In this document: positions 1 through 19,160 of the stretch, in pieces | Layout: the number at the start of each line of letters is the position of its first letter | How positions within the stretch are numbered: position 1 is the first letter of the stretch | Virus record (IMG/VR): IMGVR_UViG_648276647_000017 | Coordinates: 1-19,160 of that record | Strand: one strand, 5' to 3' | DNA: 19,160 bases | Origin: a virus | Taxonomy: Duplodnaviria > Heunggongvirae > Uroviricota > Caudoviricetes | The notes under the pieces: generated by a model | What the model was told of the DNA's origin: nothing | Seen by the model: only the letters and a program-made list of their open reading frames with translations | Databases searched by the model: none | Position numbers and translations under genes: made by a program

Positions 1-282
1 ATTCTCCCTATTGCCCCAGCGTTCCATAATCCAGTGGATCCACTCCTCCTGCTTAGGGAAGAGTAAAAACGGAATGGTCACCGGCAGGCCATAATCAATA
101 TTACGCGGGTCCGTTGTCATGCCCCAGTCGATGATGAACTGAGCCGGATTGGTTCGGTAAAACTGCTTCAATACGGGCAATATTTCAGGATTCTGGCGAA
201 TGCGCTGTAGGCGTTCCATCCGCCATTCAAAAACCATCTGGTAATCAGGATGTTTAAAATCGAAGGGGAATGGTAACGGCAT
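1..282 (-). CDS. Terminase large subunit, N-terminal fragment (gene continues beyond the window start)
   Basis: Open minus-strand frame from ATG at 282..280 running off the window edge; my own translation begins [72 protein letters not shown]. Start lies 3 bp downstream of the terminase small subunit stop, the usual coupled small/large arrangement. Product assigned by position and resemblance to phage large terminase N-termini, not by any search. Confidence 0.5.
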
Positions 283-284
283 AC

Positions 285-857
285 TTAGCCCATCATTTTT
301 CTATACGCCTCTGCAGCCTGCTCCGGCGTTAAGTTGGTAATTTCTGTTCTGACGGGTCCTCCATCAGCGCCAGTCACTTCATTTTTGACGTTGTCTTTAA
401 ACGCCTGAACAGAAACATGACGCCCAAGCAACTCAAGGTTTTTTACCTTATCAGGCCACTTAATCTTTTTAAGGATCCCGACCATTTCTCTGTCATCTCC
501 TCGCCCTTCAAACATTTCAGCGAGGTTAAATCCACTCAGGTACCGACGCCACGATTCCGGCCACGCAGACAGAGGCTTAATACTTAAATCGTCCTCCAGG
601 ATGTCAGCCACATCGAGCCTGTCGATCTCAACCAGTCGCATCAGCACATAATTCGCATCAATGCCCAGTTGATCAATACGCTCCTGCTTTAGCTCGTTGA
701 TGCGGGCACGTATCTCAGGTTTACCGTATAGTTCAGCCCCCGTAACATGTGCTCGCCTGGAGGCGTAGCCTGCGCGAATAGCTGCTTGTGTAGCATTAAG
801 ATCGACAAGAAACTCCCGACAAAACACCTCGTGTTTTGCTTTCAGCTCCTTAGTCAT
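285..857 (-). CDS. Phage terminase small subunit (Terminase_2 / P27-like family)
   Basis: 190-aa ORF; N-terminus [49 protein letters not shown] matches the conserved [18 protein letters not shown] signature of this family; sits directly upstream of the large terminase start. Confidence 0.85.
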
Positions 858-918
858 TTTATTTTCCAGTTATCAGGTCATTATCGAAGCCCCTCCAGGA
901 AGAGCTTCTGTAATGCTA

Positions 919-1443
919 TTACCGGGATTGTTCTATTTGTCGGACACCAGCCAACTGGTTATTCGCCTTCTCGATGGCTGCCAACAATGGGTTAATCCAC
1001 AGAACAACCTGGCAATATGTCAACGTTCTGGTGGTAGTGGCACGATCACCGGCTGAGTCAATGTCCCCGGAATCGGCGTGCAATGCGCTGGCGCGTAAAC
1101 GGTTCGCGTAGTTGAGCAACCCGACAGCAATATCAACAGGAACAGGGAAATCACAGTTCTTTTCACGGAGCAGAACCTCACGGTATTTGATGACTGTCTT
1201 CTCGTGACCGATGTCGACCAGAGAATTTAATCGGCTTGCGTTTTCTGCTATCTGGTTAAAACGATTGAAGTTTAATGCCTGATTAGCTATCACTTTCCCT
1301 TGATATTCAGCTTCACCTTCCGCTTTATCAGCCCGCAACTTTTCTGCCTGATACTTGCTGTGGTAATGGTTTGCAGACCAGACGAGCGCCCCAAAGACAG
1401 AGAAGAAAAATGCCGCGATGACAATCTTATAAGTCAGCTTCAT
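919..1443 (-). CDS. Rz: Rz-like i-spanin (inner-membrane spanin, lysis)
   Basis: 174-aa ORF immediately after the endolysin with overlapping start; N-terminal transmembrane segment (IVIAAFFFSVFGALVW) followed by a charged, helical periplasmic domain; carries an embedded +1-frame lipoprotein ORF (Rz1). Confidence 0.8.
   Translation of the reverse strand: MKLTYKIVIAAFFFSVFGALVWSANHYHSKYQAEKLRADKAEGEAEYQGKVIANQALNFNRFNQIAENASRLNSLVDIGHEKTVIKYREVLLREKNCDFPVPVDIAVGLLNYANRLRASALHADSGDIDSAGDRATTTRTLTYCQVVLWINPLLAAIEKANNQLAGVRQIEQSR
1020..1166 (-). CDS. Rz1: Rz1-like o-spanin (outer-membrane lipoprotein) embedded in the +1 frame of Rz
   Basis: Hand translation of the alternative minus-strand frame inside Rz: GTG(1166..1164) MKRTVISLFLLILLSGCSTTRTVYAPAHCTPIPGTLTQPVIVPLPPER stop (TGA at 1022..1020). 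Basic N-region, hydrophobic core, lipobox LLSG-C, proline-rich mature peptide with one Cys; GAGG about 9 nt upstream. Too short for the supplied ORF track. Confidence 0.55.
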   Translation of the reverse strand: MKRTVISLFLLILLSGCSTTRTVYAPAHCTPIPGTLTQPVIVPLPPER

Positions 1444-1903
1444 TTACCACCCCACCAGCATCTTTAAACCTGGAAATCAGGTCACCGATTTTATGTTCAT
1501 ACTGACCGTAACCTGCACCAGGTAACGACGCCCAGATATTGCTGCAACGGTCGATTGCCTGACGAATATCGCCACGGTCAATCATCGGTAAAACGCCACG
1601 CTCTTTAATCTGCTGCAGCGCCACAGCGTCCTGACTTTCTGGCGAAAAATCTTTCAGGCCAAGCTGCTTGCGGTAGGCATCCCACCAGCGTGAAAGAAGC
1701 TGATACCGGCCTGCAGCTGTTGATTTAAGCTTCGGGTTTAGCGTGACAAGTTTGCGAGGGTGATCGGAGTAATCAGTGAACAACTCACCTCCGACGATAA
1801 CGTCATAACCGTGATTACGTGTCGGTTGTCGCCCATTATCCGTTCCTTCTGACCATGCCACCATATCCAGGAAAGCTTTACGTTGGGAATTTAGTGTCTG
1901 CAT
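1427..1903 (-). CDS. R: Endolysin, lambda R-type lytic transglycosylase
   Basis: 158-aa ORF; QRKAFLDMVAWSEGTDNGRQPTRNHGYDVIVGGELFTDYSDHPRKLVTLNPKLKSTAAGRYQLLSRWWDAYRKQLGLKDFSPESQDAVALQQIKERG is near-identical in pattern to phage lambda R as I recall it, including the catalytic WSEGT region. Confidence 0.9.
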   Translation of the reverse strand: MQTLNSQRKAFLDMVAWSEGTDNGRQPTRNHGYDVIVGGELFTDYSDHPRKLVTLNPKLKSTAAGRYQLLSRWWDAYRKQLGLKDFSPESQDAVALQQIKERGVLPMIDRGDIRQAIDRCSNIWASLPGAGYGQYEHKIGDLISRFKDAGGVVNEADL

Positions 1904-1906
1904 GAA

Positions 1907-2266
1907 TTACTCCTTAGAGCCACCAAACTTGTTACCGATTACTCGCATTGCAGCCCCACGAATAGCATCGACACCGATCAGCCCAACACCACCACCAATG
2001 GCAACAGAAAGCGATTTAGGCCATCCAACATACTCAAGAGCGGATGCAAAGGTCAGCGTCAGAGCACCACAGAGCAAAATCTCAAGCGTTTTTCGTTTCC
2101 AGCCGCCGCCACCGCCAAAATAGGCAATGCGCAAGCCAGCCATAACAATTGACATAACCACTGCGCCCAACGGCGTATCTCCACGCCACCAACTTTGTAA
2201 GAGTTCCAGTAAGTCAGGCCAGGAATGAGGAGCATTGTGCATTTTCATACTTCCCACCTCCGCCAT
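1907..2266 (-). CDS. S: Class I holin, lambda S-like (three predicted TM segments); likely true start at the MKM motif (2248)
   Basis: ORF directly upstream of the endolysin; three hydrophobic segments (LGAVVMSIVMAGLRIAYF, TLEILLCGALTLTFASAL, SLSVAIGGGVGLIGV) and a charged C-terminus; internal Met-Lys-Met at residues 7-9 preceded by GGAGGTG, resembling the lambda S107/S105 dual start. The track start at 2266 has no Shine-Dalgarno. Confidence 0.7.
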   Translation of the reverse strand: MAEVGSMKMHNAPHSWPDLLELLQSWWRGDTPLGAVVMSIVMAGLRIAYFGGGGGWKRKTLEILLCGALTLTFASALEYVGWPKSLSVAIGGGVGLIGVDAIRGAAMRVIGNKFGGSKE

Positions 2267-2349
2267 TACGGGGTGTTGTTGAAAGGCGGGCCCTGCGTAT
2301 ACGCCCGTAGGATTGGGTTATGAGCCGTCCTTCGGTGGGCCCTGAATAC

Positions 2350-2372
2350 AAAAAAAGTTCGCCATAGCGAAC
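2350..2372 (-). terminator. Candidate intrinsic terminator in the late leader (tR'-like), between Q and the holin
   Basis: On the minus strand: GTTCGC-tatg-GCGAAC (6-bp perfect stem, 4-nt loop) followed immediately by TTTTTTT; about 85 bp upstream of the holin start, the position expected for the terminator that Q-modified polymerase reads through. Confidence 0.45.
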
Positions 2373-2651
2373 CCTGTTAAATTTGTTAAAAAAGGAAGTT
2401 ATTTAACATAATGTACGTTATAGGAACCACACGATCACCGCTCGCAATAGATTTGCGATGAAAGGCCTATTTAATCAACTTAAGTGGTCCAGAATGACGA
2501 AATTCGAGTGAATAAAAGGTGCATAAAAAAGGGCAAAAACTGCATAGCGTTTTTTCGCGACGAAAACCCTGTTTTATTAACTTTTACTGAGAATAGAGCA
2601 TTAAAAAAGCCCCAATGATTTGGAGCTCTTCGTTGAGGTCAGAAATTCAAC

Positions 2652-3086
2652 TCATACCAGCGTAGCGCAGTTTTTGCGTAGCGCACTAATACTTTTTTCA
2701 TCCCTTTGAATTTCGACCTCAGGATCCATCTGAAGGCTCACACCCAGCATGCAGAGACACCCCTCAATGAATCCCTCTGCTACCTGCAACTGCTGGCGGA
2801 TAAATCCTTCAGAACAGCGACGCCGCCGCCCTATCTCACGTTTGCTTAACCCGTAGACGTAGTACAGCATAATGACGTCCAGTTCCTCAGGCTTACGGAC
2901 CTGCTGCAGCCGACAGACGCAAGCATCGATAATCAGGCCATCGTCGTCACAGCAACTCAGCCTGCCAGGCGAGCTGCTGACTACCAGCCCTTTAAATCCC
3001 GCCGCTATTGGAGCCCAGCTCACTGTGGTGTTGCTATCGGCAGCCCATCCACCCCAGCGCTCTAAAACCTGTTGAATATTACGCAT
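2652..3086 (-). CDS. Q: Late-gene antitermination protein Q
   Basis: 144-aa ORF positioned between the replication gene and the lysis cassette; MRNIQQVLERWGGWAA...IAAGFKGL...CCDDDGLIID...YYVYGLS...IEGCLCM resembles the lambdoid Q family (Cys-rich zinc region, conserved ERWG and AAGFKGL). Confidence 0.8.
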   Translation of the reverse strand: MRNIQQVLERWGGWAADSNTTVSWAPIAAGFKGLVVSSSPGRLSCCDDDGLIIDACVCRLQQVRKPEELDVIMLYYVYGLSKREIGRRRRCSEGFIRQQLQVAEGFIEGCLCMLGVSLQMDPEVEIQRDEKSISALRKNCATLV

Positions 3087-3216
3087 AGCTCTGACCTCTA
3101 CGTTTTGCTACGAAAAATTTTTCTGAGAACTACGTCTGTTTATCCGTGGGTGTGGATAACGCAGTTCCGATCCGCATATTGCATGTATCAACATGCAAAA
3201 AGTTGCTAATTCGGAG

Positions 3217-3403
3217 TGGAACCACCTGCCCCCACCTGGAACCACCTTTTCCTAACCTTTCCCTCAATCGACTTATATATATATGGGGTTTCTAGTAGAA
3301 AGGCGGTTCCAGTGGTTCCAGTAGTTCCGCCCCGCTTGCCACAAGGTCTGCAAGGTGGAACCACCTTCTCTTCTAGGTGGTTCCGCGTGGTTCCAGCGGT
3401 TCC
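3217..3403. repeat. Iteron array flanking an AT-rich element; candidate origin of replication
   Basis: Nine copies of the hexamer GGAACC/GGTTCC in both orientations (3218, 3238, 3306, 3314, degenerate 3323, 3357, 3379, 3389, 3398), mostly within extended TGGAACCACC-type units, flanking the run cgacTTATATATATATGG (3269-3286). The array overlaps the 3' end of the primase gene and lies upstream of Q. Confidence 0.5.
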
Positions 3404-5559
3404 CAAACCTTGCATTTTTTCCCCCCAATTCGCCTTTGGGCACGCTTATACCCGCAATTTTGCAAAACATTACTAATTCGCATTTCTTCGCGTTTTCCGA
3501 TGCGGTCAGGATTTAGCCCAATCGCATCACGCAAAACATCACTTGCGCGTAAAAATTCGCAATTTCGCGGAAGTTCATTAGTCATCAGGTCGGGCGTGTC
3601 GAGCCATTTCTCTACCGTTTCAAGCCAAGCATCCTTGATGGTGTACTGTTCATGGACACTCGCTGCCAGTTGTTCAGCCTCACGGAACTGGATACCCCCC
3701 AGACGCTGAAACACCTCACGAGCCTCAGCCCAAAGTAAAAGAAGATCTCTTTTTATCGCTTTCACGTCGACTTTCGACACTTCCACGGGGAGCCAGCGAC
3801 GGTTACCAGTCTTGTCCGCAAGGAATTCGTCCTCATTAGTGGTACCAACGAACACCAGGCGACGAGGAAACTGGGTGGCGAACTCCCGGTATTTCGGGAT
3901 CCAGTTTTCGTGAGTACGCGTCACAAACGCTTTGATTGACTCCAGCTCTTTGGTATTAAGTCCGCGCAGTTCACCAATCTCTGCCACCAGCCGACCACGC
4001 ATTTTTCGAGCGAGATCATCGTCTTTTTCGGCAAAAGAGATTTCAGTAAAAAACGCAGGATCAGGGCTCAGTGCCTCCACTCCGGAAGACTTACCGCAGC
4101 CCTGCGGACCAACGAGGATCGGCACCATATCCGCTTTGATGCCTGGCTCCAGTACTCGCCCCGCCAACGCGGTCCACATGTACATAGACACCGCACGGGT
4201 ATAAGGCGTGTCGGCGGTACCGAAGTGCGTATGGTAGAAACATTCGATGCGCGGCACGCCATCCCACTCCAGTCCGTTCAGCCAGGTGATCGCTGAATCG
4301 AATGGTTGTTCATCGGCTGCAAGTAACACCACATCGCGAATAAGTTCACGACCAACAGGTTTAAATCCCCGCTTTTCCATCGTGATGCGCAGGCGCGCAT
4401 AATCCGCATCGGTGAAGGCCTGCCACTGGCCGGAGCCTGCCTGGGCGAACATGATTTCGTCACGGAACTGGTCAAAGCGAATATCGATGTCCACGAAGTC
4501 AGGACGCACAACGGCTTTTGCCGCGTTGCTGATGGTGGCCTCGATGCGGCCCCATTTGTCGCGCTCGAACGCCGGCAGCGGTAACGGCTCGGCCACTTCG
4601 GTGCTGGTCAGGTCTTCGAAATCGTCGTTGCGGATCCCGATGGCATTAAGGAAATCGCCGTCGTCGCGGTGCGCGCAGCTGGCGTGCAGGCACTTAAAAT
4701 GCCCCTGCTCAAAGCCCGCGGTACCGCCCGGGAAGTAAACCGTGCTCGTCGGGTCGCCGCCGGTGCTGTGGCCGTCTTCGAACGGGCAACGGATATAGCG
4801 CTCGCCGTTCGCGCCGTCCAGCAGCGTCCAGCCATTGGCATCGAGATATTCCGCCGTATCATCCGTGGCGCCGGGCGTGAAGGTTGAACGGTCGCGCATC
4901 TTCGTGCTGCCCGCTTCGGTGGTGACCGACACAGGTAACTGTTCCGCCAGTCGCTGCCACAGCGTTTCAAGCTGCTCACCAGTAATAGCCGGAGGTTCAT
5001 CCGGCAAACCGCCGTCCCATTCGATACGCGCGCCGCTGCTGTGCGTACCGCAGGCAACAAACTGCTGCCCGTTCGCCAGCAGCTCGATAATCCCCATATC
5101 GCCCGCCAGACGGTGGATGCGCTTACGGAAATCGCCGTCAACGGCCAGCAGGTACAGGCATTTGTTACTGTTGGCGCGCCAGCGACGCGGCGGCAGCTCA
5201 CCAAGCAGCTGCACCAGCGTTTTGCGAATATCGGCCTGGATATCTTCGTCTTCGCTGTCGCAGTCCAGCGCCAGCCAGCCATGGCCTGTACGCACGCAGA
5301 TGCCATAATCCGGTTCATTCGACCAGCGGGCAAAATCATGCTCAGTAACAACATGACTGGTCCATTGAGCAATACCGGTGACCTGACGGTCCCGGTTATA
5401 GCGACTTGGCGTCTTACCCAGCGCTTTCAGTTTACTGTCAGGGGATATAGTCGCACCGGGGTTACATACAACTGGGAGAAGATGAGCAGTTCGCCCCAAT
5501 ACCAGGTCGAAATGAAACCACTCATCAGGCGTAGCTCCCCATGGTTTGCTATCAGACAT
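3373..5559 (-). CDS. Bifunctional primase-polymerase / primase-helicase (PrimPol N-terminal domain plus P4-alpha/D5-like P-loop NTPase C-terminal domain)
   Basis: 728-aa ORF; Walker A motif GPQGCGKSS in the C-terminal half, N-terminal region typical of archaeo-eukaryotic-type primase-polymerases of phages and plasmids; AAGG Shine-Dalgarno 7 nt before the ATG; first replication gene downstream of the cro-like gene. Confidence 0.85.
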   Translation of the reverse strand: MSDSKPWGATPDEWFHFDLVLGRTAHLLPVVCNPGATISPDSKLKALGKTPSRYNRDRQVTGIAQWTSHVVTEHDFARWSNEPDYGICVRTGHGWLALDCDSEDEDIQADIRKTLVQLLGELPPRRWRANSNKCLYLLAVDGDFRKRIHRLAGDMGIIELLANGQQFVACGTHSSGARIEWDGGLPDEPPAITGEQLETLWQRLAEQLPVSVTTEAGSTKMRDRSTFTPGATDDTAEYLDANGWTLLDGANGERYIRCPFEDGHSTGGDPTSTVYFPGGTAGFEQGHFKCLHASCAHRDDGDFLNAIGIRNDDFEDLTSTEVAEPLPLPAFERDKWGRIEATISNAAKAVVRPDFVDIDIRFDQFRDEIMFAQAGSGQWQAFTDADYARLRITMEKRGFKPVGRELIRDVVLLAADEQPFDSAITWLNGLEWDGVPRIECFYHTHFGTADTPYTRAVSMYMWTALAGRVLEPGIKADMVPILVGPQGCGKSSGVEALSPDPAFFTEISFAEKDDDLARKMRGRLVAEIGELRGLNTKELESIKAFVTRTHENWIPKYREFATQFPRRLVFVGTTNEDEFLADKTGNRRWLPVEVSKVDVKAIKRDLLLLWAEAREVFQRLGGIQFREAEQLAASVHEQYTIKDAWLETVEKWLDTPDLMTNELPRNCEFLRASDVLRDAIGLNPDRIGKREEMRISNVLQNCGYKRAQRRIGGKKCKVWEPLEPRGTT

Positions 5560-5734
5560 GGGTTAAGCCTTTTTGTTTGACTACATTTTTTTGCTCCAAA
5601 ATCTTTTCAAGTTGAAGAGCTCTTAGCTCTGGGATTTCCTCCCCCCATTGAGATACGGCTCCTTTGGAAACCTTCAATAGTCTCGCTAGTTTCGCTTTAC
5701 TTCCTGCAAGCTCAATTGCTTCTGCTTTTTTCAT
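5552..5734 (-). CDS. Cro-like HTH regulator (Cro/CI-type, YdaS-like)
   Basis: Small ORF divergent from the CI-type repressor; helix-turn-helix region LAGSKAKLARLLKVSKGAVSQW. The track begins at a GTG (5743); the ATG at 5734 (MKKAEAIELAG...) is my preferred start. The 3' end overlaps the primase start. Confidence 0.6.
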   Translation of the reverse strand: MKKAEAIELAGSKAKLARLLKVSKGAVSQWGEEIPELRALQLEKILEQKNVVKQKGLTHV

Positions 5735-5743
5735 ACCCGTCAC

Positions 5744-5847
5744 CCAGGAAATATATGGTTATATGAGGTTAAGAAAACTAAACCCACAAGTCAAGAAAGC
5801 GATACCCTGATTAAGTTAAGCTAACTAAACTATATGAGGGTAAAACC
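5744..5847. promoter_or_regulatory. Immunity-region operator/promoter block between the divergent cro-like and CI genes
   Basis: Two copies of a 16-bp near-palindromic motif, GTTAAGAAAACTAAAC (5768-5783) and GTTAAGCTAACTAAAC (5815-5830), 14/16 identical. On the minus strand a TTGACT -35 (5794..5789) with a 17-nt spacer to TAACCT (5771..5766) overlaps the first copy, consistent with a CI-repressed cro promoter. Confidence 0.5.
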
Positions 5848-6540
5848 ATGATTAATGATCGTATTCGCGAGGCTCGTCGCAATGTCCACCTAACGCAGGA
5901 TGCGCTTGCTAAACGTATTGGTCTAACTAAAGCCACGATTTCACAATGGGAATCCGGAAACACCACACCTAACGGGAAAAATCTTATAAATCTGGCCGAA
6001 GCATTGAACGTTTCTCCAGAGTGGCTACTTTCAGGCAAAACAAGCGATACCAAAGAAATACATTCTAATGCACAAGTTGAGGGGGGGTTTTCTGTATGGG
6101 ACTCATCAACGCCATTAGAGGATGATGAAGTGGAAATACCGTTCTATCAGGAAATTGAACTATCTGCCGGTAATGGTACTTATGTTGATATAGATCGAAT
6201 GGGATGTAAGTTAAGATTCGCCCGTTCAACGTTGCGCAAAGCAGGTGTTGACGTAAATTGTGCGGCTTGTGTCAGCATCCACGGCAACAGCATGGAACCG
6301 GTATTACCAGATGGCGCTGTCGTCGGCATAGATACATCAAAAACAGGTGTAAAAGATGGTCAAATGTACGCTATAGACCAAGACGGATTACTTCGTGTCA
6401 AACTATTGTACCGTCTCCCAAGCGGACTCCGGATACGCTCTTTCAATAGGGATGAATACGCAGACGAAGAGTATTTTAATCAAGAGGCTAATAAAATCAG
6501 GATTATAGGCCAAGTATTTTGGTACTCCGTTCTGCTCTGA
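5848..6540 (+). CDS. cI: CI-type prophage repressor (N-terminal HTH_XRE, C-terminal S24 LexA-like autopeptidase)
   Basis: 230-aa ORF; HTH (LTQDALAKRIGLTKATISQWESG), candidate Ala-Gly cleavage site in ELSAGNG, catalytic Ser in GNSMEP and Lys in LRVKLL; GAGGG Shine-Dalgarno 7 nt upstream; divergent from the cro-like gene. Confidence 0.9.
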   Translation: MINDRIREARRNVHLTQDALAKRIGLTKATISQWESGNTTPNGKNLINLAEALNVSPEWLLSGKTSDTKEIHSNAQVEGGFSVWDSSTPLEDDEVEIPFYQEIELSAGNGTYVDIDRMGCKLRFARSTLRKAGVDVNCAACVSIHGNSMEPVLPDGAVVGIDTSKTGVKDGQMYAIDQDGLLRVKLLYRLPSGLRIRSFNRDEYADEEYFNQEANKIRIIGQVFWYSVLL

Positions 6541-6564
6541 GCGTAAATTCACTCTATACCACAT

Positions 6565-6591
6565 GCCCGCTTCCTAAGCGGGCTTTTCTTT
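6565..6591 (+). terminator. Intrinsic terminator downstream of the CI gene
   Basis: GCCCGCTT-cct-AAGCGGGC (perfect 8-bp stem, 3-nt loop) followed by TTTTCTTT, 25 bp after the CI stop codon. Confidence 0.65.
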
Positions 6592-6629
6592 ACCTATCCG
6601 AAAAAGTTCACTTTTCTTAACTACAACAC

Positions 6630-6685
6630 TTGACTTTGTGAGTTTAGAGGTCTTAACTATATGCGTGAAGTTAAGATATCTATAC
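6630..6685 (+). promoter_or_regulatory. Candidate CI-controlled early promoter (pL-equivalent) with two further operator-like motif copies
   Basis: TTGACT at 6630-6635 with a weak -10 (TTAACT, 6653-6658) at 17-nt spacing; operator-like copies GTTTAGAGGTCTTAAC (6642-6657) and GTTAAGATATCTATAC (6670-6685) share the GTTAAG-N4-CT(A/T)AAC pattern of the cI/cro intergenic sites. Confidence 0.3.
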
Positions 6686-6852
6686 ACAGATATTTAAACT
6701 ACAAGTCGAACGGCGCGACTCTAAACCATGCGTCGGGACCGTGGCGGGACAGGATGTCGGCAATACGGGTCAGTAAGTTCCCTTTGGGGTGCGGCGAAGC
6801 ACTGGGTCGAAGCCGCCGAACCACCAAAGTGAACTGAATGAGGAATCACAAG

Positions 6853-7047
6853 ATGCCTAAATATAAACTGGTTAATGACCTGGCTATCGGCGACAAAATT
6901 GAATTCAGTGGAAAACGGATAATGGAGGTTACCCAAAAAACTGACCGCGACCAGCATAACGTTAGCCTGACTCTAGTTAACAAACATACAGGTTCTGCGA
7001 CTAATACTTGTTTTAACCGAATGGATACCGTCGTCCTTCCCCCATAA
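6853..7047 (+). CDS. Hypothetical small protein (64 aa), stand-alone unit between the immunity region and the early operon
   Basis: ATG at 6853 (MPKYKLVNDLAIGDKIEF...) with a GAGGAA Shine-Dalgarno about 6 nt upstream; the track ORF starts earlier at 6838. Bracketed by the CI terminator upstream and a hairpin plus T-tract downstream. No family recognised. Confidence 0.45.
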   Translation: MPKYKLVNDLAIGDKIEFSGKRIMEVTQKTDRDQHNVSLTLVNKHTGSATNTCFNRMDTVVLPP

Positions 7048-7089
7048 CAATCCTCTGAATCCTCCATGTAATTGCTGTGTGTAGTCTTT

Positions 7090-7117
7090 GCCCGCCTCAA
7101 GTGACGGGCTTTTTTAT
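7090..7117 (+). terminator. Candidate intrinsic terminator after the small ORF
   Basis: GCCCGCC-tcaagt-GACGGGC (7-bp stem with one mismatch) followed by TTTTTTAT. Confidence 0.45.
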
Positions 7118-7141
7118 GTCTGAAAGCGCACTCGCAACAGC

Positions 7142-7324
7142 GTGCTCCCCGATATGAAAAAAGGAATACAACCGATGAAACCTGAACACATCCATCGACT
7201 GACGGGGCGCGATGTTCTCCGTTATCGCCGTAAAAACTTCGATTTGATGACCGGTCTGGCCGTTGCCACTGCGCTCGGTCTGATCATCACTTTCATTCTC
7301 CTTGTAGCGAGGCCCACAGTATGA
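7142..7324 (+). CDS. Hypothetical small tail-anchored membrane protein
   Basis: ORF ending in a single hydrophobic helix (LMTGLAVATALGLIITFILLV); the track start at 7142 is a GTG, alternative ATGs at 7154 and 7175, the latter with an AAGGAA Shine-Dalgarno (49-aa product); stop overlaps the start of the next gene (7321). Confidence 0.4.
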   Translation: MLPDMKKGIQPMKPEHIHRLTGRDVLRYRRKNFDLMTGLAVATALGLIITFILLVARPTV

Positions 7325-8223
7325 GTTTAGAAACCAGTCTAGAACTTAATAATCAACTTCTGGCACAACATAATGCGCTGCTTGAACGTCTTATCCGCAC
7401 AATGGCATCAGGCATTGTTATGCATCCTGACACGATTTCACGAGTGCAGGAATGTCGGGATACAGCAACTGAAACTGAAAATATGTCAGCGGCAATGACA
7501 CTGGATGATCTGGAGTTCAGCGACGTTATCGCACTGGCTGGTTTCTACCCGGTAGCCACCCCTATCACAGAAGACATGCTGCAACGTGCTGTTGCCTACC
7601 GTGATGCTGAAGGCGATAAACGAGTAGTTCAGATTGATGCTCTCGACAGCGCATTGCAGGGCGTCAAACGAGCCAGGGCGCTGCTTAAACCTGCTCTCCT
7701 GGACCTGTCCCGTAACATCCTTAAGTTCTGGGACGACCTGCCAACCATCGGCGAGCGACGTGCTTTTGCCGAGCAGCTACTTGATGCACCTGCGGATGGG
7801 CGTGATGAAGTTAAGCCGAAAAAGGCCAGTAACAAGGATGGAGAACGCACGGGGCCGTTTTACGTCAAAAATGTATCCGGCACAGCAGCCAGTGAACTCC
7901 ACACCTTACGCAAGTTGAACGAGATGCTGAAAAAAGGCCATATCGAGATCAACCGTGTTGAGTACCTTCAGCTGCAGGAAGAATTTGCACGCAGAGACGC
8001 AGCAAATTCCAGCCAGAATAATGACGCCAAAGATGACCATACAATTGATTTCGCGGCACTACGCAAACAAGCTGAAGGGTTGATCCTCCAGTTAGCAAAA
8101 GGGGGTTACCGGGCAGAAGCTATTGCAATTCTGGAAAAACAGGGAGCCAGGAAACTTGGTGAAGTAACGGATGAAAATCTCGCTGAAGTAATCACCCTGG
8201 CTGAAAAAGCACTGGAGGGTTAA
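7321..8223 (+). CDS. Hypothetical phage protein (300 aa), first large gene of the plus-strand early operon
   Basis: Long ORF, translationally coupled to the neighbours on both sides (4-bp overlap upstream, 2-bp gap downstream); acidic and helical, no recognisable catalytic motif. Confidence 0.55.
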
Positions 8224-8225
8224 TC

Positions 8226-9527
8226 ATGCCAGACGTTCATGCACAACTTTCTCCATCATCAGCGCATCGATGGATGCGCTGCCCAGGAAGTCTGGCGCTG
8301 GAGGCCACACAACCGGATAAAGAAACAACTTTTGCAATCGAGGGCACTGCAGCGCACGCGCTTGCTGAAAAAGTTCTACGAAACAGGCAAAGCCACCCGG
8401 AACACTACGCCGGATGCAATGTTTCTATGTTTCTCGGCTCATACCCCCTTCGCGAAAATCCTGATGATACATCTGGCCCACAGGTGGATGATGAAATGGT
8501 CGAAGCCGTTGGCCGGTATGTTGATACGGTCTGGACTCTTGCACAGAATAATGAACTATTGGTTGAACAACGTGTTGATTTCTCACATATAACGGGTGTG
8601 GAAGAATCTTTCGGAACTGCCGACGGCATAATCATCGCTGGTAACGAATTACAAATCCACGACCTGAAATATGGCAAAGGCGTCCGCATTGATGCAGAAC
8701 AAAATGAGCAACTACAACTGTATGCTCTGGGTGCGCTTGAACAATTCAGCATGCTGTATGACTTTGAAACTGTAAGATTATTTATTCACCAACCAAGGCT
8801 CAACCACGTTTCAGAATGGTCGTTAACCGTACAGGAACTTCAGTCTTTCGGTGAACGGGCGCTGGAGGCCGCAACCAGTGCGATCCTTGTTCTCAATATT
8901 GCTGAATGCGAAGGCATTGAGACACTACCGCTGGAAAACTTCATACCTGGAGAAAAACAGTGCCGCTTCTGTAAAGCAAAAGCTATTTGCACTGCCCATA
9001 AAATGCAGCATTTACAAACAGCGGCCAGCGATTTTGAAGATCTGACAAAGCCTGTCAGCGAAATAATCACCAATGCCAGCGCACGTGTACCTCTGTTAAC
9101 CATTGAGCAGCTTGCGGAGATCTATAGTCAGGCCGACTTTATTGAATCCTGGCTAAAGGCAGTACGGGACCGGGTTCACAATGAACTCAATGCCGGACAT
9201 CCGGTACCGGGGTTTAAACTGGTAACAGGAAAACAAGGTAACCGGGCCTGGAGTGATGAAGAGGCAGCTCGCGCACTTCTGAAGGACCAGTTCAGGTACA
9301 AAACTGAAGAAGTATTCGACTTTAAACTTATTAGTCCCACAAAAGCCGAAAAACTTATCAAAAAGGCCAGTCCGCGCCGTTGGTCAAAAGTCGAGGCACT
9401 GATAACACGAGCTGATGGTAAACCAACCGTCGTTCCCGAGTCAGACCCACGCCCCGCACTCAATATCAACCCTGTAAATGATTTCGACGACGTATCCGAC
9501 GATACGCTAACCGCAGACCTCATCTGA
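8226..9527 (+). CDS. DUF2800-family PD-(D/E)XK nuclease (Cas4/RecB-like, with C-terminal Cys cluster)
   Basis: 433-aa ORF; N-terminal [15 protein letters not shown] signature, nuclease core around [20 protein letters not shown], Cys cluster [10 protein letters not shown]; typical partner of DUF2815 and phage PolA. Confidence 0.8.
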
Positions 9528-9542
9528 TTTAAGGAAATACCC

Positions 9543-10091
9543 ATGAAACTGAAGCTGAACAATGTTCGTCTGGCCTTCCCGTCTCTGTTTGAAGCTAAAA
9601 CTGTAAACGGCGAAGGCGATCCACGTTTCTCCGCAGTATTTTTAATGTCACCCAAACACCCACAACTGGAAGAAATCCGTAAAGCTATGAAGCAGGTAGC
9701 GAAGGAAAAATGGGGAGAGAAGTGGGAGCCCATTTATAACCAGCTGGAGAAAAAACTCAATCTGTGCCTGCATGATGGTGATGAAAAAGCAGAGTATGAA
9801 GGCTTCCCCGGTAATTTCTTCCTGAATGCTGCTAACAAAGCGCGCCCAGCTGTTCTTGATCGCGATCGTTCGCCACTTATTCAGGCTGACGGACGTCCCT
9901 ATGCAGGGTGCTATGTAAACGCCGTTATCGATATCTGGGCACAGGACAATAATTTCGGTAAACGCATTAATGCCTCACTCGGCGGAGTCCAGTTCCTGCG
10001 AGACGGCGATGCATTCGCTGGCGGCGGAGTGGCAAGCGCTGACGATTTCGACGATATCAGCGAAGGTGCTGATGCTGAAGCACTAATTTAA
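9543..10091 (+). CDS. DUF2815-family protein (phage single-strand DNA-binding-like)
   Basis: 182-aa ORF; MKLKLNNVRLAFPSLFEAK start and acidic C-terminal tail (DDFDDISEGADAEALI) characteristic of this SSB-like family; immediately follows the DUF2800-like nuclease. Confidence 0.75.
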   Translation: MKLKLNNVRLAFPSLFEAKTVNGEGDPRFSAVFLMSPKHPQLEEIRKAMKQVAKEKWGEKWEPIYNQLEKKLNLCLHDGDEKAEYEGFPGNFFLNAANKARPAVLDRDRSPLIQADGRPYAGCYVNAVIDIWAQDNNFGKRINASLGGVQFLRDGDAFAGGGVASADDFDDISEGADAEALI

Positions 10092-10142
10092 AAATATTCA
10101 TCCCCCAGCTACGTGCTGGGGTATCTCATGAGGGAAAGTATA

Positions 10143-10784
10143 ATGTCACAGCCCGTATTAACTAATCACCTTAAAACTCAAATCATCAATAACGCACTTG
10201 AGAAAGCGGGTATTCCCAAACGTAAATCAGCACTACGAGCTGCTCGTGTTGAATGGGCCGAACGTGTTCGGCTTGCAGCTATCGGGGGCGTAGAGAAAGA
10301 AGCTGAAATATTAAAAAATATAAAAAAGATTGAATCCATGGTCACAAAAGTCCCTGATTCATTAAAAACCAATAGTTCTTTAATTCGAAAAGATTGCTGC
10401 ATATATCTCAATCTGGCTGGAGCCAGAGCAAACATTTATTTCAATGGCAACTACAGAGGTTATGAATCAGGAGCCCCCGAGCATATTAATAAAATAGCAC
10501 CTGCAGAATTTACTCTACTTGGCGAAGATCCTCTGGTAACGGAGTTTTATAGCTTTGATGCTCTCTACACACAAATTAAAAGTGATGAAACCGAAATCAT
10601 ACAGAACGTCAGCGCGGCTCTAAATAAAGTTCGGACAGTAAAACGATTACTGGATGTATGGCCCGAAGCTAAAGAGCTGCTTCCAACAGACGCACCGCCA
10701 GTCCCTTTAGCACCAGCAGTACATCGAGAGACATTAAATGAAATGATAGGCCTTCCTACCAATACAGTGTCTGATACTCAATAA
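10143..10784 (+). CDS. Hypothetical protein (213 aa), AT-rich accessory gene
   Basis: ATG at 10143 (MSQPVLTNHL...) preceded by GAGGGA about 7 nt upstream; the track start at 10113 is a GTG lying inside a hairpin. Markedly AT-richer than the flanking replication genes; no family recognised. Confidence 0.5.
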   Translation: MSQPVLTNHLKTQIINNALEKAGIPKRKSALRAARVEWAERVRLAAIGGVEKEAEILKNIKKIESMVTKVPDSLKTNSSLIRKDCCIYLNLAGARANIYFNGNYRGYESGAPEHINKIAPAEFTLLGEDPLVTEFYSFDALYTQIKSDETEIIQNVSAALNKVRTVKRLLDVWPEAKELLPTDAPPVPLAPAVHRETLNEMIGLPTNTVSDTQ

Positions 10785-11467
10785 CAAGGGGGATGCTTAT
10801 TATATGATTTTGAACGTTTTACAATCTCGTTAAGAGGCGTGAAATCAAAATCTCTGAATAACACATCAGGATACTTCGCTCTTGCTTTATCCAGCAAACC
10901 AGTTAAAGTATTTTTTGTGTTACCCAACATTGTATTAACCGCCACTACATGTCTAATTTCTGGAGGTTTATCTATACCACCAGAAATTGCTTCATTAAGA
11001 ACCGACGCCAGTGGGGTTTGTCCCTTACTTGTTGAATCCCACAGCGTCATTAACAGACGAGCTGCGTCTATAAATAGCTTTTTGTCAGCATTTGGCTTGA
11101 CAGTAATACCGGAACTACCTGAGCCAGAACCGGAACGTTCTATTGCTGCACTGGCATCCGATTTCATAGGATTAAATAACGGAAGCTCTGTACAACCGAT
11201 ACGCCGAATGAAATCCTTTGCAACATCTCTACCACAGAAAAAAGCCCCTGTACAATTTTCATCAGAGCGTTTTTTAAATGAAAAACAATAGTACTGATCG
11301 GTTAACGGATAACCGGAATAACTGGTTTTAGTTTGTCCAGTAATAAGTTTCAGGTGTGCAACAGGCTGAATAATAAAATCCCGAACTATCGCATCTTTTA
11401 TGTCGTTACCACGGTGACAATAATATTCAGGTAATCCATTAGGCTGTCTCTTATTACCCACAGTCAT
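10778..11467 (-). CDS. Hypothetical protein (229 aa), AT-rich accessory gene antisense to the replication operon
   Basis: Minus-strand ORF whose 3' end overlaps the previous gene by 7 bp (convergent); Cys/aromatic-rich N-terminal domain (YYCHRGN...QYYCFSF...NCTGAFFCGRD), a GSGSGSSG linker and a distinct C-terminal domain; no family recognised. Confidence 0.55.
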   Translation of the reverse strand: MTVGNKRQPNGLPEYYCHRGNDIKDAIVRDFIIQPVAHLKLITGQTKTSYSGYPLTDQYYCFSFKKRSDENCTGAFFCGRDVAKDFIRRIGCTELPLFNPMKSDASAAIERSGSGSGSSGITVKPNADKKLFIDAARLLMTLWDSTSKGQTPLASVLNEAISGGIDKPPEIRHVVAVNTMLGNTKNTLTGLLDKARAKYPDVLFRDFDFTPLNEIVKRSKSYNKHPPCY

Positions 11468-11528
11468 TAGTTGTCTCCTTTAATTCATGATATCTAGCAT
11501 TTAACCATATACCATATGAGGATATTTT

Positions 11529-13592
11529 ATGTCCAATATACTATGGGGCGACCTGGAAACCTATTGTGACATTCCGATCAACAACGGTACCCATGCGTAT
11601 GCCGAAGGCGTTGAAGTGATGCTTTTCGCATGGGCTATCAACGACGGGCCAGTAAACGTGTGGGATATCACTGCCGGTGGTGGTATTCCACACGGCTTAT
11701 ACGAAGCAATCGCAGATCCTGAAACCCTGCTTTATTTCCATAACTCTCACTTCGACCGCACCGTTCTGCGTTATGCAATGCCGCGACTGGCACCGCCAGT
11801 CGAACGTTGGCGCGACACGATGGTGCAGGCGCTGGCGCACGGTCTCCCGGGGTCTCTGGGAGAACTCTGCGAAATACTAGGCGTCCCGCAAGACAAAGCG
11901 AAGGACAAAGAAGGTAAAGCGCTGATCCAGCTGTTCTGTAAGCCACGCCCGAAAAACAGCAAACTGCGTCGGGCCACCAGCAAAACCCACCCAGAAGAAT
12001 GGCGGCGCTTTGTTGCTTACGCCGGACTGGATATCGAGGCAATGCGCGAAGTCTGTAAACGTCTGCCGAAGTGGAATTATCAAGGGACAGAGCTGGCGCT
12101 CTGGCATCGTGATCAGCAGATCAACGACCGGGGCGTCTGCATGGACATGCAACTCGCGCGCGCTGCGATCGAAGCGGTAGACCAGGAGCAAAAGCGCCTG
12201 GCAAAGCGTACACAGGAAATGACTGATGGCGAAGTGCAGGCAGCCACACAACGAGACGCGTTGATTAAGCACATTGTTGAATCCTACGGTGTGGAGCTAC
12301 CAGACATGCAACGCAGTACTCTGGAACGTCGTATTGCCGACCCCGATTTACCATCTGCCGTGAAAGAACTGCTGGCTATCCGACTGCAGGCCAGTACTAC
12401 CAGCACCAGTAAATACAAGGCACTGATGAAAGGCGTAAGCCACGACGGGCGCTTACGCGGTACGCTACAGTTCTGCGGGGCGTCACGTACCGGTCGTTGG
12501 GCCGGACGGCTATTCCAGCCCCAGAATCTTCCCCGCCCTTCACTAAAACAGGAACAAATAGACGAAGGCATCGAAGCACTGAAAGCCGGATGTGCAGACC
12601 TGCTGTTTGACAATATCATGGAACTAACCAGTTCAGCGTTACGTGGCTGCATTATCGCGCCAACAGGCAAAAAAATGGTGGTAAGTGACTTGTCGAACAT
12701 TGAAGGCCGTATGCTGGCATGGCTGGCAGGAGAAGAATGGAAACTGAATGCATTCAGAGAGTACGACGCCGGAACGGGTCCGGACTTATATAAACTGGCG
12801 TATGCAAAAGCTTTCGATATTGCACCAGATGATGTTGATAAACACATGCGTCAGATCGGTAAAGTCATGGAACTCGGTCTGGGTTATGGTGGTGGTGTGT
12901 CGGCCTTCATCACTTTTGCACTGGTTTACGGTCTCGATCTCGACGAGCTGGCAAACGCTGCACTGCCAAACATTCCCCGCGATGTTATCCGCGAGGCGAA
13001 AAGCTGGTACGGCGAATCGGTTAAACGTAAGTCAACCTACGGCCTTTCTGAACGGGTATTTATCGCCTGCGACTCACTTAAACGTCTCTGGCGCCGGGCG
13101 CATCCCGCGACCTGTGATTTCTGGTACGAACTGGAGCGCACCGTCCGCACTGCAATCGCCACACCGCAAAAAACATTGTATTGCGGTTATCTTAAAATCC
13201 GCCGCGATGGCGCGTGGCTGCGCATACAGCTACCATCCGGACGCGCTGTATGCTACCCGTCTCCGGTTATCGAAAAAGGGAATATCACCTACATGGGTGT
13301 TAACTCTTATTCGCGTAAATGGCAACGACTCAAAACCTACGGCGGAAAGCTGGTGGAGAACGTCACCCAGGCGGCCGCCCGCGACGTTCTGGCCGGAAAC
13401 ATGCCGCTTATCGAAGATGCCGGTTACAGCATTGTGCTGACGGTACACGACGAGGTGATCACCGAATCACCTGACACAGAAGATTTCAACGATAAAGCGC
13501 TTTCCGCGCTTCTCTCCACTAACCCCGAATGGGCGCCCGATATCCCACTGAACGCTGGCGGTTTTGAGGCGTACCACTACCGTAAGGATTAA
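11529..13592 (+). CDS. Family A DNA polymerase (phage PolA with N-terminal 3'-5' exonuclease domain)
   Basis: 687-aa ORF; Exo I motif (WGDLETYCD), polymerase motif A ([19 protein letters not shown]), motif B ([16 protein letters not shown]), motif C (VLTVHDEV); GAGGA Shine-Dalgarno upstream. Confidence 0.9.
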
Positions 13593-13597
13593 CTCCT

Positions 13598-13813
13598 ATG
13601 TCATTTAAATACCGGGATAATCCACTTTATTACAGGGCTGCAAGGGAGGCTTTGCGACTTGAACAATCCGGCGAATATGACCGGGCAGCGAAGGTCTGGG
13701 CAAAAGCCAACCGCGAATCACATCACGAACTGAATCAGGAATGGAGTGAACGCCGGTCTGAATTTTGTCTGATGCAGAACATGCGCGAAAAGCGTAAGGC
13801 GGTCGAAGAATGA
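13598..13813 (+). CDS. Small regulator-like protein, possibly PerC/Pch family
   Basis: 71-aa ORF translationally coupled to PolA; AAREALRLEQSGEYDRAAKVW resembles the LE..GL.RRAA..W core that I recall for PerC-family activators. Family assignment is tentative. Confidence 0.45.
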   Translation: MSFKYRDNPLYYRAAREALRLEQSGEYDRAAKVWAKANRESHHELNQEWSERRSEFCLMQNMREKRKAVEE

Positions 13814-14070
13814 TGCGTAATACAGCGAAACTACAACTGGGGTTCTCCCCGCTATCCAAAAAGATCATGTTGGCAAAAATGCGCGATGTTGACGGCGGTC
13901 GCTTGCGAGTTGGCAATGACCCTGGGCGTGACGTAACGAACGAAGCCGCGCAGTTAGTTTGGCAACTGGTAATGGCAGAAGGCGGCGAAATTAGCTGGGG
14001 TCTTGATGATGGTAGCCAGATGGTACTGAGGGCTGAAAAGCAGGTGTGGAATGATGGCCTACGAACGTGA
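13810..14070 (+). CDS. Hypothetical small protein (86 aa)
   Basis: ORF with ATGA start/stop overlap to the upstream gene and a 20-bp overlap with the downstream VRR-NUC gene; no family recognised. Confidence 0.4.
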   Translation: MMRNTAKLQLGFSPLSKKIMLAKMRDVDGGRLRVGNDPGRDVTNEAAQLVWQLVMAEGGEISWGLDDGSQMVLRAEKQVWNDGLRT

Positions 14071-14347
14071 AAGCCTTATCGAAAAGCACCTCGTCGCCGA
14101 AGTGAAAAAGGCTGGCGGGGTCGCCTTTAAGTTCGTGTCACCCGGTCGCCGCTCGGTACCGGATCGCATTGTCCTGCTACCCGGCGGTCGCATCGTCTTT
14201 GTCGAATGCAAAGCGCCAGGCAAACCACCACGGCCTGACCAGTTACGCGAGCACGAACGGCTGCGTGCGCTGGGCTTTACCGTGGTGGTATTAGATAGCA
14301 AAAATCTGGAGGGGATATTGTGCGGGGAGCCTATTACAACGAAATAG
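14051..14347 (+). CDS. VRR-NUC domain nuclease (PD-(D/E)XK fold)
   Basis: 98-aa ORF; core PDRIVLLPGGRIVFVECKAPG supplies the D...E.K catalytic pattern typical of VRR-NUC proteins; AGGTG Shine-Dalgarno upstream. Confidence 0.8.
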   Translation: MMAYERESLIEKHLVAEVKKAGGVAFKFVSPGRRSVPDRIVLLPGGRIVFVECKAPGKPPRPDQLREHERLRALGFTVVVLDSKNLEGILCGEPITTK

Positions 14348-15348
14348 ACCCTAACGCAGCACAATGGCTGCGTAACCTTATTGCTGCAGGTCATATCGCC
14401 CCGGGTGAAGTTGATGAAAGGAGTATCGAAGATGTCGCACCAGACGACTTGCGCGGATTCACACAGTGCCATTTCTTCGCCGGGATCGGCGTCTGGTCTT
14501 ATGCTCTGCGTCTGGCCGGATGGCCGGATAACAAACCGGTCTGGACAGGAAGTTGCCCGTGCCAGCCTTTCAGCTCGGCTGGTAAAGGCGCTGGGTTTGA
14601 TGACGAGCGGCACCTATGGCCAGCACTATTCCACCTCATCAGCGAGCGACGCCCTAAGCTGGTATTTGGCGAACAGGTTGCGGGAGTCAATGCCTGGTTC
14701 GATCTTGTACAAACTGACGTGGAAGCAGTGGACTACGCCTTTGGGCTTGTCCCGTTTCCGGCTGCGGGCGTCGGTGCCCCGCATATCCGAGATAGAGCGT
14801 ATTGGGTGGCCGACGCCAGCGGCGAGCGATCACAGCGGTGGCGAAAGCGCCTCAATAGCATTGAGGAAGATGTCTGGAGATCGTCGACCGTCCGGCAACA
14901 CGCTACACAGCTCCCTGCGGAATTTTGCTCACCTGGCGGGGTGGTACACCCCAACCTGCAACACAAACCCACAGCCGGAGACAAAACGCGGTCTAGAAAC
15001 CTTAGCGGGACTATCCAGATTAGCGGGATGGCCGACAGTGACGACGATCGACAACAACCAAGTTCGTGCCGAGGGCGCAGCGGCCAATCATACCGAACGG
15101 GGAACGACCCTCGGCGGCGCTGCGAGAATCTGCGGCCCAATACGATTAACGGCTTCTGGGATGGTGCTGACTGGCTCCTCTGCCGGGATGGTCGCTGGCG
15201 GCCAGTTGAATCCGGCACATGCCCGTTGGCTAATGGGATTACCTCCAGAGTGGGACGACTGCGCGCCTACGGCAACGCGATAGTCGCACCAGCTGCCGCA
15301 ACATTCATCCGCTCGTTTATGGAATGCGCAGGATACGACCTTATTTAA
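14320..15348 (+). CDS. DNA cytosine-5 methyltransferase (Dcm-like), apparently split across two reading frames
   Basis: GTG start at 14320 with a strong GGAGGGG Shine-Dalgarno. Frame 1 carries C5-MTase motifs ([27 protein letters not shown]) and a C-terminal motif-X-like [12 protein letters not shown]. The overlapping frame-2 ORF (14381-15283) carries GWPTP-type repeats and [17 protein letters not shown]. Confidence 0.65.
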
Positions 15349-15665
15349 TGCCACTCACATCTGGCATGATACCGTCCAGAAGGTAATTGCTTATATACAA
15401 CGGAGCCGCCCATGGCATAAGTATAAGCATGAAGTTTTGTCCAGAAGTCCCCATAAACTAGTATTGGGGCTAAAAATTTTGGATCGCTAACCATAGATGT
15501 AGCAGGAAGCTCGAAACCTTTAGAAAGAATGTTTACCAGTGAAGGGTAATTTTCAAAATCAGTGCTATTCCCGCCCACCTCTAAAGCATCCAGTTCAAAG
15601 TCGAGCACTCCACCATTTTTGTAATACTCCGAAACAGTTAACCCTGATGTTAACAAAGTAGCCAT
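15345..15665 (-). CDS. Hypothetical protein (106 aa), AT-rich antisense gene between the methyltransferase and the helicase
   Basis: ATG at 15665 with a strong AGGAGG Shine-Dalgarno 8 nt upstream; AT-rich body; 3' end overlaps the methyltransferase stop by 4 bp (convergent); start codon 34 bp from the divergent SNF2 helicase start. Confidence 0.55.
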   Translation of the reverse strand: MATLLTSGLTVSEYYKNGGVLDFELDALEVGGNSTDFENYPSLVNILSKGFELPATSMVSDPKFLAPILVYGDFWTKLHAYTYAMGGSVVYKQLPSGRYHARCEWH

Positions 15666-15699
15666 TAAACAATCCTCCTGAATTTTAAAGGGTTACATT

Positions 15700-17094
15700 A
15701 TGCCCAAAGTTTTCACGCCTCGCCCCTACCAAGATCTAATTATCAACCACGAAATCGACATTCACCGCTGCAACATCTGGGCAGGGATGGGGATGGGTAA
15801 AACCGTAGCGACACTCACCACGCTGGAAGATCTTTTCATGGCGGGCTCAGAGACACAGCCCGCGCTGGTCCTCGCGCCGCTACGCGTTGCAGCAAGCACA
15901 TGGCCGGATGAAGCGCTGAAATGGGGGCATCTGCGCAATATCGAGGTGCAGCCGATTGTTGGTAACGCCAAAGCGCGCTCTGCAGCGCTGGCGAACAGCA
16001 ACGCGAGCGTGTTCACCATCAACTACGATAACCTTGTCTGGCTGGTTGAGGAATTGGGAGAACGATGGCCGTTCGGTACTGTCATTCCAGATGAAAGCAC
16101 CCGGCTAAAATCCTTCCGGCTGCGAGGTGGTGGTAAGCGCGCGGCGGCGCTGGGCAAAGTGGCGCATAAGTATGTCCAGCGCTGGATAAATCTCACCGGT
16201 ACGCCAGCACCGAACGGCCTGGTAGATTTGTGGGGACAATTGTGGTTTGTGGACCAGGGGCAACGTCTCGGGCGCACTTACGGCGCGTTTACCTCACGCT
16301 GGTTCAACTCGATACAGTTTCCGGGGCAGAGCTGGACCAAACTGGAGCCGTTTGCTCACTCACAGGCTGAAATACAGCGAGCGTTAGCCGATGTGACCCT
16401 CTCGCTGGATGCGGCCGACTGGTTCGATATCAAAGACCCCATCCATAACGTAATCCGCGTGGATATGCCGCCGAAGGCCCGTCAGCAGTATCGTGAAATG
16501 GAAAAGGAAATGTTCCTCGAGCTGAATGGCGAAGGCATCGAAGCACCAAACGCCGCGGCAAAGACACTGAAGTGTCTGCAAATCGCCAGTGGCGCAGTAT
16601 ACACAGACGACACCGGAAGTTGGTCAGAACTGCATGACACCAAACTGCAGGCGCTGGACAGCATACTGACCGAAGCAGCTGGCGCACCTGTGCTGGTTGC
16701 TTATCACTGGAAACACGATCTTGAACGCTTGCTTAAAGCATTCCCTCGCGGTCGTCACCTCGACCAAGATCCACAGACACTGCGCGACTGGAATTCCGGA
16801 AAGATTCCTGTTCTCTTTGCACACCCAGCCAGCGCGAGCCACGGTCTGAACATGCAGGACGGCGGAAACATACTGGTATTTTTCTCACACTGGTGGGACC
16901 TGGAGCAGTATCAGCAAATTATTGAACGTATCGGCCCCACCAGGCAGATACAGGCCGGACACAATCGTCCGGTATTTATTCACCACATTATTGCGGCCGA
17001 CACTATGGACGAAATGGTGATGGAGCGGCGCAACTCAAAACGAACAGTGCAGGACATCCTGCTCAATGCCATGAAAAAGAGAGGTATAGCATGA
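15700..17094 (+). CDS. SNF2-family (DEAD/DEAH-like) helicase
   Basis: 464-aa ORF; PRPYQ Q-motif, Walker A GMGKT, DEST box (IPDESTRLKS), motif III-like LTGTPAPNG; AAGGG Shine-Dalgarno upstream. Confidence 0.85.
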   Translation: MPKVFTPRPYQDLIINHEIDIHRCNIWAGMGMGKTVATLTTLEDLFMAGSETQPALVLAPLRVAASTWPDEALKWGHLRNIEVQPIVGNAKARSAALANSNASVFTINYDNLVWLVEELGERWPFGTVIPDESTRLKSFRLRGGGKRAAALGKVAHKYVQRWINLTGTPAPNGLVDLWGQLWFVDQGQRLGRTYGAFTSRWFNSIQFPGQSWTKLEPFAHSQAEIQRALADVTLSLDAADWFDIKDPIHNVIRVDMPPKARQQYREMEKEMFLELNGEGIEAPNAAAKTLKCLQIASGAVYTDDTGSWSELHDTKLQALDSILTEAAGAPVLVAYHWKHDLERLLKAFPRGRHLDQDPQTLRDWNSGKIPVLFAHPASASHGLNMQDGGNILVFFSHWWDLEQYQQIIERIGPTRQIQAGHNRPVFIHHIIAADTMDEMVMERRNSKRTVQDILLNAMKKRGIA

Positions 17095-17291
17095 GCGAGA
17101 AACCCGACGATTTACTCACCCCAGATGAAGTATGCCAAAAGTTAGGTATTACACAGAAAACGCTATGTGAGTGGAATATTAAGCATCGTCATCGGGCTAT
17201 CCTGGCACCAATTCGTTTCAGTGCAAAAGTAGTTCGTTATGAGCGCCGAAATGTCGACGCTTTTATTCAAAAATGTCGCAGCCAGTATTAA
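17091..17291 (+). CDS. AlpA/excisionase-like HTH protein (candidate Xis)
   Basis: 66-aa ORF; LLTPDEVCQKLGITQKTLCEW helix-turn-helix typical of AlpA-family prophage regulators and excisionases; lies next to the integrase with a 4-bp convergent overlap. Confidence 0.65.
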   Translation: MSEKPDDLLTPDEVCQKLGITQKTLCEWNIKHRHRAILAPIRFSAKVVRYERRNVDAFIQKCRSQY

Positions 17292-18685
17292 CCTCGCCGC
17301 CGTAGCAATGCCACCTGCGCAAGTATGCTCCGCTCGTGAGCCTCGAAAGCTTCGCGCTTCAACGCAATCTCTTCCTGTAAAATCTCATCAGAAAAGTCGT
17401 AATGTTCTGCCATCGGGTCATCTGACTTGCTGGAGTGGTGAAGGCAAAGGAGGCTGATTTCCCTTCGGTCTGAGCGGGAATAGCCTCTTTCCTTCATCAA
17501 GGCAATAACATTGCTCTTAAGGAATTTACGGCACATCGTATTAAATGCACCGTCTTTCCCTTTAACAGTCCCATCATGTTTTATTCCTTTTACAGCCCCG
17601 TCCGGGCTGTATGTTTTCACCAGCTTATCCAGTGATCGTTTTGAAAATGGCTGCATTGGATCACGTGGCTGCAAAAATACATAATCCCTGTTGCACTCAG
17701 GAACTGAATCACGCCAGGCTTTCTGCTCGTCGATAATCCGCCGGATCTCAGGCGTTATCGGCAGGCGGAAAGCCTTTTGTGTTTTCATAGCCCCTCGCAT
17801 GCCGATAACCCCTTCCGGATAAACAATTTCACCAGCCTCCTCGTGAACGTAGTCCCAGCGCAGGTTATGGACATTAATCGGACGAACACCAGTGATGATC
17901 ATGAAGCGAACAGCATTCTTCTGGTGTACAGAGGTGCAGGCAGCAACATTGAGCCAGAGTCGGGCGATTGATTCAATATCGGTAAAAAGCCGTGTGGGGG
18001 TAGGTTTCTGTACGCGGGAGGAAACATAATCATCTGGCAGACTGGCGGCAACATTGCGGCCGTTGCAAAGAGTAGGTGCGCAGAACTTCCAGAACCGACG
18101 GAGCTCGGCAAACAACTCCAGGGCGTTATTGTTCGAGCGAGTGGCGATCCACTCGTCCAGCACTTCCACCAGCCGACTGTATGTTACGTCGCTGAACACC
18201 TCGCGCTCGCCGAACGTTGATTTAATCCGGTCGATACGCACCCCGTAGGTTGTGAAACTGTCCGGGCTCAGCTTCTGACGGGCTACTTTGGCTTTGAGGT
18301 CATCCCGGTACATTTCCAGCGCTGCATGTACGGACTCTGCCCGCAGTCCACCGTCAGCCATACCTAGTGCTTTTTCGCGCGCCAGCTGGATAGCGAGCTC
18401 CGGCCACTCGCCGAGCTTTTTACCTTTGAGGCCCATCTTTTTTGGAAACTCGGCGTAAAATGTAACCTTACCGGCTTTGCTGAAATCGATACGGAGATAG
18501 TTCTCTTTTTCATATTTGGAACGGCGAGCCACGCCGGAAGCAGCGAGGATGATTTTGGCGGCAGCAACACAGATTTTCATGTGTGCGCTGGTATAGGGGG
18601 GTTTACAGGCGTCCCATTTTTCAGAAGCGGCTAAAACATCGTCATTATTGGGGCTATCCGGATTATGTGTTACAGTGCGCGGCAT
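17288..18685 (-). CDS. int: Tyrosine-type site-specific integrase
   Basis: Large ORF at the prophage edge with an arm-binding-like N-terminal region (YLRIDFSKAGKVTFYAEF...LGEWPELAIQLAREKA) and a C-terminal catalytic domain. The track start (18691) is a TTG; the ATG at 18685 has an AAGGA Shine-Dalgarno; an internal ATG at 18580 is an alternative start. Confidence 0.85.
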   Translation of the reverse strand: MPRTVTHNPDSPNNDDVLAASEKWDACKPPYTSAHMKICVAAAKIILAASGVARRSKYEKENYLRIDFSKAGKVTFYAEFPKKMGLKGKKLGEWPELAIQLAREKALGMADGGLRAESVHAALEMYRDDLKAKVARQKLSPDSFTTYGVRIDRIKSTFGEREVFSDVTYSRLVEVLDEWIATRSNNNALELFAELRRFWKFCAPTLCNGRNVAASLPDDYVSSRVQKPTPTRLFTDIESIARLWLNVAACTSVHQKNAVRFMIITGVRPINVHNLRWDYVHEEAGEIVYPEGVIGMRGAMKTQKAFRLPITPEIRRIIDEQKAWRDSVPECNRDYVFLQPRDPMQPFSKRSLDKLVKTYSPDGAVKGIKHDGTVKGKDGAFNTMCRKFLKSNVIALMKERGYSRSDRREISLLCLHHSSKSDDPMAEHYDFSDEILQEEIALKREAFEAHERSILAQVALLRRRG

Positions 18686-18890
18686 TCTCAATCCTTATCT
18701 GCGTAGGCGCAGAAAACAAGCTCACACATACAAGTCTTTTCTACGGGACAAAATGCAATGTGTTGCGGTTTTGTGTTGCTGGACTGAGTTTATCAAGGTT
18801 AAATACACTGGATCAACATACAGTAAGTTAATGACAGTAAAGCATACAAACTCGATACAACTTACTGATTTTAAAATGATTTAACGGTAA

Positions 18891-19160
<270 letters not shown>

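Follow-up and report, generated by a model that had tools for sequence, protein, structure and literature searches.

Short repeats in both orientations are crowded around the 3' end of a primase-helicase gene in the 19,160-bp stretch of phage DNA analysed here (below, "the window" always means this whole stretch). The question is what they are for: do they form the replication origin of the phage and, if so, which protein serves it, and which of the known origin designs does it follow? An earlier note on this DNA had proposed an iteron-type origin with an unwinding element, lying on the replication gene itself in the manner of lambda ori.

The window spans the half of a temperate prophage devoted to early and lysis functions, with the following genes:

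285–857, minus strand: terS
919–2266, minus strand: lysis genes of the window, a holin among them
2652–3086, minus strand: Q antiterminator
3373–5559, minus strand: primase-helicase gene (728 aa), stop codon TAG at 3373–3375
5552–5743, minus strand: cro
5848–6540, plus strand: cI
8226–9527, plus strand: exonuclease
9543–10091, plus strand: gp2.5-like SSB
11529–13592, plus strand: family-A DNA polymerase
plus strand: C5 methylase and SNF2-type helicase
17288–18691, minus strand: tyrosine integrase

The gene order of the early region is that of APSE-1 (P1 to P5, P53 to P41). The same prophage type is found between yfhH and yfhL in E. coli O103:H2 12009, where shared exact 20-mers cover 71% of the window; that prophage is about 42 kb long and has a full set of head and tail genes. 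Of 5,426 complete E. coli genomes, 105 (about 2%) carry the segment comprising the putative origin and the helicase gene, at 80–99% identity. RefSeq annotation of the spacer in the E. coli prophage is empty, and at the position of the array the current annotation of this phage group shows nothing or a doubtful small ORF.

Counted on both strands of the window, the hexamer GGAACC occurs ten times, with eight copies within 3218–3403 (starting at 3218, 3238, 3305, 3314, 3357, 3379, 3389, and 3398) and two in the other 19 kb. The expectation for 186 bp is 0.097 copies, giving a Poisson probability of 1.8e-13 for at least eight; none of 200,000 random placements matched the cluster, and no other hexamer in the window, among all hexamers, shows comparable clustering. 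The local enrichment that the earlier note had asked to be confirmed is thus present (8 of 10 copies in 186 bp), and it is matched by one cluster per complete genome in the relatives described below. The repeat unit is longer than the hexamer, being a 9–10 bp word, GGAACCRCCT, of which there are ten copies, eight with the exact GGAACC core and two degenerate. They are arranged around an AT-rich core as follows:

3218–3247, plus strand: inner triad on the Q side, with 10-bp spacing, opposed to the triad at 3301–3328; GGAACCACCT at 3218–3227, the degenerate middle copy GCCCCCACCT at 3228–3237, and GGAACCACCT at 3238–3247
3248–3300: core between the inner triads, 53 bp, 34% G+C vs. 50% overall, the presumed melting and loading site; it contains a pyrimidine-rich stretch (complement of GGGAAAGGTTAGGAAAAGG), the TA tract TTATATATATAT at 3273–3284, and GGGGTTTCTAG
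3301–3328, minus strand: inner triad on the gene side, head-to-tail with 9-bp spacing; AGGCGGTTCC at 3301–3310, AGTGGTTCC at 3311–3319, and the degenerate AGTAGTTCC at 3320–3328
3357–3366, plus strand: single opposed iteron GGAACCACCT, part 2 of the gene-proximal set
3375–3403, minus strand: part 1 of the gene-proximal set, three tandem iterons; AGGTGGTTCC at 3375–3384, GCGTGGTTCC at 3385–3394, and AGCGGTTCC at 3395–3403

The single opposed iteron at 3357–3366 forms an inverted pair with the copy at 3375–3384, 8 bp apart. The nine GGAACC/GGTTCC hexamers first reported are indeed clustered and occur in both orientations; eight of them are exact, while the ninth is the one-mismatch AGTTCC at 3323–3328. 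An isolated GGAACCAC at 2423–2430, previously listed as a tenth copy, is present but does not exceed chance level, and in relatives single copies of this kind occur irrespective of the iteron type of the origin. Similarly, GGAACTGC at 3161–3168 was considered as an eleventh iteron and rejected, the identical sequence being found in locus L038, whose iterons are GTACCAAC.

The array lies on the replication gene only in part. As the stop codon occupies 3373–3375, only the three iterons at 3375–3403 overlap the coding sequence; they cover the stop codon and the last ten codons, encoding the tail EPLEPRGTT. The TA tract and the other seven of the ten copies lie outside the gene, beyond its stop codon, in the 286-bp spacer that separates it from Q. 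The tail is not conserved and is modelled with low confidence (pLDDT 68), and in several relatives the stop codon precedes the gene-proximal iterons, leaving all iterons downstream. The overlap is incidental, the unconserved tail being merely iteron-encoded.

Within the core, TTATATATATAT at 3273–3284 ranks first for instability among the 19,148 12-mers of the window. An alternating TA tract flanked by the hexamers had been placed at 3269–3286; the flanking and the alternation hold, although the alternating run proper is shorter (3274–3284). The strictly AT-rich element is short, being this 12-bp TA tract, and the array overall, at 53% G+C, is not AT-rich. The cumulative GC skew makes no turn at the array, which we consider uninformative for a short phage segment dominated by transcription.

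The gene next to the array encodes a protein with a Prim-Pol (AEP) domain (residues 48–185, PF09250, E = 6.2e-11) and an SF3/VapE-type helicase domain (residues 427–639, Pfam VapE-like_dom, E = 2.3e-60). In a phmmer search of the PDB, the only solved structure matched was 7pds_A, the DNA-bound Rep of SaPI1 (E = 9e-34), at 22–24% sequence identity. An AF2 model of residues 331–728, built on 74 homologues, has a pLDDT of 93.9; its best Foldseek match is again 7pds (E = 3e-27, TM 0.80), with 448 alignment columns against a 457-residue chain. Since this covers nearly the whole Rep1 chain, the match should include its C-terminal domain. The next Foldseek matches are the primase-helicases of NrS-1, ASFV, poxviruses (D5/E5), and SaPI5, with TM 0.4–0.55 for NrS-1, ASFV, and poxviruses. 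At the C-terminus of the model a helix-turn-helix is followed by a beta hairpin (704–721), which together form a predicted winged helix. A single-sequence AlphaFold model of the C-terminal 89 residues was unusable (pLDDT 58). The elements of this domain, and the larger unit to which they belong, are placed as follows:

3397–3546, minus strand: codons of the predicted winged helix (residues 672–721), from the secondary structure of the model; helix 672–680, presumed recognition helix 689–701 (KREEMRISNVLQN), wing strands 704–711 and 714–721 (KKCKVWEP)
3412–3417, minus strand: codons for K715 and C716, the positions best tracking the iteron word
3167–3435: exchangeable specificity cassette (wing codons and the whole putative origin), in which relatives 97–100% identical on both sides differ in wing and iteron word

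To compare relatives, we collected 22 loci from a scan of one genome per GTDB species and kept 80 from 188 IMG/VR hits; a phage collection added YeP4–6 (YeP4 is a Yersinia phage), Acidovorax phage ACF1, the APSE phages (including APSE-1), and Caulobacter phages (including Jess A). About 100 related loci show the layout again at the primase stop. Nearly every locus with an intact 3' end has first one to three iterons and a single opposed copy, then a triad spaced at 9 bp, and, past the TA core, a triad in the opposite orientation. An automated test (a TA run, at least two co-oriented copies on each side, and the two sides opposite in orientation) was passed by 91 of 100 loci, and most of the failures fit the layout by eye. 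The YeP4-type loci L099, L100, and L106 have a visibly different core arrangement. The 9-bp triad is found in every specificity class, and the middle copy of the Q-side triad is degenerate in every enterobacterial specificity class examined.

The cluster also stands alone in complete genomes. In YeP4, 7 of 8 copies of AGACAACC come directly after the primase stop, and in APSE-1 all eight copies of GTAACAACC (8/8) follow the stop of P3. The E. coli O103:H2 prophage (42 kb) has 11 copies of GGAACCRC, 8 of them within 183 bp after its primase stop, so that each of these genomes has one iteron cluster. Whichever gene comes next, the array accompanies the primase gene; some loci have Q there, others an unrelated ORF (the next gene is not Q in YeP4, L002–L004, L007, and L009). 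The conserved layout spans Enterobacterales, Orbaceae, Burkholderiales, and Caulobacter phages despite full turnover of the word.

The core changes little while the word changes completely. It is nearly invariant across enterobacterial loci with differing iterons; when ten specificity types are aligned, the scaffold ttactaagaaCCCCATATATATATATAAGTCG..GGGGAAAGGTTAGAAA hardly varies, while the iteron positions all change together. More distant relatives preserve the core in a looser form. In the Burkholderiales, Orbaceae, and Acidovorax-phage (ACF1) relatives a TATATA tract again precedes a G/A-rich stretch, and the Burkholderiales loci keep GGAAAGGTT itself. The iteron word, in turn, varies by locus, with 19 nine-mer classes (15–19 words), including GGAACCAC, GTACCAAC, GTCCCAAC, GTATCCAC, GTTACCAC, AGACAACC, AGACCACC, GAAGCCAC, GTAACAACC, AGTGTAGAA, and GTCACCAC.

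The second wing strand of the model carries the motif G-K-x-x-[KR]-[VI]-[WF], which varies with the iteron word. Here, the wing KKCKVW is paired with the word GGAACCAC, KMTRIF with GTACCAAC, KVQRVW with GTAACCAC, KVLKVW with GTATCCAC, KLMKVW with GTTACCAC, KQQRVF with AGACAACC, KKMRIF with GTCCCAAC, and KQIRVW with AGACCACC. Mutual information with the iteron class, calculated for 71 full-length proteins in nine classes, is highest at position 716 (0.83 of the class entropy) and, more weakly, at position 715 (0.70), the best among 728 positions; the next-ranked columns are the iteron-encoded tail and positions 707–708, and no column before 707 exceeds 0.33. The same wing occurs with the same word on diverged backgrounds: GKKCKVW is shared by the window and L020, GK[MV][TV]RIF by L038, L005, and L011, and GKQQR[VI]F by L070 and L001, the word being the same within each set. 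The code is not one-to-one, as L012 (GKSQRVY) and APSE-1 (GKVCRVW) both use GTAACAACC. Caulobacter phage Jess A, tried as a further test of the wing code, has an insertion in the wing and gave no confident alignment.

Wing and array appear to move together. Measured relative to the stop, sliding identity between the window and L038 is 0.97–1.00 from −570 to −60, 0.47–0.83 from −60 to +208, and 0.90–1.00 from +208 to +328. Due to the position of the wing codons within 60 bp of the array, in one recombination unit, linkage alone would give some covariation; the apparent wing–iteron covariation, as read from the aligned sequences, is thus confounded by physical linkage. Its fold, modelled with high confidence, and the covariation of residues 715–716 with the word make the predicted C-terminal winged helix the putative reader of the iterons. 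A DnaA box at 3151–3159, the only perfect one in the window, was also considered as a part of the origin and rejected: it lies outside the swapped cassette and is degraded in L049 and L066. Its presence in relatives with a different iteron is explained by the shared Q-proximal module.

Among the known systems, SaPI origins consist of 6–12 short iterons immediately 3' of the rep ORF with an AT-rich centre, at least two iterons lying on each side in opposite directions; SaPI Rep is a self-loading SF3 helicase whose C-terminal winged helix recognises the iterons, with two hexamers proposed to load, one per side (Qiao et al., PMC9371898). The window likewise has a homologous SF3 initiator, a downstream array of ten iterons, and an AT-rich centre with opposed triads. 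The likeness to the SaPI Rep/ori pairs (Rep1 and PriRep5; 7PDS and 7OLA) extends to an SF3 helicase with a C-terminal winged helix, predicted in the window (in SaPI5 with a fused primase), to the place of the origin directly 3' of rep, to the opposed iteron sets around an AT-rich centre, and to allelic Rep/ori specificities. However, the iteron of the window is 9–10 bp long vs. 5–6 bp in SaPIs, the TA tract has only 12 bp, and three iterons enter the coding sequence.

[quoted passage not shown] By its published description, EcCICFT073 resembles the window in its Gram-negative host and in the iteron sets flanking an AT-rich region beside pri-rep; it differs in being a satellite and not a phage. 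More generally, SaPIs and PICIs are small satellite islands that have no lysis or structural genes of their own and rely on a helper phage, whereas the window belongs to a full-size temperate phage with lysis genes, terminase, polymerase, SSB, and exonuclease. Given these lysis, terS, and replication genes, as well as Q, cI/cro, and the integrase, together with the full head and tail set in the E. coli prophage, the element probably uses a PICI-type replicon but is not a PICI.

Other systems are more distant in one respect or another. The P4 alpha protein unites a primase and an SF3 helicase with a winged-helix domain at its C-terminus, which binds octamer iterons placed in both orientations, and P4 replication needs two separated clusters, ori and crr; the relatives of the window, in contrast, carry one cluster, and the P4 primase is, to our knowledge, not of the Prim-Pol (AEP) type. 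The iterons of plasmids (RepA/pi/TrfA) are direct repeats of 17–22 bp in one orientation, served by a WH1–WH2 Rep with DnaA boxes and loading of the host helicase, whereas the words of the window have 9–10 bp and converge, and the initiator is itself a helicase. The origins of SV40 (large T) and papillomaviruses (E1) have short inverted words beside AT-rich or easily melted DNA, for double-hexamer assembly; the SF3 domain logic of these initiators is similar, although the relation is distant. We know of no comparable iteron array in pRN1. Its protein ORF904 is also composed of Prim-Pol, SF3 helicase, and DNA-binding domains, and the minimal replicon needs sequence just downstream of rep (PMC4234260).

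The comparison with lambda ori, made in the earlier note, could not be sustained. Lambda ori has four long direct repeats inside the O gene, with an AT-rich region on one side only, and lambda O is not a helicase but needs P to recruit host DnaB. The general likeness is in the iterons with an adjacent AT-rich region, in the phage's own initiator, and in the joint change of protein and site specificity among relatives. However, the scanned ORFs of the early region have no match to the O or P families, only Prim-Pol and VapE domains, and the iterons of the window lie mostly outside the gene and converge around the melting site.

The comparative and structural evidence thus strongly supports the main part of the earlier proposal, namely that the array is an origin of the iteron type, has an unwinding element, and is served by the replication protein encoded next to it. 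We consider the array to be, very probably, the replication origin of the temperate phage, of the self-loading Rep-helicase type known from SaPIs and PICIs. At such an origin, the winged-helix domains of the initiator would bind the iterons on both sides; two hexamers would assemble face to face, one per side, open the TA core, and self-load as the replicative helicases; priming would fall to the N-terminal Prim-Pol domain; and the phage's own family-A polymerase, gp2.5-like SSB, and exonuclease would take part in elongation. With 9 bp from copy to copy, each site of the gene-side triad is turned around the helix by roughly 50 degrees relative to the one before, which would suit neighbouring subunits of a ring encircling the duplex.

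A different role for the same binding sites has to be weighed against this. The array might be an initiator-bound enhancer or copy-control site, similar to P4 crr or to plasmid iterons that act in handcuffing, and replication would then start at another site. The two clusters required in P4 provide a precedent, and the gene-proximal set (3357–3403), which has no AT-rich centre, could be a control or autoregulatory site. However, the complete genomes of YeP4 and APSE-1 and the E. coli O103:H2 prophage each contain just one cluster, which makes a P4-like accessory site unlikely, and the least stable DNA of the window sits between convergent triads, as in the validated SaPI/PICI origins. An accessory site is in our view improbable.

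The location of the array, in the path from the cro–primase operon to Q, could also point to transcriptional control of Q, by operator-like sites or a roadblock, with no role in replication. A promoter and terminator scan of 2200–3700 called none inside 3087–3420; hence the array is not explained as a promoter or an intrinsic terminator, and with no such consensus between primase and Q, the latter is probably expressed by read-through across the array. Control of Q agrees poorly with the retention of the array after the primase gene where the next gene is not Q, and with the covariation of the word with the wing of the primase-helicase itself and with nothing downstream. Immunity operators, moreover, would be expected between cI and cro (5744–5847), where GGAACC is absent. 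A dedicated Q-control region is therefore quite unlikely; a roadblock effect on Q could still arise as a side effect of origin binding.

Structure formed by the DNA or RNA itself has been considered as well, namely a cruciform or hairpin origin of the single-strand type, a stabiliser of the mRNA 3' end, or a terminator. As a single strand, the array folds at −41.2 kcal/mol (z = −4.8), better than all 200 shuffles, and at the RNA level a 10-bp hairpin forms around the stop codon (z = −2.8); pRN1, another Prim-Pol/SF3 replicon, requires 166 bp downstream of its rep gene (PMC4234260). Yet any convergent repeats fold this way, and head-to-tail triads are unnecessary for a hairpin; the periods of the inner triads differ (9 vs. 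10 bp), so that they cannot pair in register. The stem is not followed by a T-run, no terminator was called, and Rfam at a permissive threshold found no family in the array, its two sub-threshold chance matches both lying outside. A purely structural element seems very improbable, although, as the array does fold into hairpins when single-stranded, a structural role is not wholly separable from protein binding. Finally, short repeats can arise by slippage, but a functionless chance accumulation or neutral remnant of tandem duplication, at P of about 2e-13 and with the layout conserved across groups despite turnover of the word, is refuted by the comparative data and retains practically no probability.

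The reading of the array as an origin may be extended further, and here we are tentative, the extension being possible but rather doubtful as a whole, including the gating by Q read-through. The origin might be bipartite and modular, with a shared core, CCCC-(AT)n-AAGTCG...GGGAAAGGTTAG, and an exchangeable address. Either the primase-helicase, through its conserved body, or a host factor would read the core, as a common melting and priming site; the address would comprise about ten iterons and the wing residues 715–716, moving as a cassette of roughly 270 bp (3167–3435). As Q is seemingly expressed by read-through across the origin, occupancy by the initiator could gate the switch to late transcription. 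If so, co-resident prophages would keep private origins, and the family would offer a compact code of winged-helix recognition, with at least 15 natural protein–word pairs on one scaffold.

The origin design itself is already known from SaPIs, from the PICIs of Gram-negative bacteria, and, more distantly, from P4 and pRN1. Its assignment to complete temperate phages of the APSE-like/E. coli prophage group appears to be new, as, apparently, does the extensive natural collection of wings with their words on a single scaffold. A literature search for APSE-like and enterobacterial phages, of incomplete coverage, so that an earlier description is possible, found no prior description of the origin and no replication experiment on this element or its phage group; in the APSE comparative paper the origin was located only by a skew program.

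For the phages concerned, the result places the probable origin of a widespread, little-studied temperate group, which includes prophages in EHEC O103:H2 and relatives of the APSE phages, whose protection of aphids acts through Hamiltonella. It indicates that the self-loading helicase replicon of SaPIs and PICIs is probably also used by complete phages of Proteobacteria. The natural series of no fewer than 15 iteron words, each paired with a distinct wing on a scaffold that is largely common to all, provides material for studying how winged helices read DNA, and the wing–word series could serve for building orthogonal replicons.

In the iteron array at the 3' end of the primase-helicase gene, the Q-side triad (3218–3247) has a middle copy (3228–3237 in the window) that is degenerate in all enterobacterial specificity classes examined, examples being GGTGGGGGC, GGTGGGTAC, and GGTTGTCAC. 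The gene-side triad (3301–3328) is nearer to the iteron word, though its outermost copy varies as well in several classes. These patterns suggest that the central site is deliberately weak. Among the related loci, arrays expanded to at least 14 copies, with extra iteron blocks outside the standard layout, are seen in Photorhabdus caribbeanensis (L020) and APSE-1 (L024/L108); unrelated sequence replaces the 3' end of the gene and the origin in Candidatus Sodalis endolongispinus (L015), and the locus is degraded in Symbiopectobacterium (L019).

The following elements flank or overlap the array:

3100–3135, 36-nt imperfect palindrome ACGTTTTGCTACGAAAAA / TTTTTCTGAGAACTACGT, AT-rich, immediately 5' of the ribosome-binding site of Q
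3140–3148, two-mismatch copy of the DnaA box, TTATCCGTG, facing the perfect box
3151–3159, minus strand, perfect DnaA box TTATCCACA, the sole exact copy in the window
3179–3198, perfect 8-bp palindrome TTGCATGT-N4-ACATGCAA, just outside the array
3194–3213 and 3461–3480, 20-nt direct repeat (17/20 matches), on either side of the origin
3206–3415, minus strand, mechanically called ORF over the array
3216–3476, plus strand, mechanically called ORF over the array

The pair of DnaA boxes (3140–3159) is placed between the origin cassette and Q. Since the perfect box is kept in close relatives of both iteron types and is degraded in two related loci, L049 and L066, it is part of the Q-proximal module, not of the conserved origin. 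At the 36-nt palindrome, adjacent to Q, no terminator was called. At the position of the 8-bp palindrome, a TTGCA...TGCAA pattern is conserved in loci with different iterons and different downstream genes; possible roles for the palindrome are as an additional binding site or as a weak promoter element. Both copies of the direct repeat are close to the edges of the swapped cassette (3167–3435), the copy at 3461–3480 consists of codons of the presumed recognition helix (RISNVLQ), and Yersinia phage YeP4 (L001) has an equivalent pair at 2243–2259 and 2517–2533. These repeats may be recombination anchors or, alternatively, the remnant of an old duplication.

The two ORFs over the array are likely not genes, as the sequence there differs word by word among relatives. 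Similarly, the hypothetical gene 'P4' annotated in APSE-1 (NC_000935, 3445–3666) lies wholly within the APSE-1 iteron array, all copies of the iteron GTAACAACC in that genome (8/8) being at 3350–3601, and is probably not a gene.

Elsewhere in the window, a terminator-like hairpin with a T-run (2354–2375, minus strand) is located in the 385-bp gap separating Q from the holin gene; plausibly, it is the late-operon terminator acted on by Q. An ORF of 229 aa (10778–11467, minus strand) is oriented oppositely to the surrounding, otherwise plus-strand replication operon and has no match in Pfam or PHROG. It sits where the window has almost no 20-mers in common with the E. coli O103 prophage (0.08 for 10001–11000), and may be a moron or an accessory gene.

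The early region of the prophage is APSE-like, with a Prim-Pol helicase, PolA, a gp2.5-like SSB, an exonuclease, an SNF2 helicase, and a C5 methylase; as seen from the window and the E. coli O103:H2 12009 prophage (L110, 3144–3186 kb, integrated between yfhH and yfhL), it is joined to a structural module of the contractile-tail type, baseplate J/gp47 included. The origin-plus-helicase segment is present in 105 of 5,426 complete E. coli genomes.

Follow-up and report, generated by a model that had tools for sequence, protein, structure and literature searches.

Own DNA-copying genes of an E. coli prophage divided between two divergent predicted early operons sharing CI operators

The window analysed here (the whole stretch of DNA, 19,160 nt) carries genes of an E. 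coli prophage in the order terS-lysis-Q-primase-cro and then, divergently, cI through DUF2800-SSB-PolA-VRR-NUC-SNF2-xis-int, and the ORFs were confirmed at the coordinates that the earlier note had given for them. At least 80% of the window is covered at one place in 50 of 5,426 complete E. coli genomes, and RefSeq and GenBank already hold the same prophage with these annotations. The cro-side arm and the immunity region contain the following features.

2354-2375 (-): terminator-like hairpin and T-run between Q and the holin gene, tR'-like (-10 kcal/mol, z -3.4)
2652-3086 (-): Q-family late antiterminator (PF06530, E 1.1e-50; 59% identical to APSE-1 P5)
~3205-3405 (no strand): candidate replication origin, just 3' of the primase-helicase gene and overlapping its last ~10 codons
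3373-5559 (-): primase-helicase (VapE PF05272, E 2.3e-60)
5552-5743 (-): Cro-like repressor (PF14549, P22_Cro, E 2.6e-16)
5768-5783 and 5815-5830: OR-type operators GTTAAG-N4-CTAAAC, with a degenerate third site at 5790-5805
5848-6540 (+): CI repressor (HTH_3 and Peptidase_S24; Ala-Gly at ELSAGNG, Ser of GNSMEP)
6565-6583 (+): intrinsic terminator 3' of cI (-14.1 kcal/mol, z -5.4)
6606-6685: OL-type operators at 6606, 6642 and 6670, overlapping a PL-like promoter (TTGACT, 6630-6635)
7089-7115 (+): terminator-like hairpin with T6 between PL and the replication genes (-9.8 kcal/mol, z -2.2)

The operator motif is matched 10 times in the whole window, where chance would give 1.2, and because both control regions share these operators they support the presence of two CI-controlled early operons, the operon structure itself being predicted. 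CI would be a self-cleaving repressor of the S24 type, probably cleaved in the SOS response. No other protein gene lies between cro and Q, in keeping with the proposal of the earlier note that the cro-side operon carries the primase-helicase alone. This protein combines an AEP Prim-Pol domain (DxD at 100-102), a Cys/His zinc motif at 258-295 and a VapE/D5-type SF3 helicase with its Walker A at 484-491, followed by a putative DNA-binding C-terminal tail; Prim-Pol PF09250 matches the N-terminus when this is scanned alone (E 1.5e-10, 42 bits, the cutoff being 22.8).

The candidate origin is built of nine iterons of the GGAACCAC type, lying in both orientations (3218, 3238, 3303, 3312, 3321, 3357, 3377, 3387 and 3396) that flank an AT-rich core, TTATATATATAT (~3274-3288). 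Nine copies fall within 186 bp, where ~0.13 would be expected by chance, a value scaled from 13.5 chance matches over the whole window. An iteron array is found just 3' of the primase-helicase gene in every relative examined, its sequence differing in each, and the succession of iterons, AT-rich stretch and inverted iterons can be read directly in 606R2, YeP4, APSE-1 and BPP-1. A sister prophage, L007, is the same as the window outside 3172-3443; within that segment all iteron copies are switched in register and the last ~28 aa of the primase-helicase are only 46% identical, a pattern that points to binding of the iterons by the primase-helicase. The change at the C-terminus could also be passive, as the ORF overlaps the swapped origin segment.

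The CI-side arm runs to the host gene, its core genes being broken by three variable accessory slots (A, B and C).

7321-8223 (+): conserved 300-aa protein, always directly upstream of DUF2800 (PHROG 6784)
8226-9527 (+): DUF2800 PD-(D/E)XK (Cas4/RecB-like) exonuclease (E 4.5e-110)
9543-10091 (+): DUF2815/Enc34, gp2.5-like ssDNA-binding and annealing protein with an acidic C-tail (E 7.6e-44)
10113-10784 (+): Nmad5, slot A (PF18757, E 1.7e-54; RefSeq start ~10143)
10778-11467 (-): antisense 229-aa orphan ORF, a moron in slot A, in a low-GC (~40%) stretch
11529-13592 (+): family-A DNA polymerase, PolA (PF00476, E 1.5e-13; PHROG 17, E 1.6e-125)
13598-13813 (+): ANR/PerC-like small protein, slot B
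13810-14070 (+): DUF7446, slot B
14051-14347 (+): VRR-NUC nuclease (D38, E52-C-K54)
14320-15348 (+): C5-cytosine methyltransferase-family protein, slot C (PF00145, E 1.7e-12, partial match; PHROG 363, E 5e-91)
15345-15665 (-): antisense 106-aa orphan ORF, slot C
15700-17094 (+): SNF2-family ATPase/translocase (PF00176, E 5.7e-13; PHROG 62, E 1.4e-158)
17091-17291 (+): HTH_17 excisionase-like protein
17288-18691 (-): tyrosine integrase
18900-19160 (+): host ferredoxin gene yfhL, the prophage boundary

All the domain calls made earlier from the sequence (PrimPol with VapE, DUF2800, DUF2815/gp2.5-like, PolA, VRR-NUC, C5-MTase and SNF2) are upheld by Pfam, PHROG or PDB matches; that for VRR-NUC reaches only 18 bits in Pfam, under the 23.8 cutoff, and has matches to PHROG 93 (E 5.6e-32) and PDB 4qbo (E 1.8e-14). 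The DUF2800 protein has D133, D146-L-K148, QxxxY and four cysteines (C19, C246, C249 and C255), and it shares with the SSB an acidic C-terminal tail, DDFDD(V/I)S...LI. PolA carries a 3'-5' exonuclease at its N-terminus, lacks a 5' nuclease domain, retains all catalytic motifs of both exonuclease and polymerase, and is predicted to be the replicative polymerase. The C-terminus of the 300-aa protein is kept in YeP4 and in APSE-1 P53, and structure comparison found no fold match for it.

The slots hold, among others, Nmad5, the C5-MTase and the two antisense orphans, and in relatives SIR2 or TIR-like genes; these exchangeable genes are probably not part of the replisome. The AF2 model of the C5-MTase matches M.HhaI, and its motif order appears permuted, with a II-like motif (5-10) ahead of I (52-57) and IV (79-85). 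The 229-aa antisense ORF gave no match in Pfam, PHROG, NCBIfam or PADLOC and none to phages by tblastn. Nmad5, the 300-aa protein, the ANR and DUF7446 small genes, both antisense ORFs and the candidate origin were absent from the earlier note.

We would put at about 0.75 the probability that these genes make up a temperate E. coli phage's early region, of the APSE-1/BPP-1/Xfas53/BcepC6B/YeP4 early-gene type and joined to a lambda-like Q/S-R-Rz lysis cassette, with a CI-controlled host-independent replisome and three exchangeable slots in the PL operon. The anatomy can be read from the sequence, and the mechanism that we propose is built upon it. SOS-cleavable CI would shut two divergent promoters through GTTAAG-N4-CTAAAC, with roughly three copies each at OR and OL. 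Upon induction the PR-side transcript would supply Cro and then a single initiator (AEP PrimPol primase, zinc motif and VapE/D5 SF3 helicase) before continuing through the origin into Q; the C-terminal tail of the initiator would bind the inverted iteron arrays that lie immediately 3' of the initiator gene, and the protein would open the AT-rich core, encircle the DNA as a helicase and prime. The PL-side transcript would provide the remainder of the host-independent replisome and a recombination back-up, namely a proofreading family-A polymerase, a gp2.5-like SSB/annealing protein, the Cas4/RecB-like DUF2800 exonuclease, VRR-NUC as a junction resolvase and SNF2 as a translocase remodelling forks or branches, the DUF2800 nuclease and SSB probably docking on a common partner through their shared acidic tail.

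The split described in the earlier note therefore stands, with the initiation gene on the cro/PR side and the elongation and recombination genes on the cI/PL side, so that initiation would lie at the place of lambda O/P/ori and elongation and recombination at that of red/gam. Several observations run against the favoured reading: the hairpin at 7089-7115 stands between PL and the replication genes, with no N-like antiterminator found in the window, the PL operon is interrupted by two antisense genes, and neither a clamp nor a clamp loader or processivity factor was identified.

Phage P4 and SaPIs replicate with host Pol III, and it is possible, if in our judgement unlikely, that the primase-helicase and origin alone replicate this phage in the same way, the PL-side genes being its counterpart of lambda Red, a module for recombination, repair and gap filling. 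DUF2800, SSB, PolA, VRR-NUC and SNF2 do occupy the red/gam position, as had been claimed, VRR-NUC matches the solved nucleases 4qbo and 4qbn, and no clamp, clamp loader or processivity factor for PolA was identified in the window. Furthermore, DUF2800 with the gp2.5-like protein resembles an exo/SSAP pair, Gp2.5 being classed as a single-strand annealing protein family (PMC8093625). However, the same source, which names a "duf2800-gp2.5-polA module", finds ssb genes absent from the gp2.5 neighbourhood, leaving no other ssb gene in the module (PMC8093625); the intact catalytic motifs of PolA also count against a Pol III-dependent phage, as does the company that PolA, SSB, nuclease and SNF2 keep with a primase-helicase in lytic phages such as Kagunavirus phiEc3, because a lytic phage would presumably depend on a replisome of its own.

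It would seem most improbable that the prophage uses its SNF2 ATPase, C5-MTase and nucleases for defence or anti-defence in the manner of DISARM, Dpd or Zorya: the operon does contain SIR2 or TIR-like genes in relatives, and PADLOC partially matches SNF2 with DpdE, ZorD and DrmD (E 1e-11 to 1e-7) and the MTase with DruM, but these matches cover only the generic SNF2/MTase core of much larger proteins, PADLOC detects no other component of such systems, and SNF2 and VRR-NUC keep their positions in every relative while the MTase comes and goes. Equally little credence is given to a phage that makes modified DNA (with Nmad5, DUF7446 and the unusual MTase) and whose polymerase incorporates or tolerates modified bases; M6-like phages do have Nmad5 in their thymidine-hypermodification cassette, upstream of the gene for the polymerase (PMC9476957), and in relatives DUF4406 or a class I SAM MTase takes the same slot, but there is no hydroxymethylase, aGPT-Pplase, nucleotide kinase or radical-SAM gene among the domain-searched ORFs of the window, Nmad5 is missing from otherwise 97%-identical induced phages and present in Stx phages and other temperate enterobacterial phages (SPN3UB, HK542), and the core module is unchanged with or without Nmad5, DUF7446 and MTase.

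The layout is no novelty, and the suggestion that the mosaic merited documenting as new does not hold: synteny comparison with temperate phages finds the same arrangement, with the primase on the opposite arm, in APSE-1, BPP-1, Xfas53 and YeP4, and it is published (PMC8579659, PMC8093625). APSE modules 1-2 have been described as syntenic with BPP-1, BcepC6B, Xfas53 and YeP4 (PMC8579659), the "early Bordetella-Bcep-Xylella-like" gene block is already a term in the literature, and related PolA proteins occur in 1,726 phage records. As the layout has been known since APSE-1 (1999) and Bordetella BPP-1, the phage is an ordinary member of a described group; the candidate origin with its in-register iteron swap, the three variable slots and the acidic tail shared by nuclease and SSB are the new detail. 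Core proteins are about 44-76% identical to those of the four phages (PolA 57-74%, SNF2 58-75%, SSB 55-66%, DUF2800 44-59%, VRR-NUC 51-76%).

The nearest known phages are vB_EcoM-606R2, 611R5 and 689R2 (ON470579 etc.), three induced phages in GenBank that belong with yfhL-adjacent E. coli prophages to the lineage of the window; the three share 97% DNA identity over 49% of it and have core proteins 92-100% identical, but they and these prophages differ in immunity alleles, in the primase-helicase/iteron allele (GGTGACG) and in slots that hold a TIR-like gene and neither Nmad5 nor C5-MTase. Among sequenced phages outside E. coli, YeP4 comes closest (primase 73%, PolA 74%, SNF2 74%, VRR-NUC 76%), and both it and BPP-1 (NC_005357) have an identical split layout without Nmad5 or C5-MTase; BPP-1 differs in an adenine methylase between cro and primase, a DGR cassette elsewhere and a primase that has diverged much further (27% over a fragment). 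APSE-1 (NC_000935) and other APSE phages have, like the window, a repressor facing cro-like, primase-helicase P3, Q-like P5, lysis and packaging genes, with P53, exonuclease P51, gp2.5-like P50, PolA P45, nuclease P44, helicase P41, xis and int on the other arm. In APSE-1 the iteron/AT-rich structure likewise lies 3' of P3, and identities are 75% for SNF2, 69% for VRR-NUC, 61% for PolA and 59% for Q; however, it has P22-like podovirus late genes, a toxin cassette, an HNH insertion in PolA, the iteron GTAACAACC and an integrase co-directional with the module.

The duf2800-gp2.5-polA module also occurs in Guernseyvirinae, Dhillonvirus and staphylococcal and streptococcal phages, and phiEc3 has the core of the window (PD-(D/E)XK nuclease, SSB, PolA, VRR-NUC, the same MTase family and SNF2) at 23-52% identity, but with the primase-helicase on the same strand upstream of the module and not on an opposite arm. 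The T7 replisome comprises gp5 PolA, gp2.5 SSB with an acidic C-tail and gp4 primase-helicase; the family-A polymerase and gp2.5-type SSB with its acidic C-tail are T7-like, whereas the helicase here is SF3 VapE/D5-type and not SF4, no thioredoxin-binding loop was identified and the phage is temperate. P4 alpha and SaPI Rep/ori are one-protein primase-helicase initiators beside an iteron/AT-rich origin, an arrangement that the window resembles.

Of the lambdoid backbone claimed for this phage, the immunity switch and the Q/S-R-Rz lysis cassette are indeed lambda-like, but packaging is only loosely so, terS being Terminase_2 and not Nu1, and the late genes of a close relative (L001) encode TerL, a DUF1073 protein and a head morphogenesis protein. 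With lambda the window shares a divergent CI/Cro switch, multiple OR and OL operators, a terminator after cI, a Q-dependent late region, a holin/lysozyme/Rz cassette and a PR-side origin and initiator, and iteron and initiator specificity seem to change together in both; unlike lambda it has no O, P, cII, N, red or gam homologues, a PrimPol-SF3 helicase would initiate, and the polymerase is encoded by the phage.

The window covers that half of an E. coli prophage which lies nearer the integrase; the prophage abuts the host gene yfhL. Its GC content is markedly mosaic, being ~59-61% in the N-terminal half of the primase (4000-5500) against ~40% in the slot that holds Nmad5 and an antisense ORF (10000-11500). 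Scans of the whole window for tRNAs and with Rfam gave no match.

Features of the window, by position
285-857, minus strand: terS
between terS and the following hairpin, minus strand: holin, lysozyme and Rz
2354-2375, minus strand: terminator-like hairpin, between Q and holin/lysozyme/Rz
2652-3086, minus strand: Q
between Q and primase-helicase: non-coding stretch of 290 bp
3373-5559, minus strand: primase-helicase, 728 aa
5552-5743, minus strand: cro
5848-6540, plus strand: CI
6565-6583, plus strand: cI terminator
between the cI terminator and the next gene, plus strand: unannotated leader of ~600 bp
7321-8223, plus strand: 300-aa protein
8226-9527, plus strand: DUF2800
9543-10091, plus strand: DUF2815
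10113-10784, plus strand: Nmad5
10778-11467, minus strand: antisense ORF inside the plus-strand series, 229 aa
11529-13592, plus strand: PolA
between PolA and VRR-NUC, plus strand: ANR-like and DUF7446 small proteins
14051-14347, plus strand: VRR-NUC
14320-15348, plus strand: C5-MTase
15345-15665, minus strand: antisense ORF inside the plus-strand series, 106 aa
15700-17094, plus strand: SNF2
after SNF2, plus strand: HTH_17 excisionase-like gene
17288-18691, minus strand: integrase
18900-19160: host yfhL

Both early operons are preceded by copies of the same operator, a 16-bp pseudo-palindrome GTTAAG-N4-CTAAAC. Within the cro-cI intergenic region it lies at 5768 and 5815 and, in degenerate form, once more at 5790, and directly after the cI terminator it lies at 6606, 6642 and 6670, where it overlaps a TTGACT -35 hexamer. 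Ten strand-matches to the operator were observed in the window where chance would give 1.2, a total that no shuffle out of 200 attained. As predicted from these sites the arrangement is the OR/OL logic of lambda, and the prophage is further recognised as lambdoid by the CI/Cro pair, whose operators recur at two divergent promoters, and by a late unit of Q and holin-lysozyme-Rz; it is not lambdoid in its replication and recombination genes, as no ORF has a Pfam or PHROG match to O/P-type replication or Red/Gam recombination genes. The leader of PL, the CI arm (6540-7320), carries no RefSeq annotation and contains small ORFs of 58, 69 and 60 aa, with a hairpin resembling a terminator (7089-7115) standing between PL and the replication genes. 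A search after PL for an N-type antiterminator turned up neither an N-like protein nor a known RNA element: the small ORFs at 6661-7324 had no family match and Rfam found nothing, and the leader RNA fold (466 nt) was no stabler than that of shuffled sequence (z -0.9).

Given the shared operators at both control regions, the earlier note fairly describes the replication genes as spread over both early operons, and the domain assignments that it proposed were all supported by profile search (Pfam, PHROGs), with catalytic motifs legible in the primase-helicase, DUF2800, PolA, VRR-NUC and SNF2. The primase-helicase matches VapE (Pfam, E 2.3e-60) and its N-terminal 227 residues, scanned alone, match Prim-Pol (Pfam, E 1.5e-10); as expected of an AEP PrimPol and a VapE/D5 SF3 helicase, it carries the DxD of AEP primases, a zinc motif of Cys/His residues, both Walker motifs (A/B) and motif C. 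DUF2800 (Pfam, E 4.5e-110) has the D / DxK / QxxxY motifs and the four Cas4-like cysteines, C...CxxCx5C, of the Cas4-RecB-like PD-(D/E)XK group, with no meaningful match amongst PDB sequences, and is predicted to be a nuclease of this type with putative Fe-S binding and nuclease activity. DUF2815 matches the Enc34-type SSB (Pfam, E 7.6e-44), and it belongs with the Gp2.5-like SSB/SSAP proteins (PF10991) on three counts: the profile match spans its whole length, it resembles the solved Enc34 SSB, and its C-terminal tail is acidic. PolA (DNA_pol_A, Pfam, E 1.5e-13) is a family A DNA polymerase with Exo I (D9/E11), Exo II (N72..D76) and Exo III (Y164..D168) and with Pol motifs A (D387), B (K445, Y453) and C (H640-D-E); a 5' nuclease domain is absent, Exo I starting as early as residue 7. 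The C5-MTase matches DNA_methylase (Pfam, E 1.7e-12) and SNF2 matches SNF2-rel (Pfam, E 5.7e-13), the latter having the SNF2-related N-lobe and Helicase_C, Walker A GKT and DExx of a SNF2 ATPase. PHROG matches concur with those of Pfam at much stronger E-values (1e-32 to 1e-158). VRR-NUC falls below the PF08774 gathering score (18.0 vs 23.8 bits); it matches PHROG 93 (E 5.6e-32), has the D...ExK motif (D38, E52-C-K54) and is similar to the solved small nucleases 4qbo (E 1.8e-14) and 4qbn (E 2.4e-11), which we take to be stand-alone VRR-NUC proteins.

The DUF2800 nuclease and the SSB both end in an acidic DDF(D/E)D(V/I)(S/T)...L(I/V) (9465-9527 and 10026-10091), and this tail is conserved in the window phage, BPP-1, YeP4, APSE-1 and Xfas53. 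By analogy with the tail of T7 gp2.5 this suggests that the two proteins may have a common docking partner. The 300-aa protein is always found directly upstream of DUF2800, and conservation with YeP4 and with P53 of APSE-1 extends over its C-terminal ~58 residues. It has no match in Pfam, NCBIfam or PADLOC, belongs to PHROG 6784 which has no assigned function, and all 120 of the homologues listed are unnamed or "hypothetical"; its AF2 model is mediocre (pLDDT 65.6), and neither sequence nor fold gave it a function.

A candidate origin is found 3' of the primase-helicase gene, where nine copies of GGAACCAC (with at most one mismatch) lie in both orientations within 3218-3403, flanking an AT-rich core, TTATATATATAT, and overlapping the last ten codons of the gene. 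This structure of iterons, AT-rich core and inverted iterons is put forward here as a criterion for an APSE-1/BPP-1/Xfas53/YeP4-type early region, one without published standing. An iteron array occupies the same position in every relative examined, each with its own iteron sequence, and direct reading of the sequence showed the flanked AT-rich core with inverted copies in 606R2, YeP4, APSE-1 and BPP-1.

Iterons 3' of the primase-helicase gene in relatives
induced phage vB_EcoM-606R2 (606R2; ON470579): GGTGACG
three E. coli prophages: CTGTACCAAC
Yersinia YeP4: AGACAACC
Hamiltonella APSE-1: GTAACAACC
Bordetella BPP-1: AACGAGGCAA
Xylella Xfas53: ACAGGACAC

The window was compared with a sister E. 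coli prophage, L007. The sequences flanking 3172-3443 are identical on both sides, and inside it the spacing and AT core are kept whilst every iteron copy has been swapped in register, with replacements of TGGAACCACC to TGTACCAGCC and of GGTTCCAGT to TGGTACAGT. The primase-helicases of the two are 94-100% identical, but over the last ~28 residues identity falls to 46%. The region looks like a cassette for origin/initiator specificity, analogous to lambda O and its iterons. It is possible that the C-terminal change is instead a passive effect of the ORF overlapping the swapped DNA segment. The co-variation of iteron and C-terminal tail gives an easily tested way into the origin specificity of VapE-type initiators, and for annotation the candidate origin can be placed beside the primase-helicase gene.

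Cleavage of CI would be expected to derepress both PR, the cro arm, and PL. From PR would come Cro, then the PrimPol-SF3 initiator acting on the adjacent origin, then Q, whilst PL would supply polymerase, SSB, exonuclease, resolvase and SNF2 translocase, products that jointly could form a largely host-independent replisome with a recombination-dependent back-up. The functional split of lambda, with O/P/ori on the right and red/gam on the left, is mirrored here. The main alternative gives bulk synthesis to host Pol III, as in P4 and the SaPIs, and leaves the PL genes with recombination and repair alone; as lytic phages too carry this gene set, this seems less likely than a replisome supplied by the phage itself.

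The core genes are broken up by three slots whose contents vary between near-identical E. coli prophages, and it follows that Nmad5 and the MTase are accessory and not parts of the replisome.

Contents of the accessory slots in E. coli prophages
10092-11528, between SSB and PolA: Nmad5 and the 229-aa antisense ORF; Nmad5 and 89 aa; SIR2; or another antisense ORF
13593-14050, between PolA and VRR-NUC: ANR and DUF7446; ANR and DUF4406; class I MTase; or TIR-like
14348-15699, between VRR-NUC and SNF2: C5-MTase and the 106-aa antisense ORF; or other antisense genes

The slots look like a hotspot of defence and counter-defence, and are places in which to seek such genes. Nmad5, which the earlier note had missed, stands alone without hypermodification enzymes. 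Stx-converting phages also carry homologues, as do other temperate phages of enterobacteria, for example SPN3UB and HK542, and the presence of Nmad5 there and its absence from 606R2 and L007 exclude it from the core replisome. A point mutation in Nmad5 has been linked to escape from Tmn defence (PMC11846954), the sole functional paper found. An M6-like thymidine hypermodification cassette was rejected, Nmad5 having no accompanying hydroxymethylase, aGPT-Pplase, kinase or rSAM/PLP enzymes, as was a DISARM, Dpd or Zorya defence system, the matches to DrmD, DpdE and ZorD being to partial core only and without partner genes.

The 229-aa antisense ORF sits in a stretch of ~40% GC and has no match in four HMM libraries (Pfam, PHROG, NCBIfam, PADLOC), nor by tblastn amongst 50,697 phage records; the 106-aa antisense ORF has no match in Pfam or PADLOC, and both are "hypothetical" in RefSeq relatives. 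Directly after PolA is an ANR/PerC-like small protein (13598-13813) that is conserved in YeP4 (63%) and APSE-1 (50%).

The C5-MTase has motifs I, II, IV (PCQ), VI (ENV), VIII (RxR) and X (GNA), all invariant in 41 homologues; the family they come from has 8,000 members or more. Their order appears non-canonical, with a II-like YYNEID (residues 5-10) ahead of the motif I FFAGIG (52-57) and only 25 residues between motif I and PCQ, and this arrangement does not vary among the 41. The idea that motif I is lacking was rejected, as FFAGIG lines up with its counterpart, motif I, in M.HhaI. AF2 models the N-domain confidently; the model shows a Rossmann-like set of strands and resembles M.HhaI and DNMT2. 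The gene has no in-frame extension upstream of its GTG start, for which GGAGGGG serves as the Shine-Dalgarno sequence. Judged from sequence, a local permutation is possible in this putatively active enzyme.

Taking origin and slots together, a further-reaching reading is that the ~270 bp of 3172-3443 and the final ~28 codons of the primase-helicase gene are an exchangeable origin/initiator-specificity cassette, and that the slots are a defence/counter-defence hotspot in which the antisense orphans and the C5-MTase family are players; we hold this tentatively, at somewhat under even odds (about 0.45). On such a reading at least three cassette alleles, GGAACCAC, GTACCA(A/G)C and GGTGACG, would circulate amongst otherwise near-identical E. 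coli prophages, and a short C-terminal wing of the PrimPol-SF3 helicase would act as the reader of specificity.

The prophage itself is well represented in public data, with at least 80% of the window covered at one place in 50 of the 5,426 complete genomes of E. coli; identity is 99.4% in the best match, whose annotation uses the same gene names. Matches come too from three induced phages, vB_EcoM-606R2, 611R5 and 689R2; no paper was found on the vB_EcoM-606R2 phages, nor on BPP-1 and APSE-1 together with primase. Amongst PolA relatives (1,726 phage records) the closest outside E. coli are those of YeP4 (74%), BPP-1 (67%), the Hamiltonella APSE phages (61-65%), Acinetobacter 4316, Burkholderia BcepC6B and Xylella Xfas53 (56-57%).

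Synteny comparison found the split layout in BPP-1, YeP4, APSE-1 and Xfas53. In these phages, as in the window, repressor and cro form a divergent switch; on one arm the first large gene beyond cro is the primase-helicase, and on the opposite, repressor side the order is exonuclease (DUF2800), gp2.5-like SSB, PolA, small nuclease (VRR-NUC), SNF2 helicase, xis and int; by tblastn the five core proteins are 44-76% identical, with order kept, in all four. APSE-1 also has a Q-like gene after the primase, 59% identical to Q of the window. The integrase is inverted in the window. A "duf2800-gp2.5-polA module" has been named and recorded in phages of Gram-negative bacteria (PMC8093625). The earlier note was right in substance and correctly recognised a self-sufficient replication module, but its case for the mosaic as worth documenting fails on novelty: with the layout shared by named phages, the module in print and the prophage in public records, the finding is correct and already known. 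For the APSE/BPP-1 group both the module and its split arrangement count as textbook knowledge, and the prophage is annotated in public genomes, leaving little discovery value; the yfhL-adjacent E. coli prophage lineage is to be filed under an APSE/BPP-1-type early region, and not under lambda.

Follow-up and report, generated by a model that had tools for sequence, protein, structure and literature searches.

A repeated 18-bp palindrome likely provides the operators of a P22-type immunity switch in an Escherichia coli prophage

Results

Gene content of the locus

The window, that is, the whole 19,160-nt stretch of viral DNA analysed here (IMGVR_UViG_648276647_000017:1-19160), contains a predicted immunity region in which a leftward cro-like gene and a rightward cI gene diverge from a putative OR region, and in which cI is followed by a terminator, a second regulatory region (PL/OL) and rightward early genes (Table 1). 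The CI product matches the Pfam families HTH_3 (residues 6-60, E = 2.4e-18) and Peptidase_S24 (E = 2.8e-17) as well as PHROG 4, a repressor family (2e-58), and its N-terminal domain aligns without gaps over residues 2-69 with P22 c2 (1ADR, 2R1J and 3JXB; E = 5e-14). The hallmarks of an S24 autopeptidase can be recognized in its sequence, namely a predicted Ser/Lys dyad and, within the linker, an Ala-Gly cleavage site; 25 homologues all have Gly108, Ser148 and Lys185, and nearly all have Ala107.

The cro open reading frame, which RefSeq annotates in one of the homologous loci (L003), is the first gene of the minus-strand early (PR) operon and overlaps the start of a VapE-type primase/helicase gene (3373-5559), past which a Q antiterminator lies further along the same strand. 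On the plus strand, the region past 6838 encodes small open reading frames, a DUF2800 PD-(D/E)XK exonuclease and a single-strand-binding protein of the Enc34/Gp2.5 type. A 96.5% identical prophage in E. coli 22KM0354 adjoins yfhL; further along, it carries genes for DNA polymerase, helicase, integrase, lysis and myovirus-like structural proteins. The region from 5500 to 6900 is complete in 18 of 5,426 complete E. coli genomes, and 85 more carry only its flanks. Relatives of this prophage group occur in Trabulsiella, Erwinia, Arsenophonus, Photorhabdus and Shewanella. At the DNA level, no phage record contains this cI or the operators, and the best phage CI match falls below 50% identity.

Table 1. 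Predicted features of the immunity region, numbered from the first nucleotide of the window. Site sequences are divided into flank, half-site, centre, half-site and flank; bits are position weight matrix scores.
Feature	Coordinates	Strand	Sequence	Remarks
cro-like gene, 60 aa	5552..5734	-		Pfam P22_Cro, E 2e-16; closest solved chain P22 Cro 1RZS, E 2e-4
Immunity cassette	5575..6693			cro, OR, cI, terminator and OL/PL; replaced as one block in two heteroimmune E. coli loci (L001 and L002)
Putative PR -10	5766..5771	-	TAACCT	17-bp spacer from TTGACT; TAAC(C/A)T in 9/9 aligned loci
PR operator, strong (predicted)	5767..5784		G-GTTAAG-AAAA-CTAAAC-C	exact match; 22.5 bits; half-sites invariant in 9 aligned loci
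Putative PR -35	5789..5794	-	TTGACT	column identity 0.98 across 9 loci
Weak middle OR site (probable)	5789..5806		A-GTCAAG-AAAG-CGATAC-C	3 mismatches; 8.8-9.6 bits; overlaps PR -35
cI-proximal OR operator, strong (predicted)	5814..5831		A-GTTAAG-CTAA-CTAAAC-T	exact match; 24.3 bits; half-sites invariant
cI repressor gene, 230 aa	5848..6540	+		HTH_3 N-terminal domain and S24 autopeptidase C-terminal domain
cI terminator, intrinsic	6565..6590	+		8-pair stem (hairpin 6565-6583) and T run; separates the cI transcript from PL
OL site a, intermediate	6605..6622		A-GTTCAC-TTTT-CTTAAC-T	2 mismatches; 16.8 bits; 7 nt upstream of PL -35
Putative PL -35	6630..6635	+	TTGACT	
OL site b, strong	6641..6658		A-GTTTAG-AGGT-CTTAAC-T	exact match on minus strand; 21.4 bits
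OL site c, strong	6669..6686		A-GTTAAG-ATAT-CTATAC-A	1 mismatch; 23.0 bits
putL-like antiterminator RNA, predicted	~6704..6775	+		82% identity over 72 nt to putL of HK022, HK75 and O276

The repeated motif and its distribution

A search of the whole window for the motif GTTAAGNNNNCTWAAC (GTTAAG-N4-CTWAAC) returned three exact matches, two on the plus strand (5768-5783 and 5815-5830) and one on the minus strand (6642-6657), where the plus strand reads GTTTAGAGGTCTTAAC. The first-pass annotation had counted four copies, and this count stands in part: nothing else in the 19-kb window matches with one mismatch or fewer, but the fourth copy, at 6670-6685 (GTTAAGATATCTATAC), is one base off the formula, and the copy at 6642 fits it exactly only when read on the minus strand. 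None of 200 dinucleotide-preserving shuffles of the window contained a match. Allowing two mismatches added a site at 6606-6621 (GTTCACTTTTCTTAAC), beside the TTGACT promoter of the second cluster, while the remaining hits at this level, at 731 and 14991, are what chance would supply (about two expected). The repeated motif is a real, non-chance pattern.

We then scored sites with a symmetric 18-bp position weight matrix trained on relatives only, with the window itself left out. Five sites scored from 16.8 to 24.3 bits (Table 1); the next best in the window was 5789, at 9.6 bits, followed by 7.8 bits. In the matrix columns, drawn from 30 sites, G at position 2 has a frequency of 0.96 (a value that holds across 27-30 sites), T3 0.93, T4 0.80, A6 0.96 and G7 0.93, and the centre is variable. 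The same matrix found nothing else above 15.2 bits in 50 kb comprising the 96.5% identical prophage and its host flank. The motif is thus uncommon in both the window and the sister prophage; commonness throughout the genome had been named beforehand as an observation that would count against the operator reading. The predicted operator unit is 18 bp long, A-GTTAAG-N4-CTTAAC-T, with two 6-bp half-sites one helical turn apart, which fits a dimer of helix-turn-helix domains.

Conservation followed the half-sites. Half-site columns are identical at 0.94 in OR (9 loci) and 0.87 in OL (5 loci), compared with 0.61 and 0.62, respectively, for other non-coding columns, and the central N4 varies. Centre-to-centre spacings are 22 and 25 bp in OR and 36 and 28 bp in OL. 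Two sites per region had originally been proposed, and two strong sites were indeed found in each; however, OL has a further site at 16.8 bits and OR one at 8.8-9.6 bits that overlaps the -35 box, so that the layout is probably three sites in each region.

The OR region and its promoters

The PR operator sits between the putative -35 and -10 boxes of PR, starting 4 nt after the -35 and overlapping the -10. The cI-proximal operator lies 17 nt upstream of the cI start codon; its counterpart in P22 and in the Shewanella relatives directly adjoins the start codon of the repressor gene. Between these two, the weak candidate at 5789-5806 has a per-position chance of 0.0002 in shuffled regulatory DNA, such that 0.003 sites as good would be expected by chance in the 31-bp gap, and the five enterobacterial relatives all have their third-best site at this offset (-60/-61). 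The left half of the candidate also serves as the PR -35, which ties its score to the promoter, and we therefore rate it a probable rather than a certain middle site.

A simple sigma-70 promoter scan called neither PR nor PL because their -10 boxes are weak, and the promoter assignments are therefore based on conservation. The least secure among them is PRM, whose most plausible -10, TAAGCT (5817-5822), falls within the cI-proximal operator. With this -10, the cI transcript would have an 18-nt leader here, and the mRNA would be near-leaderless in Shewanella and P22.

The second cluster and a put-like RNA

A hairpin is found at the position of the cI terminator in five relatives. Downstream of it, a TTGACT promoter had been placed beside the second cluster, and the box lies where it was said to lie. 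CTTGAC is invariant here in five enterobacterial relatives and is also present in two Shewanella loci (L011 and L018) and in P22, with a column identity of 0.93 for the -35 box. Upstream of the box, OL site a has a CTTAAC half that is invariant in five relatives, and a site occupies the same position in the same two Shewanella loci and in P22 (OL2). OL site b lies in the PL spacer, starts 5 nt after the -35 and overlaps the putative -10 at 6653-6659 (TTAACT or TAACTA), a geometry that matches both the PR operator and P22 OL1, so PR and PL have in common the layout TTGACT, 4 or 5 nt, 18-bp site. The corresponding -10 reads TAACTT in Erwinia and Photorhabdus, TAATAT in Arsenophonus (L006) and TAACCT in Shewanella. 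OL site c would cover roughly +5 to +20 of the predicted PL transcript and recurs at the same place in four relatives (L004, L005, L007 and L008).

Some 40 nt downstream of the predicted PL start begins a homologue of putL, an element annotated in two of the three matching records (HK022, HK75 and O276); a second alignment with putL gave 90% identity over 42 nt. The same element occurs about 150 bp downstream of the repressor gene in phiEt88 and UPF_BP1. Across six sequences, two of 20 predicted pairs in the put stems show compensatory changes, both in stem II, and a compensatory change in stem I was seen by eye (GUCG/CGAC versus GACG/CGUC). The folding of 6695-6840 alone is not significantly stable (z = -0.5), and for this reason homology and covariation carry the put assignment. 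No put family exists in Rfam, and no hit in the window reached a gathering score; no second, putR-like copy was found within the window, and a literature search on putL in prophages returned no papers.

Because of the putL homologue, an element that closely follows PL in HK022 and its relatives, and because phiEt88 and UPF_BP1 have the same order, we take the TTGACT promoter at 6630-6635 to be the equivalent of PL and the second cluster to be the predicted PL/OL region. A hexamer nearer to putL, GATATT at 6689-6694, aligns with the -10 of HK022 and of a heteroimmune relative and was considered as an alternative PL. It was rejected as the main promoter: it has no -35, the Erwinia locus L005, of the same immunity type, has no -10-like hexamer there, and the TTGAC promoter is conserved.

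The motif covaries with the repressor and is exchanged with it

To ask how the motif is distributed with respect to the repressor, we compared 81 cI loci, consisting of the window and 80 homologous loci recovered from species genomes by protein search (42-84% CI identity), counting a motif at a locus when it had two mismatches or fewer. Two copies upstream of cI were present in all 12 loci whose CI helix 3 reads (T/S)KAT(I/V)S(Q/L)WE and in 0 of the 69 others, a split that overstates the number of independent events because the 12 are related to one another. The offsets of these copies upstream of cI are fixed, at -81/-34 in enterobacteria and -76/-17 in Shewanella. Motif presence is not explained by overall identity, since the Shewanella loci that have the motif are no closer to the query than five motif-free loci with 53-56% identity (L010, L015-L017 and L019).

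In nine of the 12 motif loci the motif is also found at a downstream promoter. The second cluster lies 66-134 nt past the cI stop codon in 6/6 enterobacterial loci, and in three Shewanella loci it lies 0.7-2 kb downstream, past inserted genes, in the arrangement site, 7 nt, CTTGAC, 5 or 6 nt, site; the other three Shewanella motif loci have no second cluster within 2.5 kb. The recognition helix of Cro follows the motif as well: it starts with (S/T)K in at least 10 of the 12 motif loci (for example, VSKGAVSQW), a start seen in none of the 24 examined loci that lack the motif and have a divergent Cro-like gene. In the same places, further CI family members have 6-N4-6 palindromes of their own, with half-sites such as GGTAAG, GATAAG, TGTAAG, TATTAG and TGTTAC, among others, which makes the locus one variant of specificity within a large and well-understood family.

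Two heteroimmune E. coli loci (L001 and L002), from among the 85 genomes that match only the flanks, offered a comparison at close range. Up to 5574 their identity to the window is 91%, and from 6694/6701 onward it is 98%; nothing can be aligned between those flanks, and the exchanged cassette stops a few bases short of the put stem. This foreign DNA contains no GTTAAG-type site; its own palindrome, ATACAA-N6-TTGTAT, occurs twice between cro and cI and again in the PL spacer. Since cI, cro and both clusters are exchanged together, the clusters travel with the repressor, as operators should.

Discussion

Probable operators of an immunity switch and alternative explanations

Taken together, these data make it highly probable that an E. 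coli prophage uses the motif copies as operators of a P22-type immunity switch. The proposal that the clusters correspond to OR and OL agrees with the gene order, which lambda and P22 share, with the putL homologue after the second promoter, with the cassette swap and with the helix covariation, and the further proposal that a CI-type repressor controls both early promoters draws support from the comparison, in which the helix matched in 12/12 loci and the cassette carried both clusters.

The most serious challenge to this interpretation is that the sites might be bound only by Cro, or by some other phage or host regulator, with CI acting through different sequences. Cro follows the motif as closely as CI, and because of this the comparative data alone do not assign the sites to one protein over the other. 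We nevertheless consider exclusive use by another protein very improbable. The CI helix itself covaries perfectly with the motif (12/12 against 0/69), the OR and OL regions have no second repeated palindrome in common, and, to our knowledge, CI and Cro share their operators in every lambdoid switch studied (lambda, 434 and P22). In addition, the CI protein is homologous to P22 c2, whose known operators are of the same 18-bp TTAAG-N4-CTTAA design (PMC5175364). Shared use, in which Cro binds the same sites as CI, is very likely.

Slightly less probable still is that the repeats are not protein-binding sites and are instead conserved promoter parts or relics of a PR/PL duplication. PR and PL can indeed be aligned over TTGACT and the next site, and at each promoter the CTTAAC half and the putative -10 overlap. 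Yet the sites at 5814, 6605 and 6669 lie outside the core promoters and keep both half-sites at 10-bp spacing, and the half-sites stay constant where the N4 centre and the flanks diverge. Moreover, the motif changes with the repressor helix while the TTGAC box stays, and the heteroimmune cassettes have another palindrome at the same spacer position. As for a chance cluster of an AT-rich word in AT-rich intergenic DNA, regulatory DNA of this composition does raise the local odds of TTAA-containing words, but 0 of 200 dinucleotide-preserving shuffles gave even three matches, shuffled regulatory DNA yields only the per-position frequency given above even for the weakest candidate, and the positions are conserved from E. 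coli to Shewanella, so that this explanation is effectively refuted.

A model for the switch

Having weighed these alternatives, we return to the reading of the sites as CI operators and outline how they could act, with binding, promoter use, start points and inducibility all predicted from sequence. In the lysogen, CI dimers on 5767-5784, inside the PR spacer and -10, would block cro, the primase/helicase gene and Q, and dimers on 6641-6658, inside PL, would block the plus-strand replication and recombination operon, aided at PL by the flanking sites 6605-6622 and 6669-6686. The site at 5814-5831, over the likely cI promoter, would let CI repress its own gene and Cro shut cI off, and the weak site 5789-5806, over the PR -35, would complete a 3+3 layout. 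DNA damage would lead to RecA-stimulated self-cleavage of CI at Ala107-Gly108 by Ser148 and Lys185, freeing both promoters. Cro, carrying the same recognition helix, (S/T)K-x-A-(V/I)-SQW, would then bind the same sites, and PL transcripts would fold into the put-like RNA, permitting read-through of a terminator at 7080-7117.

Two details of this model can be carried further, with less confidence. It is a guess that the lysine of the helix contacts the guanine at operator position 2. A tentative joint reading, which we regard as unlikely, holds that a single change at the start of the helix, to lysine from Asn32 in CI and from Asp in Cro, retargeted position 2 from T to G within the P22 repressor family, that the two proteins acquired it in parallel, and that OL site c gates put. 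OL site c, which lies in the leader between PL and the put RNA, might serve as a roadblock that gates formation of the antiterminator; we know of no description of an operator roadblock in a PL-put leader for P22, lambda or HK022.

The locus is an ordinary lambdoid, P22-like immunity switch of the expected design, and it leaves the understanding of lysis-lysogeny switches unchanged. What the analysis does define is the predicted immunity specificity of this prophage group, a half-site AGTTAAG paired with the helix TKATISQWES; a literature search for this operator returned unrelated papers only. With the half-site and the helix in hand, annotators could predict homoimmune prophages, and the locus could serve as a source of ready-made repressor and operator parts. 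For the P22 c2 family, which is well studied, it contributes one more data point on the rules of protein-DNA recognition. If the retargeting were true, the group would offer a natural, readable instance of a specificity code for HTH_3 phage repressors, with the many sister 6-N4-6 loci supplying the rest.

Comparison with known switches

The clusters had initially been likened to OR and OL of lambda, and in arrangement the likeness persists, but the closest model is P22 immC. Lambda, too, has divergent PR and PRM promoters; the three operators that it places between cro and cI have a probable counterpart here, as does its second set of three at PL, which in both cases lies past cI and on the strand of that gene. 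Both repressors have an S24 autocleavage domain, and both immunity regions can be exchanged as a cassette. In contrast to lambda, the repressor fold is of the HTH_3 P22/434 type without a lambda-type N-terminal arm, the distance between OL and OR is about 0.85 kb rather than 2.4 kb, and the N/nut system is absent, PL carrying the put RNA instead; lambda operators are 17 bp long and of unrelated sequence.

HK022 resembles the locus in having a 70-nt element, 82-90% identical to putL and with a two-stem structure, just past the repressor-controlled leftward promoter, although its immunity module is unrelated to the one described here. In HK022, as in the heteroimmune locus L001, the -10 ends 9 nt before the put stem, whereas here the stem lies about 40 nt past the predicted start with an operator in between. 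The 434 repressor belongs to the same HTH_3 fold family (1PER, E = 2.5e-7) and its operator is likewise palindromic with an uncontacted 4-bp centre, but 434 operators are 14 bp and of the ACAA type, and the similarity is much weaker than that to P22 c2.

P22 remains the nearest relative. Its repressor binds six symmetric 18-bp sites, contacting positions 2-7 and 12-17 and leaving the central four uncontacted (PMC4267663), and the operator consensus ATTTAAGATATCTTAAAT has TTAAG half-sites, with Val33 placed among the TTAA methyl groups (PMC5175364). For comparison, P22-type OR and OL sequences were taken from phage 25, whose c2 N-terminal domain is identical to that of P22. The gap-free alignment of CI covers c2 residues 6-73 (E = 5e-14), Cro aligns to P22 Cro, and in both systems the operators are 18 bp long, with TTAAG half-sites around a 4-bp centre (PMC4267663, PMC5175364). 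The P22-type PL, CTTGACC-ATTT-AATTAAGAAGTCTTAAAT, aligns with CTTGACT-TTGTG-AGTTTAGAGGTCTTAACT here, a second site lies 6-7 nt upstream of the PL -35 in both, and the OR centres are about 22-25 bp apart. The layouts differ in that the third OL site is upstream of the promoter in P22 and downstream (+5 to +20) here, in that the PR operator is placed unlike P22 OR1 and OR2, and in that the P22 operator abuts the ATG while cI here has an 18-nt leader with a ribosome-binding site.

The specificity elements differ as well. The helix SNVAISQWER of P22 corresponds to TKATISQWES here (Asn32 to Lys28, Val33 to Ala29, Ala34 to Thr30 and Arg40 to Ser36), with Gln37 and Asn46 kept, the latter, a minor-groove residue, being Asn42 in this CI; in Cro, the P22 helix SDAAVSQW contrasts with the (S/T)K start of the motif loci. 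Operator position 2 is T in P22 (ATTTAAG) and G here, and the locus thus lacks the P22 combination of ATTTAAG with SNVAISQWER. The P22 OR3 half-site, AGTTAAG, equals the consensus found here, and cross-binding with P22 sites may be possible, though the predicted specificity is still not that of P22. From the comparison of half-sites and helices it follows that the operator is of the P22 type, with G in place of T at position 2.

Sister immunity cassettes and putative repressor operators

Two heteroimmune E. coli sister prophages, L001 (from 21KM1392) and L002, share the backbone of the window and carry a different immunity cassette, encoding a 207-aa LexA-family repressor and a 70-aa HTH protein. 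An operator-like palindrome, ATACAA-N6-TTGTAT, is present in this cassette both at OR and at the early promoter PL, where one copy occupies the spacer of TTTACA-17-TATCTT. Different 6-N4-6 palindromes (within the 130 bp upstream of cI), such as GGTAAG-N4-CTTACC, GATAAG-N4-CTTATT, TATTAG-N4-CTAATA and TGTTAC-N4-GTAACA, occur in the sister CI loci L010, L015-L029, L038 and L040 and pair with differing recognition helices, providing a ready data set for the recognition code of P22-type repressors.

The operator nearest to cI in the Shewanella relatives and in the P22-type phage 25 ends 1 nt 5′ of the repressor ATG, a spacing which implies that their cI mRNA would be leaderless or nearly so. The enterobacterial members, including the window, differ from them by an 18-nt insertion with a GAGG ribosome-binding site. 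In the predicted cro leader of the window lies an AT-rich near-palindrome, AATATATGGTTATATG, which bears no relation to the operator motif and shows no conservation among relatives.

In the Shewanella relatives, cI and the PL/OL cluster are also separated by an insertion of 0.7–2 kb that carries genes on the opposite strand. The corresponding position in lambda is that of rexAB and, by this analogy, the inserted genes may be accessory (moron) genes expressed in the lysogen.

Features of the window and of related loci
Feature	Locus	Positions	Strand
ATACAA-N6-TTGTAT	L001 (same in L002)	1789-1806, 1834-1851, 2655-2672	
ATG-adjoining operator	Shewanella L009, L011-L014, L018	about 2484-2503	
ATG-adjoining operator	phage 25, L085	1283-1303	
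Near-palindrome AATATATGGTTATATG	window	5750-5765	
Inserted genes	L009	3199-5076	minus
Inserted genes	L011	3182-4461	minus
Inserted genes	L018	3279-3854	minus
Candidate putL-like RNA	window	6705-6775	plus
tctaattaataca insertion	L001	2775-2790	
tctaattaataca insertion	L003	2796-2810	
RprA-like element	window	6997-7119 (core 7070-7115)	plus

Elements of the PL operon

An RprA-like element forms the terminator that comes first in the PL operon, 3′ of a 69-aa ORF (6838-7047). It scores 50.3 bits against Rfam RF00034, short of that family's gathering score, which is 70. Over 46 nt, the 3′ part of the element (AATTGCTGTGTGTAGTCTTTGCCCG...CGGGCTTTTTT) shares 85% identity with the chromosomal rprA gene, at the 3′ end and terminator of the latter. 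This chromosomal counterpart is found in essentially all E. coli, and 179 of 5,426 genomes have a prophage copy. Carried on a prophage, the element could mimic the RprA 3′ seed or act as a sponge for it; alternatively, it may be a 3′-UTR small RNA.

The GC-rich leader that separates put from the first ORF of the PL operon has, in relatives, a 13-14-bp insertion, tctaattaataca, absent from the window (corresponding position about 6797).

Comparison with HK022

Directly 3′ of PL, the window encodes a putative antiterminator RNA resembling HK022 putL. Rfam has no family for this RNA, and the window holds neither an N-like gene nor a second put copy. In HK022 and in L001/L002 alike, the PL −10 element ends 9 nt 5′ of the put stem. 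The likeness of the prophage to HK022 lies in the putL-like RNA; its remaining genes, among them a VapE primase/helicase, a family-A DNA polymerase and a myovirus-like tail, are unlike those of HK022.

Follow-up and report, generated by a model that had tools for sequence, protein, structure and literature searches.

Organization of the locus

The window, by which we mean the whole stretch of 19,160 nucleotides analysed here (IMG/VR record IMGVR_UViG_648276647_000017, Caudoviricetes), carries a pair of genes between a DUF2815 ssDNA-binding protein gene and PolA. The first, gene A, lies on the plus strand and extends from an ATG at 10143 to a stop codon ending at 10784 (213 aa), with a GAGG nine bases 5' of the start; the mechanical open reading frame begins at a GTG at 10113, and the 213-aa form is the RefSeq annotation. 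The second, gene B, lies on the minus strand at 10778-11467 and encodes 229 aa. The two genes are convergent, their 3' ends share 7 bp (10778-10784), and a 61-bp spacer separates gene B from the PolA ATG at 11529. An earlier note, made from the sequence alone, had described two AT-rich convergent genes with a 7-bp overlap, and both reading frames were recovered at these coordinates. Comparison with the flanking genes established that the segment is compositionally foreign: GC is 0.41 in gene A and 0.39 in gene B against 0.49 in the DUF2815 gene and 0.54 in PolA, while GC3 is 0.30 and 0.28 against 0.46 and 0.56. By their conservation both are judged to be real genes, gene A because it matches the Pfam Nmad5 profile over its full length and gene B because its homologues show dN/dS values of 0.10-0.16; this homology and selection ruled out artefactual reading frames.

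Between the DUF2815 stop codon and the gene A ribosome-binding site, the plus strand contains a GC-rich stem-loop (CCCCAGC-TACGT-GCTGGGG, 10103-10121) with a predicted folding energy of -17.1 kcal/mol (z = -2.77 against shuffled sequences) and no T-run after it. The stem-loop is common to C11-type relatives and has the same sequence in L002, one of the related loci. An Rfam search of the whole window returned no match.

Gene A is a member of the Nmad5 family

Gene A (10143-10784, plus strand) is co-oriented with the replication operon, with which it is probably co-transcribed. The earlier note had placed neither gene in a recognisable family; for gene A this proved incorrect. Residues 6-205 align to positions 3-206 of the 206-position Pfam profile PF18757 (Nmad5) with 185.7 bits (cut-off 27) and E=1.4e-54, the PHROGs search returned phrog_1965 with E=2e-57, and RefSeq labels the protein as an 'Nmad5 family putative nucleotide modification protein'. 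Nmad5 is already known as a phage early-region family, its biochemistry being uncharacterised, and gave no hits among PDB sequences. The family is also present in M6-like thymidine-hypermodifying phages, and the window gene matches the full-length profile; however, the cassette that forms its neighbourhood there (hydroxymethylase, aGPT-Pplase, kinase, rSAM and PLP enzyme) is missing around the window copy. Specifically, neither the window nor a near-identical prophage, as annotated in RefSeq, contains an aGPT-Pplase, kinase, radical-SAM or hydroxymethylase partner. The sole modification gene encodes a DNA cytosine methyltransferase; it lies 3.5 kb downstream and is missing from the Nmad5-positive relative C11. 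In Dhillonvirus, which also carries Nmad5, the gene tolerates deletion, and Tmn can be evaded through a point mutation in it (PMC11846954).

Gene B encodes a two-domain protein assigned to family PF27729

The earlier note's proposal that the minus-strand protein joins a Cys/aromatic-rich N-domain to a second domain through a Gly-Ser linker was confirmed by the sequence and by an AF2 model (pLDDT 82, pTM 0.80). The N-domain comprises residues 13-104 (11431-11156) and contains C17, C61, C72, C78 and C93 together with Y59, Y60, F62 and F98. The linker comprises residues 105-121 (11155-11105) with pLDDT <50, and the helical C-domain comprises residues 122-229 (11104-10781), followed by the stop codon at 10780-10778. 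Transmembrane prediction returned zero segments.

Gene B, too, is placed in a named family, PF27729 (UCP028583), for which no function has been assigned, so here too the earlier note's 'no recognisable family' did not hold. The PF27729 assignment comes from precomputed annotation of a 99%-identical cluster (P0001) and of all 22 homologues, and contig annotation of homologues names UCP028583. The family has approximately 421 representatives, mostly 200-230 aa long and aligned end to end, and is spread over Proteobacteria, Firmicutes and Fusobacteria. Gene B fits the family-wide architecture, which consists of an N-domain with the pattern CRG...AHxKLLxGQxKxS...DxYYxF...CG...LPLFNP, a low-complexity linker and a helical C-domain with a VNT motif. 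Only F62, G79 and N178 are invariant across 51 aligned members, and in the wider alignment C17, R19, H38, Q45, S49, D57 and C78 are conserved at 70-87%. The dN/dS range includes pairs of chromosomal copies and indicates that gene B is under purifying selection.

Scans of gene B against PHROGs, NCBIfam and a Pfam set that does not include the PF27729 model gave nothing useful, and 51 diverse members scanned individually against Pfam and PHROGs gave scattered single matches, none consistent. A profile search of PDB sequences gave 0 matches, leaving the family without a relative among solved structures, and all fold matches of gene B fell under any confident threshold. By tblastn gene B is absent from 50,697 phage genomes. 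Against PADLOC-DB v2.0.0 it matched IetA alone (E=0.031), and seven further family members gave nothing at E<=1. The literature searched does not mention UCP028583, PF27729, PIRSF028583 or WP_000215799.

The putative control region of gene B overlaps the start of PolA

Gene B runs antisense to the operon and therefore needs its own promoter. The spacer (11468-11528) holds the gene B ribosome-binding site on the minus strand (AAGGAG, 11480-11475) and that of PolA on the opposite strand (GAGG, 11518-11521). Upstream of gene B lies a conserved core, TTGGACAtAAAAtAACCTttcaTGaTATATGGTTAAA (11500-11536, minus strand), which overlaps the PolA ribosome-binding site and ATG (11529-11531). The TTGGACAtAAAAtAACCTttcaTGaTATATGGTTAAA core is kept in 10 loci, chromosomal copies lacking PolA included, while synonymous sites of the gene are saturated, and we infer that it is the promoter or operator of gene B. 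The earlier note had placed a gene B promoter region at 11468-11528, abutting the PolA ribosome-binding site. A consensus scan of the minus strand in and above this interval calls no sigma-70-like promoter. Downstream of gene B, a consensus scan found a weak terminator-like hairpin (10744-10761, minus strand) 17 nt past the stop codon, within the 3' end of the Nmad5 gene. Its folding energy is no better than that of shuffled sequence (z = -0.54), and it is probably not significant.

The DUF2815-PolA interval is a slot with variable cargo

The window belongs to a family of temperate E. coli myophages, integrated beside yfhL, with vB_EcoM-606R2, -611R5 and -689R2 as relatives. These isolated phages match the same replication operon, and the one whose slot was inspected, 606R2, holds different cargo there. 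The earlier note had assumed that the SSB-like gene and PolA are normally adjacent, but all five of the other E. coli relatives that were read have cargo at this position (537-1259 bp). The flanking region is present in 157 E. coli genomes, out of 5,426 complete genomes, and gene B occurs in 27 of the 157. An even sample of 60 rows comprised 10 loci with Nmad5 and gene B, 12 (~20%) with Nmad5 and another gene, 30 in which one antisense ORF stands without Nmad5, two annotated with an HNH endonuclease (one of them also with BRO-N) and six others. At least six fillings were seen, with slot lengths of 537-1437 bp, so that the slot is hypervariable among related prophages, the comparison that the earlier note had called for. 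Neither gene behaves as a conserved core gene of the replication module, Nmad5 being optional among close relatives (~37% of the 60-row sample) and gene B occurring in 27/157. Where other antisense genes fill the slot, their GC is 0.29-0.40 and TM segments are predicted in their products, and none of the cargos seen in the slot matches a validated defence system. In relatives, a neighbouring slot of the operon contains a gene with a TIR domain, and this gene matches PDC-S35, a PADLOC candidate, at 2e-108.

The homology edges of the slot are exactly the DUF2815 stop codon and the PolA ATG. Relative to C11-type prophages, a block at 10322-11502 has been swapped that includes the 3' two-thirds of Nmad5, gene B and most of the spacer: identity to L002 falls from 98-100% to 60-77% at ~10322, a breakpoint within Nmad5, and recovers at 11502. 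These observations make it very likely that the 1.4-kb segment is the cargo of an accessory hotspot. The cargo would be replaced via recombination in the conserved flanking genes, and once within Nmad5, and the present cargo would be two unrelated passengers, Nmad5 and gene B.

Such hotspots, and such accessory genes, are well known, and the slot does not overturn current ideas. Comparable cases are the P2/P4 defence hotspots of temperate phages and satellites, reportedly the subject of Rousset et al. in 2022, and the lambdoid 'morons', said to be treated by Juhala/Hendrix in 2000. The slot is like both in its fixed position between conserved core genes, in the fast turnover of cargo among near-identical relatives and in the nature of that cargo, made up of AT-rich genes that usually run antisense or are transcribed on their own and that often encode small membrane proteins or defence functions. 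Unlike them, it is located inside a replication operon (DUF2815 | PolA) and in a different phage family. A DUF2815-PolA hotspot was not found described in the literature searched.

Gene B occurs without Nmad5 and on bacterial chromosomes

Homologues of gene B were found on prophages, plasmids and islands. In a second lineage, the Pantoea-type prophages, gene B is likewise antisense and upstream of PolA (70-71% identical), and its left neighbour is DUF2303 rather than Nmad5; the spacer between gene B and PolA is nearly equal in both lineages, at 58-61 bp. Stand-alone copies in Dickeya, Enterobacter, Morganella and Providencia retain the spacer and a remnant of the first 8-32 nt of PolA (11529-11560, plus strand). 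The homology of the window to five loci (L003, L006, L017, L022 and L024) stops at 11536-11560, and in L003 the PolA ATG is mutated to CCG. The other homology edge of the stand-alone copies is the gene B stop codon, with no Nmad5 remnant. These remnants show the spread of gene B from phage to chromosome.

Several relatives of gene B lie beside defence genes

The neighbourhoods of gene B relatives were read as locus-by-locus adjacency without a background control, and on that basis several relatives lie beside defence genes. One is adjacent to a Lamassu system (LmuA, LmuB and LmuC, E down to 1.8e-235), another has Hachiman HamB immediately upstream (2e-77), and three SIR2 genes stand beside relatives, including those in Dickeya and on plasmid pPA21A, the latter also having ToxN/AbiQ nearby. 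GajB (7e-197) and a KAP NTPase are among 70 neighbour ORFs pooled from 11 metagenomic loci. Mrr is next to one relative and, separately, a D12 methyltransferase next to another; a further relative lies on an integrative island that also carries WYL and deaminase genes, and an N-domain-only homologue is upstream of a methyltransferase-helicase pair. One homologue is part of a long same-strand operon in an S. aureus conjugative plasmid. Housekeeping neighbours were found at three of the loci first examined and at several metagenomic loci. The ~700-aa neighbours in L017 and L004 were considered as a shared partner and rejected, as they are unrelated to each other and have no Pfam or PADLOC match.

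The arrangement in L004 and L005 resembles a known system. In these loci a 33%-identical relative of gene B is the third gene of an operon within a type I R-M locus, after a HigB-like first gene and a second gene encoding an Xre-peptidase that matches PD-Lambda-2_B at 1.5e-38. The relative thus holds the same third position as the third component of PD-lambda-2, which is required for defence and dispensable for toxin neutralisation (Vassallo et al. 2022, PMC9519451). In the published system this component is a relative of a P4 antitoxin, whereas the UCP028583 homologue P0017 matches no PADLOC model. The PD-lambda-2 A and B genes (toxin and peptidase partner) are absent from the window.

Discussion

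The earlier note had marked the gene pair as accessory or defence cargo. The accessory part of this claim stands, given the variable slot, and relatives of gene B lie beside defence systems, while the defence part lacks a PADLOC match. Our leading interpretation, to which we give about even chances, is that gene B is accessory cargo for conflict between phages or mobile elements, acting in lysogen defence or superinfection exclusion. A role in defence or exclusion as such we hold to be slightly short of an even prospect. Gene B would be a soluble two-domain protein transcribed antisense from its own conserved element, which overlaps the PolA start, and this layout may let it be made in a lysogen while the replication genes are repressed. 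It might then bind a phage or nucleic-acid component rather than catalyse a reaction, possibly through a putative Cys/His metal site in the N-domain; such a non-catalytic mechanism we consider doubtful. In the prophage gene B would be self-sufficient, whereas in other genomes relatives fill the accessory place in a toxin-antitoxin operon resembling PD-lambda-2.

Several considerations weigh against a defence role, among them the housekeeping neighbours of some loci and the lack of a sigma-70-like promoter call, of a convincing terminator and of a PADLOC match. In addition, a soluble protein without a recognisable effector domain would be an unusual stand-alone defence, the homologue on the S. 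aureus conjugative plasmid would suit counter-defence equally well, and adjacency to many different systems is what a regulator would also show. New candidate defence genes are being reported in large numbers.

The last of these considerations leads to the best-surviving alternative, which we regard as unlikely, that gene B works by binding DNA as a regulator or adaptor, in a role like that of BrxR/WYL or CapW, autoregulating and possibly modulating PolA through the shared 61-bp region. A regulator would account for the unrelated systems that neighbour the family in varying orientation (Lamassu, Hachiman, SIR2, PD-lambda-2-like and, among the pooled ORFs, Gabija-type), for a protein that is small, has two domains and shows no catalytic signature, for an upstream region that is operator-like in being far more conserved than synonymous sites, and for the N-domain-only homologue preceding the methyltransferase-helicase pair. 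However, scans of 51 members detected neither HTH nor WYL nor any other DNA-binding family, and the fold matches, all below confident thresholds, lend it no support. Purifying selection also acts on lone inserts amid housekeeping genes, where there is no partner to regulate, and most prophage relatives lack gene B yet have the same PolA.

A role in counter-defence is distinctly less probable. Gene B would in that case shield its carrier phage or plasmid, perhaps by blocking an effector such as SIR2 or by sequestering a signal, and its small, soluble and non-enzymatic character, its homologues on prophages, plasmids and islands, the long same-strand operon of the S. aureus conjugative plasmid and the repeated proximity of SIR2 genes would all be in keeping with this. 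Its orientation would not, since gene B is antisense to the early replication operon and would therefore not be expressed with the early genes. The gene is also missing from all 50,697 phage genomes and from PHROGs, is conserved as a stand-alone chromosomal gene, and in L004 and L041 is co-oriented and operonic with defence genes.

The position of gene B directly upstream of and divergent from PolA in two lineages, at a nearly constant distance, could suggest a replication-accessory factor coupled to PolA, and the gene B transcript, which would read antisense into Nmad5 because there is no convincing terminator, could itself be an antisense regulator of the replication operon. Either role is very improbable: 130 of the 157 close relatives lack gene B and have the same flanking DUF2815 and PolA sequences, phage 606R2 has other cargo in the slot, and intact copies are under purifying selection where the PolA remnant is <=32 nt. 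A replication-accessory role was thus rejected, gene B being absent from most relatives and persisting without PolA. Least credible of all is a single two-gene system of Nmad5 and gene B, in which the two might resemble a toxin-antitoxin pair or be a modifier and its reader. The 7-bp overlap, the shared low GC3 and the joint arrival in a single block recombined relative to the C11 type might suggest such a system, and the earlier note had implied one, but each gene is found without the other: Nmad5 is paired with a different antisense gene in ~20% of sampled relatives and occurs without gene B in lambdoid, Stx, Vibrio and other (~70-kb Salmonella and Klebsiella) phages, whereas gene B occurs with DUF2303 in place of Nmad5 and as stand-alone copies free of any Nmad5 remnant, so that an obligatory pair is contradicted by the co-occurrence data.

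These comparisons leave gene B a reasonable candidate immunity gene. A broader proposal, which goes well beyond this and which we put forward as rather unlikely, is that PF27729 as a whole is an anti-phage immunity protein, so far unrecognised and lacking known fold relatives, acting alone in the prophage and elsewhere serving as a portable phage-sensing module on PD-lambda-2-type operons and perhaps on SIR2, Lamassu or Hachiman systems. Under this proposal the enterobacterial clade would have arisen upstream of PolA in temperate myophages, and chromosomes would then have captured the gene along with a promoter built on the PolA start.

If our leading interpretation holds, the PolA remnant in the chromosomal copies would be a clear marker of a prophage accessory gene that has passed to, and been kept by, bacterial chromosomes. 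If the immunity interpretation is true, it would provide the first functional lead for PF27729, with its ~421 representatives and no fold relative among solved structures. It would also mean that a common family of E. coli prophages has, within its replication operon, at least three slots into which conflict genes are swapped, namely DUF2815|PolA, PolA|ANR with the TIR gene, and VRR-NUC/methyltransferase|SNF2, each of which could be mined for defence or exclusion genes.

Results

The window spans half of an E. coli prophage, the half with its early and replication genes. Its genes run in the order VapE-type primase/helicase (minus strand), cI-like repressor, a 300-aa protein, DUF2800 nuclease, DUF2815/Enc34-type ssDNA-binding protein, gene A, gene B, family A DNA polymerase (PolA), ANR regulator, DUF7446, VRR-NUC, DNA cytosine methyltransferase, a 106-aa antisense ORF, SNF2 helicase and integrase. 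Searched against 5,426 complete E. coli genomes, a 2.4-kb stretch including the gene pair matched 157, chromosomally in every case. In the best match, strain 2011C-4315 (99.8% identical), the element is flanked by tail, head and lysis genes and, at its other side, by an integrase adjoining yfhL. The isolated phages vB_EcoM-606R2, -611R5 and -689R2 share about 97% identity with the operon across 67% of its length. At the end of the window, yfhL (4Fe-4S ferredoxin, 18900-19160) directly follows the prophage integrase (17288-18691), so the attachment site is expected in 18692-18899.

Gene A (10143-10784, plus strand, 213 aa) and gene B (10778-11467, minus strand, 229 aa) converge with a 7-bp overlap of their 3' ends, as the earlier note described, and 61 bp separate the start of gene B from the PolA ATG (11529). 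The pair is also AT-richer than its neighbours: GC is 0.41 and 0.39 against 0.49 and 0.54 in the flanking genes, and the contrast is larger at third codon positions (0.30 and 0.28 against 0.46 and 0.56). Both are real genes, gene A because it has a full-length family match and gene B because its homologues are under purifying selection (dN/dS 0.10-0.16 in homologue pairs with unsaturated synonymous sites). The view that neither belongs to a recognisable family had to be abandoned, as gene A is an Nmad5 gene (PF18757; E=1.4e-54, 204 of 206 profile positions; phrog_1965, 2e-57), already labelled as such in RefSeq, and gene B homologues carry the annotation PF27729 (UCP028583).

Homologues of gene A occur in 154 phage records, among them lambdoid, Stx-converting and Vibrio phages and ~70-kb Salmonella and Klebsiella phages; Salmonella phage SPN3UB has a 63%-identical copy within its nin region. 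In Dhillonvirus the Nmad5 gene is deletable, cloning it proves toxic, and one Lys-to-Glu substitution in it is enough to escape Tmn defence (PMC11846954). No Nmad5 partner enzymes are encoded at the present locus, so the assignment does not tell the activity of gene A. One of the 27 gene B-carrying prophages, in E. coli ECZP248, has an IS1A between DUF2815 and Nmad5 (L039 991-1688), which cuts Nmad5 off from the upstream operon and leaves gene B and PolA intact.

A word-indexed search with gene B returned only 17 clusters, all with the precomputed annotation PF27729, and contig look-ups gave the family name UCP028583. Gene B itself matched nothing in the Pfam copy scanned because that copy does not contain the PF27729 model. 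An exhaustive profile search recovered 421 family representatives (87 at E<=1e-30), mostly of 200-230 aa and matched end to end. The AlphaFold2 model (pLDDT 82, pTM 0.80) agrees with the two domains and Gly-Ser linker described from the sequence: an alpha/beta N-domain (helix 21-30, strands 31-40, 58-66 and 73-79, helix 80-90), a disordered linker (residues 105-121) and a C-domain of five helices. Only F62, G79 and N178 are invariant in a 51-member alignment; in the wider one Y59, Y60, F98, P100 and F209 are almost invariant and C17, R19, R24, H38, Q45, S49, D57, C78 and N99 are kept at 70-87%. These alignments contain no obvious catalytic residue set, and a Cys/His metal site is possible. No transmembrane segment was predicted in gene B, none of the family members scanned matched PADLOC v2, and the 51 members gave no consistent match to Pfam or PHROG. 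A tblastn search of 50,697 phage genomes with gene B found no match, and in IMG/VR it occurs in only seven predicted proviruses; five of these copies share 99-100% identity with the window gene, and the other two share 56%, like those of Pantoea-type prophages.

The DUF2815-PolA interval is hypervariable in related prophages, and this is the best-supported of the earlier ideas. Gene B is present in only 27 of the 157 genomes with a matching region. Among 60 records sampled at even intervals, Nmad5 accompanied gene B in 10 and another gene in 12; 30 lacked both and had one antisense ORF in their place, two had an annotated HNH endonuclease (one of them with a BRO-N gene too), and six were further diverged. 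Antisense cargo in the opened loci encodes proteins of 89, 209, 199 and 166 aa (GC 0.40, 0.29, 0.32 and 0.29, respectively), all with predicted transmembrane segments and without matches to Pfam or PADLOC; one opened locus has a BRO-N gene on the plus strand. Across variants, in which the slot measures 537-1437 bp, homology ends exactly at the DUF2815 stop codon and restarts exactly at the PolA ATG. The interval was filled in every relative read, so the SSB-like gene and PolA, previously taken to be normally adjacent, are not so in this phage family. Against the C11-type prophage, the window is 98-100% identical to ~10322, within Nmad5, then 60-77% identical, recovering at 11502; these breakpoints indicate that one recombination block brought in gene B together with the 3' two-thirds of Nmad5. 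E. coli VL7S7 has an HNH endonuclease gene between DUF2800 and DUF2815 (L012 1643-2158), and its RefSeq PolA CDS has an annotated start further downstream (ATGCTGTTC...), the upstream sequence still resembling the usual PolA 5' end.

Two further operon positions vary in relatives. The interval upstream of the SNF2 helicase looks like a second variable slot: following the DNA cytosine methyltransferase, the window has the AT-rich 106-aa antisense ORF (15345-15665, minus strand; GC 0.41, GC3 0.35), which matched neither Pfam nor PADLOC, while C11 has a 265-aa multi-transmembrane gene (GC 0.32) and phage 606R2 two plus-strand ORFs. The PolA-ANR junction would be a third cargo slot. It is empty in the window (13592-13598, a 5-bp gap), whereas C11 (L002 9905-10666) and vB_EcoM-606R2 (L031 6149-6910) carry a gene there for a 253-aa TIR-domain protein, which matches the PADLOC candidate PDC-S35 (2e-108). 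Elsewhere, the lysis and immunity region at the left of the window lies several hundred bp out of register with the 2011C-4315 prophage, which is otherwise 99.8% identical, indicating mosaicism there as well, and the centre of the VapE/primase gene (4400-5200) forms another compositional patch, with GC up to 62% against a window mean of 50%.

Gene B occupies the antisense position next to the PolA start, across a spacer of 58-61 bp, in two prophage lineages that share only 70-71% identity in PolA and 57-58% in gene B itself. Stand-alone chromosomal copies occur in Dickeya, Enterobacter, Morganella and Providencia, some among housekeeping genes. Their homology to the window runs from the stop codon of gene B to 11536-11560, so they keep the spacer together with 8-32 nt from the 5' end of PolA; the PolA start codon is mutated in the Dickeya copy. 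This remnant indicates that the chromosomal genes originated in the phage slot. An upstream core, TTGGACAtAAAAtAACCTttcaTGaTATATGGTTAAA (window 11536-11500, minus strand), is conserved in ten loci across which synonymous sites in gene B are nonetheless saturated. Gene B thus appears to move together with a control region of its own. The conservation of the core suggests a gene B promoter/operator overlying the PolA ribosome-binding site and ATG, but a consensus scan called no sigma-70 promoter there. A hairpin 3' of the gene B stop was no better than chance.

Relatives of gene B adjoin a complete Lamassu system (LmuA, LmuB, LmuC) at the edge of a prophage and, in Dickeya and on the ToxN/AbiQ-bearing Pectobacterium plasmid pPA21A, converge with genes for SIR2-domain proteins. 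In L004 (3660-5741) and L005 the UCP028583 gene is the third, tightly spaced member of an operon whose first gene is HigB-like and whose second encodes an Xre-peptidase with a match to PD-Lambda-2_B; the operon is embedded between hsdR and hsdS/hsdM of a type I restriction-modification locus. The operon resembles PD-lambda-2 in its first two genes and differs in its third, where UCP028583 replaces the published component, which is P4-antitoxin-related and needed for defence and not for toxin neutralisation (PMC9519451). In L041 (4371-8621) the family gene lies directly downstream of a Hachiman-type HamB helicase (2e-77, C-terminal HIRAN domain), on the same strand and 115 bp away. The 70 neighbour ORFs from 11 metagenomic loci include GajB, AAA_21 and a KAP NTPase; single loci have Mrr or a D12 methyltransferase, or lie on an integrative island that carries WYL, DUF2787 and deaminase genes. 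Plasmid copies occur in Staphylococcus, Vibrio, Lysinibacillus and Enterobacterales, and several family loci have ordinary housekeeping surroundings. The association with defence genes is suggestive and falls short of proof.

The N-domain also occurs as a separate 110-aa protein on Vibrio alfacsensis plasmid pSEA2 (L029 4986-5318), in an integrase-bounded element where genes for a large DNA methyltransferase and a DEAD/DEAH helicase lie downstream of it, and several S. aureus plasmid matches span just this part of the query. On a Staphylococcus simulans plasmid (L026 5989-7552) the homologue is first in a three-gene same-strand cassette, followed by 220-aa and 82-aa proteins without Pfam matches; IS6 copies bracket the cassette, and Fst and YefM/YoeB toxin-antitoxin loci lie nearby.

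Discussion

The 1.4-kb segment is very probably hotspot cargo, in which gene B would be an independently transcribed accessory gene. Our leading, tentative reading is that gene B benefits the lysogen when it is in conflict with phages or other mobile elements; that it acts through binding and not catalysis is a more tentative suggestion still. The main rival, which we consider rather unlikely, makes gene B a regulator or adaptor accompanying diverse defence systems and would also account for the conserved upstream element. A counter-defence protein is less probable again: the copies on plasmids are consistent with it, yet it is hard to square with a gene that runs antisense, is missing from sequenced phages and lies in operons inside defence loci. 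A replication role is very improbable, being contradicted by the distribution data; the stand-alone chromosomal copies keep intact reading frames and low dN/dS, which indicates that gene B is useful without the phage and argues against a replication accessory. Least credible is a two-gene system with Nmad5, also contradicted by distribution. Gene A and gene B do not work as a functional pair: Nmad5 is found beside different antisense genes and, in other phages, by itself, gene B adjoins DUF2303 and not Nmad5 in Pantoea-type prophages, and homology of the stand-alone copies stops at the gene B stop codon.

Accessory slots and defence hotspots of temperate phages, the Nmad5 family, and PF27729 as a catalogued uncharacterised family are already known. 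Our literature search found no paper on this hotspot, the context of PF27729 or transfer marked by a PolA remnant. New here are the hotspot within a replication operon, the PolA-remnant evidence of phage-to-chromosome transfer and a context-based lead for PF27729. The finding, unsurprising to specialists, is a useful experimental lead.

Follow-up and report, generated by a model that had tools for sequence, protein, structure and literature searches.

Two overlapping genes on the same strand of an E. coli prophage probably specify, together, one two-subunit DNA (cytosine-5) methyltransferase. The longer gene, α, encodes the predicted catalytic chain. The second gene, β, lies wholly within α in the +1 frame and would supply the part of the enzyme that α lacks. 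The locus sits in the replication module of the prophage, where the methylase is an orphan gene, and was analysed within a window of 19,160 nucleotides of DNA.

Two long open frames at one locus

Frame 1 of the window is free of stop codons from 14299 to 15345 and contains the α ORF (342 aa, GTG start). Frame 2, which is +1 relative to frame 1, is stop-free from 14348 to 15280, with a listed ORF of 300 aa at 14381..15283. The third frame of the methyltransferase locus contains 22 stops. A first-pass annotation of this DNA had pointed out that frames 1 and 2 are both open over a long distance, and we confirm this, each exceeding 900 nt. Three complete E. coli genomes carry exactly this sequence (100% identity), and in 35 the identity is at least 95%. 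RefSeq calls α an intact CDS, and β is unannotated in the E. coli records inspected. The features of the locus are collected in Table 1.

Table 1. Genes, sequence motifs and constraint segments of the methyltransferase locus (window coordinates).
Feature	Position	Strand	Frame	Basis or remarks
α gene	14320..15348	+	1	Predicted C5 cytosine methyltransferase large-domain subunit; RefSeq WP_001213771.1; ORF, PF00145, at least 8,000 homologues
β gene	14432..15283	+	2	283 aa from ATG 14432; wholly within α; ORF, tblastn, PHROG 1008, frame-2 codon periodicity
Putative β ribosome-binding site AAGGAG	14418-14423	+		8-nt spacer, then ATG 14432-14434
Motif I, HFFAGIG	14470-14499	+	1	
Motif IV, PCQ	14551-14574	+	1	SCPCQPFS, α residues 78-85
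Motif VI variant, FGEQV	14665-14685	+	1	EQV for ENV
Motif VIII variant, APHIRDR	14776-14808	+	1	HIRDR for QxRxR
Motif X, YGNAIV	15268-15309	+	1	Invariant Y317 G318 N319 A320
WTTP	14729-14740	+	2	
WPTP	14807-14818	+	2	
WYTP	14942-14953	+	2	
WPTV	15029-15040	+	2	
Motif-IX-like segment	15203-15253	+	2	17 residues (β 258-274)
α-only constraint	about 14320-14540	+		Codon-position analysis
First dual-constraint zone	about 14537-14800	+		About 255 nt; β residues 36-120 over α motifs IV-VIII
β-only constraint	about 14800-15129	+		W-x-T-P modules in β; linker in α
Second dual-constraint zone	about 15130-15235 (feature to 15253)	+		About 105 nt; β C terminus over conserved α block; entropy profiles
α-only constraint	about 15235-15348	+		Motif X and C-terminal helix

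When the frame-1 codons were shuffled, the +1 frame acquired a mean of 7.3 stops, and 311 or more open codons were obtained in 0.14% of shuffles. A 230-codon +1 ORF in the adjoining DNA polymerase gene served as a control. It was broken in 47 of 67 close relatives, and we rejected it as a second nested gene since it is not maintained among them. At the methylase locus the same two-frame layout, free of indels, was present in 85 of 86 phage and viral loci. In these 85 loci open stretches measure 690-1062 nt in the +1 frame and only 102-510 nt in the third, and protein identities are 52-60% for α and 42-54% for β. Among 80 species-representative genomes of alpha-, beta- and gammaproteobacteria, 78 carry β nested in the +1 frame of an ORF bearing both PCQ and GN. 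We regard this openness across distant homologues as the decisive sign that frame 2 is open beyond what chance provides.

The family is widespread. Homologues number at least 8,000 sequences for α and at least 5,000 for β, and tblastn matches to β were obtained in 233 phage records. A Firmicutes homologue of β is gp51 of Paenibacillus phage Rani (hhalign probability 97.9%, E 7e-13). A plasmid search returned matches only in phage-plasmids and in prophages of megaplasmids, and the feature names under these plasmid matches gave no restriction-modification context. Gene callers choose one frame or the other, inconsistently.

α carries the catalytic motifs and an unconserved linker

α matches PF00145 with an E-value of 1.7e-12 (47.8 bits; cutoff 22) and can be aligned to residues 74-171 of M.HhaI. 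In the AF2 model residues 1-165 reach a pLDDT of 85-95, and a C-terminal helix (residues 323-337) reaches about 85. The top Foldseek matches of the model are M.HhaI (E 6e-7), M.HaeIII and DNMT2, with E-values of 6e-7 to 1e-4 over about 167 columns. The predicted fold of α is that of a methyltransferase large domain (Rossmann-type). The N-terminal catalytic motifs and the motif-X-like C terminus that had been read in frame 1 are found where the first-pass annotation placed them, and motifs I, VI, VIII and X are invariant or nearly so in 82 homologues; the alignment columns of motif IV are invariant as well.

Motif IX is absent from α, and the stretch of this polypeptide that leads from motif VIII to motif X does not hold the usual target-recognition domain (TRD) either. 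The intervening linker (residues about 166-270, about 105-110 codons) has no conserved residues in the consensus. In the AF2 model residues 186-289 are disordered and the linker has a pLDDT of about 34. Nevertheless, the linker contained no frame-1 stop in any of 18 diverged representatives, against about 3 expected from shuffling (per-genome P = 0.002-0.18). The linker is thus held open in frame 1 even though its sequence is unconserved.

PF00145 was uninformative for the C-terminal part of such enzymes. It reported neither C-terminal motif, even in an in-silico chimera of the α N terminus, the β TRD and motif IX and the α motif X. The match ended by profile position 160 in this chimera, in C-terminal fragments and in a true single-chain actinophage enzyme alike.

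β carries repeat modules and a motif-IX-like C terminus

The repeats of the W-x-T-P type and the WLMGLPPEW-type C-terminal motif that had been noticed in frame 2 were likewise recovered at their reported places. Among the homologues counted, β chains have between 1 and 5 W-x-T-P modules. β belongs to PHROG 1008, and PHROGs has families for the nested ORF; no Pfam family and no NCBIfam family was found for it. Its AF2 model is poor (pLDDT 61, pTM 0.29), and residues 36-120, comprising a helix and a β-hairpin, are the only part with a pLDDT of about 80-85. PDB sequences gave chance matches only, whether β was searched singly or in profile form, and a Foldseek search with the model gave nothing below an E-value of 0.28.

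Counterparts of the β segments were found in single-chain enzymes of actinophages (for example Mycobacterium phage Estave1 gp75 and Gordonia phage Gudmit gp58). The motifs of these enzymes comprise PCQ, ENV-type and QxRxR-type motifs, LLPTP repeats, EWMMGWPAGW (motif IX) and GNGVVP (motif X). The 17-residue segment β 258-274 matches their motif IX with an hhalign probability of 88.6% (E 2.7e-6), and the PTP repeats of β match the LLPTP repeats with E 2e-3. Residues 310-336 of α give a weak hhalign match to their motif X (E 0.05). The motif IX, PTP-repeat and motif X matches are collinear with the single-chain enzymes and complementary between α and β.

A candidate internal start for β

The putative Shine-Dalgarno (SD) sequence and ATG of β are embedded in the α codons for ERSIEDV. 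The ATG occurs at the same spot in 77 of 80 unique homologous genes, and 67 of the 80 have GGAG upstream. Synonymous codon choice in α is skewed here: the Arg codons AGG or CGG are used in 84% of cases at this site compared with 36% gene-wide, the Ser codon AGT accounts for 75% against 12% and the Asp codon GAT for 99% against 41%. As judged from these alignments, the predicted SD and ATG of β are conserved and are made from biased synonymous α codons. Alternative starts in the window are TTG 14381 and ATG 14414. The β start differs between lineages, and N15 and a few others lack the SD or the ATG at the equivalent spot.

Constraint alternates between the two frames

We mapped constraint along the locus from codon-position entropy across homologues (Table 1). 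In the first dual-constraint zone the third-position entropy of α drops from about 1.0-1.2 to 0.4-0.8. Between 14792 and 15120 position 3 of frame 2 is the most variable codon position. Further downstream the motif-IX-like segment of β overlaps a conserved α block at 15148-15216. Both frames are under purifying selection at the protein level, each in its own segments.

A proposed two-subunit methyltransferase and alternative explanations

In the proposed enzyme α would be the catalytic, AdoMet-binding large domain, with motifs I-VIII in its N-terminal part and motif X at its C terminus. The sequence of the α linker of about 105 residues would be immaterial, and translation through it would be required. 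β would initiate at its own SD and ATG inside α and would supply the VIII-to-X part: a small hairpin domain at its N terminus, three or four W-x-T-P modules as the presumed target-recognition part, and the motif-IX-like C terminus. The two chains would associate like those of M.EcoHK31I and methylate phage and host DNA, the complex acting as an orphan, anti-restriction-type methylase of the prophage replication module. We infer that both products are made and bind each other, that target recognition resides in β and that the assembled enzyme is active. A bolder proposal, which we put forward tentatively and hold to be possible rather than probable, is that the two chains form a detachable pair, in which a constant catalytic α is combined with a recognition β of variable W-x-T-P number, encoded over the sequence-free tether of α.

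It is conceivable that β is translated but is not a methyltransferase subunit, its gene merely being overprinted on that of the methylase; it might, for example, regulate by binding DNA, counter restriction or other defences, or assist replication. Unrelated functions are common among the overprinted genes of viruses (PMC8227390), only a short segment matches motif IX, and the lack of a Pfam or NCBIfam family, a PDB relative or a confident fold would suit such a separate role. However, β was seen only as a gene nested within methylases of this family, in an α without motif IX or any conserved VIII-X segment; its motif-IX-like and PTP segments are collinear with exactly that part of the single-chain enzymes, and M.EcoHK31I is a direct precedent. 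We therefore consider this explanation unlikely. Programmed recoding, which had been raised for this locus before, would instead yield a single chimeric enzyme through two frameshifts, +1 near 14800 and -1 near 15260, and would restore the order I-VIII / TRD-IX / X seen in the single-chain actinophage enzymes. The suggestion that an intact enzyme needs frame 1, then frame 2 and then frame 1 again holds in so far as constraint switches frame near 14800 and returns near 15240. One recoded chain is nonetheless very unlikely: a single read-through path does not require the two stretches of dual constraint (255 nt and about 105 nt), β has a conserved SD and ATG of its own some 370 nt before the presumed shift, and frame 1 stays open through the unconserved linker to 15348. 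In addition, motif IX (15203-15253) overlaps on the DNA with the conserved α block and the lead-in to motif X (15148-15267), so no one path holds both. The junction zones singled out by the first-pass annotation (14790-14830 and 15250-15290) contain neither a homopolymer of at least 5 nt nor any of the four XXXYYYZ heptamers, and a review of frameshifting contained no case of a DNA C5 methylase.

Two further explanations deny β a function as a protein. In the case of a frameshifted pseudogene or an assembly error, both of which the first-pass annotation had entertained, the second frame would be a remnant. Indels do occur, as seen from sporadic database ORFs that fuse the frames (P0014, P0015, P0017 and P0018). 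We also considered these chimeric ORFs as evidence of recoding and rejected them: every one joins the frames at a different point, and all are rare, with one to six member sequences apiece. Against decay or misassembly, three independent complete genomes match the locus at 100% identity, there are no indels relative to homologues, and both frames are intact and conserved across phyla (85/86 and 78/80 loci). These observations refute a pseudogene and an assembly error alike and leave such readings a negligible probability. The single continuous frame that had been envisaged for intact homologues is not what the relatives in this family have, and it was seen only in the distant actinophage enzymes. 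Frame 2 might alternatively be untranslated, its openness and similarity arising from base composition or from constraint at the nucleotide level, for example RNA structure. The +1 ORF of the DNA polymerase gene, which is not maintained, also has tblastn matches among distant phages, and translated similarity in an alternative frame is therefore no proof by itself. Yet this control gains stops in 47 of 67 close relatives, whereas the methylase +1 frame is open at about 50% identity. Moreover, variation in the stretch from 14792 to 15120 peaks at frame-2 third positions and leaves the frame-1 amino acids without conservation, a pattern that marks the DNA as coding in frame 2, and the β SD and ATG are conserved. 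We judge an untranslated frame 2 to be highly improbable.

Implications of the nested gene

RefSeq annotates α only, so that the E. coli records inspected lack a conserved protein of about 283 aa. β is probably missing from many prophage annotations as well, and loci judged by their two open frames risk being wrongly called pseudogenes or sequencing errors. Expression or engineering of such orphan methylases, for instance to protect phage or plasmid DNA from restriction, would probably fail with α only or after codon optimisation. The latter is probably harmful because recoding would destroy β and its internal ribosome-binding site. The locus is a clear-cut natural example of dual coding over a long distance, with separate segments of single and dual constraint and a linker that is open but free of sequence requirements, and is useful for the study of overlapping-gene evolution. 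If the two chains do form a detachable pair, specificity could evolve by gain and loss of β modules with catalysis untouched. In that event the overlap of about 850 nt would rank with the longest same-strand gene overlaps of bacteria and phages that are deeply conserved, and nested β genes would be systematically missed by annotation pipelines.

Comparison with known systems

The actinophage single-chain enzymes share the motif set of the α/β pair. In contrast to the pair, they hold all motifs in one frame and one polypeptide, and the N-terminal hairpin domain of β is unrecognisable in them. Closer in layout are the phages K1ind1 (ORF29/ORF28), K1ind2 ('Mte8-like') and Rani (gp50/gp51, 'g50 Internal gene'), in which a +1 ORF lies inside the methylase gene and the products are homologous to those described here. 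Their β chains are shorter (230-265 aa) and have fewer W-x-T-P modules, and these nested ORFs are annotation calls only. Our literature searches returned no analysis or test of the nested methylase ORFs of these three phages and nothing that describes such nesting for this phage family.

Natural division of a C5 methyltransferase into two polypeptides has reportedly been found in M.AquI. This enzyme is said to be split once, in the variable region, with motifs I-VIII in α and motifs IX-X in β, encoded by consecutive ORFs with a short overlap. By this account M.AquI differs from the present pair in that its genes are not fully nested and motif X is not in α. In phage lambda Rz1 lies wholly within Rz, in its +1 frame, and the two products form one functional complex. 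Rz and Rz1 are unrelated spanin (lysis) proteins, and the embedded gene is much shorter than β.

The nearest parallel is M.EcoHK31I of E. coli HK31, with which we compared the locus by way of its published description. As summarised in PMC2836561, the β chain of M.EcoHK31I is encoded wholly within the α gene in a different frame (Lee, Kam & Shaw 1995), and internal Met codons can serve as its start. Motifs I-VIII and X belong to α and motif IX to β, and activity needs both chains. The present locus resembles this arrangement in having a fully nested β in another frame, with motif IX in β (here a 17-residue profile match) and motifs I-VIII and X in α. As far as that description goes, the two differ in the size of β, which has 176 aa there and about 283 aa here, and in the TRD, which is assigned to α there, while conserved repeat modules lie in β here. 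M.EcoHK31I is also part of a restriction-modification system, whereas the gene described here is an orphan of a prophage replication module. Because the VIII-X segment of α is unconserved here, the division of labour between the two chains differs from that in M.EcoHK31I.

Genomic context of the methyltransferase gene

The window belongs to an E. coli prophage. Three complete E. coli chromosomes contain its 1029-nt methyltransferase region at 100% identity, and 35 of 5426 complete genomes contain it at ≥95% identity. RefSeq carries alpha, the frame-1 ORF, as an intact 'DNA cytosine methyltransferase' with no pseudogene label. The gene belongs to a replication module with the order DNA polymerase, small regulator, DUF7446, VRR-NUC nuclease, methyltransferase, small convergent ORF, SNF2 helicase and integrase. 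Its GTG start overlaps the end of the VRR-NUC gene by 28 nt (14320-14347), which suggests translational coupling within the module. Downstream, the convergent ORF is AT-rich (41% GC versus 58% for the methylase), and its place is taken by another gene, of 930 nt, in the related prophage from E. coli 2011C-4251; the slot between methylase and SNF2 helicase looks like a variable 'moron' position. The two antisense ORFs opposite the methylase are probably a by-product of high GC content combined with the avoidance of stops in two sense frames.

Features and constraint zones of the methyltransferase locus and of the polymerase control (window positions)
Feature	Position	Strand	Remark
Polymerase +1 ORF	12748-13440	+	230 codons, ATG start; inside DNA polymerase gene 11529-13592
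VRR-NUC gene	14051-14347		upstream of methylase
Antisense ORF	14059-14613	-	184 aa; opposite methylase gene
alpha (frame 1)	14320-15348		342 aa, GTG start
Frame 2 (+1), stop-free	14348-15280
Beta start signals	14418-14434	+	AAGGAG 14418-14423, 8-nt spacer, ATG 14432; +1 reading of alpha ERSIEDV codons
beta (frame 2)	14432-15283		283 aa; nested in alpha
Antisense ORF	14733-15218	-	161 aa; opposite methylase gene
Conserved alpha block before motif X	15148-15267
Beta motif IX	15203-15253
Convergent ORF	15345-15665	-	106 aa; overlaps methylase stop by 4 nt
Zone 1	14320-14540		frame-1 third positions free (about 1.0-1.2 vs 0.1-0.4 bits); alpha-only constraint, beta residues 1-35 free
Zone 2	14545-14800		frame-1 third positions down to 0.4-0.8; both frames constrained
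Zone 3	14800-15120		frame-1 amino acids unconserved, frame-2 position 3 varies most; ordinary frame-2 coding
Zone 4	15130-15235		little variation at any position; both frames constrained
Zone 5	15235-15348		frame-1 third positions free again; alpha-only constraint

Two open frames are conserved across phages and bacteria

The first-pass annotation had described a methyltransferase split over frames 1 and 2, and both long open frames and every motif it named were found where it had placed them. The third frame contains 22 stops, and shuffling of frame-1 codons gave a +1 open stretch of the observed length in 0.14% of trials. In tblastn searches the frame-2 translation matched 233 phage records (135 at ≥80% coverage, with 35-49% identity) at the same coordinates as the frame-1 matches. 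Hosts include Burkholderia, Klebsiella, Pseudomonas, Ralstonia, Xanthomonas and Rhodobacter, and phage N15 is also among the matches. Direct measurement of open-frame lengths covered 86 loci, of which 80 were IMG/VR contigs and the rest reference phages and E. coli; the +1 frame was open for 690-1062 nt in 85, and the third frame for only 102-510 nt. Scanning one bacterial genome per species yielded 365 stretches encoding a frame-2 relative; 78 of the best 80, which come from alpha-, beta- and gammaproteobacteria, were nested +1 in an ORF that has PCQ upstream and GN close to the end. Firmicutes phages share the arrangement: gp51 of Paenibacillus phage Rani, annotated 'g50 Internal gene', lies +1 within gp50, a methylase, and its hhalign match to the profile of the frame-2 family has a probability of 97.9%.

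A frameshifted pseudogene or assembly errors had been offered as causes of the split. Both are excluded, because the locus has no indels relative to its homologues and the two-frame layout is itself conserved. Exceptions to the two-frame rule are rare: one IMG/VR contig (L086) has a single stop in mid-beta, and frame 1 is interrupted in two bacterial genomes (L218 and L228). Either decay of these copies or errors may account for the interruptions.

That translated similarity in a second frame is insufficient evidence for a nested gene is demonstrated by the +1 ORF inside the polymerase gene. Codon shuffling gives this ORF a low probability (P about 0.0008), and by tblastn it matches Yersinia, APSE and other phages, distant ones included. 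Nevertheless its frame carries 1-7 stops in 47 of 67 close relatives (polymerases 86-99% identical), and third-position diversity in the polymerase is equal within and outside it. We therefore rejected it as a second nested gene and attribute it to chance; the methylase case rests on the constraint map, the open linker and beta's own start.

Constraint alternates between the frames

Per-position entropy was calculated from codon alignments, guided once by each of the two frames, of 20-22 representatives that are about 50-60% identical. The resulting zones (table) agree with the family consensus sequences: alpha has no conserved residue at about 166-270, and beta is conserved from about residue 38 through its end. 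In the segment constrained in frame 2 only, frame-2 codon shuffling predicts about 3 frame-1 stops (P(none) 0.002-0.18 per genome). None was observed in any of 18 diverged representatives, where the third frame had 3-13. Since frame 1 stays stop-free here although unconserved, alpha is one continuous chain, with a linker that must remain free of stops but whose own sequence is unrestricted.

As judged from its sequence signals, beta has its own start. Alpha encodes ERSIEDV with GAA AGG AGT ATC GAA GAT GTC, and among 80 unique homologous genes containing this peptide the ATG was kept in 77 and GGAG in 67. Codon choice was skewed accordingly: AGG or CGG for Arg in 84% (36% gene-wide), AGT for Ser in 75% (12%) and GAT for Asp in 99% (41%). 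Beta must start elsewhere in a small number of lineages (N15, K1ind1, some metagenomic contigs), which fits its unconstrained first 35 residues.

The remaining proposal of the first-pass annotation, a single enzyme read across the frames by programmed recoding, is unlikely. Two doubly constrained zones would be superfluous for a single read-through path, and no such path can hold both beta motif IX and the conserved alpha block before motif X, which share DNA. Beta starts about 370 nt before the supposed shift, frame 1 is open throughout the linker, homopolymers of ≥5 nt are absent from the gene, and neither junction has a slippery heptamer. Fusions of the frames do occur in four database ORFs (P0014, P0015, P0017 and P0018; one is from a 5.5-Mb assembly), with junctions after alpha residue 125, 136 or 159 or, where frame 2 returns to frame 1, at GWPT|SDDD. 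Because the junctions all differ and each fusion ORF is rare, the fusions probably reflect sporadic indels or sequencing errors, which leave an open frame as neither frame has stops.

Alpha and beta resemble the two domains of single-chain enzymes

Alpha matches PF00145 and motifs IV-VIII of M.HhaI, and lacks motif IX. In its AF2 model (82 homologues) the N-terminal domain (residues 1-165) is confident (pLDDT 85-95) and matches M.HhaI, M.HaeIII and DNMT2 by Foldseek; residues 186-289 are predicted to be disordered (pLDDT about 34), and confidence returns in the C-terminal helix that follows YGNAIV. For beta we found no Pfam or NCBIfam family and no PDB relative, but PHROGs families exist and are labelled 'DNA methyltransferase'. 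Alone it models poorly (AF2 pLDDT 61) except for a helix and hairpin at residues 70-115.

Actinophage single-chain enzymes such as Estave1 gp75 combine LLPTP repeats, EWMMGWPAGW and GNGVVP in one frame. We compared a profile of their C-terminal half (alignment A3, 72 sequences) with both families. Beta 258-274 matched its motif IX (probability 88.6%, E 2.7e-6), the beta W-P-T-P repeats its LLPTP repeats (E 2e-3) and alpha 310-336 its motif X (E 0.05). [quoted passage not shown] Because the three matches are collinear and complementary, alpha would be the counterpart of the large domain and beta that of the small one. Many actinobacterial and actinophage relatives of the gp75 C-terminal half, which holds TRD, IX and X, are proteins of only 100-280 aa named 'DNA methylase' (among P0241-P0360; examples are in phages ByChance, Phanphagia and Poenanya). 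Short contigs are the source of some, and others may stem from enzymes naturally divided between two genes that do not overlap.

A putative two-subunit methyltransferase

The overlap is long and deeply conserved, and annotation is missing the nested gene: a few phage annotators have called it, RefSeq omits beta in E. coli, and our literature searches found no paper analysing the nested arrangement in this phage methylase family. The nested gene matters when these methylases are cloned or recoded.

This kind of system has been known since 1995 from M.EcoHK31I. [quoted passage not shown] Because the architecture is the same, we propose that beta would initiate internally on the alpha mRNA and that the two would together form one two-subunit methyltransferase, their expression, interaction and activity being inferred. 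The systems also differ: beta is 283 aa here and 176 aa in M.EcoHK31I, the conserved repeat modules here lie in beta, with alpha's inter-motif segment acting as a tether, and the present gene stands as an orphan without a restriction enzyme beside it.

Follow-up and report, generated by a model that had tools for sequence, protein, structure and literature searches.

In the classical concept of Hendrix and Juhala, phage morons are extra genes that lie between genes which are adjacent in related phages; they are expected to differ in base composition from the genome around them, to have a promoter and a terminator of their own, and to be expressed from the repressed prophage. The Ocr/ArdA-type mimics and the Acr proteins are small, acidic anti-defence proteins, and those that mimic DNA are very acidic, with a pI of about 4 or lower and a patterned negative surface. 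BstA, a 309-residue prophage protein whose N-terminal domain resembles KilA-N and which has an internal aba element for self-immunity, has been validated as an abortive-infection protein (PMC8585504). Other small prophage proteins, such as TerI of Listeria (10.1101/2025.02.27.640495) and Tab (PMC10884400), bind the machinery of invading phages. It has also been demonstrated that integron cassettes of previously unassigned function encode small defence systems, the bacteriophage-resistance integron cassettes or BRiCs, and that a cassette of this minimal kind can by itself make up a complete defence system (Kieffer et al., 10.1101/2024.07.02.601719). Antisense accessory genes in prophage hotspots are already known, and the gene that we describe here, orf106, is a previously unannotated example. 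What is unusual about it is the extreme allelic divergence within a fixed slot, the survival in decayed prophage fragments, the relative found as an integron cassette, and a predicted fold for which no solved structure was matched. We consider the anatomy and evolution of orf106, as reconstructed below, to be near certain.

The window, by which we mean the whole stretch of 19,160 nucleotides analysed in this study, covers one arm of a temperate prophage of the PolA/SNF2 type that has integrated next to yfhL in E. coli. Minus-strand late, lysis and primase genes are followed by a LexA-like repressor and then by a plus-strand early operon encoding a DUF2800 nuclease, a DUF2815 ssDNA-binding protein, PolA, ANR/PerC, VRR-NUC, a methyltransferase, an SNF2 helicase and an HTH_17 excisionase-like protein, after which the integrase gene lies on the minus strand. 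This gene order places orf106 (15345–15665, minus strand) antisense to a repressor-controlled early operon. It is a 321-bp gene of 106 codons running from ATG to TAA, and a Shine-Dalgarno sequence, AGGAGG (15674–15679, minus strand), can be read directly 8 nt before the ATG. At its 3′ end, the stop codons of orf106 and of the C5 DNA cytosine methyltransferase gene (14320–15348, plus strand; PF00145, 1.7e-12) overlap by 4 bp in the palindrome TTAA at 15345–15348. At its 5′ end, 34 bp separate its ATG at 15665 from the ATG at 15700 of the SNF2-family helicase gene (15700–17094, plus strand; PF00176, 5.7e-13). At 0.414, the GC content of orf106 is below that of both neighbours, the methyltransferase gene (0.582) and the SNF2 gene (0.551). 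All of these features had been noticed in an earlier, sequence-only reading of this DNA, namely an ORF opposed to the operon with a strong ribosome-binding site, its overlap with the methyltransferase gene, its distance from the helicase start, its deviant composition and the identity of both neighbours, and all of them hold. The product is recorded as WP_000212683.1 and occurs in 20 E. coli genomes, with UPEC F11 and BH100 as examples of natural lysogens; we found no paper mentioning WP_000212683.

The junction between the VRR-NUC gene (14051–14347, plus strand; PF08774), which forms the conserved left border, and the SNF2 gene, which forms the conserved right border, is a cargo hotspot, on which we found nothing in the literature. 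Of 5,426 complete E. coli genomes, 158 carry the SNF2 gene of this prophage type, and the occupants of the slot were sampled among these 158. The sequence-only reading had asked whether relatives leave the slot empty, and one does: in E. coli B379 (L036) it contains nothing, the VRR-NUC stop codon overlapping the GTG start codon of SNF2 as GTGA. In other sister prophages it holds unrelated cargo. The combination of methyltransferase and orf106 fills it in 20 of the 5,426 genomes; with a 35% identical paralogue included, the orf106 family occupies 21 of the 158 SNF2 prophages. In two sister yfhL prophages (L002 and L003) the occupants are the methyltransferase gene and an antisense gene for a BstA homologue (PADLOC, 2.5e-110 in L002). 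Elsewhere they are three antisense genes, one of them the PADLOC candidate PDC-S42, an antisense orphan of 195 or of 265 amino acids, or an Arc/Arc/Rha immI-like module, and at other junctions of this backbone TIR or SIR2 genes or more antisense orphans are found. The methyltransferase gene is itself an optional insertion. It is missing in L011, L036 and L043, whose homology to the window skips from about 15700 to about 14316–14322, and in relatives that do not have it the orf106-family gene makes an equal 4-bp tail overlap with VRR-NUC. Thus, the description of orf106 as wedged between a methyltransferase and a helicase is correct locally but is an accident of this prophage and not the rule, the conserved neighbours being VRR-NUC and SNF2.

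Comparison with sister prophages delimits an exchangeable AT-rich cassette composed of orf106 and its 5′ leader (15345–15695, minus strand; GC 0.41), whose ends are the breakpoints of homology. Homology of the window to the BstA-carrying prophages ends at about 15341–15344 and homology to L043 and L036 restarts at 15696–15708, so that the breaks in DNA homology fall only a few bases from either end of the cassette. A member of the orf106 family occupies the identical place in prophages that share this backbone in Klebsiella, Pectobacterium, Enterobacter and Providencia/Proteus, and also in a metagenome contig (L014) and a contig from a sequencing run (L043). These slot alleles begin 21–35 bp from the SNF2 start, and their tails overlap VRR-NUC wherever this end is seen, a 1.3-kb metagenome contig stopping short of VRR-NUC. 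Their amino acid identity to the window orf106 is 71, 68, 67, 49, 43 and 35%, and in these prophages the identity to the window is 79–95% for SNF2 and 73–94% for VRR-NUC. Among relatives more generally, VRR-NUC is 82–97% identical, and SNF2 is 90–97% identical in enterobacterial ones. In agreement with this, dN between the window and three close prophages is 0.21–0.27 for orf106 and 0.025–0.09 for core genes in the same comparisons. The most divergent allele, a paralogue of 108–109 amino acids with 35% identity to orf106, is found in E. coli OkiPb01695 (at yfhL) and in L043, where it stands beside an SNF2 protein 94% identical to that of the window. From these sequence comparisons it would appear either that the orf106 family has a rate of evolution several times that of its neighbours or that old allelic lineages are swapped through recombination in the conserved flanks, two possibilities that are not separable because synonymous sites of orf106 are saturated. 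The divergence of the slot occupant (35–71% identity vs. 80–95% for flanking core proteins) suggests an arms-race-like pattern.

It had been proposed that orf106 is an independently acquired moron. With regard to a compositionally foreign accessory insertion this is upheld: orf106 lies between genes which are contiguous and translationally coupled in L036, and it has a deviant base composition and an independent translation signal. It may differ from a moron in the classical sense in its expression signals, since no recognisable promoter/terminator pair, only a lone candidate −10 hexamer, was found in 14900–16300, and it does differ in that the slot is held by divergent orf106-family alleles across Enterobacterales, which does not agree with a recent one-off capture. 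The presence of alleles with 35–71% identity in the same slot from Providencia to E. coli indicates instead that orf106 is a long-standing, fast-diverging and exchangeable occupant.

The codon-level evidence shows that orf106 truly encodes a protein and that purifying selection acts on it. Twelve close homologues with 65–96% identity, from Salmonella, Klebsiella, Pectobacterium, Enterobacter and Buttiauxella, are every one 106 amino acids long. Pairwise Nei-Gojobori counts over six alleles gave, for distinct alleles in the annotated frame, a saturated pS of 0.61–0.85 and a pN of 0.12–0.23, which corresponds to a dN/dS of about 0.05–0.15 in that frame only; in the two shifted frames dN/dS exceeded 1 for nearly all pairs. 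The exception is a pair of closely related island copies (pS 0.18, pN 0.10, dN/dS 0.54). Since dN/dS is low overall, there is no direct signal of positive selection. The strong constraint runs counter to the condition under which the sequence-only reading would have been given up, an ORF that shows no codon-level constraint in relatives. The codon-level constraint excludes the reading of orf106 as a spurious ORF or an antisense RNA, that is, an AT-rich non-coding spacer left open by chance, to which we assign a negligible probability despite the short length of the ORF and the lack of a known domain or an identifiable promoter: pS is far above pN in this frame and not in the others, shuffling the 355-nt AT-rich insert 20,000 times gave an ORF of at least 100 codons in only 0.2% of cases, a GAGG- or GGAG-like Shine-Dalgarno core at constant spacing is kept in most alleles and contexts, family length is kept across great divergence, the family alignment yields a confident structural model, and the region has no Rfam match.

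Exhaustive profile searching recovered at least 55 clusters of the orf106 family (50% identity clusters, E≤1e-3), nearly all of them 102–122 amino acids long, and this length is kept even at 25–35% identity and across two proteobacterial classes. Providencia, Proteus, Vibrio, Xenorhabdus, Dyella, Burkholderia and Paraburkholderia are among the hosts of the wider family, and a genome scan with the alignment of close homologues recovered Pectobacterium alone. The sequence-only reading had stated that the product belongs to no recognisable family. This is so for Pfam and NCBIfam, for PADLOC-DB v2 (0 families at E≤0.1 among 5,027 defence-protein models) and for the PDB, in which a sequence search with a 46-sequence family profile returned chance-level fibrillarin matches only. 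It does not hold for PHROG 28127, which orf106 matches over its full length (E = 3.9e-59, residues 1–106 on profile positions 1–106), as do 46 of 46 diverse members of the wider family; having no functional annotation, PHROG 28127 names the family and explains nothing.

The product of orf106 is a protein of 11.8 kDa with a pI of 5.15 and a net charge of −4.2, and the family is mildly acidic throughout (median pI 5.05, range 4.3–6.7). A small, acidic and fast-diverging orphan of this kind fits an anti-defence role equally well as a defence role. No transmembrane or hydrophobic segment and no signal peptide were found in the product, and the lack of a hydrophobic segment rules out a membrane or secreted exclusion protein. 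AlphaFold2, run on the 46-sequence alignment, predicts a compact alpha/beta domain of about 107 residues (pLDDT 95, pTM 0.85), and this predicted fold appears to have no match among solved structures. The columns conserved in the family, G18, G19, E38, G50, F51, W75, G87, Y91 and A101, are glycines, aromatic residues and one glutamate together with an alanine, and they look structural rather than like a catalytic set, which would weakly suggest that the product is a binding protein and not an enzyme. The tails of longer homologues are uninformative; one homologue consists of a tandem duplication, a hint that members of the family may dimerise.

Copies outside intact prophages show orf106 to be an autonomous, exchangeable single-gene cassette of a prophage cargo hotspot. 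In a CP4-57-like island of K. aerogenes, orf106 is intact, and its only flanks are about 85–120 bp from the 5′ end of SNF2 and a remnant of VRR-NUC, which is not called as a gene and has an apparent 1-base deletion. In a Buttiauxella island copy, some 108 bp of SNF2 remain upstream and just 16 bp or so follow the stop codon, and two lambdoid prophages carry orf106 with shorter pieces of the SNF2 and VRR-NUC flanks; homology to the window as detected by blastn extends to 15787 in K. aerogenes, 15781 in Buttiauxella and 15735 in the lambdoid prophage L021. More distant homologues reside in other types of elements. The Dyella homologue lies in an island with integrase and AlpA genes, where a Lamassu-like LmuB_C gene set borders it on one side and an AAA_13/SMC ATPase gene on the other, and a homologue from a betaproteobacterial metagenome lies within an array of small genes. 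Those of Burkholderia are found on conjugative or large plasmids and megaplasmids, within a co-directional array of small orphan genes whose products, next to the homologue, have no Pfam domains, and no relaxase gene was found within 26 kb on the side examined. The idea that this array is a plasmid leading region, as an anti-defence function might have, is unsupported by that result. In Vibrio vulnificus the homologue (P0016; L042, 1862–2191) is a single-gene cassette of a chromosomal integron with 10–12 copies of an attC-type repeat of about 130 nt, two of which, at 1665–1797 and 2183–2315, enclose it, and toxin-antitoxin pairs adjoin it in the array. The GC content of the family is 0.37–0.44 whatever the host; set against prophage flanks at 0.50–0.60, it is 0.41–0.44. 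When the ORFs lying within 6 kb were compared all against all by BLASTP in seven unrelated contexts, the orf106 family alone was common to them, and thus no conserved partner emerged; the lack of a partner gene rules out a toxin-antitoxin system. The family was absent from 50,697 sequenced phage records. The persistence of orf106 in island remnants suggests a benefit to the resident cell and not to lytic growth.

It seems that orf106 is expressed apart from the operon which it opposes. Neither a consensus sigma-70 promoter nor an intrinsic terminator was found in 14900–16300, and the RNA downstream of the orf106 stop codon folds no better than shuffled sequences (z = 0.00). A candidate −10 hexamer, CATAAT (15697–15702, minus strand), corresponds to the SNF2 start codon read on the opposite strand; it is conserved in the K. 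aerogenes island fragment as well as in prophage copies, and an acceptable −35 partner is lacking. The stretch that travels with orf106 according to blastn and alignment (15666–15787, minus strand) comprises the leader and the antisense of the first 88 or so nucleotides of SNF2, and the co-transfer of about 35–120 bp of upstream sequence suggests that this is the probable location of the promoter. Any orf106 promoter must be antisense and lie inside the first 35–120 bp or so of the SNF2 coding sequence. The proposal that it must overlap a helicase promoter is not supported, because SNF2 is translationally coupled to VRR-NUC in the empty slot and hence is an internal operon gene for which a promoter of its own is unnecessary; moreover, no consensus promoter was found. 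Given its orientation against the early operon and a ribosome-binding site of its own, orf106 is probably transcribed independently in the lysogen, from a promoter that may be weak and that would lie antisense within the 5′ end of SNF2. When the early operon fires, head-on transcription would probably silence it.

Taking these contexts together, we tentatively propose, with a probability of about 0.4, that orf106 encodes a non-enzymatic defence or superinfection-exclusion protein which protects the lysogen. Its product would most likely bind another protein rather than catalyse a reaction, the variable central segment (residues 39–72 or so) may set the target specificity, and the lysogen, and hence the prophage, would most likely be shielded from other phages by superinfection exclusion or defence. 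This proposal draws on the slot and orientation that orf106 shares with BstA and with the PDC candidate, on its survival in immobile remnants as well as in a sedentary integron, on the location of the Dyella homologue within a defence island, and on the absence of the family from sequenced phage isolates. Since the hotspot also holds non-defence cargo, such as the methyltransferase and immI-like regulators, guilt by association is weak. Also counting against the proposal are the failure to find a consensus promoter or terminator, the lack of any PADLOC match, the low overall dN/dS and the rarity of the allele in E. coli.

Among described systems, BstA offers the closest parallel, as its gene occupies the same slot in the same antisense orientation right after the same methyltransferase gene in the sister yfhL prophages, and both BstA and orf106 are single-gene, prophage-borne, stand-alone units. 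However, the 106-residue orf106 product is about a third of the length of BstA, it has no match to a BstA profile in PADLOC or PHROG, and its predicted fold also appears to differ. With BRiCs the likeness is in cassette format, the Vibrio vulnificus homologue being a single small gene between attC-type repeats. The mechanism that we propose for orf106 would be conceptually analogous to that of TerI and Tab, in which a small non-enzymatic protein of the resident prophage disables a competitor; these have no homology to orf106, and demonstrated targets and self-immunity partners belong to TerI and Tab. A more far-reaching version of the proposal, which we regard as rather doubtful, is that orf106 founds an undescribed family of single-protein, non-enzymatic anti-phage exclusion factors with a fold unseen in solved structures, that it is a minimal cassette moving among prophage hotspots, islands, plasmids and integrons, and that the divergence in the slot (35% vs. 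94% for the flanks) would reflect switching of target specificity in phage–phage competition.

The main rival explanation, which we judge unlikely, is that orf106 acts in counter-defence, as a small stoichiometric inhibitor that neutralises host immunity at entry or upon induction. It shares its size, acidity, orphan status and rapid divergence relative to core genes with the Ocr/ArdA mimics and Acr proteins, no invariant residue in the family looks catalytic, and it is a single gene without a partner. The Burkholderia plasmid homologues are embedded in a co-directional array of small orphan genes, and phage accessory regions are known to mix defence and counter-defence genes (10.1101/2023.04.06.535777). 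However, orf106 is antisense to the early operon, it is lacking in all of the phage isolates searched, and it has survived intact in prophage fragments that are decayed and no longer mobile, as well as in a sedentary integron of Vibrio, settings in which a function at entry would be useless. Known counter-defence genes of temperate phages, lambda ral for example, sit within the early transcript. Moreover, the absence of a relaxase gene from the examined side of the Burkholderia locus offers this explanation no help, and a pI of about 5 would not seem typical of a DNA mimic.

It is less probable still that orf106 has a housekeeping or regulatory function, whereby either the protein or the act of antisense transcription would modulate the SNF2/VRR-NUC replication and recombination module or the lysis–lysogeny decision. 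All enterobacterial copies do trace to a position divergent from SNF2 at a distance of 21–35 bp, even at 35–49% identity, head-on transcription over the SNF2 start could dampen leaky expression of the early operon, and an Arc/Rha immI-like regulatory module can fill the same slot. Yet 137 of the 158 E. coli prophages of this type do without orf106, one of them with an empty slot, the homologues in Vibrio, Dyella, Burkholderia and the betaproteobacterial metagenome have neither SNF2 nor VRR-NUC as a neighbour, and orf106 outlives both genes in decayed fragments. Purifying selection at the protein level indicates, in addition, that the product matters and not the act of transcription alone.

Another lysogenic-conversion or selfish function unrelated to phages, for instance that of a stress or host-interaction factor or of an addiction or toxin-like gene, seems very unlikely. 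It would accord with the varied adaptive cassettes carried by Vibrio integron arrays and enterobacterial islands, which include the toxin-antitoxin pairs beside the Vibrio homologue, and with the fact that orf106 matches no family of assigned function. On the other hand, the protein has neither a signal peptide nor a membrane segment, a conserved antitoxin-like partner is lacking, and the contexts of orf106 are dominated by phage and defence genes.

In light of this study, orf106 is a reasonable candidate for a new small protein of phage conflict. Prophage hotspots have been productive for the discovery of new immune and counter-immune genes, and single-gene systems of about 100 residues are the least explored part of this repertoire. 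Nature provides orf106 alleles at 35% (OkiPb01695), 43% (Providencia), 70% (Klebsiella) and 100% identity within prophages whose backbone is otherwise near-isogenic, and BstA in the same slot. Without a phenotype, orf106 would be an ordinary orphan accessory gene. If the proposed protection of the lysogen is true, orf106 would represent a new fold and mechanism in phage–phage conflict, and its phenotype would explain why the family is maintained in integron cassettes and in decayed prophage remnants.

The cargo slot at the VRR-NUC/SNF2 junction of the prophage backbone, in which the 106-aa antisense gene orf106 lies, also admits, as optional cargo, a C5 cytosine methyltransferase gene (14320-15348, plus strand, in the window). 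That gene is missing from the Enterobacter prophage L011, from E. coli B379 (L036), in which the slot is empty, and from L043, a contig with a 35% identical orf106 paralogue. Where present, its partner in the slot is either orf106 or the abortive-infection gene bstA, and VRR-NUC is 98 aa in prophages with the methyltransferase versus about 90 aa in those without it, because the two genes overlap.

Several other occupants take the place of orf106 in related prophages. An antisense three-gene module is found in L028 and L031, and its 292-aa member (L028, 2040-2918, minus strand) matches the PADLOC candidate defence system PDC-S42 (4.7e-40) and, weakly, DUF7946. Two antisense orphans, WP_001101050.1 (195 aa; L032, 2360-2947, minus strand), for which neither Pfam nor PADLOC gave a match, and WP_206310922.1 (265 aa; L034, 2099-2896, minus strand), are candidates of the same sort as orf106. 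The slot of some STEC prophages is taken up by an Arc/Arc/small ORF/Rha module (L029, 1392-2950; L030, 1318-2951) that resembles the immI region of P22, and the hotspot is therefore not exclusive to defence genes.

Variable cargo is also seen elsewhere in the backbone. In the window, a second AT-rich antisense ORF, of 229 aa (10778-11467, minus strand; GC 0.394) is flanked by the Nmad5-like gene and PolA; Pfam and PHROG scans assigned it to no family, and PADLOC returned only IetA at a chance-level E-value of 0.031. Sister prophages carry different cargo in this stretch, namely a 209-aa phrog_10579 protein, an 89-aa orphan or, in Proteus, a SIR2_2 gene (L040, 6702-8225), and the interval looks like a second cargo hotspot. 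A third variable junction lies directly downstream of PolA, where we found a TIR-domain gene (CAP12-PCTIR_TIR) in L011 (9058-9819) and in E. coli 357900 (L035, 619-1380), and an antisense 'ATP-binding protein' gene in E. coli 24AR0357 (L034, 710-1738).

The window allele of orf106 is separated from that of BH100N (WP_000212683.1, sequence-checked) by a single substitution, Ser12 versus Pro (window nucleotide 15632), at a position that is variable across the family; for the remaining 19 E. coli genomes, identity to the window is 99.4-99.7%. The orf106 homologue of Vibrio vulnificus is one of the cassettes in the array of a chromosomal integron (L042, 1-10191), where attC-type repeats of about 130 nt occur 10-12 times and the other cassettes include acetyltransferase, ankyrin and orphan ones; a related contig (L041) also bears PhD/ParE and Tae4 genes.

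In the yfhL prophage of ETEC H10407/SEC470 (L003, 1292-3366 and 6195-7589), PolA is frameshifted and SNF2 contains an internal stop, while the slot still carries an intact BstA, a further instance of cargo surviving longer than the phage core genes.
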